From Candidatus Iainarchaeum sp. (GTDB lineage: Archaea > Iainarchaeota > Iainarchaeia > Iainarchaeales > JAZDEL01): a stretch of DNA of 32,000 nucleotides. The notes beneath the pieces are model-generated. The model did not search any database and was not told where the DNA came from. It was given only the letters and a program-made list of their open reading frames with translations. Shown here one piece after another: positions 1-32,000 of the stretch. The stretch lies in NCBI GenBank assembly GCA_043808785.1, contig JAZDEL010000002.1, forward strand, positions 210,001 through 242,000. Reading direction: 5' to 3'. Positions within the stretch are counted from its first letter, which is position 1, and every line of letters begins with the position of its first letter. The position numbers were made by a program, and so were the translations under genes.

Positions 1-671
1 TCAGGGAGATAAGCAAGAACGCCGAGGGCTCGGCAAGGGTAAGGCTTGGCAGCACCGAAGTTGTTGCCGGCGTGAAAATTTTCCCCGACAAGCCATATCC
101 GGACGCTCCCGACAAGGGAACTATCTCGGTCGGGATGGAGCTTCTTGCCCTGGCTTCCCCGTCATTCGAATCGGGGCCCCCGCGCGATGATTCGATCGAA
201 CTCGCAAGGGTTGTTGACCGCGGAATAAGGGAGAGCCAGGCAGTAGATTTCAAGAACCTCTGCATAAGGGAGGGGGAGCTTTGCTGGATAGTGTTCATAG
301 ACATGTATGCGCTGAACGACGGCGGCAACCTCTTGGATACCTGTTCAATGGCGGCGCTCGCCGCACTGGTTGACGCAAAGATGCCGAAACTTGAGGATGA
401 CAAGATCGTGAAGGGCGAACACTCTGGAAAATTAAAGATAGGATGCAAGCCTTTGCTAAACACCTTTGCGAAAATCGGCAGCACAGTTGTGCTCGACCCC
501 GACACCGCGGAGGAAAACGCAATGAGCGCAAGGTTCAGCCTTGCAACTGTCGATGAGGAGTACATTTCCGCGTTCCAGAAGGGAAAGGGCGGCTCGTTCA
601 CAGTTGCGGAACTCGATATGTGCATTGAAACCGCGTTCAAGAGGGGAAAGGAGCTGAGGAAACTCTTCTAG
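1..671 (+). CDS. rrp42: Exosome complex RNase PH-like subunit Rrp42. The 5' end is cut by the window edge, and the open frame continues from nt 3.
   Basis: The frame is open from nt 3 (REISKNAEGSARVRLGSTEVVAGVKIFPDKPYPDAPDKGTISVGMELLALASPSFESGPP...), which is typical of the archaeal Rrp42 RNase PH fold. It lies directly upstream of rpl37ae-rpoP, as in the conserved archaeal exosome supercluster. Confidence 0.7.
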   Translation, partial: REISKNAEGSARVRLGSTEVVAGVKIFPDKPYPDAPDKGTISVGMELLALASPSFESGPPRDDSIELARVVDRGIRESQAVDFKNLCIREGELCWIVFIDMYALNDGGNLLDTCSMAALAALVDAKMPKLEDDKIVKGEHSGKLKIGCKPLLNTFAKIGSTVVLDPDTAEENAMSARFSLATVDEEYISAFQKGKGGSFTVAELDMCIETAFKRGKELRKLF

Positions 672-699
672 CCTTTTGCGGTTCGCAGGGTGATAACTC

Positions 700-1113
700 G
701 TGGGAAAGACAAAAAAGGTTGGAAGGGCAGGCAGGTTCGGGGCGCGCTACGGGCGCAGCATAAAGAAGCGCGTGCTTGATGTCGAAATAAGGCAGAAGCG
801 GAAGCACGCCTGCCCGAAGTGCGGCTTCATGCGCGTCAAAAGGATAAACCGCGGCATATTCACCTGCAAAAAGTGCGGCAACGAATTTGCCGGGGGAGCA
901 TACCTGCCTAAAACAATGGCCGGGGGCATAATCGACAAGATGGTTTCCCAGAGGAAGTTCGTGCCAGCGGAACTCGAGGCCCTGAAGGAAGGTGCGGAGG
1001 AAACGGAGGCGCCCGCAGCCGAAGGCAAAAAGCCGAAAAAGAAGGGCAGGGCAAAAGAAGAGAAAGAGGCCGAGGAAGCTGCCCCGGAAGAAGAAACTGC
1101 GGAGGAAGATTAG
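700..1113 (+). CDS. rpl37ae: 50S ribosomal protein L37Ae (eL43) with a roughly 55-aa K/E-rich C-terminal extension
   Basis: GTG start preceded by AGGGTGAT. Contains GRAGRFGARYGRSIKKR plus the zinc ribbon CPKCG...CKKCG. The tail is AELEALKEGAEETEAPAAEGKKPKKKGRAKEEKEAEEAAPEEETAEED. Confidence 0.9.
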   Translation: MGKTKKVGRAGRFGARYGRSIKKRVLDVEIRQKRKHACPKCGFMRVKRINRGIFTCKKCGNEFAGGAYLPKTMAGGIIDKMVSQRKFVPAELEALKEGAEETEAPAAEGKKPKKKGRAKEEKEAEEAAPEEETAEED

Positions 1114-1134
1114 CCTTAACCAAGGGGTGTTCAT

Positions 1135-1269
1135 ATGAGCTACAAATGCATAAAATGCGGGGATGTTTTCGACAGCCTCCCTAAGGGAGTAATACGCTGC
1201 CCGAAGTGCGCCTATAAGGTGCTGCTGAAGGCAAGGGAACCGGTAACGAAGATAGTGCAGGCGAGGTAG
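1135..1269 (+). CDS. rpoP: DNA-directed RNA polymerase subunit P (Rpo12)
   Basis: This 44-aa ORF is not in the supplied track (too short): MSYKCIKCGDVFDSLPKGVIRCPKCAYKVLLKAREPVTKIVQAR. It has a CxxC-x13-CxxC zinc ribbon, a GGGGTG SD 7 nt upstream, and the conserved position after rpl37ae. Confidence 0.75.
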   Translation: MSYKCIKCGDVFDSLPKGVIRCPKCAYKVLLKAREPVTKIVQAR

Positions 1270-1343
1270 TTTTTCCCGGTGCATCGGTGCGGGGGAAGGC
1301 GGCGGGATAGTTGCGCAACGGGCGTATTCGTGCGGCAAAGGCG

Positions 1344-1613
1344 ATGAAGGTGGGCAGGTTGCAGAAGGGTGTTTATTCCCTCTCCCTGGCGCTTCATTTC
1401 CCCTCTTCGGGGCTTGCCCGAAGCGTGCGGGATGCGATCCTTCCCGAAATGGGGGGAAAGCACGAAAGGCGCTCGGAAGCGCGCATGAATATTAATAAAA
1501 ATGTTCTTTCATTAACAGTTAATGCGTATGACATCACGGCGCTTAAGGCTTCGGTAAATTCGCACATGAAACTCATAATCCTTGCTGAAGGGCTTGCAAA
1601 CCTTGATGCTTAA
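1344..1613 (+). CDS. KEOPS subunit Pcc1-like protein
   Basis: Motifs AILPE ... NVLSLTVNAYDITALKASVNSHMKLIILAEG resemble the Pcc1/CTAG fold signature. It sits between rpoP and prefoldin beta, as in many archaea. The start is uncertain (TTG 1311 or ATG 1344). Confidence 0.45.
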   Translation: MKVGRLQKGVYSLSLALHFPSSGLARSVRDAILPEMGGKHERRSEARMNINKNVLSLTVNAYDITALKASVNSHMKLIILAEGLANLDA

Positions 1614-1627
1614 TGGAGGTAATCCGT

Positions 1628-2002
1628 ATGGACGAAAAAGAAATGCAGCAGACCGTGGCGGAATTCGAGAGGGGCAGGGCACAGCTCATGAACGTTTCCG
1701 CGCAGAAGCAGCAGTTGCAGCTCCAGTCCGCGGCAATTAACGCTTCGCTGGAGGAGCTCGGAAAGACAAAGGAAAAGAAGGTTTACAAGGCCGCAGGGAG
1801 CATCCTTGTGCTGAAGGATATTGCGGATGCGAAAAAGGAACTTGCGGACCAGAAGGAATCCACGGAACTGAGGCTCAAGACAGTGCAGAAGCAGGAGGAC
1901 GCGCTCCTCGACAAGCTGAATAAATTGAGGTCCAAGATAGAGGGGGCGCGGAAGCCAGAGGCAAATGCCGAAGGCAAGAAAGAAGAGAAGGGGAAGAAGT
2001 GA
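1628..2002 (+). CDS. pfdB: Prefoldin beta subunit
   Basis: Coiled-coil / beta-hairpin / coiled-coil layout (QQLQLQSAAINASLEEL ... KKVYKAAGSILVLKD ... ELRLKTVQKQEDALLDKLNKL). A GGAGGT SD precedes ATG 1628. Confidence 0.8.
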   Translation: MDEKEMQQTVAEFERGRAQLMNVSAQKQQLQLQSAAINASLEELGKTKEKKVYKAAGSILVLKDIADAKKELADQKESTELRLKTVQKQEDALLDKLNKLRSKIEGARKPEANAEGKKEEKGKK

Positions 2003-2073
2003 ATTTCCCGCGGGGCTTTGCAGCGGCAGGCGCGAGGTTTCCCGTGCCGGGAAATTCCGCAAGGGGGCTTTAG

Positions 2074-3159
2074 TTGGAGCAGAAAAAACCCTATGCCGCC
2101 GGCGTAAGGTTCCTTTCCTCCCTCAAAAACAAGAAACTTCTTTTGGTTACGCACTCTGGCGCGGATGTCGACGCGTTCGGCAGCGCCGCGGCCTTTTATT
2201 TCGCCTTCGGCAAAACCTGCAAGGGCATAACCCTTCTTGTGCCGGAGCACATAAACCTCAATGCAAAGGCGCTCGCGGAAAAAATGCGCGTGCCTTATGT
2301 TCACAGGCTCGGCGCAGGCACCCATATTTCTGATTTCGACTGCGTAATAGTGCTGGACCTGAACTCCGCGGACATGCTCGGTTCATTCGCGGCCTCGCTG
2401 GGCGGATTCAAAAAACCGGTGCTTCTTCTCGACCACCACACGCGTGCGGGAGAACTGCCCGCGCACAAGGTTTCGGCAATAATCGACAGGGGCGCGGTTT
2501 CAACCTCCGAAATAGTTTACGCGCTTTTCACAGCGGCAAAGGTTAAGGTAACGCCCAAAATTGCGGCATGCCTTGCCGCAGGCATCATAACCGATTCCGC
2601 CGGCTTCCTTGTTGCCGATAAGGGAACGTTCCGCATAATGGCGGAACTCATGGAAAAGGCCGAAATGCCTTACGCGGAACTCGCATCCCTCTTCAAGCTG
2701 AAAATGGATATTTCGGAAAAGATAGCAAAACTCAAATCGGCAAGGCGCTGCCGCATATTCGGCAGCGGCGGCTTCCTTGTTGTTTCAACTGAGGTTAGTT
2801 CCTTCGAGGCAAGCGCCGCCTCCGCTCTCGTGAGGCTCGGTGCAGATATCGCGTTTGCCGGCGCAGCTGAAAAGGGCGAAACAAGGATAAGCGCCCGCGC
2901 AAACAACCATTTCACGCTTTCAACCGGATTTGATTTTGTGCGCGACATTTTCATTCCGCTCTCCCGCGAATTTCCAGGCAACGGCGGGGGGCATGCAGCA
3001 GCTGCAGGCTTCAACGGCACTGGCAGCAACATCCAGCCACTTCTTGAGCGCTGTGTTGCCCTATCCAACGATTTCATCTCAAACAAGGTTCCAAAAAGCG
3101 CGAGGAAGCATTTGGGCGCGGATGTTCCGGGCGCTTCCGGTTTTAAGGAATACAAATAG
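2074..3159 (+). CDS. DHH/DHHA1-family phosphoesterase (NrnA-like or archaeal RecJ-like)
   Basis: Motifs HSGADVDAFGSAAA, VLDLNS, LLLDHHT, ITDSAGF and the DHHA1 motif GGGHAAAAGF. TTG start. Confidence 0.8.
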   Translation: MEQKKPYAAGVRFLSSLKNKKLLLVTHSGADVDAFGSAAAFYFAFGKTCKGITLLVPEHINLNAKALAEKMRVPYVHRLGAGTHISDFDCVIVLDLNSADMLGSFAASLGGFKKPVLLLDHHTRAGELPAHKVSAIIDRGAVSTSEIVYALFTAAKVKVTPKIAACLAAGIITDSAGFLVADKGTFRIMAELMEKAEMPYAELASLFKLKMDISEKIAKLKSARRCRIFGSGGFLVVSTEVSSFEASAASALVRLGADIAFAGAAEKGETRISARANNHFTLSTGFDFVRDIFIPLSREFPGNGGGHAAAAGFNGTGSNIQPLLERCVALSNDFISNKVPKSARKHLGADVPGASGFKEYK

Positions 3160-3176
3160 CCGCCGCGCACGGAAAT

Positions 3177-3587
3177 TTACCCTTCAAAATAAACAGTTGT
3201 CCCTCCCCTCTTCACCTTTTCGCGCGCAGCATATTTAACCAGGTAATGCGCAGTGCTTTTCGGTATCCCTGTTTTCTCCTCTATTTCCCTGTATGTCATA
3301 TCATCGTGGTGCATGTCCGCAATATCCCCTATCCTCCCTAACCCGATGCCAAGCGCCCTGCCCGCGTGCCTTTCCGTGCGCACTTCAATTCCGCTTTCGT
3401 GCAGGAGCTTCTTCGCCTTTGCACCGAGCCTTGCTGCGCATGACCCGCTCATAGTGACCCTGCGCAAAGTGCCCCTTGCAATAAGCCTTTTCAGGGTTTC
3501 CATGCGCACAGGCCTTACAAGGTGCAATGCGTCCGCATCAGCTGGAATTGCCTGCAGTTTTGTTTCCGGGGAGATAGGGTATTTCAT
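3177..3587 (-). CDS. Hypothetical protein with a C-terminal helix-turn-helix
   Basis: 136-aa ORF whose C-terminus TYREIEEKTGIPKSTAHYLVKY looks like a resolvase/sigma-type HTH. A TATA (3613-3622) lies about 30 nt upstream of the ATG. Confidence 0.45.
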   Translation of the reverse strand: MKYPISPETKLQAIPADADALHLVRPVRMETLKRLIARGTLRRVTMSGSCAARLGAKAKKLLHESGIEVRTERHAGRALGIGLGRIGDIADMHHDDMTYREIEEKTGIPKSTAHYLVKYAAREKVKRGGTTVYFEG

Positions 3588-3612
3588 ACTTCCGCCTTCC
3601 GCTTCCTCATCA

Positions 3613-3641
3613 CTATTATAATCCTTTTCAAGTATTATAAT
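3613..3641. promoter_or_regulatory. Pair of divergent TATA boxes (CTATTATAAT / GTATTATAAT)
   Basis: Two copies of TATTATAAT lie 19 nt apart between divergent genes. Each is about 20-30 nt from the ATG it faces (3587 on the minus strand, 3659 on the plus strand). Confidence 0.5.
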
Positions 3642-3658
3642 CGTTGTGGTGCCCCCTC

Positions 3659-4858
3659 ATGCCTGTTAAATTCAATTCAATAAAGGATGCCCTGAAAGCC
3701 CTGAAAAAGGGCGGCTTTGCTGTCCTCACGGACGATGAAGGCAGGGAGAACGAGGGCGACCTTGTGCTTGCGGCAAGGCACGCAACCCCCGCGAAAATAA
3801 ACTTCATTCTGCGGGAAGGCAGGGGCCTCCTCTGCGTTCCCATAACGCGTGAAAAGGCCGAGCGCCTTTCCCTCGGCAGGATGGCGCAGGGCAGGGACAA
3901 GTTTGACACGCCTTTCACTGTTTCCGTCGATGCCGCGCACGGCGTTCACACAGGGATGAGCGCGGAGGACAGGTGCAAAACAGTGAAGGTTATCGCATCC
4001 GCGGGTTCGGAACCCGCCGATTTGCAGCGCCCTGGGCATGTTTTTCCTCTTGTTGCAAGGGACGGCGGAGTGCTGGAAAGGGCAGGCCACACCGAGGGCT
4101 CCATCGACCTGCTGAAACTTGCAAAGCTCCCCCCGGCTGCGGTGATATGTGAAATAATGAACCTTGACGGCACAATGGCAAAACTGCCGCAGCTAATGCG
4201 CTTTGCCAAAAAGCACCGCCTGCCGATTGTGAGTGTGAGGGACCTGATAAGGGAGCGCGTCCGCACGGAGTCGCTTGTCAAGCGCATCGCGGAGGCAAGC
4301 CTCCCGACGGAATTCGGCGAATTCCGCGCCCTCGGTTACACCGATGTTGTTCACGGGCAGGAATATGTCGCGCTTGTGAAAGGCCGCGTGAAGGGGAAAA
4401 AGAATGTCCTTGTGCGCGTGCACAGCGCCTGCCTTACCGGGGACGTGCTTCACTCCCTGCGCTGCGACTGCGGTGAGCAGCTGCACTCGAGCATGCGCAT
4501 GATATCCCAAGCAGGCTGCGGAGCCCTGCTCTACATACCCCATCATGAGGGCAGGGGCATAGGCCTGCTGAACAAGCTGAAAACATACTCGCTCCAGGAC
4601 AAGGGCAAGGACACTGTCGAGGCAAACCTCGCGCTCGGCTTCGATGCCGACCTGCGCGATTACGGAATAGGCGCGCAGATACTGCGCGATTTGGGCTTAA
4701 GTTCGATAAAACTTATAACAAACAACCCGCGCAAGATTGTCGGCCTTGAGGGTTACGGCCTCAAGGTTACCGGCAGGGTTCCGATGAAAACAAAGCCCAA
4801 TTCGCACAATAAAAAATACCTGCGCACAAAAAAGAGGCGGATGGGGCACCTGTTGTAA
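3659..4858 (+). CDS. ribBA: Bifunctional 3,4-dihydroxy-2-butanone-4-phosphate synthase / GTP cyclohydrolase II
   Basis: DDEGRENEGDLV and HTEGSIDL (DHBP synthase) followed by HSACLTGDVLHSLRCDCGEQL and HHEGRGIGL (GCH II). ATG 3659 is preferred over the GTG at 3644. Confidence 0.9.
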   Translation: MPVKFNSIKDALKALKKGGFAVLTDDEGRENEGDLVLAARHATPAKINFILREGRGLLCVPITREKAERLSLGRMAQGRDKFDTPFTVSVDAAHGVHTGMSAEDRCKTVKVIASAGSEPADLQRPGHVFPLVARDGGVLERAGHTEGSIDLLKLAKLPPAAVICEIMNLDGTMAKLPQLMRFAKKHRLPIVSVRDLIRERVRTESLVKRIAEASLPTEFGEFRALGYTDVVHGQEYVALVKGRVKGKKNVLVRVHSACLTGDVLHSLRCDCGEQLHSSMRMISQAGCGALLYIPHHEGRGIGLLNKLKTYSLQDKGKDTVEANLALGFDADLRDYGIGAQILRDLGLSSIKLITNNPRKIVGLEGYGLKVTGRVPMKTKPNSHNKKYLRTKKRRMGHLL

Positions 4859-4888
4859 GGCGCCGCGCCCTGCGCAAAGAAGCGCAGG

Positions 4889-6103
4889 TTAGGGCATTTG
4901 CTCCGAAGCCGGCTCCTCATTTTTCCCCTGCTGCTCCTCAGCCCCGCGCCTGTGCAGGAGTTTATCCTTTATCTTTCCCCCGCCCTTCACAACCCTTTCC
5001 TTAATCTTTCCGCCGCCGCTGACAACGCCTTGCCTTATCCTGCCCCCTCCCCCCGCAAACTTACCTTTTATTTTTTCGCCGAGGTGCGCGTCAGCAACCC
5101 TTTTCCTTAATTTTCCGCCCCCCTCCTTTATTTTTGCGCCTATGCCTTTCCCCGGCACCTTCAGCACAGTCTCCTTTATTTTCCCGCCGATTTTCCCCTT
5201 TGTAACGGTTTTCCTCGTGGCATACCTTAAGCCGCGGACAATCTCCATCCTCCTCAGAGGGTCGTCGACCTTTTCATAAACCCCTTTCCTTATCTCCCTC
5301 ACAAGCGGGCCGCTCCATATCACGTTGCCCCTGTGCCGGAGTTCCTCGAGGAAAGAGGCATTGTCAATCGCATCGCGCTGGCACCTGAGTTTCAGTATCC
5401 CTGTGCCAACGCGGTCGGCGCTGTGCGCATCGCTCCCTGCAACAACAAACCTCGCCTTGTCCCCGAGTTCTATGGCATTGGCGCACCTTTTTATTATGTC
5501 AAAGCTCTGCTCGTCCACCTTCCTCTTCACGCTGCCGGTAATCTTCCCTATGAATACCTTCCTCGCAACCCTGTTCTTCTCCATGAAATCCAGGAAACCC
5601 CTCGGGGCGTTTATCCACTTGGAATCGTAAATGAAATTGCTCAGGTTGCCTATCATTCCGTTGTAAACCTCGACACCTATATGCTCCCTTATCACAAGGT
5701 TCTCGACGTTCTTCAGGCCGTAAAGGTAGCCTGCGCTGTCGTAGTTGAAGCCCCAGGGATGTGAGAGCGCAATCAGCACATCGCCCCTCCTGCTCGCCGC
5801 AATTATTGTTTCAAGGCTCACCTTTTCCCCGAGCAGTTCCGCGCGCTCGAACATTTCCGCATCTTTTCCGTAAGCAAGCATATGCCCGTATTCGGTGTTC
5901 ATCTCTATTCCGGGGATAAGCAGGACGCCCTCCGGCTTTGTTTCAAGAAGTTTCCTGTAGGATTCCGCGGGGTTCAAATCCGCGTGCTCCGTTATTGCCA
6001 CGCCGTCAAGCCCCACGCTTTTTACCCGCTCCCAGAATTTTTCGGGCTTAACCTTCTGCTCCGCAATGTGCGTGTGCAGGTCGAATGTGAATACGCGCGC
6101 CAT
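4889..6103 (-). CDS. PHP-domain metal-dependent phosphoesterase with a Gly/Lys-repeat C-terminal tail
   Basis: MARVFTFDLHTHIAE ... ITEHAD ... SHPWG ... GSDAHS are PHP motifs. The TATA ATTTATAA (6127-6134) is about 27 nt upstream of ATG 6103. The longer ORF reaching 6220 is probably an over-extension. Confidence 0.65.
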   Translation of the reverse strand: MARVFTFDLHTHIAEQKVKPEKFWERVKSVGLDGVAITEHADLNPAESYRKLLETKPEGVLLIPGIEMNTEYGHMLAYGKDAEMFERAELLGEKVSLETIIAASRRGDVLIALSHPWGFNYDSAGYLYGLKNVENLVIREHIGVEVYNGMIGNLSNFIYDSKWINAPRGFLDFMEKNRVARKVFIGKITGSVKRKVDEQSFDIIKRCANAIELGDKARFVVAGSDAHSADRVGTGILKLRCQRDAIDNASFLEELRHRGNVIWSGPLVREIRKGVYEKVDDPLRRMEIVRGLRYATRKTVTKGKIGGKIKETVLKVPGKGIGAKIKEGGGKLRKRVADAHLGEKIKGKFAGGGGRIRQGVVSGGGKIKERVVKGGGKIKDKLLHRRGAEEQQGKNEEPASEQMP

Positions 6104-6200
6104 AGTAGACTTAACCATGCTCCGCCTTATAAATTTTTTCGCGTGCGGTTTTGGCATGTTTATAAGCAAATTCTGGCATGCCAGCGTGAAATCCGAAACC

Positions 6201-6210
6201 TTTATAAATA
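6201..6210. promoter_or_regulatory. TATA box (TTTATAAATA)
   Basis: Centred about 29 nt upstream of ATG 6234. Confidence 0.4.
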
Positions 6211-6233
6211 ACCTGAGCATTTCTCTTCACAGT

Positions 6234-6536
6234 ATGGATGGGAATTCTGCCTATGCAGAAAGTCCCGCTTCCCAAGCCTTATCTGCCAAGGAGAGGGAAA
6301 TCTACGGGATAGTGTTGGAGAGCTGGCCTACCAGCGCGCTCGGCGTAGCGGAGCATTTCCGCGTTCCGATGCACACGCGCGAGGCAAAGAAGCAGGCATC
6401 GACAAAATACGCCTACTATCTTCACAAGCTCGTCGCGCGCAGGCTGCTGGTTTCGAAGCGCATAGGCAACGCGCTAGTTGTCTGGCCGCTGCACACCGAA
6501 AAATACCGCACAATACACAGCATACTTAAGGAGTGA
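6234..6536 (+). CDS. Small winged-helix-like protein
   Basis: 100 aa. LSAKEREIYGIVLESWPTSALGVAEHF ... YYLHKLVARRLLVSKRIGNALVVWP has a wHTH-like pattern. Confidence 0.4.
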   Translation: MDGNSAYAESPASQALSAKEREIYGIVLESWPTSALGVAEHFRVPMHTREAKKQASTKYAYYLHKLVARRLLVSKRIGNALVVWPLHTEKYRTIHSILKE

Positions 6537-6736
6537 TTCTTGGAAACAAAAAACAGGTTCAAATAAAATAAACAAAAACCGGGTTTGCATGGTTTTTGCC
6601 AAGAGGCCGTGCAAAGCCGAAGCCGGCAGTGTGCCGGAGAAATTCACGAGGAGGGATATGTAAAAGATGCTCAACAACTTTTTCTTACAAAGAAAAGGCT
6701 GGCGAAAAGAACAGTCCGCTTGCGCGGACAGGGTTG

Positions 6737-6907
6737 GTGTTGCACCTGCTTAACACCTTCTATGACAAATTCATCTTCACGGGCGGCCTGAAGTACGCGC
6801 ACAACAACAGCCTTTTCGGAGCGCGGGGTTGTGCGCAACCCCGCTTCCAAAAGCCTGGGGAAAACCGCACTAAAAATTCACGTGCGGGAGGTGCCGCGCT
6901 TGCTTAA
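6737..6907 (+). CDS. Short ORF carrying a second copy of the V4R-protein N-terminal 21-aa motif (truncated paralogue or upstream ORF)
   Basis: It encodes (V)LHLLNTFYDKFIFTGGLKYAHNN and then an unrelated 33 aa. Its TAA (6905-6907) overlaps the TTG/SD region of the next gene. The start codon is uncertain. Confidence 0.3.
   Translation: MLHLLNTFYDKFIFTGGLKYAHNNSLFGARGCAQPRFQKPGENRTKNSRAGGAALA
6748..6808 (+). repeat. Copy 1 of a 61-nt direct repeat (coding LLNTFYDKFIFTGGLKYAHNN)
   Basis: It matches 6902-6962. Including the leucine codon that starts 2 nt upstream (CTG 6746-6748 vs TTG 6900-6902), the two copies differ in eight codons, all synonymous (seven third-position changes, one first-position). 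Confidence 0.85.
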
Positions 6908-7463
6908 TACATTTTATGACAAATTCATCTTCACGGGCGGGCTAAAATACGCGCATAACAACTTCTACCTAATGAACCTGCCTTTCCTGATAATGCCGCT
7001 CGAGCTCCTTTCAGGGCTTGCTGCAAGGCAGGACCAGCACCTGGACCTTGAAATTTATTACTGCTCGAAGTATTCGACCCTGAGCGGCCTGCTTAAGCAG
7101 TTCGACCTCGATTTCGGCCTGCACGACGAAAAGGCGCTGCAGGTTGTCGAGGAATTCTTCACCGCCTCGGGCTGGGGGCTTATCGAGCACCTCGACAGGG
7201 ACGACGCGAACAAGCGCGCGATAGTTGTTGTGAAGGATTCGCCGATTGCGCACGCCCTGCACGGCAAGGTGAAATTTCCCGTCGACCATTTCCTGCGCGG
7301 CGTTTTCGCAGGCCTGTTCTCGCAGGTCTTCAAGGCGGATATGGAGTGCGTCGAAAGCAAGTGCCTAGCGCTCAATGAGGAGAGCTGCCACTTCGTGGTA
7401 AAGCAGGCGAACGAGTTTGATTTTTCAAAGAAGGAAGTGAGGAGGCAGCTGCGCGTGGATTGA
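6900..7463 (+). CDS. V4R (4-vinyl reductase-like) small-molecule-binding domain protein
   Basis: FFTASGWGLIEH ... VVVKDSPIAHAL ... FLRGVFAGLFSQVF ... ESKCLALNEESCHFVV is the typical V4R layout. A GGAGGTG SD lies 6 nt before TTG 6900. GTG 6891 is an alternative start. Confidence 0.6.
   Translation: MLNTFYDKFIFTGGLKYAHNNFYLMNLPFLIMPLELLSGLAARQDQHLDLEIYYCSKYSTLSGLLKQFDLDFGLHDEKALQVVEEFFTASGWGLIEHLDRDDANKRAIVVVKDSPIAHALHGKVKFPVDHFLRGVFAGLFSQVFKADMECVESKCLALNEESCHFVVKQANEFDFSKKEVRRQLRVD
6902..6962 (+). repeat. Copy 2 of the 61-nt direct repeat
   Basis: See copy 1. This copy forms the N-terminus of the full-length V4R protein. Confidence 0.85.
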
Positions 7464-7486
7464 GTGGCATAACCTGTGTCCGCGGG

Positions 7487-8320
7487 CTAGAGTGCGGGTG
7501 CCTGCTGTTCTGGCCTTGCGCGCACATCTTTCCAGAGTGACACCGCAATGCAGGACAGCACGTAAATGTAAACCACTGCCGCCAAAATTGTGGAAATGCT
7601 GATTTTCCACGTCAATACAATAAGCGGAAATGCTATTATGTAAAAAATCACCATTGCCGCCGCAATCGCGATTATGCGCAGCGGCAGCCACGCCTGTGTG
7701 AAGTGCGTGCCGAGCATTGCCGCCACGACGAACAAAACCGCGCAAATTGCAGAAATCGCAAACATTGCCAAAACTTTCCCCCACGTTATCCTGAAGAACC
7801 CCCAAACATCGGCCCAGCCCCTCTCCTGTTTTGAATTGATAAACAATCCTGCAGCAAGGCTCATGAACGAAATGAAGCCCCAGTGCAGCAGGAAGAACAT
7901 TTCCGTTTCAAATGAAGCCAAGCCCGCAAACCTTACTTCATCCATGTCGATGCCCGGGTGCCAGAATGAGATTACTGCGCGTTCATTTGCAATCATGGGC
8001 AAGAAAAGGATTGCAAGCCCCGCAATTATCAGGATTTGCCTTATTGAGATGAATTTCCTTATTTTCAGTTTCGGGTAAATGAGCAATACTGCGGCAAACA
8101 GCACGGCAAACCAGCCTGCGGGACCGAGTATCGGCGCGATTGCGCTTCCCGCGCTCGGCGTTATGCCTTTTATGTGGCAAACTCCAGTTGGCCCGAATGC
8201 GTAAAGCAAAAAGCCCGCGGAGAAAACAAGCCTTATTATCGGCCCGTTCATCCTGCCCAGCACGTAACCCGATGCGATTGCGGCAAAAATAATTGCGGCA
8301 ATTATAATTAATTCCTGCAT
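7487..8320 (-). CDS. Polytopic membrane protein, function unknown
   Basis: 277 aa with about 8 hydrophobic segments. No recognisable catalytic motif. Confidence 0.55.
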   Translation of the reverse strand: MQELIIIAAIIFAAIASGYVLGRMNGPIIRLVFSAGFLLYAFGPTGVCHIKGITPSAGSAIAPILGPAGWFAVLFAAVLLIYPKLKIRKFISIRQILIIAGLAILFLPMIANERAVISFWHPGIDMDEVRFAGLASFETEMFFLLHWGFISFMSLAAGLFINSKQERGWADVWGFFRITWGKVLAMFAISAICAVLFVVAAMLGTHFTQAWLPLRIIAIAAAMVIFYIIAFPLIVLTWKISISTILAAVVYIYVLSCIAVSLWKDVRARPEQQAPAL

Positions 8321-8513
8321 TAAATATCCTGTTGTTCCGCAGGATAACTGCCTTTTGGTTCAATTCCGAAACGGCAAGCTCCCTGCCGGCGCACGCCGAA
8401 CCCTGCCTGCGCTCCCAAGTGCGGACAGGCGCTCCTGCGAACTTTGCACCGAAAACTAATTATTGGCGGCGAACCACGGTATTGTTTGCGTTGTTTTTTC
8501 TCGGGTTTTGCTT

Positions 8514-9059
8514 ATGGTCTTCACTTTATTCCACGCCGGCTTTGTTATCCCTCTCCGGCTGAAATTCAGGCGCCTTTCTCTCCCCGCGCTCCTCGCGGGC
8601 GCGATGCTTCCCGATTTGGAAATCCCTTTCATCTGGCTCCTCACGCACGGCGCAACCGACCGCATGGTTCTGCATTCGCTCTTCGGCGCGCTTGTTATCG
8701 GCGTTCCCCTAACTCTGCTTTTCGTTTATCTCGCACTGCCGAAATTCCGCGCGCTCCTGCCTGAAAAGGTTCTCGGCATGCATACCGCCCCCTTCACAGT
8801 TCCGCCTTCCTCCTTCCTCCCCGCCTCCCTCTCCTCCCTTATCGGCATCTGTAGCCACGTTCTCGTTGATTCTTTCAATTACCACGCATACAACGCCTCC
8901 CCTCTCCTGTGGCCGTTCTCGCAGCGCACATTCATTTTCCCGCTCTTCGGAAACGGGCAGTTCTCGGCGATATTCTGGCTCCTCTTAGCGGCAACCCTGA
9001 CCCTGCTCTCCTTTCGGGCGCTGAACAGGGATGCGCGGCGCAGCCCAATTTCCCGATAA
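8514..9059 (+). CDS. Membrane-bound metal-dependent hydrolase-like protein (YdjM/DUF457-like)
   Basis: MVFTLFHAGF ... MVLHSLFGALVIG ... CSHVLVDSFNY: His-containing motifs within TM helices. ATG 8514 is preferred over TTG 8463. Confidence 0.45.
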   Translation: MVFTLFHAGFVIPLRLKFRRLSLPALLAGAMLPDLEIPFIWLLTHGATDRMVLHSLFGALVIGVPLTLLFVYLALPKFRALLPEKVLGMHTAPFTVPPSSFLPASLSSLIGICSHVLVDSFNYHAYNASPLLWPFSQRTFIFPLFGNGQFSAIFWLLLAATLTLLSFRALNRDARRSPISR

Positions 9060-9212
9060 AAGTGCCATTTATTCGTTATTTATATATGTTTCTACTTTTT
9101 TAGAAACCTTTATAAATAAAATGTGCAGCTTGGGCTGAAATACGCGCAGTTCAGGAAAAAGAAACGGGAATTGCTTGAGAAGATAAAGAAATTGCGCTGA
9201 ACGGGGGCGCGG

Positions 9213-9258
9213 AAAATCAACCAAACGGTTGATTTTTATTCAACCAAAGGTATTTATT
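9213..9258 (+). promoter_or_regulatory. Triple half-site palindrome plus TATA cassette, copy 1 (faces the + strand)
   Basis: AAAATCAACCAAACGGTTGATTTTTATTCAACCAAAGGTATTTATT. The TATA ends 24 nt before ATG 9283. Confidence 0.6.
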
Positions 9259-9282
9259 CCCTGCCAACCAGAGATATTAGTT

Positions 9283-10704
9283 ATGGTTTCGTCAAAAGCC
9301 TTTGCAGTTCCCCTGCTTTTTGCCATGCTTCTGCCCGCGCTGCCGCTTTTGCAGTTTTCCGCCGGCGGGGCACAGGATGCTCCGGTCCAGCACCTTGCCG
9401 CTGTGCCAGTTGTAGTGGTTTCCGAACCGCAGGCAGCCGCGGTGCCAAGCGTTGTAATCCCCCCTGTTGTTCCCCTCCCCGGCGATAACGGAATTCTTTT
9501 TCCATTGCCCGACGGCAACGGCATACTTTTCCCCGTGCCTGAAATACCTCCTTTGAAGCCAATTCCCGACCTGTTCATATGCAGGGATTCCGACGGAGGT
9601 AAGAACTATTTCCGGTTCGGCATGGCAAACGGCCGAGACCCTGCAAACCGCCAGTATGTCGGCACCTTCGACTTCAACGATTTCTGCGCCGATGCAAACA
9701 CACTGAACGAATATTTCTGTGTCGCGGATTGGGTGCACTCTGAAAGGGTTGGATGCGCGAAAGGGTGCAGGGCAGGCGCATGCCTTGGTGAGCCGGGGCC
9801 TGATGCGAACTACTGCTGCCCTGCGGGGCAGGGCTGCGTTATTGCGGGCGTGTGCGAACCCGACGGCACGATAAAATGCACAATGCGCGCGGGGCAGAAC
9901 ATGCTCATCCGCGACTTCAACAGCGCATGCAATATCACGCTCGATGTGGAGAACGGCGGGGCGATGGGCTGGCTGAGGCTGGAGAACGACAGGATTCTCG
10001 GCGGCCAAAATTTCTCGGTTAATACTGGCAACATATTTACGGCAGGTGGCAAGAATATCGGGGTTATTCTTTTGAATTGTGAAAACACGCATGTCAGAGC
10101 TGGCAACATCCTTACTCAAGGCGAAAGTTCGAACGGAGTATTTCTTGGGGATTCCAGCAACAATAATCTGAGTTTTGGCAGCATAGTTACGCGGGGGCTT
10201 TATTCAGACGGCATTACGTTTCTCTCATTTTGCCTCAATAATTATGTTGTATCAGGAGCCATACAAACAAATGGCGGGGGAGACGGCATAAGCATAATGG
10301 CAGATTCCAACAGCAACAGCATATTTGCGGGAAATATAACTGCTTGGAAGTCGCGCGGCATAAATTTTGATGGCGGCGTGAGCAACAATGCCGTGCATGC
10401 CGGTAACATACAAGCAATCGGAGAAAAAGCCGAAGGGGTTAAATTCGGGGGCGCCCTGAACAACACGGTTCTGGCAAAAGACGTAAATGCAGGGGGGTGG
10501 GGGATAGTTTCATCTGCCTACATGTTCGAATCTTTGGGCAACCTTGTGTGTGCAAATGAAGTTAGCGCCTCTGAGGGTGCATGTGTACTTTATGGTGCCG
10601 CCACCCTCACCGGCTGCGAGAACGGCACCCCAATCCCTAACTGCGCAAACTCCGACCGCAACTGCAGCGAGTGCGGCGCGGGCACTTCCTGCAGCCGAAC
10701 CTGA
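9283..10704 (+). CDS. Secreted Cys-rich protein with parallel beta-helix repeats
   Basis: Signal-peptide-like MVSSKAFAVPLLFAMLLPALPLLQFSAGGAQ. It is followed by a Pro/Val-rich linker with tandem DNGILFP, a Cys-rich module (CRDSDGGKNYF...DFCADANTLNEYFC), and then about 20-25-aa repeats of the GNI/GxI type (AGNILTQGESSNGV, SGAIQTNGGGDGI, AGNITAWKSRGI, AGNIQAIGEKAEGV). The track start at 9229 lies inside the promoter cassette. Confidence 0.6.
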   Translation: MVSSKAFAVPLLFAMLLPALPLLQFSAGGAQDAPVQHLAAVPVVVVSEPQAAAVPSVVIPPVVPLPGDNGILFPLPDGNGILFPVPEIPPLKPIPDLFICRDSDGGKNYFRFGMANGRDPANRQYVGTFDFNDFCADANTLNEYFCVADWVHSERVGCAKGCRAGACLGEPGPDANYCCPAGQGCVIAGVCEPDGTIKCTMRAGQNMLIRDFNSACNITLDVENGGAMGWLRLENDRILGGQNFSVNTGNIFTAGGKNIGVILLNCENTHVRAGNILTQGESSNGVFLGDSSNNNLSFGSIVTRGLYSDGITFLSFCLNNYVVSGAIQTNGGGDGISIMADSNSNSIFAGNITAWKSRGINFDGGVSNNAVHAGNIQAIGEKAEGVKFGGALNNTVLAKDVNAGGWGIVSSAYMFESLGNLVCANEVSASEGACVLYGAATLTGCENGTPIPNCANSDRNCSECGAGTSCSRT

Positions 10705-10711
10705 ATTAAAC

Positions 10712-10733
10712 ATTGCTCATCATAATGAGCAAT
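10712..10733 (+). terminator. Perfect 9-bp hairpin immediately after the stop codon
   Basis: ATTGCTCAT-CATA-ATGAGCAAT begins 8 nt after TGA 10702-10704. A third ATTGCTCAAT copy follows at 10750-10759. There is no T-tract, so terminator function is uncertain. Confidence 0.3.
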
Positions 10734-10856
10734 AATGCCCGATATTGCTCAATATAATGGGCGCCAAAGGCAGCCCGATTCCCGCCTTCCCGCGCGCGGG
10801 CAGCGGCAGAAGCCAGCCGTTAATCTTACTTGCACTGCACCACGGGTAATTTTAAA

Positions 10857-11228
10857 TCACTCAATAATTTGCCACCCTTTGGCCCTGAGTTTGCCTAAGT
10901 CAACGGCGTCTTCCGAGTTATAATTAATCTCAAATTTGAATTTATGGAGAGAATAAAGGAGGAACACGCTGTTTGGCGCTTCTGGCATTTGGCCTATTTC
11001 ATCTATTATGCCGAACATTTTCGCCGTAGCTTTTGCCGAAAAATTCCTGCTTTCTTCTGCCGTTTCCAGGACGAATTCAATGTCTTCTTTTATTTTTTCG
11101 TATTTGCCAAAAAATCCGTCCAGCGAGCCGAAAATCGATTCGAGAACGCCTTCGTCAACGCTTCTTAAGTAGAAGCACAGCTTCAGTTTCGGGACTAAAA
11201 ACGCCCCATACCAGCCCATTCCTGCCAC
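10857..11228 (-). CDS. Hypothetical protein
   Basis: 123-aa ORF with plausible composition and no recognisable motif. Confidence 0.35.
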   Translation of the reverse strand: MAGMGWYGAFLVPKLKLCFYLRSVDEGVLESIFGSLDGFFGKYEKIKEDIEFVLETAEESRNFSAKATAKMFGIIDEIGQMPEAPNSVFLLYSLHKFKFEINYNSEDAVDLGKLRAKGWQIIE

Positions 11229-11359
11229 CTTGTGATATTATAAGCGATAATCTTTAAATATTATTAAATAATGCCAAGTTAATATCCGGGTTTCTTTCCG
11301 CACTTTTGCAGCATCGCTCCAAAATAACAGTATTGTTATGCACCTGTGACGGAACAAAT

Positions 11360-12112
11360 TCACATCCGCACTTTCGCTTCCTTCAGCACAAGTTTTGCCG
11401 CAATCCCGTAATCCACGGGACTCGGGGTGAGCGCGCTTATTTCCCTTTTCCATATTTTCTCCAGCCTTGCAACCCTCTTCCCGAACTCGGCATAAGAGAA
11501 TTTCAGCCCGTAGTATTCGAGCTTCCTGTTGACTGCAGCCGTTGTTATGTGCGCCCCGCCATGGAAAAGGAAATAGAGGTCGAACAAATCCCTTGCGGAA
11601 TTCCTTGTGAGTATTGCGCGCATCTTCTCCGCGGCAATTTCATCCTTTTCCATCGCCATTACGGAATAGGGCAGCATGTCCGGGTAAGGCGGCGTCACAA
11701 TCACGGCGCGCGCCTTCAGCATTGCCGTCTCCCTCTTGCTGAATTCCATTATTATGCTGCCTTCGCTTATTTCCGAGCCGTTGTAAAGGGGGCCGCGGAA
11801 GCGCAGTTTTGCGCTGCCTGAAATTTCCGTGCTTTCCTTTTTCCACCTCATGCCCGATAATCCCGCCGAGGAGAGGTATGCGGAAATAGCCTCGAAGTCG
11901 GGCTCATCCGCCCCGTTAAGGGTGAAATCCAAATCCTCGGAGTAACGGGGAAGCCCGAACGCTTTCTGCAGGCACGTTCCCCCCTTGAAAACGCCCCCGA
12001 AGCCCGACTGGGAAAGGAATGAAAGCACCCAGTGCTGCACATAATCCTTTTCCTTCTGCGCAAGGTGGAATCCCGGCGGGCCATACCTTGCAAGTTCATT
12101 CCTGCTTAGCAT
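11360..12112 (-). CDS. abiEii: Nucleotidyltransferase toxin AbiEii/AbiGii family (type IV TA)
   Basis: Hallmark FKGGTCLQKAFGLPRYSEDLDFT near the N-terminus, about 250 aa, and a 17-nt overlap with the upstream AbiEi-like gene. Confidence 0.85.
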   Translation of the reverse strand: MLSRNELARYGPPGFHLAQKEKDYVQHWVLSFLSQSGFGGVFKGGTCLQKAFGLPRYSEDLDFTLNGADEPDFEAISAYLSSAGLSGMRWKKESTEISGSAKLRFRGPLYNGSEISEGSIIMEFSKRETAMLKARAVIVTPPYPDMLPYSVMAMEKDEIAAEKMRAILTRNSARDLFDLYFLFHGGAHITTAAVNRKLEYYGLKFSYAEFGKRVARLEKIWKREISALTPSPVDYGIAAKLVLKEAKVRM

Positions 12113-12668
12113 GTTTCAGGACCCTCCTTAACCGTTTTTCCGCTGCTGCGCCTTCCAGAAAACCTTTTGCCTGCGCAATGTCGATTTTTTTTGCAGCCTC
12201 GGTCAGCACAATATCGGGGCAGGTGCGCGGCAGCATTATGGAATCCGCGAACGCCTTTTCAGGCTGTGCGAGGAGTATGCCATCCTTCCTCAGGAATCCC
12301 GCAAATTGCCCTTTTTTTATCTTGTATTCCTTTGCCTCCATGCCGAAGATGCGGTATTTCTTTGTCTTTCTCGTGACTGCGAGCTGTATATTCCTCGGCG
12401 CCTGCGTTGTCAGCCCGTGCAGGAATAGCGCGGAGTGGAACGAAACATAGCACGGCTTCGATATTTCGCACGCCGCGGCTTCAGGTATTGCATCAGGGAA
12501 CGCCCACCAGCCGTTTTTTACTGGAACTATTTCGCCCCTCACATTCAGGCGGTGCAGGGCAAGGCGCGCATAGCCCTTCTTCCCGAGCATTGCCGCGTAC
12601 TCCCTTGTCCTGAATGCCGCCCTTCCAGCCTTTTTCATTTTCTGCAAAATATCATTCATTTGCACCAC
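12096..12668 (-). CDS. abiEi: AbiEi-family antitoxin / transcriptional regulator
   Basis: N-terminal wHTH-like AFRTREYAAMLGKKGYARLALHRLNVRGEIVPVKNGWWA, 190 aa, directly upstream of and overlapping the AbiEii gene. Confidence 0.65.
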   Translation of the reverse strand: MVQMNDILQKMKKAGRAAFRTREYAAMLGKKGYARLALHRLNVRGEIVPVKNGWWAFPDAIPEAAACEISKPCYVSFHSALFLHGLTTQAPRNIQLAVTRKTKKYRIFGMEAKEYKIKKGQFAGFLRKDGILLAQPEKAFADSIMLPRTCPDIVLTEAAKKIDIAQAKGFLEGAAAEKRLRRVLKHAKQE

Positions 12669-12717
12669 TTTGTTATCAAATATGATAACAAAAAATATAA
12701 AAAGGTATCTTTTTCCC

Positions 12718-12951
12718 CTACCTGATGAAAATATTGAACTCCGCGGGCGACAGCAGCCTTTTCCTTATTTTTGCCTCCCCGCCGCCCAAAAGCAGCGCTT
12801 CGGCATCAAAGTCGGCCTTCCTCTCAATTCTCGCCCTGACAAAGCCGAGTTTCCTGCGGCTCATGGCTTTATACTCCGCGAAAATGACCTTCCTGCCGAG
12901 TTTGGGGAATACGTCCCTCGCCTCGCTCAGCCATTCCGTGCATTCGTCCAT
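12718..12951 (-). CDS. Small hypothetical protein (second gene of a two-gene cassette; possible toxin-like component)
   Basis: 77 aa. A strong SD (AAGGAGGT) lies 7 nt upstream of the ATG. No family recognised. Confidence 0.4.
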   Translation of the reverse strand: MDECTEWLSEARDVFPKLGRKVIFAEYKAMSRRKLGFVRARIERKADFDAEALLLGGGEAKIRKRLLSPAEFNIFIR

Positions 12952-12993
12952 ATTGGCAACCTCCTTAATGGCGCCCGCTGTTTTTTCCGCGCC

Positions 12994-13182
12994 TCAGCCG
13001 AATTCCGCGCCCGCATCTTCCTTCAGGAAACTCTTTTCCTCCGCGCTCAGTTCCTTCTTTTCCGCCAGTTTTCTTGCGATTGCCCTGTATTTCTCGAGCC
13101 TGCCATTCAGGTTATCTGCCGCTGCTTCCGATGCGTATGCCCTGCTTTTCATAATGCCCAGTGCGATTCCGAAATTGCCCAT
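12994..13182 (-). CDS. Small hypothetical protein (first gene of the two-gene cassette; possible antitoxin-like component)
   Basis: 62 aa, helical and charged (RLEKYRAIARKLAEKKELSAEEKSFLKED). Its stop is 42 nt before the next ATG. Confidence 0.35.
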   Translation of the reverse strand: MGNFGIALGIMKSRAYASEAAADNLNGRLEKYRAIARKLAEKKELSAEEKSFLKEDAGAEFG

Positions 13183-13523
13183 ACAACCCCCGGCCTGCCG
13201 ATTAACAATTAATGGCGTTCATTCTTTAACGGTTTTCATCCACCCCGCCTTCGGAACGCGCGGCAAATTCGGTTGGTGAAAATGAAAAAAACCAAAAACT
13301 CGGAAGCGGTTGGCTTTGCCGCTTTTGCGGGCGGCGTAAACCAAACAGCAAAGCATCAGCCGCTTTTGTCGGGAAACCTTTGTTTGCCGCCCATTGCAAC
13401 TCATAACCCGCAGATTATGTAGCACCTCCCGCGCGGAAAGGTTTTTATATAACCGCACCGTCTATATTTCAGCCAATAAAAACACTGCCAAGAGGTTTTT
13501 GTACGGCTGACAAAATTATCCGG

Positions 13524-14252
13524 GTGAAAACCGGAATAGAGGGCCTTGATAAGGCGCTGAAGGGCGGAATTCCCAAGGGCAATATCGTCCTTGTCAGCGG
13601 CGGCGCGGGAACAGGAAAGAGCACGCTCTGCATGCAATATTTATACAACGGCGCCAAATTGTTCGGGGAGAAGGGGCTTTACGTTTCCACCGAGCAGGGC
13701 ATCAAGGAACTGAAAAAGGCCGCCGAAACTTACGGCTGGAACCTTGAGGAACTGGAGAAAAAGGGCCTGGTTAAGCTTGTTTATTTTGACGCGGTCGAGA
13801 GCGACAACTTCCTTGAGAAGATTTACGACCTTTACGCCTCTTTCACGCCCAAGCGCATTGCAATAGACTCGCTCACAACCCTCGCGGATTCCCTTATGAT
13901 TTCCGGTGACCAGTCGAACTCCGCGTTCTCCCTTGCAAAGGTCGCGGAGAGCGTTTCCCCCATCCCCAAAAGCGAGAGGATTATACAGAAGAGTTTGCTG
14001 TATCACCTTATGAAAAAGCTGAGGCTGTTTGATGCGACGATTTTGATGACGAGCGAGTTGCTGGAGGGCGAGTCAGGACTAAGTGCCGACCAGATTAGCG
14101 AGTTTATCTGCGACGGAGTAATAGTTTTGAAGTCTTTGACGGTCGGCGAAATCCTGAATAGGACAATTGAAATAAGGAAAATGCGCTATTCGCCTATGGA
14201 TGGCGGAATAAAGAGTTATGAAATTGGCCCCCAAGGGTTGCTGGTAGCATAG
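13524..14252 (+). CDS. Single-domain KaiC/RadA-like (RecA-superfamily) ATPase
   Basis: GIEGLDKALKGGIPKGNIVLVSGGAGTGKSTLCMQYL (Walker A) and KRIAIDSLT (Walker B). GTG start. Confidence 0.8.
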   Translation: MKTGIEGLDKALKGGIPKGNIVLVSGGAGTGKSTLCMQYLYNGAKLFGEKGLYVSTEQGIKELKKAAETYGWNLEELEKKGLVKLVYFDAVESDNFLEKIYDLYASFTPKRIAIDSLTTLADSLMISGDQSNSAFSLAKVAESVSPIPKSERIIQKSLLYHLMKKLRLFDATILMTSELLEGESGLSADQISEFICDGVIVLKSLTVGEILNRTIEIRKMRYSPMDGGIKSYEIGPQGLLVA

Positions 14253-14271
14253 CTAATCTGGGTGGCAGCAC

Positions 14272-15408
14272 ATGGACATTCAGGACAAGGTTGTGCGGTT
14301 TTATGTCCAGAATTATGTAATGCCCCGTGCCCTTATTTTCAATAAGCCTGGTTTTGTCGATTTTAAAATATCGGGGAAAACGAATATTTTTGCGAGGCAA
14401 TTGCTGGTCCCCGAATCGTTTTTTGCCAATCTTGAAAAGGAATTGGTGGATTCCTTCGGGGAAAAAGGGAAGAAGGTAATGTATTCCCTCGGGAAACGGT
14501 TCGGCTACAGGTTTGCCCAGCTTGGTCGGTTTGAAAATATTTCTGACCATCCCGGAGACGCAGTGAAGCAATGGGTGACCATTGCAAGCAAGTTTGTCGA
14601 AGGGACCTATGCGTCCGAGATTTCGCAGGATGCCGACATCAAAACCAAAACCGTCAATTACTTTCTGAGGAATTTCGCGGTCTGCAGGGTTCTGGGGTAC
14701 GACTATTTTTTGGCGACCGGCGGCGCGGCGGGTGTCATAGCCTGGATATTGCAGGAGCCGAAAATAGAGGGTCGCCTGTACGACAGCAAATTCGAGGGCA
14801 CCGAGCACACATGCAGGGTCAAATGCGCGGTTCCCGAAATACTGTCCCGCGATTTTTCGTCAGAAGTTTTTACCGAAACCAATCTCGGCGACCTTAAGCC
14901 CGACTTCAATAATTACATGAAATTCAATGAAGAGGTAAAAATACGGTACACAAAATCATTCCAGAGTTTTCTCGATTCCAATGTTTTCAAGTACAGCCGC
15001 GGGATAATAACATACGGCTCCGAAAGGTTTTTCCTGATGGAAGTGAGCGCCACATACCTGCTCGAGCTGTCGATGCCGGATAAGAAGATGAAAGAGAAAA
15101 TATTTCAGACCGCCTTTTCAACAGGCAAGAATTTGTTTCCGTCTTTGGGCGCTAATGACCTGCAAAGTCTGGTCGAAATGCTTTCCGCCCTCGGCTGGGG
15201 GGAGGTAGTTGCGCTGCCAGGCCCCAAGAAACAAGTAATTATAAACCATTTCCCGTGGACTAAATTTTATAAGGATATTGACTATTTAATGATAGGGGGG
15301 CTGTTAAGCGGCATAGTCAGCCATGTTTTTGGCAAAAATATACGGTTTGGAAAACCCTCCATAGACCTTTCGCACGGGCACCTTGCATTGATTTTCTCAG
15401 AGAGTTGA
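14272..15408 (+). CDS. Protein with two V4R-like halves, function unknown
   Basis: The first half has GKRFGYRFAQ ... NFAVCRVLGYDYFLATGGAAGVIAWIL ... HTCRVKCA. The second half has LVEMLSALGWGEVV ... MIGGLLSGIVSHVFG. Both resemble V4R topology by eye only. Confidence 0.4.
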   Translation: MDIQDKVVRFYVQNYVMPRALIFNKPGFVDFKISGKTNIFARQLLVPESFFANLEKELVDSFGEKGKKVMYSLGKRFGYRFAQLGRFENISDHPGDAVKQWVTIASKFVEGTYASEISQDADIKTKTVNYFLRNFAVCRVLGYDYFLATGGAAGVIAWILQEPKIEGRLYDSKFEGTEHTCRVKCAVPEILSRDFSSEVFTETNLGDLKPDFNNYMKFNEEVKIRYTKSFQSFLDSNVFKYSRGIITYGSERFFLMEVSATYLLELSMPDKKMKEKIFQTAFSTGKNLFPSLGANDLQSLVEMLSALGWGEVVALPGPKKQVIINHFPWTKFYKDIDYLMIGGLLSGIVSHVFGKNIRFGKPSIDLSHGHLALIFSES

Positions 15409-15413
15409 ATCGG

Positions 15414-16193
15414 ATGAAATTGGGTCATATCGAAAAAGGCATTTATGCGCTCAGGGCGGAGCACCCGTTAGTCATACCCCAGCTTGACCCTGAAAAATAC
15501 GACGAGCACGACCTCCAAACGGTTCTGAAAGAACTTGGCGAAATCGGCGTGTCTCATGTTGCCGTCGGGGGTACCATAGTGGATGCCGCCAAAATGCAGG
15601 CTGTGCTTGATATCGTGGCTAAGGACTTCGGGTTCGTTACGCTGAGCTATATCACGAATAATTCGCTTGGTCTTCTGAACGGCATTAAAGGTAAAACCGC
15701 GGTCTACTGGATGAGCGTATTGAATGCCGAGAACCTTTACTTCCTCAGAGATAACCTGATAATGAATTCGATAGCGATGAGCAAGAAGAATTTCGAACTG
15801 CTCCCTACTGCTTATGTTTTTGATGAACGGGGCTCCTGCAGTTCCTCGAACTGGCTGGCGAGGTCGACCCCTATACCGCGGAACAAGGCCGAACTTAGCC
15901 TTGCCATTGCGCTGGCTGCGCAATATCTGGGCATGCGCTTTTACATAATGGCAGGAGGTTCGGGGGCGCCATATCCCCCACCGGTCGAGCACGTCAAGTT
16001 AATCAGCAAAAAAACGGATTTGTTCCTGATTCCCACAAGCGGAATAAATCAGGTCGGGCAGGCCAAGAGGCTTTTCGCAAATGGCGCCGACGCCATACAT
16101 GTCGGCAAGGCAATTGAACTCAAGAACGGGCTGAAAATGCTGAGGGACATGGTAAAAATCTCTAAAAAGCACGATGGCAAAGAATTCTCATAG
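15414..16193 (+). CDS. Geranylgeranylglyceryl-phosphate synthase / PcrB-family prenyltransferase (divergent)
   Basis: PQLDPEK, GVSHVAVGGT, SVLNAEN, YIMAGGSG, IPTSGIN ... GADAIHVGKAI follow the GGGPS/PcrB TIM-barrel motif order. TSGI replaces the usual GGGI. The TTG 15405 alternative start overlaps the previous stop codon. Confidence 0.6.
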   Translation: MKLGHIEKGIYALRAEHPLVIPQLDPEKYDEHDLQTVLKELGEIGVSHVAVGGTIVDAAKMQAVLDIVAKDFGFVTLSYITNNSLGLLNGIKGKTAVYWMSVLNAENLYFLRDNLIMNSIAMSKKNFELLPTAYVFDERGSCSSSNWLARSTPIPRNKAELSLAIALAAQYLGMRFYIMAGGSGAPYPPPVEHVKLISKKTDLFLIPTSGINQVGQAKRLFANGADAIHVGKAIELKNGLKMLRDMVKISKKHDGKEFS

Positions 16194-16194
16194 C

Positions 16195-16980
16195 ATGAAC
16201 CGTAATTATGAAAAAATTTCGGAAGGAGTTTTAATAAAAAAAGGCCGCTCCTTATCCGATTTAACCCGCAGGCTGGGCGATGCCGAGTACGCCTTCTTCG
16301 ACCTGGACGGAACCATTTACCCCTCCCTCTTTATTCTGGATGTGGCAGATAAGGTTTTTTCCGCGGGGTGCGCCGCTGGCGAAAAAAAGCATATTGAAAA
16401 AAAACGCGCCCTTGATACCCTGGTTTCAGTAAGCAGGCAGTCGGACTTCCGCGAGTTGTATGAAAAGTTCATAGTCCTTCTGGAAGGTGAGAGATGTGAT
16501 ACGTTCTCTTCCTGCGCCAAACAATTTGCAAAAAACCTTTGCCCGGGGGCGAAGGATTTCGTCAGCCTTCTGCACGGCAGGGGCATCAAATGCATCCTTG
16601 TTTCCCTGACTCCCGAGTTTATTGCGGAAATCGTAAAAGCCGAGATTGGTTTTGACGGTTTTTGGAGCATGAAGTACGGCGTTTCCGTTGTTAAAAGCAG
16701 AAAAATGTTTGCAGGCAATTATGTCTTGGATTACCCAAATTTCAGCGATTTTAAAAAAGCGGCATTGGGAAAATACGGCCTTGGCGCCAAAGACAAGGCA
16801 AGAATCATTTTTTCGGGCAATGGTGCCGAGGATTTGGGGCTGTTTGATTCCGCAGGGCTGACAATTGCCGTTAATCCCCACAATGCCCTGCTGAAGCGGA
16901 AAAGTTTCGATATTATTCTTGATGATTTTAAGAACGCACCATGGGCACGCCTAACCGAACTTTTCGGCGGCAGCCCCTGA
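16195..16980 (+). CDS. HAD-superfamily hydrolase (HAD-IB / phosphoserine-phosphatase-like)
   Basis: YAFFDLDGTIY (motif I), VSLTPE, FSGNGAEDLG. ATG 16174 is an alternative start overlapping the previous gene. Confidence 0.6.
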   Translation: MNRNYEKISEGVLIKKGRSLSDLTRRLGDAEYAFFDLDGTIYPSLFILDVADKVFSAGCAAGEKKHIEKKRALDTLVSVSRQSDFRELYEKFIVLLEGERCDTFSSCAKQFAKNLCPGAKDFVSLLHGRGIKCILVSLTPEFIAEIVKAEIGFDGFWSMKYGVSVVKSRKMFAGNYVLDYPNFSDFKKAALGKYGLGAKDKARIIFSGNGAEDLGLFDSAGLTIAVNPHNALLKRKSFDIILDDFKNAPWARLTELFGGSP

Positions 16981-17298
16981 AAAAATTTGGGCAACCCGAC
17001 TCATGTGCGGCATCTCGGCCGATTCCTGTGTAGTTCCATTAATCAGGCTGTTCAGGCATCCGCCGATGTCCTGTGCGGCGTATTTTTTGTTTTTAAAAGT
17101 TATTGCATTTTTGCCCGCCAGTTTATCCGTTTCAAGCGCCACTTCCTCAATCCCGACCCCGCTCCACTCCGCCAACTCAACCCCATTCAGCGGCCCGCGC
17201 CTGTGCAGCGTAACAAGGATGCGTGCAGCCTCCTCGGAAATGATGCCCCGCTCGGCAAGGCGGTAACAGCACAACTCGATTAAATTCACGATTTCCAC
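16951..17298 (-). CDS. Small winged-helix-like protein
   Basis: ILVTLHRRGPLNGVELAEWSGVGIEEVALETDKLAGKNAITFKNKKY. The start is uncertain (GTG 17298, 17289 or 17364). The 3' end overlaps the convergent HAD gene by 30 nt. Confidence 0.4.
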   Translation of the reverse strand: MEIVNLIELCCYRLAERGIISEEAARILVTLHRRGPLNGVELAEWSGVGIEEVALETDKLAGKNAITFKNKKYAAQDIGGCLNSLINGTTQESAEMPHMSRVAQIFSGAAAEKFG

Positions 17299-17299
17299 C

Positions 17300-17412
17300 C
17301 CCGCAAAAAGCGGGCAAATTTCCAACCCAACCAAGCAAAGGATAAATGGACGGTGCGCCCCCACGGCGCCTTACAGGGGGCGCACCTATGCCGGCCCATT
17401 CCCGCAGGAATG
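17300..17412 (-). other. Structured leader or small RNA candidate (three hairpins)
   Basis: Three hairpins: CATTCC-CGCA-GGAATG (17397-17412); an 11-bp perfect GC-rich stem GGTGCGCCCCC-N13-GGGGGCGCACC (17352-17386); and CCCGC-AAAAA-GCGGG (17300-17314). All lie downstream of cassette copy 2 on the minus strand. Confidence 0.3.
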
Positions 17413-17451
17413 AGCCTAAGCCTCTGCCTGAATAACCTGCTGTTTCCTGCC

Positions 17452-17496
17452 TTAATATAGGTTTGGTTGAATAAAAATCAACCATTTGGTTGATTT
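17452..17496 (-). promoter_or_regulatory. Triple half-site palindrome plus TATA cassette, copy 2 (faces the minus strand)
   Basis: The + strand reads TTAATATAGGTTTGGTTGAATAAAAATCAACCATTTGGTTGATTT. Its reverse complement aligns with copy 1. Confidence 0.6.
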
Positions 17497-17563
17497 CCCC
17501 CAACGCAGGGCGTTAAAGTAATTCAACAGAACCCATATAAACAACCCCGCACACATTGCTTTT

Positions 17564-18214
17564 ATGTTCAGGCTCGTGATTTTCGACCTTGACGGCACGC
17601 TTGCCGACACCAAGGAGGGGATTGCCAAAACATTCAACAAGGTACTTGCCGAGCGCGGAATTCCTGCTGTGCCTGCGGAGCGGATTTACAACACCGTGGG
17701 CTTGAGCGTGGAGGAGCTTTTTGATGAACTGGTGGAAAGCGGGAGGCGCGGCAGGGCGGAAATGGTTAATAGGTATCTTGAGATTTACAAGGAGGATGCG
17801 CTTGGAAAGGGCAGGCTATTCCCGGGCGCAAAGGAAGCCCTGTTTGCATTAAAGCGCGCGGGATTGACACTTGCGATTGCAACAGGCAAGAGGCACGAAA
17901 GCGCGGAACTTATGCTGGAAAAGCTGGGAATAAGGAAACTCTTTGCCGCGGTTGTCGCGGTTGATGACGTGGAGAACGGCAAGCCCGCACCGGACATCGC
18001 GGAAAGGGTGCTTGAACTTACGGGAATGCGAAAGGAGGATGCACTGATAGTAGGGGATACTGTCCACGATATCGAGATGGGAAAAAGCGCGGGCATAAAA
18101 ACCTGCGCCGTGACCTATGGCGTGCATTCAAGGGCGGCGCTTGAAAAGGCGGAACCTGATTTTATGGCGGATAAAGCGGGGGAGATAATAACAATAGCAG
18201 GATGCGGGAAATGA
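17564..18214 (+). CDS. HAD-IA phosphatase (phosphoglycolate phosphatase-like)
   Basis: VIFDLDGTLADT, ATGK, VGDTVHDIEMGKSAG. The TATA CATATAAAC lies about 27 nt upstream of the ATG. Confidence 0.8.
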   Translation: MFRLVIFDLDGTLADTKEGIAKTFNKVLAERGIPAVPAERIYNTVGLSVEELFDELVESGRRGRAEMVNRYLEIYKEDALGKGRLFPGAKEALFALKRAGLTLAIATGKRHESAELMLEKLGIRKLFAAVVAVDDVENGKPAPDIAERVLELTGMRKEDALIVGDTVHDIEMGKSAGIKTCAVTYGVHSRAALEKAEPDFMADKAGEIITIAGCGK

Positions 18215-18239
18215 AAAATCAACCGTTTTGTTGATTTTT
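18214..18239. terminator. Degenerate palindrome copy between convergent genes (A5-stem-T5; possible bidirectional terminator)
   Basis: AAAAATCAACC-GTTT-TGTTGATTTTT has one stem mismatch and lacks the third half-site and the TATA. It lies between the HAD stop (18214) and the glyA stop (18251). Confidence 0.35.
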
Positions 18240-18250
18240 CCCAATATGAA

Positions 18251-19492
18251 TCACTTGTAAAAAACAAACTTCTTGCAGAGTTCCCGCACCTCTTTTTTCG
18301 TGTGCTCAACTAAGTGCGCATCGTCGGGTTTTTCTATTATCGCGGAAATCCAGTGTGCAATCTGCGCCATTTCGCCTTCCTTCATGCCGCGTGTTGTCGC
18401 AAGCGGCGTGCCAAGGCGTATCCCAGAAGGATTCATCGGCGTTCCCTTGTCGAAGGGAATTGTGTTCATGTTCACGATTATCCCTGCCCTGTCCAGCTGT
18501 GAAACAATTTCCTTCGCAGGCGCTTTTCTGCCCGAAACGTCCAAAAGGAGCAGGTGGTTGTCAGTGCCGCTGCTCACAACGCGAATACCGAGTTTCTGGA
18601 ATTCCATAGCCATTACCTGTGCGTTCTTCACGACCTGCTTCGCATAATTTTTGAATTCTGGCTTCGCAGCCTCCCCAAGAGCAACCGCTATTGCCGCCGT
18701 TGTGTTATCGTGCGGTCCGCCCTGCATACCGGGGAATACCGCGCGGTCTATTTTTTCCGCGAGCGCGCTTTTGCACATTATAATCGCCCCCCTCGGGCCA
18801 CGCAGGGTTTTATGGGTCGTTGTTGTAACAACATCCATATACGGGAAAGGGGAAGGATGCACGCCCGCGGCAACCAAGCCCGCAATGTGCGCGATGTCCG
18901 CCATTGCATAAGCGCCTATGCCGTGCGCAATTTCGCTAAACCTCTTGAAATCGATTATATGTGAGTATGCAGTGTAGCCACATACAATAAGCTTTGGCCT
19001 CTCCTTTTTAGCAAGCATCTCGATTGCATCGTAATCAAGCATTTCAGTTTTGGCATCAACGCCATAGTGCACCCAGTTGTAAGCCTTACCAGTAATGGAA
19101 ACCTTGTGCCCATGTGATAGGTGCCCGCCATGAGCGAGCGCCATACCCATTGCCTTGTCCCCGAACCTGATGAGTGCGGTATAAACAGCCATATTTGCCG
19201 GTGAGCCCGAAAGCGGCTGCACATTAACGTACTCGGCATTGAAAAGTTCCTTTGCACGAGAAACCGCGAGCGTTTCGATTTCATCTATGATTTCATTGCC
19301 GGCGTAATAGCGCCTCCCAGCGTAGCCCTCTGAATATTTGTTTGTGAGGATTGAACCCATTGCCTCAAGAACAGCGGGCGAGGATAAATTTTCAGAGGCA
19401 ATAAGTTCGATCCCTTGCTCCTGCCTATTCTTTTCAGCCCCAATCAGTTTGAATACTGCGCAATCGGTTTTTTCAAGCATCTGGCGCACCAC
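18251..19492 (-). CDS. glyA: Serine hydroxymethyltransferase
   Basis: LIASENLSSPAVLEAMGS, TNKYSEGYAGRRYYAGNE, and TTTTHKTLRGPRG (the PLP-lysine motif). Confidence 0.92.
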   Translation of the reverse strand: MVRQMLEKTDCAVFKLIGAEKNRQEQGIELIASENLSSPAVLEAMGSILTNKYSEGYAGRRYYAGNEIIDEIETLAVSRAKELFNAEYVNVQPLSGSPANMAVYTALIRFGDKAMGMALAHGGHLSHGHKVSITGKAYNWVHYGVDAKTEMLDYDAIEMLAKKERPKLIVCGYTAYSHIIDFKRFSEIAHGIGAYAMADIAHIAGLVAAGVHPSPFPYMDVVTTTTHKTLRGPRGAIIMCKSALAEKIDRAVFPGMQGGPHDNTTAAIAVALGEAAKPEFKNYAKQVVKNAQVMAMEFQKLGIRVVSSGTDNHLLLLDVSGRKAPAKEIVSQLDRAGIIVNMNTIPFDKGTPMNPSGIRLGTPLATTRGMKEGEMAQIAHWISAIIEKPDDAHLVEHTKKEVRELCKKFVFYK

Positions 19493-19521
19493 ACAAGACA
19501 GAATTGATTAGATATTCATGC

Positions 19522-21231
19522 TCAGTCAACTCTCTTTTTTATCAGATAATCACCCATGGCAAGGTAATCTATATCGGTTTTTAAGAAGGTATTTAGTGCG
19601 TCTTGAGGGGAACACACAATAGGTTCCTGATTATTGAACGAAGTATTTAGCAATAGCGGCACCCCGGTTAACTCCCTAAACTCTTGTATTAATTTGTGAT
19701 ACTTGGGATTTATTTTCTTAGAAACAACCTGTATTCTGCTCGTGCCGTCTTTGTGGACAACTGCAGGGATGTTGTTGCGAAGCGCAGGATAGGTAATTAG
19801 CATCATCTGTCCAGGTTCTTTTGCCTCGGCATTTTTTGGGATGCCAAACCAATTTTCCGCTTCTTCCTCCAGCACGCTGGGGGCAAACGGCCTGAACTCT
19901 TCCCTGTGTTTAATTTTCATATTTATAATATCTTTCATATCAGCACGCCTAGGGTCTGCCAGAAGGGAACGGTTCCCAAGGGCTCTGGGGCCGATTTCCA
20001 TCCTCCCCTGGAACCACCCGACAATTTGGCCATTGCTTAATATCTTAGCGGTTTCCCGCTCAATGTTTTCAATTTTTGCGTATGTGACTTTTTTTTCTTT
20101 ACCCAATACTTTCCAAATCTCCGCATTAGAGAACTTCGGACCGAGGTAAGGGCTGCGCATGTGAAATCTCTTTTTGTTTTTTAACAAAATATTCCAAATG
20201 TAAAGGGCAGACCCTATGGCGGTGCCAGCGTCATTCGCTGCAGGTTGGATGTAGATTCTCTTAAATCCGCTCTCCGATTGAATCCTAAAATTTGCCAAGC
20301 AATTTAATGCCACCCCCCCACCGAGGCAAAGGTTTTCGCTATTTGTTTCCTCCTTCAAGAATTCACACATATGGAGCATGATTTCTTCGGTAGCTTTTTG
20401 GAGTGAACTGGCAATATCGGCATGCCTCCCCCCTATTTCGCCATTTTTGCCCCTTCTTTTTATCCCAAACAATCTTTTGAGTTCACCATAATCCTCTGTC
20501 CTGAACTTCAATATGTCATTATTTACTGCAAAGTGCCCCCTTTCACCTTTTGTTATTATTTGGTCGAATTCCTCTTTGCAGGTGGGGGAACCATATGCCG
20601 ACAACCCCATTACCTTGTACACGTCATATTCGGAAAAACCAAGGAATTTCGAGAGTTTCTCCCACAAAAAACCCAGCGAATTTGGGTAGCATATCTCAGC
20701 TAGCCCCTCAATTTCGTTTCCCCTTCCCCTGCCAAGATAAGAAGTGGTATTTTCCCCTATGCCATCTACCGAAAGTATAGCTGATTCCGCAAACGGAGAC
20801 GGCAAATAAGCCGAAGCAGCATGGCAGAGGTGGTGCTCTAGCCAAATAAATTTCTTGCTTATGCCTGAGCCGGCTAAGTGGCTTAAGTTCCCTGGCACCT
20901 GAACAATTTTTTTGTAAAACAATTCCTCGCCTGCTTGGTTCCCCCAACCCACAGTTTCAAGTTTATCACACATCCTCATCTTGTCAAGCCTTTTTTCGGG
21001 CAACAAAGAGTAGCCAATGTAATCGACATCCCTCAACTTCATCTTCGCCTCGCTCAAGCAAAATGAAATTGCATCCAGGGGAAGCATGTCGGGATTATCT
21101 ACTCTGGATTCCTTTGAATGTTTTATTCTGTTGAATCTTTCTTCTTCAGCCGCCGCTACTATTTCGCCATCTTTGACAAGGCATGCCGCCAGTTCATGGT
21201 AGGGGCCATTTATACCAAGGATTGCAGTCAT
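19522..21231 (-). CDS. NodU/CmcH-family carbamoyltransferase
   Basis: MTAILGINGPYHELAACLVKDGEIVAAAEEERFNRIKH ... LCLGGGVALNCLAN ... IQPAANDAGTAIGSAL ... LGNRSLLADPR ... LLNTSFN. A GGAGGTGA SD lies 5 nt before ATG 21231. Confidence 0.85.
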   Translation of the reverse strand: MTAILGINGPYHELAACLVKDGEIVAAAEEERFNRIKHSKESRVDNPDMLPLDAISFCLSEAKMKLRDVDYIGYSLLPEKRLDKMRMCDKLETVGWGNQAGEELFYKKIVQVPGNLSHLAGSGISKKFIWLEHHLCHAASAYLPSPFAESAILSVDGIGENTTSYLGRGRGNEIEGLAEICYPNSLGFLWEKLSKFLGFSEYDVYKVMGLSAYGSPTCKEEFDQIITKGERGHFAVNNDILKFRTEDYGELKRLFGIKRRGKNGEIGGRHADIASSLQKATEEIMLHMCEFLKEETNSENLCLGGGVALNCLANFRIQSESGFKRIYIQPAANDAGTAIGSALYIWNILLKNKKRFHMRSPYLGPKFSNAEIWKVLGKEKKVTYAKIENIERETAKILSNGQIVGWFQGRMEIGPRALGNRSLLADPRRADMKDIINMKIKHREEFRPFAPSVLEEEAENWFGIPKNAEAKEPGQMMLITYPALRNNIPAVVHKDGTSRIQVVSKKINPKYHKLIQEFRELTGVPLLLNTSFNNQEPIVCSPQDALNTFLKTDIDYLAMGDYLIKKRVD

Positions 21232-21293
21232 GCTATCACCTCCTCGCAACAACATTTCATATGTGGGTCATTTTCATTTGGCGCAGCGCCAGC

Positions 21294-22298
21294 TTACATG
21301 TTTATTACATCTACAACTTCCCTTAGCCAGCCCGACCTGCAACTGCAGTTGAGGCTGTATAATTCTTCCGCACTCTGCGTTTCATTAAATCTCTCGATAG
21401 CGCTGCAAAGTTTTTCCCTGCATTTTTCACAGCTACCTGTGAGTCTGTCCTTTGAAAGATTCTCGTCGCTGAGGCCCACGAAAATGCAACCCCTGCCAGC
21501 AAGCCTTTTCACAACCTCTATGACTGACCAGAGATTTGGCACTTTGTATTCGTTCCTGAAGTATAATTGCTCTATGGGGGCGTTCTCTGGAATGAATACT
21601 GGCTCAAGTGACACCCTTGCATTAACCCCCTGCCTCTTCGCAGTATCAAAAATAAAGTTTGCTGAGTTAACTGCATCAAGGATTGCATACTTCTCGCTCA
21701 CATAAGGGGGCTTTATCAGGATATATGCCATAAAGTCCAGCCCAGTCTCTGCACACAGCCCAAGGCAGTTTTCAAGGGCATTTCTTGAAAGCCCTTTTTT
21801 TATTATCGAATTCCTTATGTAGTCGTCCGAACTTTCAAGGCCTATGCTGAATTCCAGGATTTTGTCCCCCAACAATTCCTTGCTCTTTTGCAGTTTTTCC
21901 TTCGTCACGTATTCTGCCCGTGATTCAATGACTACTTTTTTTATTCGCGGCAACCTTGAAATCTCTCTCATTGCAAAATCCCTGAACTCAGGGGAAATCT
22001 CGCGGTCGTTGTAAAAAGAGCCGAGCGTGAGCAAATCGAGCTGATTTATGTTCTTGTCTTCGGAAAGTACCCCTTCGATGGCCCACCATAGCTGTGCCTT
22101 CATTTCATCATCGCTGACATTCTTGCACGAACTATTTTTGAAGCCACACATTGTGCAGCCCCCACCGGGGGATTTTGCATATTCGCAGCCGTTAGTCCTA
22201 AGGACAAGCATCAATCGCCTTCCCTTTATGCCATTTATGTTTACCTGCGTAACTCTCCAGAATGCTGGCTCAATCTTTTTTGATTGACTCATAGGCAT
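21294..22298 (-). CDS. Radical-SAM-like Fe-S oxidoreductase with non-canonical Cys spacing (resembles the archaeal TIGR01210/RaSEA-type family)
   Basis: RTNGCEYAKSPGGGCTMCGF (C-x9-C-x2-C), a TIM-barrel-like body, and a C-terminal Cys cluster CEKCREKLC ... CSC. The family assignment is from memory of motif style, not from a search. Confidence 0.5.
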   Translation of the reverse strand: MPMSQSKKIEPAFWRVTQVNINGIKGRRLMLVLRTNGCEYAKSPGGGCTMCGFKNSSCKNVSDDEMKAQLWWAIEGVLSEDKNINQLDLLTLGSFYNDREISPEFRDFAMREISRLPRIKKVVIESRAEYVTKEKLQKSKELLGDKILEFSIGLESSDDYIRNSIIKKGLSRNALENCLGLCAETGLDFMAYILIKPPYVSEKYAILDAVNSANFIFDTAKRQGVNARVSLEPVFIPENAPIEQLYFRNEYKVPNLWSVIEVVKRLAGRGCIFVGLSDENLSKDRLTGSCEKCREKLCSAIERFNETQSAEELYSLNCSCRSGWLREVVDVINM

Positions 22299-22323
22299 TG
22301 CCTATGGACCCCTGTTTCCTCCC

Positions 22324-22369
22324 TTAATATATCTTCGGTTGAATAAAAATCAACCAAATGGTTGATTTT
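22324..22369 (-). promoter_or_regulatory. Triple half-site palindrome plus TATA cassette, copy 3 (faces the minus strand)
   Basis: TTAATATATCTTCGGTTGAATAAAAATCAACCAAATGGTTGATTTT. The TATA ends 25 nt before ATG 22298. Confidence 0.6.
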
Positions 22370-22378
22370 GTTTGCCGC

Positions 22379-22705
22379 CTAAGGCAGCCCCTCCAGCCTT
22401 GTTTCATTTTCTCCATACGCCCTGCTCAGTTCCGCGCTGAACTTGTGCATGCTTTCAAGCCATTCAGGACTTATCCTGTAATGCCTGCCCCGCTTTTCAA
22501 TTACGCCCGACGAGTGCAGTTTCTTGATTGCCTTGTAAACGCCCTGCTGTGAGACATCCTGCATGTGCCGCTCCCTTATGCGGTTAAGCATGCCTTTTGC
22601 CGAGAGCGGCCACTCGCTCGCGAGCAGCATGATTATCAGTTCCGATATTGTTTTCTCACCCTCACCTGAAAAAGGGAACCTGATTGTTGCGTCCAGAATT
22701 CTCAT
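22379..22705 (-). CDS. Stand-alone wHTH protein: ninth, short paralogue of the tandem-array family (N-terminal module only)
   Basis: ISELIIMLLASEWPLSAKGMLNRIRERHMQDVSQQGVYKAIKKLHSSGVIEKRGRHYRISPEWL matches the array N-terminal signature (xxWPLSAKxI ... YxAxxK ... G ... Y ... W). Confidence 0.6.
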   Translation of the reverse strand: MRILDATIRFPFSGEGEKTISELIIMLLASEWPLSAKGMLNRIRERHMQDVSQQGVYKAIKKLHSSGVIEKRGRHYRISPEWLESMHKFSAELSRAYGENETRLEGLP

Positions 22706-22728
22706 CAGTTAATAGGGCTTTTCGGGAA

Positions 22729-22773
22729 TTAATATATCTTCGGTTGAAAATTAATCAACCAAATGGTTGATTT
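22729..22773 (-). promoter_or_regulatory. Triple half-site palindrome plus TATA cassette, copy 4 (faces the minus strand)
   Basis: TTAATATATCTTCGGTTGAAAATTAATCAACCAAATGGTTGATTT. The TATA ends 23 nt before ATG 22705. Confidence 0.6.
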
Positions 22774-22804
22774 CCCATTCCGCGGAAAAAGCAGTGCGCA
22801 GGCG

Positions 22805-23284
22805 CTAAATCCTGATAATTTTGTTCACAAGGGCGCCGAGGATTTTGTTTATGTCCTTTGTTTCTATTTCAATTGTCTTTTCGGGCGGACCGAGGGAATA
22901 GATGAACTTCTCATGCATGAATATCCCGGAATCAACAATTATCCCAATCTCCTTCCCGAACCCGAAAGGGATTGCGCAGTACGGCTCGCAGCCTGTCTTT
23001 TCCTTCAGTTCCTCCTGCCCTGCCACGGAAACCTTTGAGCCGAGCAGTTCCTTCAGTTTTTCAAAATCCGCGCGCTTTCCCTCAATTGTCACAAGCATGA
23101 AATACCCGCCGCCCTTTGCCTTGAGGAAGAGGTTCTTGCTTTCTACTCCCGTAAGCCCGAACTTTTGCCTGACCTTTGCCGCTGCCTCATAACTCAGCAC
23201 AGGTTCGTGCGTGCATTCCCTGAAATTTATGTTCAGGCTTTTGAGGAGTTTGATGTTTGCATCATAGAGTGTTTGCAGGTTCAT
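22805..23284 (-). CDS. YbaK/ProX-type aminoacyl-tRNA trans-editing (deacylase) domain protein
   Basis: About 159 aa. VESKNLFLKAKGGGYFMLVTIEGKRADFEKL ... GCEPYCAIPFGF ... IIVD is the YbaK/ProRS-associated-domain pattern. ATG 23284 lies 4 nt after the stop of the last array gene. Confidence 0.7.
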   Translation of the reverse strand: MNLQTLYDANIKLLKSLNINFRECTHEPVLSYEAAAKVRQKFGLTGVESKNLFLKAKGGGYFMLVTIEGKRADFEKLKELLGSKVSVAGQEELKEKTGCEPYCAIPFGFGKEIGIIVDSGIFMHEKFIYSLGPPEKTIEIETKDINKILGALVNKIIRI

Positions 23285-23288
23285 GGTT

Positions 23289-24110
23289 TCATCTCTTGAA
23301 ATAAGCAAATGTCTGCTTCCTGATTTCCTCCGCAATATGCGAATCCTGATAAACCACTACCTTAACTTTTGCTTCCTTTTCGAATATTTCCTCGAAAAGT
23401 TTGTCAACCTTAAGTTCGTCAAGCTTCTTTATTTTCCCATATATTTCATCCCAGCGCTTTTTTATTTCAAAGGAATAGTGGATTTCAACAACAGTATCGC
23501 CGATAACAAGCAAATCAATTGTCGCGGCAACATCTGCGCCGGTTATCTGCCTCACACCCTGCCTGCGCCAGAATTCCGCGCACCATTCATCAACAATGGT
23601 ATCGCCGCGGCAGAGAGAATAGAACTCAAAGTTCTCTGCAAGTTTCGCTATCTGCGCATATTCCTCCCGTGAAACAAAGAGTGGAGTGTAAAGGTGGCAC
23701 CAGTGCAGGCAGACAACAGGCTTTTTGCCATCTACTGCCTGCATTTTCATCAATTTCACAAAAAGCCTGTCTGTTTCGTTTACCGAATCTAAAACAAAAA
23801 CCTTGCCATGCAGTGCTGTTTCCTTCGGGCCATTTTCGTACGAAGATTCCAAGTTGCCGGATATTGCCTTTAACTGCTTTATCCAATCACGATTGAGTTG
23901 GTAGCCGCCATCTTGTTTTTCCATTATGCTGTCCTCTTCCATTTGCTGCAGAGTTTTGTGCACAGCCTGATAAGAAACCCCGCCGTTCATGCGGTTTATT
24001 TCCGAGTGAATCTGCTTCACGCTCAGTGGCCAGCGCTCGGAGAGCAAATTGATTACCTCGTCACGCGTGGATTTTGGCTTTGAACTGGGCAGGGTTATTG
24101 CCTGAGCCAT
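23289..24110 (-). CDS. Array paralogue 8 (type D1): wHTH plus uncharacterised C-terminal domain
   Basis: STRDEVINLLSERWPLSVKQIHSEI ... VSYQAVHKTL ... DWIKQL; KKPVVCLHWCHLYTP; YSLCRGDTIVDEW; VIGDTVV; the C-terminus ends DSHIAEEIRKQTFAYF. A GGAGGTG SD precedes ATG 24110. Confidence 0.7.
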   Translation of the reverse strand: MAQAITLPSSKPKSTRDEVINLLSERWPLSVKQIHSEINRMNGGVSYQAVHKTLQQMEEDSIMEKQDGGYQLNRDWIKQLKAISGNLESSYENGPKETALHGKVFVLDSVNETDRLFVKLMKMQAVDGKKPVVCLHWCHLYTPLFVSREEYAQIAKLAENFEFYSLCRGDTIVDEWCAEFWRRQGVRQITGADVAATIDLLVIGDTVVEIHYSFEIKKRWDEIYGKIKKLDELKVDKLFEEIFEKEAKVKVVVYQDSHIAEEIRKQTFAYFKR

Positions 24111-24975
24111 TTTTTCCACCTCCGAAATGTGCCAAAACCTGATTCCTGAGAACCGAAGCCATGTGCGGGTTTTTTGATATTTTTACGTCTATTTGGACCT
24201 TATTCTTCTTAATCGCATTCTTCAGGAAATATTCATTAAATAAGTCAAGCAGATTTGAGTTCCTGCCGTAAATTTCATCAATGAACTCCCTGCTTTCTTC
24301 GGAATATTTTATTTCATAAATGCCGTCTCCTTGAACTATTGTGTCGCCCTCCATGCTCCCAAGAGGCACGCCTGTTTTAAGGCCGCCGAAGCCTCCAGCA
24401 TAGTACTGTTTTGTTATCCACTTGTCCAGCGGGGAATTGTTCTCCACAAGTGCATATGTGGAATCTTGGGCGGCAACCATCCTCCTGAACAGTTCATAAT
24501 CCAGAAAGTTGAACCTCATGGGCCAGAGCAGGTGCCTGAATAATCCAGTGCCAATGTTGGGGCCGTTGCCGACTGCGACCTTCCTCCTCAACTGCTCGGC
24601 AGTTGAAACCACAAAAATGCTGTAATCGTTGTAAGTCAGATGCACCTCTCCCTTGAAATTCGGGTCAACATCGTATTTGCTGCCGTTTTTGAAATATGCC
24701 TCCTTCAGCCCGTCGGAGAAATTGCCGAGGTTTGTTATCCATGTTTCGCTTAGTTGATAATTCCTGTCCTGCTGCGTTATAACGCCAGCTTCCGCAAGTT
24801 CTGACATGTTCTTGTGTACAGCCTGATAGCTGACTTCCAGCGCGTACTCTCTCTTAATTTGAGTGCAGGCTTCCCTGGCAGTCAGCGGCCACTTTCTGGA
24901 GAGGATTGCAACAATCGCATCCTTTGTCGAGGCAGGCTTGCCCCAAGCGTTGAGCATTGTGAGGTTTATTGGCAT
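24061..24975 (-). CDS. Array paralogue 7 (type A1)
   Basis: STKDAIVAILSRKWPLTAREA ... VSYQAVHKNM ... TWITNL; GNGPNIGTGLFRHLLWPMRFNF; VQGD. The C-terminus is about 20 aa longer than A2 and overlaps the next gene by 50 nt. An AAGGAGG SD is present. Confidence 0.7.
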   Translation of the reverse strand: MPINLTMLNAWGKPASTKDAIVAILSRKWPLTAREACTQIKREYALEVSYQAVHKNMSELAEAGVITQQDRNYQLSETWITNLGNFSDGLKEAYFKNGSKYDVDPNFKGEVHLTYNDYSIFVVSTAEQLRRKVAVGNGPNIGTGLFRHLLWPMRFNFLDYELFRRMVAAQDSTYALVENNSPLDKWITKQYYAGGFGGLKTGVPLGSMEGDTIVQGDGIYEIKYSEESREFIDEIYGRNSNLLDLFNEYFLKNAIKKNKVQIDVKISKNPHMASVLRNQVLAHFGGGKNGSGNNPAQFKAKIHA

Positions 24976-25808
24976 TATTTCGCCTCCTTAAAAAGTGCAA
25001 TTGTCTCTTCTCTTATCTGGTCTGTAACCTCGGGGTCACGGTGGATGTCTATTCTGAATTTTTCAGTTTTTCCCTTGAACAGCCTCCCAAACAGTTTCCC
25101 GAGTTTAAGTTGTGCGAATGTTCTGGCTATTGTGCTTATTCTGTACCAGTCCCTTTTCAGGCGTGCGGGTAAATAAACATAGCCGACATAATCCCCATAG
25201 ACAACGACCTCGGGACTGAACGACGACTCCACGCCCAGTTTTATCTTTGCCCCCAAATCAGCATAGTTGCTTGCAATCATCCTGTCAACTGCAGTGTTGT
25301 TTCTTGCAACCAGATAGAATTTTGTCCTCTTTATGTTTTTCCTTGCCTGGATGTAATCCTCCTCTGAGAAGGGGAAAGTCGGCCATGCGCTCCACCATCT
25401 GCATACCCCGGGCTTGTTTTTTGGGTTTGGAGCATTGTGAAAGCGGTATACTATAAATCTGGAAAAATCTGAAAGGCAGTCAAAACTGAGGCTCGCGCTT
25501 TCTTTTTCCCAGATGTTGTCAAAATTGTTCTTCCCGTTATTGAGGTAAGCATCTTCCAGCCCTGTGCTGAATTTCTTAAGGTTTTTTATCCAGTCGATGC
25601 CTAACGAGTATTTTTTATCCGCAAGCGAGAGCATGCCTTCTTCTTCCATCTGGCTTAGCAGCTTATGTACTGCCTGATAGGATATTTCCGAACTATGCTG
25701 GCGCATCAGGCGCCCGTGGATTTCCTTTGCTGAGAGCGGGAACTCTTTGGCAAGAATCGAAACAACAACTTCTTTTGTCGACCCGCCGGTGCCGTTAAAG
25801 TTCATCAT
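24975..25808 (-). CDS. Array paralogue 6 (type B1)
   Basis: STKEVVVSILAKEFPLSAKEIHGRL ... ISYQAVHKLL ... DWIKNL; NPKNKPGVCRWWSAWP; YLVARNNTAVDRM; YGDYVGYVY; PEVTDQIREETIALF. Confidence 0.7.
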   Translation of the reverse strand: MMNFNGTGGSTKEVVVSILAKEFPLSAKEIHGRLMRQHSSEISYQAVHKLLSQMEEEGMLSLADKKYSLGIDWIKNLKKFSTGLEDAYLNNGKNNFDNIWEKESASLSFDCLSDFSRFIVYRFHNAPNPKNKPGVCRWWSAWPTFPFSEEDYIQARKNIKRTKFYLVARNNTAVDRMIASNYADLGAKIKLGVESSFSPEVVVYGDYVGYVYLPARLKRDWYRISTIARTFAQLKLGKLFGRLFKGKTEKFRIDIHRDPEVTDQIREETIALFKEAK

Positions 25809-26671
25809 GGTGCCTCCCTGTAAATCTGTATCAGCCGCCCGCGCGTCAGTTCCGCGAGTTCCCTGTTTTTTGTGAATGTTACATCAACACTTGCCTTTTG
25901 CTTTGACAGCTTTTGGCTAACAAATTCCTTAAACAGGCTTGATATGCCATCTATTCTTTCATAAACATCATCAATCAGTTTCTTTGTTTCATCAGAAAGC
26001 CTGCATTGGGTTATGGTATCGCCCTGCACCAAGATGTCATCTGCTATATCCTTAACCTCGCCGATTATTTTTGTATTTGGGACGCCCGCCCTTATGTATT
26101 GTTTCCTTATCCACCTGTCAAAAGGAGTGTCCTTTTGCAGCATCGCATAATTGTCAAGCCCGTTTCTTGCCATTCTTGCGAGCAGGCTGAAATCCATAAA
26201 CTTGAAGTTCAGTGGAAACCAGCCATGCCTCAGAATTGCTATGCCGTGTTTTGGCCCGGAACCTACCAGAACATTGCTGGCCATTATTTCCGCCATTCTT
26301 ACATAGAAAATGCTCAAATCGCTGAAATGCATCCTTATGGGCTCCTTGAAATCGGGCTTTATGGCATATTTCCCGCCGTTTTCGGAGCATGTGTTTTTCA
26401 GGTTGCCGAAGAATTCGTGCGATTGTGAAATCCAATCTTTGTTCAACTCAAAATTATTTCCGGTTTTGCATATGATGTTGCCTTCCTCAAGCTGCGCCAG
26501 CGTCTTGTGGACTGCCTGATAGCTGACATTCATGCCGCGCTCCCTCTCCAAGGAATTGCAAATCTCGCGCGCAGTGAGGGGCCATCTTTCGGACAGGATG
26601 GAAATAACCGCGTCTTTGGTGGAGGTTTCTTTTGTGGTGAAATTTGGAATAGTGACTGTTATCGGCATCAT
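25805..26671 (-). CDS. Array paralogue 5 (type A2)
   Basis: STKDAVISILSERWPLTAREICNSL ... VSYQAVHKTL ... DWISQS; GSGPKHGIAILRHGWFPLNFKF; VQGD. ATGA overlaps at both ends. Confidence 0.7.
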   Translation of the reverse strand: MMPITVTIPNFTTKETSTKDAVISILSERWPLTAREICNSLERERGMNVSYQAVHKTLAQLEEGNIICKTGNNFELNKDWISQSHEFFGNLKNTCSENGGKYAIKPDFKEPIRMHFSDLSIFYVRMAEIMASNVLVGSGPKHGIAILRHGWFPLNFKFMDFSLLARMARNGLDNYAMLQKDTPFDRWIRKQYIRAGVPNTKIIGEVKDIADDILVQGDTITQCRLSDETKKLIDDVYERIDGISSLFKEFVSQKLSKQKASVDVTFTKNRELAELTRGRLIQIYREAP

Positions 26672-27504
26672 TTCACCCCCTTGAAATGCTCAAGCGCCTG
26701 CTTCCTTATCTGGTCCGCGAGCCCCGGGTTCCTGTAAGTTACAACATTAATTTTCCCGCAGTTGTTGTGCATAAAGTCAAACCATGCCTTCAGGTCGAAC
26801 TGGTTGATTTTTTTCACATTATTTGCGCTTGACAGCCAGCCGTTCATGAGTACGGGGGGCCAGTGGACCTCCGCAAAGTAATCCCCGTTTATTAGGGTAT
26901 CAAAGCTGTCTATAGAATCGACACCAAGCTTCATCTTGAAGCCGACTTTGCCAAGTATCTGGCCAAATAGCCGGTCAAGTATTGTGTTGCCCTTTACCAG
27001 CGCGTAATATGGGGTGTTAATGCAGGCATCCAAAAGTATTTTCATGTCCTTTTCCGAAAGGCCGATTAGCGGATATGAGCGCCTTGCGAGGATTATCCCC
27101 GGCTTCTTATCGGGGTTGAGCTTTTGGTTGTGCAGATACGGGATGAGAAATTCTGCAAGCCTTATTGGCGAGTCAAATGTCATGTTCGCATGTTCGAACA
27201 TTTGCAGTTCCTCTGCGACTTTTCTCTCTTGATTTAGGTATGCCTCGGCAAGGTTGGCGCTGAACTTCTCGACATCCGAAACCCAGCTGCGGCTGAGGCA
27301 GTATTCTTTACCCGCCTTATCCACTATTCCTTCCTGTTCCATCTCCTGCAATATTTTGTGGGCGCCCTGATACGATATTTCCTTGCTATGTTCCCTTGCC
27401 AACCTTGCATGTATGCTTTTGCCCGTAAGCGGAAACTCCCTGCCGAGCAATTGGATTATGCATTCCTTCGTGTTCTGGCTGTTTGAAAGGAGGACGGTTT
27501 TCAT
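26668..27504 (-). CDS. Array paralogue 4 (type B2)
   Basis: NTKECIIQLLGREFPLTGKSIHARL ... ISYQGAHKIL ... SWVSDV; NPDKKPGIILARRSYP; YALVKGNTILDRL; NGDYFAEVH; NPGLADQIRKQALEHF. Confidence 0.7.
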   Translation of the reverse strand: MKTVLLSNSQNTKECIIQLLGREFPLTGKSIHARLAREHSKEISYQGAHKILQEMEQEGIVDKAGKEYCLSRSWVSDVEKFSANLAEAYLNQERKVAEELQMFEHANMTFDSPIRLAEFLIPYLHNQKLNPDKKPGIILARRSYPLIGLSEKDMKILLDACINTPYYALVKGNTILDRLFGQILGKVGFKMKLGVDSIDSFDTLINGDYFAEVHWPPVLMNGWLSSANNVKKINQFDLKAWFDFMHNNCGKINVVTYRNPGLADQIRKQALEHFKGVK

Positions 27505-28331
27505 TTCATCGCCCCCCTGAAATGCTCCATCGTCTGCCTGCGTATCTGCTCCGCAACCGCGGAATTTTTTATAATAACCAGATTCACGTCAACATTAGTT
27601 TCAAATGTTAACTTATACAATTCCGAAGGGTTAACCGCCCTCACCTTTTCTATCTGTTTGCAGAGTTTGTCCCATTCCTTTACAGCCTCGCCGAAATAGA
27701 TATAGCTGATGTAATCCCCGCCGACCATTACGTCGTGGTCAAATCTGAATTCATGGCTTACCTTTACCTTGCAGCCAAATTGCTTGAACGACTCGATTGA
27801 CATTCTGTCTATGAGATTATCGAAACCTGTCAGGGCGTATGCGCCCTTTTCGCTTATGAACTTTTTTGTAGCCGCATATTCCTCCTCCGACACGGTAATT
27901 ATCGGCCACATGTGGCGCCAGTGCATGACCTTCGGGCATTTATGCTGGCCGGGATATTTAAAGATATAATTCACTACGAATTTCCCCATGGACATCATAG
28001 ATGGAAATGTGAGGTTTACAATGTCTCTTTTCGCCAGTTCCGCAAGATTGTATTTTTCGTCCAGATATGCCGCACCGAATTCCTTTACCCCGTTTACCCA
28101 TTCAGGGTTCAGCACGTATTCCATGCCCTCCTTTTTCAGCACGCCGTCATCCGCCGCCTGCACAACGGCCTTATGCATCGCCTGATACGTCCCCTCAAAA
28201 GCGTGTTCGCGCTTTACGGCATTGTAAATTTCCTTTATCGTAAGGGGCTTTTTCTCCAGAAGCAAGGAGATAATCTTGTCCCTCGTTGATTTGAGGTTCG
28301 GGTTCGGGAAAATGCTGTCTGTGCGCGTCAT
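27501..28331 (-). CDS. Array paralogue 3 (type C1)
   Basis: STRDKIISLLLEKKPLTIKEIYNAV ... GTYQAMHKAV ... EWVNGV; KCPKVMHWRHMWP; YALTGFDNLIDRM; GGDYISYIYFGEAVKEW; NSAVAEQIRRQTMEHF. Confidence 0.7.
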   Translation of the reverse strand: MTRTDSIFPNPNLKSTRDKIISLLLEKKPLTIKEIYNAVKREHAFEGTYQAMHKAVVQAADDGVLKKEGMEYVLNPEWVNGVKEFGAAYLDEKYNLAELAKRDIVNLTFPSMMSMGKFVVNYIFKYPGQHKCPKVMHWRHMWPIITVSEEEYAATKKFISEKGAYALTGFDNLIDRMSIESFKQFGCKVKVSHEFRFDHDVMVGGDYISYIYFGEAVKEWDKLCKQIEKVRAVNPSELYKLTFETNVDVNLVIIKNSAVAEQIRRQTMEHFRGAMK

Positions 28332-29170
28332 TTTTTGTTCACCCCAAACTCCGCAAGGGTGCGCCTGCGTATCTCCTCCGCAACCTTCGCATTCTTCACA
28401 ACCACCACATTCACCTCAATCTCGCTTTCAAGCATGACCTTGTAGAATTCAACCAAATCGATATCCTCCGCGGTTTTTATTTTGCCGCAGATATCGTCCC
28501 ACAATTTAACCGCATCCCCGAAATAGATGTAAGCCACATAATCGCCGTAAACCATGACATCCGGGTCGAACCTGAACACAGGGTTCACCTTTATTTTGCA
28601 GTTATATTTCTTGAACGCCTCCGTAGAAAGGTTGTCGAGAGGGTTGTCGAAACATGTCAGGGTATATCCGCCAAACTTCTCGCAGAACTCCTTCGTTGTC
28701 ACGTATTCTTCTTTTGACAGGGTAATTAATGGCCACATGTGCCTCCAGTGTATTATCATGGGCTGATTTTTTGGGTTCGGGTAACGAGTGTAATAATTTA
28801 TTATAAACCTTGCCATCGATATAAGGTATTTGAAAGTGATGTTGGCAACATCCTTTTCCACGAGCTCGGCAAGGTTGTATTCCTTTTTCAGGTATGTTGA
28901 TTCCAAGTCTGCTCCGTAGTTTTTGATGGAACTTATCCAGTGCTCGCTCAGCATGTAGCCTTTTCCGTCGCGTACAACAACACCCTCCGCAAGCGCCTGC
29001 ATAATCGCCTTATGCGCTGCTTGGTATGTGCCCTCAAAACCGTGCTCCCTACTCAAGCGTCCGCATATTTCCTTTGCGTTCATGGGCCACTTTTCCGAGA
29101 GCAATGATATGATTGAATCGCGCGTTGATTTTGTGCCGCCGTTTATTTTAGGGATTGAAACGGTTTGCAT
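28328..29170 (-). CDS. Array paralogue 2 (type C2)
   Basis: STRDSIISLLSEKWPMNAKEICGRL ... GTYQAAHKAI ... HWISSI; NQPMIIHWRHMWP; YTLTCFDNPLDNL; YGDYVAYIYFGDAVKLW; NAKVAEEIRRRTLAEF. Confidence 0.7.
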   Translation of the reverse strand: MQTVSIPKINGGTKSTRDSIISLLSEKWPMNAKEICGRLSREHGFEGTYQAAHKAIMQALAEGVVVRDGKGYMLSEHWISSIKNYGADLESTYLKKEYNLAELVEKDVANITFKYLISMARFIINYYTRYPNPKNQPMIIHWRHMWPLITLSKEEYVTTKEFCEKFGGYTLTCFDNPLDNLSTEAFKKYNCKIKVNPVFRFDPDVMVYGDYVAYIYFGDAVKLWDDICGKIKTAEDIDLVEFYKVMLESEIEVNVVVVKNAKVAEEIRRRTLAEFGVNKK

Positions 29171-30022
29171 TTATTTCACCCCCTTCCTTTCGTATGCCGC
29201 CTTTGCCTCGCGCCTGAACTTTTCCGCGAGTGCGGGGTTTTTGACTATGAGCGCGTGCACATCAACTTTCGGCTTTAGCACTGTGTCAAAGTATTCATTC
29301 ATGTCAATGTCGTCCGCGCACTTTATTTTTTTGTAGAGCGCATCCATACTATTCTTAAATTCAGGCGGAACGAAAACAAACATTATGAAATCGCCCTGTA
29401 TAAAGGTGTCGTTACCGGCAGAATAGTTGTAGCCGGTTACACACTTCTTTCCGAGCCTGCTGACGTAATCGGAACACCAGCGGTCCATAAATGTATCGTT
29501 TCTGCAGAGCCCGTAATGGAGCTCCTGGGCAAATAGTTTCTTGAGGTTTTCGTGCTCCTCGTTGGTTGCACCAATTATTGAATAAGCATGCTCCCATATG
29601 CAGATGCAGTTCTTTTTCTCAGGGTTAGGAAATTTCATGGAGTATTCGTTCACCAGCCATTTCGTGAACTCGAGAAAATTGTCGAATTTCAGGTGCGCGC
29701 TCCCCTCGAAATTGTTCGGGTCGATTTTGTTTCCGTTCCCGCTGTAGTTTGAATCAAGGTCGCTCCCCATCTGCTTTACCTTTCCTATCCACTCCCTGCT
29801 CAGCGCGTAACCTTTCCCCTCGCGCGAAAGCACGCCCTCCTGCAGCGCCTGTGAAACAGCCTTGTGCACCGCCTGGTAAGTTCCCTCGAATGCGTATGTG
29901 CGCTTCAGGCGGGAAAAAATTTCCTTCGTACCCAAAGGCCACTCCGAACCCAGGAGTGAAACAACCAGTTCCCTTGTGCCCCTGCCGTTCGCAACTGGCA
30001 GAGGCAGAGTCAGTTCGCTCAT
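29171..30022 (-). CDS. Array paralogue 1 (type D2), first gene of the operon
   Basis: GTRELVVSLLGSEWPLGTKEIFSRL ... GTYQAVHKAV ... EWIGKV; NPEKKNCICIWEHAYS; YGLCRNDTFMDRW; IQGDFIMFVF; NPALAEKFRREAKAAY. There is no SD before ATG 30022, unlike all internal genes. Confidence 0.7.
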   Translation of the reverse strand: MSELTLPLPVANGRGTRELVVSLLGSEWPLGTKEIFSRLKRTYAFEGTYQAVHKAVSQALQEGVLSREGKGYALSREWIGKVKQMGSDLDSNYSGNGNKIDPNNFEGSAHLKFDNFLEFTKWLVNEYSMKFPNPEKKNCICIWEHAYSIIGATNEEHENLKKLFAQELHYGLCRNDTFMDRWCSDYVSRLGKKCVTGYNYSAGNDTFIQGDFIMFVFVPPEFKNSMDALYKKIKCADDIDMNEYFDTVLKPKVDVHALIVKNPALAEKFRREAKAAYERKGVK

Positions 30023-30103
30023 CTTGGCACTAACTATATTTATCTGCAGGGAAATGGTTATAAAGTAAATTTTTTTGGCAAGAATGGATAAATACTTAAC
30101 TTT

Positions 30104-30154
30104 TTAATGGTTTTTGTGCATAATTGGTTTAAAAAATAACCAAAAAACCATTAA
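30104..30154. promoter_or_regulatory. 12-nt inverted repeat (TTAATGGTTTTT ... AAAAACCATTAA) in the divergent promoter region
   Basis: Perfect 12-nt arms at 30104-30115 and 30143-30154 enclose a nested GGTT-TAAAAAAT-AACC (30126-30141). A further AAATGGTTA lies at 30052-30060. Confidence 0.45.
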
Positions 30155-30194
30155 TTTGGAGATTATTTAGCCGAGGAAAGCAGGGTTATGTAGT

Positions 30195-30286
30195 AAGTTT
30201 TTGCACGGGCACAGGAATTTTTTGCACCGGGTGCGGCAATTTTTTGCGCAGGAAGGCTGAAAGCCGGGCACGGTAATTTTTTTCAC
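30195..30286 (+). promoter_or_regulatory. Phased direct repeats (AATTTTTTGCAC-type) upstream of the Lrp/AsnC gene
   Basis: AAGTTTTTGCAC (30195), AATTTTTTGCAC (30216), AATTTTTTGCGC (30238) and AATTTTTTTCAC (30275), with start-to-start spacing of 21, 22 and 37 nt. The first two units also share GGGCACAGGAA / GGGTGCGGCAA tails. Confidence 0.45.
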
Positions 30287-30300
30287 AGGGGGATGCGGGA

Positions 30301-30771
30301 ATGAACAAAAACACCGCTGTACAGCTGGATGAAGCGGACATAAAAATCCTGAACGCGATGCTCGCAATGCGCGAGACTGGCTACACTGCGATAGGGAAAA
30401 ATCTCGGCCTCACCCCGGCGGCGGTGCAGAAGCGCGTGAAGAGGATGCGTGCGCGCGGAATTTTCCTCGGCACCGTGCCCGTGCTCGACCTTGCGAAAAT
30501 CGGCTACGGCCTTACCGCAATAATAAAGGTCTCGGTTTCGCAGGGAAAGCTTGTGGAGGAGGCGCAGCGCTGGACCCAAAAGCGCAACACATGCTCGGTT
30601 TACAGGATTACCGGGGATTACGACATCATAGTGATAGGCAAGTTCAAGGACATGGACGAGCTGAACGACTTCACCACGGAGATGAACAGGGAGGGCTGGG
30701 TTACAAAAACAAACACGAGCCTGACCTTCCAGATTGCGCAGGAATCCGTGAACCCGAAGGTTATTTACTGA
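30301..30771 (+). CDS. lrp: Lrp/AsnC-family transcriptional regulator
   Basis: LDEADIKILNAMLAMRETGYTAIGKNLGLTPAAVQKRVKRMRARGI (HTH) followed by an RAM/ACT-like domain (AIIKVSV ... VYRITGDYDIIVIGKFKDMDELNDF). Confidence 0.85.
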   Translation: MNKNTAVQLDEADIKILNAMLAMRETGYTAIGKNLGLTPAAVQKRVKRMRARGIFLGTVPVLDLAKIGYGLTAIIKVSVSQGKLVEEAQRWTQKRNTCSVYRITGDYDIIVIGKFKDMDELNDFTTEMNREGWVTKTNTSLTFQIAQESVNPKVIY

Positions 30772-30919
30772 GCGCGGGAATACGCGGGCTGGAATGCGGC
30801 CTGCCTGGCGCGCGGAAGCCCGTAACCGGAACGCGGTTTTCAGGCGTATGCGGAATGCCTCCGAAAAGCTTTCTATTATAGTGGAAAGGTTTTTAAACAA
30901 AACATGCTATTATAGTGTT

Positions 30920-32000
30920 ATGGATTTTGACACCATAATCAGGGAACAGCGGGAAGAGCTCGAGCGCATAGGGAAACAGGAAATCCTGGTGCCGAGGGAA
31001 AAGCTCGGGGATGCGGAAAGGGCGCTGAAATTCCCGAACATCCTGGCTGTTCTCGGCGTCAGGAGGTGCGGCAAGTCGATTTTTTCGTATCTGCTGGCGA
31101 AAGGCGGGGCTTTCGGCTATGTGAACTTTGATGACGAACGCCTTCTGGGCGCAAAGGCGGAGGATTTGAACCTGATTCTGGAATCCTTCTATAGGCTCTA
31201 CGGCGATGTCGAATTTGTTGTCCTGGACGAGGCGCAAAATGTCAGGGGCTGGGAACTGTTTGCAAACAGGCTGAGGCGGACCAAAAAGGTAATATTGACG
31301 GGCAGCAACTCAAACCTCCTGTCGGGGGAACTGGCAACGCACCTTACGGGCAGGCATTCCGATGCGGTTCTTTTCCCATTTTCTTTCAGGGAGTTCATTA
31401 AACTGAAAAAGTTCGGGGAGAGCGCGGCATACACCACGAAGGAAAAGGCAATGCTGCTCAGGCTTCTTGAGGAATATCTCCGGGACGGCGGCTTTCCGGA
31501 AGTACAGAAATTCGGCGGCAGGACGGCTTCGCTTATATACGAGGACATTCTGGCGAAAGACATCCTGCTGAGGCACAAAATAAAAAAGATTGAGGAGATG
31601 AGGAAGCTTGCCAGATACCTCGTAACAAACTCCGCGAAAGAGTTCAGTTATGCGAAAACCGCAAAACTGCTTTCAATAAAGCACGTTGCGACAATGTCAA
31701 AATGGACTGGCTATCTTGAGGAAGCCTTTCTGGTGTTCAGGGTGGAGAGGTTCGACTTCAAGCTGAAGCGCCAATTCCTGGCGCCGAAAAAAATATACTG
31801 CATCGATACGGGCATGATGGGCGCCGCGGGCTTCAGGGTTTCGGAAAACAGGGGCGTGCTGATTGAGAATGCCGTAGCTGTAGAGCTGAGGAGAAGGGCT
31901 CAGTGGAACGAGGAAATATACTACTGGAAAGACTACCAGCATAGCGAGGTGGATTTTGTGGTGAAGGCGGGGGAAAAAATCAGGCAGCTGATTCAGGCAA
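30920..32000 (+). CDS. AAA_14/DUF4143-type ATPase (3' end beyond the window)
   Basis: Not in the supplied track because the frame has no stop inside the window. My translation: MDFDTIIREQREELERI ... NILAVLGVRRCGKS (Walker A) ... FVVLDEAQNVRGWE (Walker B) ... LTGSNSNLLSGELATHLTGRH ... GGFPEV ... YCIDTG ... YYWKDYQHSEVDFVV. Confidence 0.8.
   Translation, partial: MDFDTIIREQREELERIGKQEILVPREKLGDAERALKFPNILAVLGVRRCGKSIFSYLLAKGGAFGYVNFDDERLLGAKAEDLNLILESFYRLYGDVEFVVLDEAQNVRGWELFANRLRRTKKVILTGSNSNLLSGELATHLTGRHSDAVLFPFSFREFIKLKKFGESAAYTTKEKAMLLRLLEEYLRDGGFPEVQKFGGRTASLIYEDILAKDILLRHKIKKIEEMRKLARYLVTNSAKEFSYAKTAKLLSIKHVATMSKWTGYLEEAFLVFRVERFDFKLKRQFLAPKKIYCIDTGMMGAAGFRVSENRGVLIENAVAVELRRRAQWNEEIYYWKDYQHSEVDFVVKAGEKIRQLIQA

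Follow-up and report, generated by a model that had tools for sequence, protein, structure and literature searches.

A V4R gene start duplicated around a dispersed hairpin cassette in a Diapherotrites genome

Some inserted DNA restores the end of the gene that it enters. In Escherichia coli K-12, insertion of e14 restores the end of the target gene icd, which remains functional, and the displaced icdC fragment differs mostly by silent or conservative changes (PMC13626634); a comparable restoration is proposed here for an archaeal V4R-domain gene. The SXT/R391 integrative conjugative elements insert at the 5' end of prfC (PMC2791158). These elements are ~100 kb long, depend on an integrase and use a single dedicated attB. 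Work by Hochhut and Waldor in 1999 reportedly found that SXT supplies both a new promoter and a new N-terminal coding sequence at prfC.

Other described systems share single aspects of the V4R locus. REP/BIME, MITE-like and RPE sequences are short, dispersed, protein-less palindromes with covarying stems, as is the cassette described below (PMC3733652, PMC10969869). RPEs are tolerated inside coding regions (PMC3733652, PMC10969869), and the cassette at the V4R start is likewise stop-free in six frames, as are the four youngest copies of the family. The ATGA, GTGA and TAATG overlaps found here are also known from natural pairs of translationally coupled genes in archaea and bacteria (PMC6728339, PMC10666635). 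In Haloferax and E. coli, termination-reinitiation has been found experimentally to depend on overlaps of this kind, and a distance of ~20 nt nearly eliminates it (PMC10666635; PMC6728339).

The V4R locus appears to combine events known from these systems: a palindromic repeat has been inserted, and restoration of a gene end and coupling of stop to start are proposed. A limited literature search found no description of such an architecture. The locus lies in a 32,000-nt stretch of DNA (the window) from a Diapherotrites (DPANN) genome of 1.42 Mb, assembled in 10 contigs and 93% complete; the assignment to Candidatus Diapherotrites comes from the names of homologues in databases. It differs from e14, a 15-kb prophage that carries an integrase and enters the 3' end of its target, in that the inserts are 77–130 nt long, are protein-less and affect the 5' end, including the Shine-Dalgarno sequence (SD) and the start codon. 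The displaced fragment, moreover, forms an ORF ahead of the gene, on a shared transcript. Compared with SXT, the protein-less hairpin cassettes are found at several unrelated genes and at different codons. An element-encoded recombinase of the e14/SXT type is absent from the V4R insert, which at 6809–6885 has no room for one.

The V4R-domain gene (Pfam PF02830) occupies 6900–7463 on the plus strand and encodes 187 aa. Database homologues of the protein are 86% (P0002) and 70% (P0003) identical to it. The beginning of the gene is present twice. A repeat search of the window by nucleotide similarity, which used no peptide filter, found that 6736–6808 and 6890–6962 form a 73-nt direct repeat with 85% identity and a spacing of 154 nt. 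The first-pass annotation had described a 61-nt duplication, and both of its cores (6748–6808 and 6902–6962) sit inside this longer repeat. Copy 1 (arm A, 6732–6808, plus strand) holds 21 V4R codons of a displaced start, and copy 2 (arm B, 6886–6962, plus strand) holds the first 21 codons of the working gene. Both encode the peptide LLNTFYDKFIFTGGLKYAHNN. Eight of the 21 shared codons differ, and all eight differences are silent (seven third-position changes plus CTG/TTG); each of the eight that the annotation had listed is present. Three more differences fall in the 10 nt 5' of the coding part. Copy 2 has the SD GGAGGTG (6887–6893) and a TTG start at 6900, and copy 1 has a weakened SD (GGTTGGTG) and a CTG at the start-codon position. 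TTG 6900 is the true start, because the conserved M/L/V-LN-F-D(K/R) motif begins at the equivalent codon in all 19 aligned orthologues from the same order.

Copy 1 ends on its right at the very base that opens cassette 1, a 58-nt dispersed hairpin element (6808–6865, plus strand) of which a DNA search finds about 15–17 copies in the host genome. The basal stem of the cassette is conserved and its apical stem (6823–6844) varies between copies; the tail GGGGAAAAC follows. The apical stem is the perfect 9-bp hairpin that had been noted earlier within codons unrelated to V4R; the hairpin stands, and what had been missed is that it belongs to a dispersed repeat element. The basal stem and a purine-rich tail are common to all copies, and the apical stems vary yet still pair. 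Across 17 copies (~17 is also the count for the element as a whole) from the host genome and a second family of its order, pairing is preserved at 5 of the 16 stem pairs although both bases have changed. Within a subfamily the copies are 95–100% identical. The closest relatives of cassette 1 are a copy that is 100% identical (C2:205619–205676), another with a single mismatch and another at 95%. Many dispersed, near-identical short hairpin copies are thus present, as in MITE/REP-like families. Among 196 genomes, the exact basal-stem motif has matches only in the host genome and in four genomes of one other family, and Rfam holds no family matching cassette 1.

Next to cassette 1 is a small hairpin of 5 bp with an 11-nt loop (6866–6886, plus strand), at a place where other cassette copies have a GC hairpin. 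The whole insert (6809–6885, 77 nt) is too small for a gene and encodes nothing, and no trace of V4R codons 22 onward is found 3' of cassette 1. Unlike RPEs, the insert is not in frame within a protein; the gene start is duplicated instead. The flanking repeats vary by locus (27, 31, 35, ~53 and 73–77 nt), so that there is no fixed target-site duplication, whereas elements of the REP and MITE kind have fixed flanks of 2–10 nt or, in the case of REP, none. Seven cassette copies have a tRNA gene 0–4 nt away, and flanking repeats are undetectable at the tRNA-adjacent copies. A further difference from REP/MITE systems is that no RAYT/Y1 transposase was found: PF01797, the transposase family searched for, has no match in the 93% complete host genome. 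No reverse transcriptase was found there, and only two solo TnpB-like genes were. The genome does contain six tyrosine-recombinase-like genes, none linked to the V4R locus. Two of them have a tRNA gene about 0.5–0.6 kb away or closer, another is ~2.5 kb from a cassette-carrying tRNA gene, and it is possible that such recombinases act on the cassette in trans.

The region in front of copy 1 appears to record earlier events of the same kind. The upstream gene is a 156-aa ORF with no Pfam match (6066–6536, plus strand) that ends ...EKYRTIHSILKE with its stop codon at 6534–6536. In several relatives V4R starts 0–15 nt after this gene; the gap in the host is 364 nt. This leader is a stack of two, possibly three, nested start-plus-cassette units. 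The candidate for the most upstream unit is copy 0 (6640–6678, plus strand), which is preceded by an older hairpin module (6582–6637, plus strand; arms 6582–6592 and 6607–6618, then a GC hairpin at 6623–6637). Copy 0 has the motif AAATTCACG at 6640–6648, which recurs at 6874–6882, an SD (GAGGAGGG) at 6648–6655, and ATG CTC AAC AAC (MLNN) at 6667–6678. Its leader aligns with the copy 2 leader better than 300 of 300 shuffles, and with this moderate support copy 0 is probably a third and oldest displaced start. It runs into cassette 2 (6678–6729, plus strand), a second cassette type composed of an AT-rich mini-hairpin (6678–6697), the purine tail GCTGGCGAAAAG (6698–6709) and a GC hairpin (6714–6729). 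Copies of cassette 2 elsewhere in the genome are 94–97% identical, and several are near tRNA genes. Upstream ORF 0 (6667–6753, plus strand; 28 codons) passes through cassette 2 and stops at TAA 6751–6753, on the CTGCTTAAC of copy 1. Two other resemblances were rejected, one of the copy 0 and copy 2 leaders to the 3' end of the upstream gene (P = 0.27–0.78 by shuffles) and one of the copy 2 SD-spacer to copy B of a V4R orthologue from another family (genome G018; score 21 against 20 for the next orthologue, not distinctive).

The same layout recurs at other loci, where an old SD, start and some number of codons are followed by a hairpin insert and then by a new SD, start and the whole gene. In an EndoQ-like PHP gene of the host genome (C2:133545–133394, minus strand), the SD, the ATG and 4.7 codons (~35 nt) are repeated around a cassette of the cassette 1 type plus a small hairpin, with one silent difference and a TAATG junction. 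In a RibH-like gene (C4:180036/179863, minus strand), the SD, the ATG and 10.7 codons are repeated around a different hairpin, with an ATGA junction; here 7 of 10 third positions differ with zero residue changes. The G018 V4R orthologue repeats 13 codons around three hairpins, with five silent differences, one non-silent difference and an 8-nt overlap. Its copy A retains TGATG coupling to the upstream gene, and the non-silent change in that copy hits an Asp that is invariant in a six-sequence alignment and in all 19 orthologues. An EndoQ-like orthologue from a third family (genome G009) repeats 10 codons with a 74-nt period around a mini-hairpin, with two silent differences, one Tyr/Phe difference and a GTGA junction. 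At the 3' end of a gene, a perfect 27-nt repeat accompanies a long cassette variant (C1:195710–195895) with no differences. In a further genome (G107), a same-type cassette lies ~30 nt 5' of the EndoQ-like start, and that start is not duplicated.

In all five cassette-bearing loci the arm homology ends exactly at the edges of the insert. A screen of orthologue starts found an upstream self-copy in 4 of 73, compared with 0 in downstream control regions. Start duplications without an insert also occur in the host genome, where the SD, the start and the first codons are repeated in tandem over 41–44 nt at genes beginning MKGKGTP (3 silent and 0 non-silent differences), MVASAL (three units) and MNRFC. 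In a genome of the same genus (G001), the sequence ahead of the RibH-like and MVASAL genes is conserved and each gene has only one start; these duplications are therefore lineage-specific. The V4R and EndoQ-like start duplications in the two other families are independent events. The same-genus contig ends inside its V4R gene, and neither the EndoQ-like gene nor the gene upstream of V4R was found in that genome.

The stop codons of the displaced ORFs have a consistent position. Upstream ORF 1 (6737–6907, plus strand), 56 codons from GTG 6737, leads from copy 1 through cassette 1 and the spacer to TAA 6905–6907 on the V4R start, an overlap with TTG 6900 already recognized in the first-pass annotation. 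In 7 of 7 loci examined, the upstream ORF stops between an 8-nt overlap and 4 nt before the real start. The overlaps are of the classical types ATGA (RibH-like, MKGKGTP), GTGA (G009) and TAATG (EndoQ-like); those of V4R and G018 are 8 nt and non-classical, being neither 4 nor 1. The earlier suggestion of a coupled upstream ORF fits this stop-on-start geometry, which is found at every comparable locus. The upstream ORF probably hands ribosomes on to the V4R start, so that the displaced start would head a short ORF that is translated through the hairpins and ends on the true start. V4R itself would then be expressed by termination-reinitiation, from its own SD, or by both routes. ORF 1, the proposed relay, would need GTG 6737 or TTG 6740 as its start codon, or else a supply of ribosomes from ORF 0; its translation is uncertain because copy 1 has a CTG and a weakened SD. 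In native coupled pairs the upstream partner is a gene, whereas here it is the cut-off start of the same gene. The V4R and G018 cases also differ from known termination-reinitiation coupling in their 8-nt overlap, and coupling at these loci is a prediction from sequence.

Several tests address the silent-only divergence of the arms. In simulations, eight random substitutions in copy 1 would all be silent with P < 5e-5, and four would be with P = 0.007. Under neutral drift of copy 1, the probability of at most one change at its 42 first and second positions is 0.004. When six loci are pooled, 25 of 60 third positions differ (42%), compared with 3 of 120 first and second positions (2.5%), in a set that is biased because part of the loci were found with a peptide filter. 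The neutral expectation for upstream arms is ~21% at first and second positions, against which the observed 3 of 120 gives P = 4e-9. The displaced starts have therefore not decayed neutrally. These statistics (0.004 for V4R and 4e-9 for the pool) agree with the original proposal that selection at the peptide level shaped both copies. Two loci, MVASAL and MNRFC, are less clean, their upstream copies having decayed non-synonymously after codons 5–6. Statistically, the restriction of the V4R differences to silent sites is clear; the causes considered below are proposals.

Two readings of these data survive. Common to both is the core conclusion, held with considerable confidence, that a hairpin cassette was inserted into the V4R start and that this start is duplicated. 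On balance the evidence leans slightly toward a replacement start borne by the cassette, with the old start kept as a relay ORF. The upstream copy sits at the expected position of the ancestral start, as is directly visible at the G018 V4R and RibH-like loci. The cassette would most likely have brought the downstream arm along, as a replacement gene start taken from a related lineage. The two arms would then never have been a decaying duplicate pair, which would account for their differing silently only, and an imported downstream arm would mean that both arms had been shaped inside functional genes.

Separate ancestry of the arms, with the downstream arm imported, is a distinct part of this proposal, and its probability falls a little short of balance. 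Cassette 1 is 98–100% identical to other copies, and the arms around it differ at 33% of silent sites. Copy 1 shares the codon style of the gene and copy 2 does not: GC3 is 0.86 in copy 1, 0.76 in the gene body and 0.57 in copy 2. The lower GC3 extends over codons 1–42 (0.57–0.62, compared with 0.76 in the remainder). The 5' ends of genes are often AT-richer anyway, so this is not decisive for an imported patch. In the RibH-like gene, copy A lies in the ancestral context and is nearer the outgroup, matching G001 at 5 of 7 differing sites where copy B matches at 1, a comparison that gives no more than weak polarity, because G001 is near silent-site saturation (0.47–0.49 in both genes flanking the RibH-like gene). 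The RibH-like locus shows no mosaic signal relative to this nearly saturated outgroup. In G018, copy A is the one coupled to the upstream gene. Against separate ancestry, the 77-nt insert encodes nothing and no donor sequence was found. We know of no mechanism that places a carried gene fragment at a homologous site. The perfect 27-nt repeat and the insert-free 41–44-nt tandems also resemble duplications made in place, and the non-synonymous decay at MVASAL and MNRFC is a further point against the replacement-start reading.

A generalization of the replacement-start reading can be offered tentatively, as a conjecture that is more doubtful than the local one. In DPANN genomes, protein-less miniature cassettes would bring a synonymous replacement SD, start and N-terminus, convert the native start to a relay ORF and spread between lineages. 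Such cassettes may carry a replacement segment from their previous host into the first codons of conserved genes.

The second surviving reading, which is rather unlikely, is that cassette insertion copied 27–77 nt of target on both sides and that purifying selection then kept the N-terminal peptide of the relay. The copying could have occurred through a very long target duplication or through microhomology-mediated repair, and the arms would have been identical at first. In its favour are the perfect 27-nt flanking repeat at C1:195710 and an arm divergence that is graded across loci (0%, 13%, 13%, 18% and 23%). The coincidence of arm homology with the cassette edges at every locus is expected of such copying, and Ala18 is common to both V4R arms and absent from the nearest relatives. 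The loss of the family-invariant Asp from G018 copy A is what a slowly decaying copy would show. On the other hand, there is no known reason for a relay peptide to keep its exact N-terminus while silent changes reach up to 7 of 10 third positions. Ageing in place predicts similar decay of cassette and arms, but the cassette is 100% identical to another copy and the arms have diverged at 33% of silent sites. Silent divergence between the RibH-like arms A and B (7 of 10) equals or exceeds their divergence from the duplication-free gene of G001. Finally, selection on the translation of copy 1 is not easily squared with the loss of its start codon.

An improbable alternative is that the start was first duplicated in tandem, by slippage or flap misprocessing, as a neutral change because the downstream copy was intact, and that the cassette landed later between the copies. 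This order of events would account for a young cassette between old arms. The insert-free 41–44-nt tandems of the host genome (MKGKGTP, MVASAL in three units, MNRFC) are precedents for it, and they are absent from the same-genus relative where this could be checked. A cassette that landed later and at random should, however, be followed on its right by a remainder of arm A, and none of the five loci shows this. The lack of traceable codons 22 onward after cassette 1 counts against it as well, and the silent-only divergence would go unexplained.

An assembly artefact, in which the V4R start alleles of two strains became fused at the repeated cassette, is very improbable. A multi-copy cassette could tangle the assembly graph, the organism is uncultivated, and the same-genus assembly breaks inside the V4R gene. 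The junctions, however, require real reads that join unique sequence to the cassette, and the same architecture is found at unique sequences, both at several loci within the 10 contigs of the host and in independent assemblies from other families.

The first-pass annotation had also considered a truncated V4R paralogue, or the remnant of a full upstream paralogue that was mostly deleted, and this explanation is barely credible: silent-only differences are expected of two functional paralogues, but at least five orthologous loci have a single V4R gene within a few nt of the '...EKYRTIH.IL' gene, the copy 1 edge is the first base of the cassette, and the same course of events, each time with a hairpin cassette at the junction, would have to be assumed for three unrelated genes. 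The proposed comparison with relatives for a tandem V4R pair was run, and no nearly identical tandem copy was found in any of them; relatives have one orthologue beside the upstream gene, other nearby V4R matches are 22–35% identical, and the host genome lacks another close V4R copy.

Four further mechanisms were rejected. A diversity-generating retroelement is contradicted by differences that are not at adenines and by the failure to find a reverse transcriptase. An archaeal BHB intron does not fit a stem with C.C mismatches 5 bp apart, in place of two 3-nt bulges 4 bp apart, and ribosomal bypass of 154 nt does not fit the lack of both a stop after copy 1 and matching motifs; the insert-free tandem cases could use neither. 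A GC-to-AT burst in copy 2 fits V4R (7 of 8 changes) but not the RibH-like gene, where 4 of 7 changes are transversions without direction.

If the replacement-start reading is true, extremely compact genomes tolerate mobile hairpin repeats in essential coding sequence because the start is present in two copies, the older of which serves again as a relay for ribosomes. For annotation, upstream ORFs that mimic a gene start in this way should then not be called genes or N-terminal extensions. The paired arms would also be a naturally occurring test, in archaea, of how termination-reinitiation copes with stable structure. If the arms are separate in ancestry, the cassettes would mark very short-patch gene flow between uncultivated lineages. 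If the wider class of DPANN cassettes is real, it would represent a new mode of gene-start turnover together with horizontal micro-transfer.

At seven sites in the genome, a cassette copy is separated from a tRNA gene by no more than 0-4 nt. Five of these copies sit just past the tRNA 3' end in the same orientation (C2:38956, C9:34260, C9:38807(-), C9:50652(-) and C10:180345), and two lie antisense just ahead of the tRNA 5' end (C2:261848(-) and C3:50173). At C9:95279-95623, a perfect 41-nt direct repeat begins on the last base of tRNA-Pro. Each repeat unit consists of a mini-hairpin with a GGCGAAAG tail, and the 263 nt between the units are dense with further hairpin modules. ARAGORN predicts introns in about 26 of the 50 tRNA genes that it calls across the whole genome; several are very long (538, 1106 and 1242 nt), calls that may be unreliable.

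Six tyrosine-recombinase-like genes are present in this 1.4-Mb genome, at C1:33166, C10:231104, C4:124476, C2:262501 and C5:38230, with an Xer-like match at C6:65312. The match at C2:262501 is preceded by tRNA-Ala (261908-261995), which a cassette flanks on its other side; tRNA-Cys lies about 0.6 kb before the match at C4:124476, and a cassette adjoining tRNA-Leu is about 2.5 kb from that at C1:33166. These genes may belong to integrated elements and may be a source of a recombinase acting in trans.

Cassettes also accompany protein-coding genes. The PHP-family protein encoded at C2:132121-133407 (minus strand; 428 aa, N-terminus MREYNCDLHFHG) is presumably similar to archaeal endonuclease Q. 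G107 belongs to a different family of this order; there a cassette sharing the same basal stem lies about 30 nt upstream of the EndoQ-like orthologue (loci L101 and L035, contig C19, about 2563-2650), whose start is unduplicated. The same gene is therefore cassette-bearing in three families, those of G000, G009 and G107. At C10:205855-205983, an ATG and the opening codons of a 611-aa membrane protein (MVASAL...) are present in each of three tandem 44-nt units. Its counterpart in the same-genus genome G001 has one start only, downstream of a conserved promoter-like CAGCGCAACCCTTTTAAAC. The V4R orthologue of G018 (locus L025, contig C16), also with a duplicated start, has its reading frame interrupted by a TAG past approximately residue 144. 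This could mark a pseudogene or a split gene, or stem from a sequencing error.

Stop codons are absent from all six frames of the four cassette copies that are youngest (for example, window 6808-6865 and C2:205619-205676, C2:38956-39013 and C2:133455-133512), and other subfamilies contain one or two stops at most. A stop-free cassette would permit ribosomes to pass through it at any landing site.

Follow-up and report, generated by a model that had tools for sequence, protein, structure and literature searches.

A TCAACC operator fused to a TATA box as the probable control switch of a regulon in Iainarchaeota/Diapherotrites

The window, by which the whole analysed stretch of 32,000 nucleotides from a Candidatus Diapherotrites (Iainarchaeota) MAG is meant, contains four copies of a cassette of about 45 bases in which three half-sites of the type TCAACC are joined to a TATA box, and the question that this raises is what the cassette does ahead of the genes that it faces. 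Its recurrence before a small set of genes, in the window as well as in 30 or more related species, makes it most likely that it acts as the switch controlling a gene regulon not described before. The reading that we prefer, at a probability of roughly 0.7, is that of a composite cis-regulatory module of an Iainarchaeota/Diapherotrites regulon, in which an operator stands at a fixed register to a core promoter.

Cassette structure and promoter geometry

From its 5' end the cassette comprises an A-rich flank, the palindrome TCAACC-N4-GGTTGA, a 7-nt spacer, a third TCAACC, a 5-nt BRE-like element and the TATA box TATATTAA. The operator part spans 29 nt with 18 invariant bases, the centres of the palindrome half-sites being 10 bp apart; in one low-GC lineage the third half-site reads TCTACC. 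A search of the window with TCAACC-N4-GGTTGA-N7-TCAACC returned four matches without mismatches (Table 1), exactly where the original prediction had placed four full copies, and the sequences quoted there agree with the window. None of 100 dinucleotide-preserving shuffles of the window gave a match, even with three mismatches allowed (0 expected by chance). In all four copies a TATA-like octamer begins 5 nt past the third half-site.

An ATG follows 23-25 nt downstream of the TATA end in three of the copies (9283, 22298 and 22705, behind TATTTATT or TATATTAA), as had been claimed. The predicted start of transcription, about 23-26 nt beyond the cassette TATA, coincides with these ATG codons, so that the three genes would be leaderless.

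The consensus of 98 unique copies is aaaAATCAACCA.tTGGTTGAtt...atTCAACCg.AggTATATTAat, in which the TATA positions carry 1.0-1.8 bits each; judged by its sequence, the core promoter of the cassette appears to be strong, with a near-consensus TATA box. The BRE-like element of the 98 copies has the consensus g.Agg, with A in 83% at -3 from the TATA box, the phylum having no BRE model for comparison. An AACAG box at -15 to -11, considered as a possible second operator, stands at a fixed offset in only 23 of the 98 and contains little information. Symmetric versions with four half-sites serve divergent promoters (loci L019, L044, L063 and L084), and a third half-site with a TATA box lacking the palindrome was found in none of the examined loci. 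At the free positions, similarity is higher among copies within a genome than between genomes (19 pairs; 0.64 vs 0.39 in the N7 spacer and 0.67 vs 0.42 in N5), which could reflect duplication and not selection alone.

The single degenerate copy of the original prediction was also recovered. It consists of the palindrome TCAACCGTTTTGTTGA with A5/T5 flanks, and neither a third half-site nor a TATA box was found when both of its sides were checked. It sits between the convergent ends of a HAD gene (17564-18214) and glyA, and could represent the remnant of a cassette, a regulator site on its own or a terminator working in both directions. Most promoters of the window, such as those of the HAD gene and of the array of arr paralogues, have no cassette.

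Table 1. Coordinates of the cassette copies, their targets and the candidate regulators in the window
Feature	Position	Strand	Description
Cassette copy 1	9213-9258	+	Operator 9217-9245, exact match; half-sites 9217-9222, 9227-9232, 9240-9245; faces the secreted-protein gene
Core promoter of copy 1	9246-9250, 9251-9258	+	BRE-like AAAGG (9246-9250); TATA-like octamer TATTTATT (9251-9258)
Secreted-protein target	9283-10704	+	473 aa; signal-peptide-like N-terminal segment
famAB	16951-17289	-	Small stand-alone winged-helix protein of ~112 aa; GTG start 17289, alternative 17298
famAB 5' leader	17290-17433	-	Predicted structured, ~140 nt, two hairpins; between copy 2 and the start codon
Cassette copy 2	17452-17496	-	Operator 17465-17493; half-sites 17493-17488, 17483-17478, 17470-17465; TATATTAA at 17459-17452
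Degenerate fifth copy	18214-18239		AAAAATCAACCGTTTTGTTGATTTTT; palindrome alone at 18219-18234, 1 mismatch
rSAM operon	18251-22298	-	Radical SAM protein 21294-22298, carbamoyltransferase 19522-21255, serine hydroxymethyltransferase (glyA) 18251-19492
Cassette copy 3	22324-22369	-	Operator 22337-22365; half-sites 22365-22360, 22355-22350, 22342-22337; TATATTAA at 22331-22324; begins 10 nt past the famC stop codon; faces the rSAM operon
famC	22379-22705	-	Short arr paralogue of 108 aa; wHTH plus helix, without the C-terminal domain
Cassette copy 4	22729-22773	-	Operator 22742-22770; half-sites 22770-22765, 22760-22755, 22747-22742; TATATTAA at 22736-22729; faces famC
arr array	23289-30022	-	Eight tandem paralogues of 276-304 aa

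Distribution across archaeal genomes

Genome contigs were searched with the half-site pattern alone, the TATA box being absent from the query. This search gave at least 40 loci classed as archaeal, from at least 30 species-level assemblies, and a full metagenome scan added 51 further loci; the matches listed in these public scans amount to about 98 unique copies, which come from at least 30 archaeal genomes at species level with a G+C content of 29-51%. Among the matches listed, 30 of 43 archaeal and 0 of 77 non-archaeal cases have the TATA box exactly 5 nt downstream of the third half-site, the background rate of the TATA motif being 0.0027 per position.

The positional preference implied by the original prediction is present across genomes: the copies face gene starts, 41 of 47 are free of any spanning ORF of at least 70 aa, and none of the 47 is spanned by an annotated gene. 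The start codons lie mostly 26-60 nt downstream of the third half-site, which would give leaderless transcripts or short leaders. Together with the same TATA register in at least 30 Iainarchaeota-type species, this agrees with the proposed leaderless promoters bearing a dedicated site upstream of the BRE/TATA, as far as sequences can indicate.

Contigs of 1.19 Mb, 743 kb, 510 kb, 375 kb and 279 kb carry one or two strict copies each, and such low numbers in near-complete genomes argue for a small regulon and not for a generic promoter. The census of neighbouring genes is biased because the loci were gathered via the motif, motif-independent tests being those of famAB and of the radical SAM gene. 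The sequences support a regulon motif that is kept upstream of orthologous genes in different species.

Target genes

The commonest target across genomes, in about 25 loci, is famAB, whose cassette-bearing orthologues include those of L005, L032, L082, L084, L118-L121 and L173; all four orthologues found by protein similarity, independently of the motif, have the cassette. The leader that separates copy 2 from the famAB start codon folds with an MFE of -71.1 kcal/mol (z = -3.56). Similar two-hairpin shapes were seen by eye in single-sequence MFE folds of the leaders of five orthologues, four of which gave z-values of -2.8 to -4.4, and RNAalifold returned 0 pairs for 13 famAB leaders, the MAFFT alignment being too poor. 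Comparison with Rfam found nothing in the window at gathering thresholds, and a permissive scan of 17150-17520 produced one chance-level match (E = 3.7).

Secreted proteins account for about 25 cases. The 473-aa protein of the window has no match in Pfam or NCBIfam; the ATG of its gene is 24 nt past the TATA box, so the gene is probably leaderless, and its orthologue in L086 has the same cassette. A gene for a 170-aa TrmB-type regulator is the target in 12 loci, the family reaching 35.8 and 28.5 bits against PF01978 (cut-off 25.6). Members of the famC/arr family, short or long, are targets in four loci, and a class I FBP-aldolase-like gene, recognised by eye from its sequence without a domain search, in three.

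The cassette also precedes famC in L075, L127 and L173, and the whole cassette-famC-cassette unit is kept in L173, a close relative. The order of famC followed by a cassette is retained in L173, L158 and L168, and the gene beyond this second cassette varies: it is famAB in L173, a secreted protein in L158 and L168, and the rSAM operon in the window. The radical SAM protein of this operon is RaSEA-like. As a conserved target the operon was rejected, since its orthologue in L174 has no cassette and the cassette after famC in L173 drives famAB; the radical SAM gene of L014 is unrelated. The rSAM-carbamoyltransferase-glyA operon is a regulon member specific to the lineage of the window.

The dedicated regulon of the original prediction is thus upheld by orthologous targets in L086 (secreted protein), in L075, L127 and L173 (short wHTH protein) and in more than 20 loci (small wHTH protein with leader); its list of candidate members holds for these three and fails for the rSAM operon as a shared one. 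On sequence grounds the regulon would consist of famC, famAB, the 170-aa TrmB-type regulator, secreted or surface proteins and a few enzymes, with the addition here of the rSAM operon.

Candidate regulators and proposed mechanism

The wHTH families associated with the cassette number at least three: arr/famC, the 170-aa TrmB type and famAB. The arr proteins consist of an N-terminal wHTH, a long helix and a PLD/Nuc-like C-terminal domain, and famC, which lies between cassette copies 4 and 3, counts among the candidate binders as well as among the targets. The recognition helix (V/I)(S/T)YQAVHK is almost invariant in arr and famC and is their most conserved stretch, the identity elsewhere being 20-35%; it is retained in 141 of 149 distant arr representatives. 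At 50% identity the arr family falls into at least 2,292 clusters, and its genes often form tandem arrays. In Pfam and NCBIfam both arr and famC score below every cut-off, and a sequence search of the PDB with arr gave nothing significant. The best match of the AF2 model of arr (pLDDT 83.5) is TrmBL2 of the TrmB family (E = 9e-8), with a TM-score of only 0.32-0.34.

In 9 of 41 and 17 of 55 cassette-bearing loci, genes of the arr/famC family lie no more than a few kb from the cassette, an approximate enrichment, and the starts of some arr genes are 56-95 nt away from the palindrome. The promoter of the arr array itself (30023-30200) lacks the cassette and holds a different, AACCA-type inverted repeat. 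From sequence and model, the arr/famC family, encoded beside the cassettes, seems the likeliest binder; its near-invariant recognition helix parallels the invariant half-site. As a binder famAB was down-weighted: its putative recognition helix is acidic in our reading of the alignment and has no nearly invariant column among 31 members, and such poor conservation is hard to square with an invariant half-site.

In the proposed mechanism a dimeric winged-helix regulator would occupy the palindrome TCAACC-N4-GGTTGA, and an extra subunit or dimer could bind the third half-site, abutting the BRE, where it would help or hinder the binding of TFB/TBP. Activation is slightly favoured over repression by analogy with TrmBL1, which in vitro activated two of three promoters with a site upstream of the BRE/TATA and repressed all nine with a site downstream (PMC4706686, PMC4158304). 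A more tentative and rather doubtful extension is that the eight arr paralogues and famC share one TCAACC operator, as a hub of many sensors and one operator. The arr paralogues, with their divergent PLD-like C-terminal domains, would then compete or heterodimerise at this operator, and famC, having no such domain, might act as a constitutive competitor or partner. If so, a few promoters would integrate many signals and control both the secreted and cell-surface proteins and a cascade of small regulators; in DPANN archaea, with their reduced genomes, this might be a response to a host.

Alternative explanations

One alternative, which we regard as unlikely, is that the half-sites belong to a core promoter which is extended in this particular lineage, mark strong promoters and are read by a basal factor, either a TFB/TBP paralogue or an abundant chromatin-like protein of the TrmBL2 type, and not by a gene-specific regulator that answers a signal. 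This would suit the third half-site, which meets the BRE at an invariant 5 nt from a near-consensus TATA box, as well as the mixed functions of the target genes, and TrmBL2, the best structural match of arr, has been described as a chromatin protein (PMC4158304). However, an extension of this kind is difficult to reconcile with near-complete genomes that hold only one or two strict copies and with a window most of whose promoters lack the cassette; no TFB/TBP gene was noticed beside the cassette in an unsystematic look at the examined loci, and many targets are regulators, as is typical of a specific autoregulated circuit. The original prediction also raised the possibility of a duplicated, possibly mobile promoter module, which would spread in genomes and capture genes, its conservation resulting from copying. 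Local duplication and capture of promoters does seem to occur: copies 3 and 4 have the identical GAAGATATATTAA, a 57-nt stretch common to copies 2 and 3, with 89% identity, runs beyond the TATA box (repeat family D3), free positions are more alike within genomes than between them, and the gene past the famC-proximal cassette changes among relatives. A mobile element as such is nevertheless very improbable, since the cassette stays ahead of orthologues across species whose G+C content ranges from 29% to 51%, its copy number is very low, and no annotated gene is spanned by it. The aligned flanks show no terminal repeats beyond the operator palindrome and no element ends, and no transposase was noticed, so that terminal repeats, insertion within genes and many near-identical copies, the features by which a MITE-like element would be recognised, are all wanting. 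Moreover, the flanks have diverged around half-sites whose 18 bases do not vary, a contrast indicative of functional constraint.

It had further been suggested that the A-tract, palindrome and T-tract could terminate upstream transcripts; taken as the main function, with the TATA box merely adjacent and termination bidirectional at converging genes, this would fit the copies of the window, which fold as RNA hairpins of 10-11 bp (-12.8 to -16.7 kcal/mol, z = -2.6 to -4.0), with U5 behind the hairpin in copies 1-3. Three of them and the degenerate copy are found just past stop codons, the latter at the meeting point of two convergent genes, each strand having T5; in all, 14 of 47 copies begin 5-35 nt past a same-strand stop codon, and in L158 and L168 the famC ORF ends within the palindrome. 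Across the 98 copies, however, the T-run is not conserved, T being found at only the first two N7 positions in about 65% of copies, and in many genomes N7 is not T-rich (TTGCCAA, GAGAAAAG, AAAAAAA). The upstream neighbour of many copies is a divergent gene rather than a gene end. Archaeal termination requires oligo-T and no specific hairpin sequence, and it would depend neither on half-sites of invariant sequence, nor on a third one, nor on a constant 5-nt spacing from the TATA box. Termination as the main role is poorly supported, and we hold it to be highly improbable. Finally, copies 2, 3 and 4 score 9/12 in a consensus scan as bacterial sigma-70 promoters, with -35 TTGATT, a 16-nt spacer and -10 TATATT, but sigma-70-like sites in the window are no commoner than in shuffles. 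The window is archaeal by its PcrB/GGGP synthase, KaiC, V4R, RaSEA-like protein, exosome RNase PH, Pcc1 and prefoldin, its proteins are deposited under Candidatus Diapherotrites archaeon, and the TATA-bearing cassette loci are all archaeal, with none among the 77 non-archaeal matches listed. Given this taxonomic context the sigma-70 reading is effectively refuted.

Significance

Iainarchaeota and other DPANN archaea are largely uncultivated, with no regulatory site known for them; searches of full-text literature found nothing relevant on DPANN promoter motifs and no description of the cassette motif or of any regulon for Iainarchaeota/DPANN. As a probable regulon switch, the cassette offers a testable handle, with a 29-nt operator, a defined promoter geometry and short lists of targets and candidate binders. 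It also brings into view the arr family, which is large, has no Pfam model and, according to the structural model, would be TrmBL2-like by fold; its invariant recognition helix predicts one common DNA target. If confirmed, the cassette could be used as a marker for the annotation of promoters and regulons in DPANN MAGs, and as a portable, strong and regulated promoter part.

Comparison with known regulatory systems

The closest counterpart is the Thermococcales glycolytic motif (TGM) recognised by TrmBL1/Tgr, which, like the cassette, has a 6-N-6 palindromic operator beside the BRE/TATA and was found computationally ahead of a gene set across one lineage. The likeness extends to the candidate binders, arr resembling TrmB in its fold and the 170-aa family through its Pfam match (PF01978), and to the class I FBP-aldolase-like target of three cassette loci. 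TrmBL1/Tgr is composed of a wHTH, a dimerisation helix and a C-terminal domain, the position of its site decides between activation and repression, and the target palindrome of TrmBL1 is TATCAC-N5-GTGATA (PMC4706686, PMC4158304). The cassette differs in the half-site sequence, in N4 instead of N5, in its obligatory third half-site and in its constant placement upstream of the BRE/TATA at one register, as well as in its DPANN lineage and in targets that are mostly regulators and secreted proteins, not genes of sugar metabolism. Neither TATCAC-N5-GTGATA nor TACT-N3-AGTA, the TrmB-family consensus sequences, corresponds to TCAACC-N4-GGTTGA, and arr, unlike TrmBL1/Tgr, has no significant Pfam TrmB match.

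A palindrome with a third half-site oriented as the first is shared with the operator of SurR, an ArsR-like redox-switch wHTH protein of Pyrococcus furiosus that binds GTTn3AAC, extended to GTTn3AACn5GTT, and that activates from sites upstream of the BRE/TATA and represses from sites downstream. The SurR operator is, however, unrelated in sequence and has no fixed fusion to a TATA box. Activators of the TFB-RF1 (PF1088)/Ptr2 type resemble the proposed cassette regulator in that their site abuts the BRE and they recruit TFB or TBP (PMC5937170). They work at weak BRE/TATA elements, whereas the cassette TATA is near-consensus, and the operators and protein families differ. In bacteria, the operators of class II activators and of autoregulated MarR-type regulators are comparable as ~16-bp palindromes for dimeric wHTH proteins at or overlapping the core promoter, with the gene of the regulator itself preceded by a site; the cassette is distinguished from them by the archaeal TBP/TFB machinery, three half-sites and predicted leaderless mRNAs. 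As an archaeal operator fused to a core promoter the cassette is of a known kind.

Cassette copies and predicted promoter geometry

The sequences and coordinates of the four cassettes in the original prediction agree with the window, and the three-half-site pattern (a TCAACC-N4-GGTTGA palindrome, N7 and a third TCAACC) gave no match in 100 dinucleotide-preserving shuffles of the window at up to three mismatches. The TATA box lies 5 nt past the third half-site, as TATATTAA in copies 2-4 and TATTTATT in copy 1, and an ATG does follow 23-25 nt past it in three copies (9283, 22298 and 22705), as had been predicted. The degenerate fifth copy is located between the convergent ends of the HAD hydrolase and glyA genes, and contains neither a third half-site nor a TATA box on either side.

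Features of the window and famAB leaders of other loci (L-numbers)
Feature	Position	Strand	Remarks
Cassette copy 1	9217-9245	+	pattern match, 0 mismatches
Cassette copy 2	17465-17493	-	pattern match, 0 mismatches
Cassette copy 3	22337-22365	-	pattern match, 0 mismatches
Cassette copy 4	22742-22770	-	pattern match, 0 mismatches
Degenerate fifth copy	18214-18239		palindrome alone, AAAAATCAACCGTTTTGTTGATTTTT
Signal-peptide protein, 473 aa	9283-10704		behind copy 1
famAB, small winged-helix gene	16951-17289		behind copy 2, after ~140-nt leader
Operon RaSEA-like rSAM, carbamoyltransferase, SHMT	22298 down to 18251		behind copy 3
famC, 108-aa winged-helix protein	22379-22705		behind copy 4
HAD hydrolase	17564-18214
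glyA	18251-19492
RaSEA-like rSAM	21294-22298	-
arr, tandem paralogues	23289-30022	-
arr promoter region	30023-30200	-
Inverted-repeat arms	30086-30115, 30143-30172		TTAATGGTTTTT...AAAAACCATTAA
~22-nt direct repeats	30206-30286		three, CGGGCACnGnAATTTTTTGCAC
Lrp/AsnC-type regulator gene	30301-30771	+	PF13404 and PF01037
AACAG box	17444-17440, 22316-22312		copies 2 and 3
Sigma-70-like match	17452-17481, 22324-22353, 22729-22758	-	copies 2-4
AbiEii-type toxin gene	11360-12112	-	PF08843
190-aa ORF	12096-12668	-	no Pfam match
73-nt direct repeat	6736-6808, 6890-6962	+	85% identity, 154 nt apart
V4R-domain gene	6831-7463
famAB leader	17290-17433	-
Leader, L005	7750-7841	-
Leader, L082	1907-2002	+
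Leader, L049	3154-3265	-
Leader, L034	2593-2695	-
Leader, L130	201-304	+
Leader, L173	~2340-2485

No ORF of at least 70 aa spans 41 of 47 copies, and those spanning the others look spurious. The start codon is found 26-60 nt past the third half-site for most targets, suggesting leaderless or short-leadered mRNAs, and 100-200 nt past it for famAB. In L158 (~1740-1760) and L168 (~1264-1282) a famC-type ORF ends in ...NQPFG with its TGA stop within the GGTTGA half-site, so that the coding sequence runs into the palindrome.

The window is archaeal, and archaeal-type genes include PcrB/GGGP synthase, KaiC, V4R, exosome RNase PH, Pcc1 and prefoldin; the RaSEA-like radical SAM protein scores 207.5 bits with TIGR01210 (cut-off 212). 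Only two close archaeal-type relatives of the latter were retrieved (82% and 70% identity), while many of the next homologues, at about 50% identity, bear bacterial labels (Aminicenantes, Acidobacteriota, 'bacterium'); judged from these sequences, the gene may have been transferred horizontally. Its partners are a NodU/CmcH-type carbamoyltransferase and SHMT, not ArcS. Elsewhere in the window, a 190-aa ORF runs with its 3' end into the AbiEii-type nucleotidyltransferase toxin gene downstream of it, and the two may form a type IV toxin-antitoxin pair. The 73-nt direct repeat is placed at or upstream of the start of the V4R-domain gene.

Conservation across genomes

With the three half-sites alone as the query and no TATA box, a scan covering a single genome for each GTDB species yielded at least 116 loci. 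At least 40 of these, from at least 30 species-level assemblies, are archaeal by our own classing of the matches; most are labelled Iainarchaeum, Diapherotrites or 'archaeon', with a few Micrarchaeota, Aenigmatarchaeota or otherwise-labelled contigs. Among the matches listed, the TATA motif occurs exactly 5 nt past the third half-site in 30 of 43 archaeal and 0 of 77 non-archaeal hits (background rate 0.0027 per position). Since the TATA box was absent from the query, its register independently confirms the composite. A full metagenome scan with the cassette plus TATA added 51 loci, and 98 unique copies give the consensus aaaAATCAACCA.tTGGTTGAtt...atTCAACCg.AggTATATTAat.c.c.aaacag.atT. The third half-site is TCTACC in a low-GC lineage, and divergent gene pairs in L019, L044, L063 and L084 carry a symmetric form, GGTTGA-N7-TCAACC-N4-GGTTGA-N7-TCAACC, with a TATA box on each side. 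A third half-site with TATA but without the palindrome was not found in the loci examined.

Counted from the first half-site, 23 of 98 copies have an AACAG box at the fixed position +49 to +53, which is about -15 to -11 relative to the predicted start. It could belong to a promoter-proximal element or serve as a second regulatory site. The three-half-site pattern also occurs in Actinosynnema/Saccharothrix loci (L007, L037, L051, L057, L074, L087 and L101) in a conserved high-GC context, ggggTCAACCGATGGGTTGAACCnGGGTCAACCggaaccaccaggt; these Pseudonocardiaceae copies have no TATA box and presumably represent an unrelated bacterial operator.

Probable regulon and rival readings

Clustering of the first downstream ORFs of all copies revealed recurrent targets: famAB (about 25 cases, including those of the low-GC lineage, where a leaderless 52-63-aa ORF stands in front of it), a 170-aa TrmB-domain (PF01978) protein (12), famC/arr-type genes (4), a 470-aa protein of no known function (4), a class I FBP-aldolase-like gene (3), a SelD-like gene (2) and about 25 proteins with signal-peptide-like N-termini. 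Independently of the motif, all four famAB loci fetched via a protein profile have a cassette upstream. famAB and famC fit the regulon originally proposed, whereas the rSAM operon is not a conserved target, and the rSAM orthologue in L174 has no cassette. In L173, a close relative with an 82% identical rSAM protein, the order rSAM, aminotransferase, cassette, famC, cassette, leader, famAB indicates that cassette-famC-cassette is the conserved unit. What follows the second cassette varies: L173 has famAB there, L158 and L168 a secreted-protein gene, and the window the rSAM operon. The L158/L168 operons read cassette, famAB, famC, cassette, secreted protein.

A role in promoters generally is unlikely, as near-complete genomes have only 1-2 strict copies; there are no more than that on any of the contigs counted (1.19 Mb, 743 kb, 510 kb, 375 kb and 279 kb), which marks a small regulon. 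Of the two options in the original prediction, a dedicated regulon or a duplicated, possibly mobile promoter module, the recurrent orthologous targets favour the former. Spread as a portable promoter unit is poorly supported: copies are very few, they keep orthologous positions and no element features were seen, although variable positions are more alike within than between genomes (N7 spacer 0.64 vs 0.39; 19 pairs) and the BRE/TATA stretch is the same in copies 3 and 4. These similarities suggest occasional local duplication or lineage-specific preferences.

Termination of upstream transcripts by the hairpin would accord with the 10-11-bp RNA hairpins folded by the window copies, followed by U5 in copies 1-3, and with the location of 14 of 47 copies 5-35 nt past a same-strand stop codon. 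However, across genomes the spacer is not T-rich, many copies have a divergent gene upstream, and the invariant sequence and fixed TATA register are left unexplained, so this reading too is poorly supported; a secondary terminator role is possible in the source genome, especially for the palindrome-only copy. The fit of copies 2-4 to a sigma-70 promoter (TTGATT-16-TATATT, 9/12) is a coincidence, the genome being archaeal; it is irrelevant in the archaeal host, but could make these fragments active as promoters if cloned in E. coli.

Candidate regulators and the famAB leader

Three wHTH families are linked to the cassette: famAB, arr/famC and the 170-aa PF01978 protein. famAB comes closest to generic HTH domains of the MarR, Lrs14 or Lrp type, with scores below threshold; its putative recognition helix is acidic by our reading of the alignment, and no column is nearly invariant among 31 members. 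Since the half-site does not vary, the recognition helix of its binder should not vary either; famAB is therefore disfavoured as the binder, and the arr/famC family fits as a candidate regulator. Its proteins are 20-35% identical overall, with (S/T)YQAVHK as the best-conserved stretch. A profile search of 1.84 billion representatives retrieved 2,292 clusters at 50% identity (E <= 1e-3), and (V/I)(S/T)YQAVHK is kept in 141 of the 149 top representatives retrieved (pairwise <50% identical). Genes of this family occur within a few kb of the cassette in 9/41 and 17/55 cassette-bearing loci, and in L060, L054 and L090 an arr gene starts 56-95 nt from the palindrome on the side away from TATA. The 170-aa protein is a second candidate binder.

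The arr array comprises eight tandem, tightly packed paralogues (~277 aa; 276-304 aa), of which famC is a short paralogue; none matches a Pfam or NCBIfam model, and L117 has a similar array of at least four genes. The AlphaFold2 model of arr5 (pLDDT 83.5) has TrmBL2 (5bpi) as its best match (E = 9e-8), at the level of architecture only given the low TM-scores (0.32-0.34), and its C-terminal domain resembles PLD/Nuc nucleases. From AlphaFold2 and Foldseek, the paralogues would be TrmBL2-like, combining a wHTH, a long helix and a PLD/Nuc-like domain. The cassette is absent from the arr promoter region. An inverted repeat found there, with an inner TGGTTA...AAACCA pair, is conserved upstream of the L117 array (L117 1-275); its AACCA core is similar to the inner bases of the half-site in the cassette, and may be a related operator. 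The ~22-nt direct repeats between arr and the divergent Lrp/AsnC-type gene may be Lrp binding sites.

The famAB leader is predicted to fold into a stem enclosing a small hairpin and then a long GC-rich hairpin, after which a Shine-Dalgarno-like GGGGG is found. Five of six leaders, that of the window included, have folding z-scores of -2.8 to -4.4 (L005, -1.6); the primary sequence varies by lineage and the shape is alike by eye. The leader has no Rfam match and may be a conserved cis-regulatory RNA. In the low-GC lineage (L081, L118-L120, L147 and L172) the leaderless 52-63-aa ORF takes its place.

Comparison with known systems

Palindromes adjoining BRE/TATA are bound by TrmB-family regulators; for TrmBL1, 2/3 promoters with the site upstream are activated and 9/9 with the site downstream are repressed (PMC4706686, PMC4158304). 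In the cassette, some 57 nt separate the centre of the palindrome from the predicted start downstream of it, and the third half-site touches the putative BRE. By analogy with TrmBL1, this position would slightly favour activation; with a near-consensus TATA, repression through BRE occlusion is plausible.

Full-text literature searches turned up neither this motif nor any regulon described for Iainarchaeota. The cassette is rated here as an archaeal operator joined to a core promoter, and the candidate regulator is an uncharacterised TrmB-like family. Its value is practical, since gene regulation in an uncultivated DPANN phylum becomes open to direct tests. Among known systems the Thermococcales TGM/TrmBL1 regulon comes closest, but the cassette is not a member of it. 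It would work like such an operator, but differs in its motif, in an obligatory third half-site, in the fixed TATA register, and in a candidate regulator that falls below every TrmB sequence threshold.

Follow-up and report, generated by a model that had tools for sequence, protein, structure and literature searches.

Eight tandem winged-helix paralogues in an Iainarchaeum genome: candidate regulators with one DNA-reading helix and divergent PLD-like domains

The locus described here raises the question of what an archaeon does with eight related genes placed directly side by side. We analysed a window of 32,000 nucleotides from the DPANN archaeon Candidatus Iainarchaeum sp., in which a minus-strand run (23289-30022) consists of eight consecutive paralogues, W1 to W8. 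All eight are open reading frames that can be aligned end to end, as had been proposed from the letters of the sequence, and paralogue-versus-paralogue BLASTP scores of ~120-300 bits indicate that their homology is not due to chance. The array is headed by W1 (29171-30022, 283 aa), which matches P0001, listed as ‘hypothetical protein’ in a Candidatus Diapherotrites archaeon MAG, at 100% identity. It continues with W2 (28328-29170, 280 aa), the copy used for AF2 modelling, W3 (27501-28331, 276 aa), W4 (26668-27504, 278 aa), W5 (25805-26671, 288 aa), W6 (24975-25808, 277 aa) and W7 (24061-24975, 304 aa), and the family run is closed by W8 (23289-24110, 273 aa). The longest reading frame of W8 starts at GTG 24119, and ATG 24110 is an equally possible start. 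In full-length alignment pairwise identity ranges from 21 to 50% with a mean of 28%; W3 is 50% identical to W2, and the nearest paralogue of W4 is W6 (34%). The N-terminal ~95 residues share 39% identity, compared to 23% in the C-terminal domain. W5 and W7 are of ‘type A’ (GxGP...RH motif), while W1 and W8 belong to W1-type and W8-type subfamilies.

The junctions between the genes comprise TAAATG (gap 0), four ATGA, TAATG (1-nt overlap) and an overlap of 50 nt between the 3′ end of W7 and W8. Genes 2 to 8 are preceded by SD-like G-rich motifs (GGGGGTGA, GGAGG, GGGAGG and similar), and W1 has no such motif in front of it. These details agree with the sequence-only reading. The junctions are in keeping with its proposal of one co-translated unit, as is the position of the family's candidate operator elsewhere, which precedes unit heads and almost never internal genes (see below). 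Downstream of W8 lies a gene for a YbaK/aminoacyl-tRNA-editing domain (22805-23284, minus strand; PF04073, E 2.8e-17). Its most likely start, ATG 23284, is only 4 nt past the W8 stop (TGA-AACC-ATG), which makes it a probable ninth cistron. The eight genes, probably together with this YbaK-like gene, most likely form one operon.

In the AF2 model of W2, the N-terminus folds into a winged helix (residues 16-74; helices 16-26 and 32-43, recognition helix 49-61, wing 65-74), as the sequence-only reading had suspected, followed by an amphipathic helix (76-94) and a C-terminal domain (~106-275). The recognition helix carries the motif (S/T)YQAVHK, which is present in W1 to W8 and ~95-99% conserved among 189 members that are otherwise ~25-30% identical. 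Y49, Q50 and K54 are conserved at 99%, H53 at 95% and A51 at 94%; Y49, Q50, H53 and K54 occupy helix positions 1, 2, 5 and 6. As the same base-contacting residues recur in all copies, we infer that all of them read one operator. Conservation across the 189 members extends to residues of the dimerisation helix that are common to all copies (W78 96%, F85 71%, Y93 81%) and to landmarks of the C-terminal domain (H144, D179, G209-D210, K259-N260, A264 and R268, 61-91%), among them the polar residues H144 (77%), D179 (89%), D210 (83%), K259 (61% K, 23% R) and N260 (77% N, 15% D). The signature motifs described earlier are therefore real. The winged helix is weakly Fur/BlaI-like, with weak Pfam matches to FUR, HTH_12 and Penicillinase_R. 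The winged-helix profile of TrmB, PF01978, matched none of 48 members even at E ≤ 1; the sole match to it, by a short ninth paralogue (W9s, see below), had an E-value of 0.027 and lay under the cut-off.

Searches of Pfam, NCBIfam and PDB sequences and hhalign comparisons yielded no sequence-level assignment of the family. The predicted structure (pLDDT 88.6 at full length, 92.7 for the C-terminal domain alone) gave a clearer picture. Foldseek against the PDB placed TrmBL2 (5bpd/5bpi/5box) at the top for full-length W2 (E 1.6e-8, probability 1.0, ~290 aligned columns), and the TrmBL2 C-terminal domain at the top for the isolated domain (E 1.2e-4, TMq 0.46), followed by MITD1, Zucchini, NucT, PPK, F13 and Nuc (TMq 0.53, TMt 0.62). 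All top 15 matches of the domain are PLD-fold proteins, with TM-scores that are modest (0.33 at full length, 0.44-0.62 for the domain). The predicted structures thus reproduce the three-part architecture of TrmBL2, with winged helix, dimerisation helix and PLD-like domain. The earlier description of the C-terminal domain as unplaceable therefore holds for sequence families and not for the fold. Likewise, of the checks proposed at that stage, monomer modelling with Foldseek led to TrmBL2 and the PLD fold, while profile-profile comparison of the family with TrmBL2, or with a 24-sequence TrmBL2-like profile, gave hhalign probabilities below 1%. As the sequence-only reading had argued, the domain is not a PD-(D/E)xK nuclease.

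By its model, the C-terminal domain has a PLD fold that is devoid of the HxK...D catalytic motif. No H-x-K pair of the HxK(x)4D...GSxN motif occurs in the 189-sequence conservation table; the conserved hairpin reads DxxVxGD, and the residues at the would-be catalytic H/K positions are not conserved in an alignment made by reasoning rather than by superposition. This bears on the idea that the domain is catalytically active, as a DNA-tethered nuclease, phosphodiesterase or phospholipid-modifying enzyme of the PLD superfamily, for instance in defence or DNA processing. The fold itself, the matches to Nuc, NucT, Zucchini and PLD3 and the conserved polar residues H144, D179, D210, K259 and N260 would agree with such an activity. 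However, besides the missing motif, none of 48 members matched Pfam PLDc, and the PADLOC defence models gave no significant match, the weak ones being to Csa3 and CARF-family models at the level of the winged helix and, below threshold, to Cas8 in the C-terminal region of W1. Moreover, the best structural neighbours (TrmBL2, MITD1 and FAM83A) are non-catalytic PLD folds. We consider an active enzyme very improbable.

TrmB and TrmBL1 (Tgr), which sense sugars, are one-component regulators in which a winged-helix dimer, held by a coiled-coil helix, binds a palindromic promoter operator, and which carry a C-terminal effector domain; TrmB contacts DNA through Y50/D51 (PMC4158304). TrmBL2 forms tetramers and filaments on DNA and represses some promoters as well (PMC4877046; PMC4158304). 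The predicted likeness to TrmB and TrmBL1 (Tgr) lies in the winged helix with its helix, the palindromic promoter site and the C-terminal effector part; the additional beta-barrel subdomain of TrmB, which makes most of the sugar contacts, is absent from the family models. TrmBL2 (PF0496/TK0471, a TrmB-family protein of the Thermococcales) is closer: it has a similar size (264 versus ~280 aa), a long amphipathic helix between winged helix and PLD-like domain, a tyrosine that opens the recognition helix, and likewise no beta-barrel subdomain. TrmBL2 is, however, a single, highly conserved and abundant gene whose product binds DNA in a largely non-specific manner, whereas the present family, found in DPANN archaea, forms tandem arrays and multi-domain fusions and is tied to a specific palindrome (see below). 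In sequence, homology is not detectable. PF01978 and PF11495 are found in relatives of TrmBL2, one of which also has PLDc_2, but neither of the first two profiles matched any of the 48 members, and the PDB sequence search returned no TrmB chain. Membership of the TrmB family by sequence was therefore rejected. Given this missing link and the weakly Fur/BlaI-like winged helix, the common architecture could be convergent. Whether the domain might belong to a known family with described arrays had been asked before; a structural match to TrmBL2 emerged, with no sequence link, and we found no literature describing such arrays. Non-catalytic PLD folds (MITD1 MIT_C, FAM83 DUF1669) and HKD enzymes (Nuc, Zucchini, C-domains of PPK) share the fold class of the C-terminal ~180 residues; in contrast to the HKD enzymes, the family lacks the HKD motif and has the domain attached to a DNA-binding one.

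A candidate for the DNA site came from k-mers enriched in the upstream regions of family genes (104 regions), which revealed the 16-bp palindrome TCAACC-N4-GGTTGA, located 26-77 nt before family genes that head a unit. With at most one mismatch it occurs within 130 nt upstream of 28 of 92 unit-heading family genes, which is only ~30% of them, compared to 29 of 744 unit heads outside the family (odds ratio 10.8, p 3e-14). Full-length family genes of other genomes have it before 15 of 64 unit heads versus 1 of 67 internal genes. Since the loci are not phylogenetically independent, fewer independent events lie behind these figures than they suggest. The half-sites are one helical turn (10 bp) apart, which fits a dimer on one face of the DNA, and across DPANN archaea the palindrome lies just upstream of the TATA box of family genes or is fused to it. 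Its co-occurrence with family genes suggests that it is likely the family operator; another factor could bind it instead.

The window contains four perfect copies (0.002 expected), and with up to two mismatches there are five, a number reached in none of 100 shuffles. The first copy, TCAACCAAATGGTTGA (22755-22770), lies 50 nt upstream of the ATG of W9s and is a predicted operator of the family. W9s (22379-22705, minus strand, 108 aa; 66% identical to its orthologue L001_7) consists of winged helix and helix without C-terminal domain, and its reading head is altered to SQQGVYK. A second TCAACCAAATGGTTGA (22350-22365) is found 52 nt upstream of a RaSEA-like radical SAM gene (21294-22298, minus strand; TIGR01210, 207.5 bits with a cut-off of 212). 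TCAACCATTTGGTTGA (17478-17493) precedes a HAD phosphatase gene (17564-18214, plus strand; HAD_2, E 9e-48) by 71 nt, and TCAACCAAACGGTTGA (9217-9232) lies 51 nt upstream of a gene for a secreted, Cys-rich, repeat-containing protein (9283-10704, plus strand), with an identical palindrome conserved upstream of its L001 orthologue.

The promoter region of the array itself (30023-30200, minus strand) lacks the canonical palindrome. It contains a TATA-like TTTATAA ~40 nt upstream of the W1 ATG and an inverted repeat, TTAATGGTTTTT-N27-AAAAACCATTAA, at 30104-30154. With ~95% identity to the homologous L001 region it is more conserved than the array proteins. An Lrp/AsnC-family regulator (30301-30771, plus strand; PF01037, PF13404) is divergent from the array and arranged in the same way in L001. 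W9s, the YbaK-like start at ATG 23284 and the promoter conservation had been overlooked in the earlier reading of the sequence.

The family to which the array belongs is large, unannotated and DPANN-specific, with 2460 clusters at 50% identity, nearly all of DPANN origin. Its members often stand in tandem arrays of 2-5 genes. In a set of 79 non-duplicate loci, the longest run of full-length members on one strand comprises two genes in 14, three in 4, four in 3 and five in 5 loci, and the eight of the window are the maximum, seen once. Singletons are frequent (29 loci). Individual copies have orthologues in other genomes (W2/L001_1 80%, W5/L001_3 73%, W8/L001_5 72% identity), and W1-type, W5/W7-type and W8-type subfamilies recur in other DPANN arrays, which bears out the view of W1 to W8 as old, retained duplicates. 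Array content differs among close relatives, and L001_1 resembles a W1/W2 recombinant. In some relatives one winged helix is fused to two or three tandem C-terminal domains; the terminal extra domain is mostly W8-type, and P0065 joins a W1-type to a W8-type domain. PLD-fold units typically act as dimers or internal tandem pairs, a habit that these fusions match.

On balance, and with guarded confidence, we favour the explanation that W1 to W8 are regulators that are expressed together, recognise a common operator and diverge in their sensor or oligomerisation domains. Each protein would combine a winged helix, an amphipathic helix of the kind by which TrmB and TrmBL2 dimerise and a catalytically dead PLD-fold domain. 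All copies would read TCAACC-N4-GGTTGA via Y49, Q50, H53 and K54, and the position of the palindrome next to or within the TATA box suggests autorepression through occlusion of TBP/TFB. The predicted regulon in the window would comprise the promoters of W9s, the RaSEA-like gene, the HAD phosphatase and the secreted repeat protein. As it is mainly the PLD-like domain that distinguishes the paralogues, this part may bind effectors, mediate oligomerisation or both, and the array could supply up to eight differently tuned subunits that would act on a single set of operators, as homo-oligomers and probably also as mixed ones. Since the DNA-reading residues are identical in all copies, a battery of sensors is a better fit than a set of independent transcription factors that each have their own targets. 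Hetero-oligomers are plausible, with indirect support from the multi-domain fusions, and the frequent singletons imply that they are not obligatory. A fully combinatorial system, with identical heads and different PLD-fold sensors in mixed dimers or tetramers on this palindrome, is conceivable, and we propose it tentatively.

Two further explanations have to be weighed against shared-operator regulators. The paralogues might be independent one-component regulators that form homodimers or homotetramers only, each with its own ligand, in an array that arose by tandem duplication and unequal recombination. The complete set of winged helix, helix and C-terminal domain in every copy and the frequent singletons agree with this, as do the variable array content and the recombinant-like L001_1, which indicate ongoing birth and death of copies. 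Nevertheless, fusions of domains from different subfamilies argue for C-terminal domains that act together, translational coupling favours co-assembly, and the common W78, F85 and Y93 present no obvious bar to mixing, so that we regard strict independence as possible but doubtful. A role as TrmBL2-like chromatin proteins, in which variant subunits cover DNA mostly without sequence specificity and shape the nucleoid, is suggested by the best structural match and by the tetramers and filaments of TrmBL2 and its repression of some promoters (PMC4877046; PMC4158304), and an invariant reading head would also suit generic DNA contacts. Yet nucleoid proteins are usually encoded by single, highly expressed genes rather than eight divergent copies, and the family is strongly tied, at its promoters, to a specific 16-bp palindrome, which points to sequence-specific operator binding. 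A chromatin function thus appears unlikely.

Hardly any regulators have been characterised in DPANN archaea, whose genomes are minimal. For a large unannotated family, a fold is now predicted, the DNA-reading helix proves nearly invariant and a candidate operator is conserved in several DPANN phyla; a single 16-bp site makes DPANN gene regulation directly testable. Among the members of the first predicted regulon is a secreted repeat protein, which could be relevant to contact with a host. Arrays and multi-domain fusions offer a natural system in which sensing or oligomerisation domains diverge under one DNA specificity, and the TrmBL2-type architecture reaches well past detection by sequence profiles. 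If the combinatorial proposal were true, a DPANN genome of ~1 Mb could integrate many signals at few promoters, in a prokaryotic counterpart of the networks of dimerising transcription factors in eukaryotes, and DPANN archaea would possibly rely on the family as their principal set of transcription factors.

All eight consecutive minus-strand open reading frames proposed by the sequence-only reading at 23289-30022 (W1 to W8, from first to last gene) are present, and they align with one another end to end, as had been claimed, with inter-paralogue BLASTP scores of ~120-300 bits. Pairwise identity ranges from 21 to 50% (mean 28%); it is higher over the N-terminal ~95 residues (39%) than over the C-terminal domain (23%). 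The junctions described in that reading were likewise all found (TAAATG, four ATGA overlaps, TAATG and one 50-nt overlap), as were G-rich Shine-Dalgarno-like motifs before genes 2-8 and none before gene 1. A scan for stretches of at least six T within the array returned one run only. A 'hypothetical protein' from a Candidatus Diapherotrites MAG (Iainarchaeia, DPANN) matches W1 at 100% identity. A short ninth paralogue, W9s (22379-22705, minus strand), encodes 108 amino acids comprising the winged helix-turn-helix (wHTH) and a helix only. The region 3' of the array (19522-23284, minus strand) holds a tRNA-related run of genes. Its products are a YbaK-like editing-domain protein, an archaeosine radical-SAM protein of RaSEA-like type (scoring 207.5 bits, where the cut-off is 212) and a carbamoyltransferase of NodU/CmcH type. 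The most plausible start of the YbaK-like gene is ATG 23284, 4 nt past the stop of gene 8, and among the loci compared only the closest relative has such a gene beside an array.

Scans of all nine paralogues against Pfam, NCBIfam and PADLOC yielded sub-threshold matches only, nearly all of them to generic wHTH families (FUR, HTH_12, Penicillinase_R), and a PDB sequence-profile search gave no significant match. The earlier description of an unassigned family thus holds for sequence, where no library places it, but not for predicted structure, which is TrmBL2-like. The full-length AF2 model of W2, built from a 48-sequence alignment (pLDDT 88.6), begins with a canonical winged helix (three helices at 16-26, 32-43 and 49-61, and a wing at 65-74). 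A helix of 19 residues (76-94) follows, along which hydrophobic residues are conserved as a stripe (W78, I79, F85, L89, Y93), and then an alpha/beta domain. In a Foldseek search of the PDB, the best five matches to this model were TrmBL2 (5bpd/5bpi/5box; ~290 columns, E 1.6e-8, prob 1.0), followed by the phospholipase D (PLD)-fold proteins MITD1, FAM83A, Zucchini, Nuc, PPK and PLD3. The C-terminal domain modelled separately (pLDDT 92.7) matched the TrmBL2 C-domain best (E 1.2e-4, TMq 0.46), and the subsequent matches were all PLD-fold, with the highest TM-score for Nuc (TMq 0.53, TMt 0.62). TrmBL2 is described as 'N-terminal HTH domain, dimerisation helix, C-terminal domain', lacks the TrmB sugar-binding subdomain and is tetrameric (PMC4877046); PF01978 and PF11495 are present in its relatives, and PLDc_2 in one of them.

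The known kind of protein with which the array products compare, by predicted structure, is therefore the TrmB/TrmBL2-type one-component regulator. Membership of the TrmB family by sequence was rejected because hhalign found no significant match between the family profile and TrmBL2, whether TrmBL2 was entered as a single sequence or as a profile of TrmBL2-like proteins; the probability was below 1% in both cases. The shared domain order could thus possibly reflect convergence. The catalytic HxK(x)4D motif of PLD enzymes is absent from the family C-domain in a conservation table of 189 sequences, which makes it most likely that this PLD-like domain is non-catalytic, as in TrmB/TrmBL2, MITD1 and FAM83.

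The start of the recognition helix, here termed the reading head, is nearly invariant across the 189 family sequences compared, whose identity is otherwise only ~25-30%: (S/T)48, Y49 (99%), Q50 (99%), A51 (94%), V52 (79%), H53 (95%) and K54 (99%). These residues cover helix positions 1, 2, 5 and 6, which in wHTH proteins point into the major groove. They are kept in W1-W8, and W9s alone deviates (SQQGVYK). Diversification of targets among the paralogues would predict variation at these residues. Because of this near-invariance, the regions upstream of family genes were searched, and the k-mers TCAACCAA and GGTTTAAA proved strongly enriched. They resolve to the palindrome TCAACC-(A/T)4-GGTTGA, for example the 16-bp TCAACCAAATGGTTGA, which ends 26-77 nt before the ATG and whose right half runs into a TATA-like GGTTTAAAA in many lineages.

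Counting copies with at most one mismatch within 130 nt upstream, the motif precedes 28 of 92 family genes that head a transcription unit (15/64 full-length, 12/21 N-domain-only and 1/7 partial-length members), compared to 29 of 744 other unit-heading genes (odds ratio 10.8, p 3e-14) and 1 of 67 internal full-length array genes. Autoregulation is common among regulators, and from this, the co-occurrence and the conserved reading head we infer that the family proteins bind the palindrome as their operator. A search for covariation between variants of the operator (TCAACT, TAAACC) and of the recognition helix was uninformative because both are too conserved. The half-site centres lie 10 bp apart, a spacing that would suit a dimer touching neighbouring major grooves, as reviewed for TrmB (PMC4158304). 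In five loci of Nanoarchaeota- or Methanosarcinales-labelled bins (L063, L067, L069, L070, L073), proteins of ~266-280 amino acids combine a SYQAVHK wHTH and an upstream TCAACCAAAAGGTTTAAAA element with C-terminal regions that do not match the family C-domain profile, and in two Woesearchaeota loci (L068, L078) the same wHTH and upstream element belong to a stand-alone protein of ~101 amino acids. The pairing of wHTH and operator is therefore broader than the PLD-like family.

The window contains four perfect palindromes, compared to 0.002 expected, and five copies with at most two mismatches, a number reached by none of 100 shuffles. The perfect copies, which would define a predicted regulon within the window, lie upstream of W9s (22755-22770, 50 nt to the ATG), the RaSEA-like radical-SAM gene that is followed by the carbamoyltransferase (22350-22365, 52 nt), a HAD phosphatase gene (17478-17493, 71 nt) and a 473-aa gene at 9283-10704 on the plus strand (9217-9232, 51 nt). 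The product of the latter is secreted, Cys-rich and without a Pfam or NCBIfam match, and has GNI/GV-type repeats resembling a beta-helix. Its orthologue (105-2009) in L001, the homologous locus of the closest relative, is 49% identical, contains an internal duplication and is preceded by the same perfect palindrome, a phylogenetic footprint. A one-mismatch copy, TCAACCGTTTTGTTGA, lies at 18219-18234 between the HAD and SHMT genes, which converge at their 3' ends, and therefore has no promoter position.

No canonical palindrome precedes the eight-gene array itself. Its promoter region of ~180 nt is ~95% identical to that of L001, whereas the encoded proteins share only 72-80%, and it holds a TATA-like box and a different inverted repeat, TTAATGGTTTTT-N27-AAAAACCATTAA. 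In both loci it faces a divergent Lrp/AsnC gene. The array operon may therefore be under other control, possibly by Lrp. The TTAATGGTTTTT repeat, when searched elsewhere, was unique to the array promoter and its L001 homologue, so that no regulon can be drawn from it. Directly upstream of the Lrp/AsnC start codon (30192-30292) are three to four direct repeats CGGGCACRGKAATTTTTTKCAC with a period of 21-22 nt and one 37-nt gap; they are missing from the otherwise ~95% identical L001 region and may be candidate Lrp binding sites.

An exhaustive profile search recovered 2460 representative clusters at 50% identity (E<=1e-3), 692 of them at E<=1e-30. Scanning one genome per GTDB species for [VIL]SYQAVHKx[LIV] as a peptide pattern identified 75 distinct loci. 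Where the label is informative, it is nearly always DPANN (Iainarchaeia/Diapherotrites, Micrarchaeota, Aenigmatarchaeota, Nanoarchaeota, Woesearchaeota, Pacearchaeota), and many of the remainder are labelled 'archaeon' only. The few loci in bins labelled Methanosarcinales and the one in Falkowbacteria may be mis-binned. Tandem arrays are a trait of the family: in a set of 79 non-duplicate loci, full-length members form same-strand runs with a maximum length of one in 29 loci, two in 14, three in 4, four in 3 and five in 5, and a run of eight occurs solely in the window. The W1-type, W2/W3-type, W5/W7 ('type A') and W8-type subfamilies reappear in the arrays of other genomes; the duplications are therefore old, in agreement with the sequence-only reading. 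The arrays are dynamic as well: the first array gene of L001 (2722-3639) joins the promoter and first codons of W1 to a body 80% identical to W2, which suggests a deletion or fusion via unequal recombination between paralogues.

That the genes form a single translationally coupled operon is likely, and the further proposal of a hetero-oligomeric assembly is plausible but unproven. In relatives of 445-644 amino acids, a single wHTH precedes two or three C-domains in tandem; one of them (P0065) fuses a W1-type to a W8-type C-domain, and the terminal domain is W8-type in most fusions. PLD-fold units generally act as dimers or internal pairs, and taken together with the fusions this suggests that C-domains of different subfamilies may pair. 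Mixed oligomers among the co-translated paralogues would thus be plausible, although we lean somewhat against them. The common occurrence of singletons and the completeness of every copy speak against obligatory heteromers.

A cluster 7-9 kb from the array encodes, on the plus strand, a KaiC-like ATPase (13524-14252), a 378-aa protein with a weak XylR_N match that clusters with the V4R-like proteins found at other loci (14272-15408), a GGGP synthase (PcrB; 15405-16193) and a HAD-IB hydrolase (16174-16980). The same kinds of genes recur beside family arrays in other DPANN phyla. Two or more full-length members are present in 33 loci, whose fetched flanks contain a KaiC-like ATPase in 24 cases and a V4R or XylR_N-like protein in 20. 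In 29 of these 33, one or more of KaiC-like ATPase, V4R, GGR-like (pooled with XylR_N/V4R-like proteins) and UbiA occur, compared to 6 of 23 N-domain-only loci. A fused two-C-domain singleton adjoins a pair of UbiA genes together with a V4R-like protein, a KaiC-like ATPase and a polyprenyl synthase, and a fusion to a HAD domain occurs in one relative. This hints that the family is tied to isoprenoid-lipid genes or phosphorylated metabolites and to KaiC-type signalling; part of this neighbourhood may be inherited synteny. A type IV toxin-antitoxin pair (11360-12668, minus strand), made up of an AbiEii toxin (PF08843, E 3e-28) and an antitoxin that is weakly AbiEi-like, lies in the interval from the secreted-protein gene to the KaiC cluster. 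At 3644-7463, a RibBA fusion (DHBP synthase and GTP cyclohydrolase II), a PHP-domain protein and a V4R protein are encoded; V4R, PHP_C and DHBP synthase also stand together at the right end of another locus (L002), which suggests synteny within Iainarchaeia.

Literature searches (TrmBL2 with PLD, DPANN with TrmB, and the motif) turned up no published account of this protein family, of its arrays or of the palindrome. With a reading head shared across the family and a predicted palindromic operator, the orphan array becomes a testable regulatory system.
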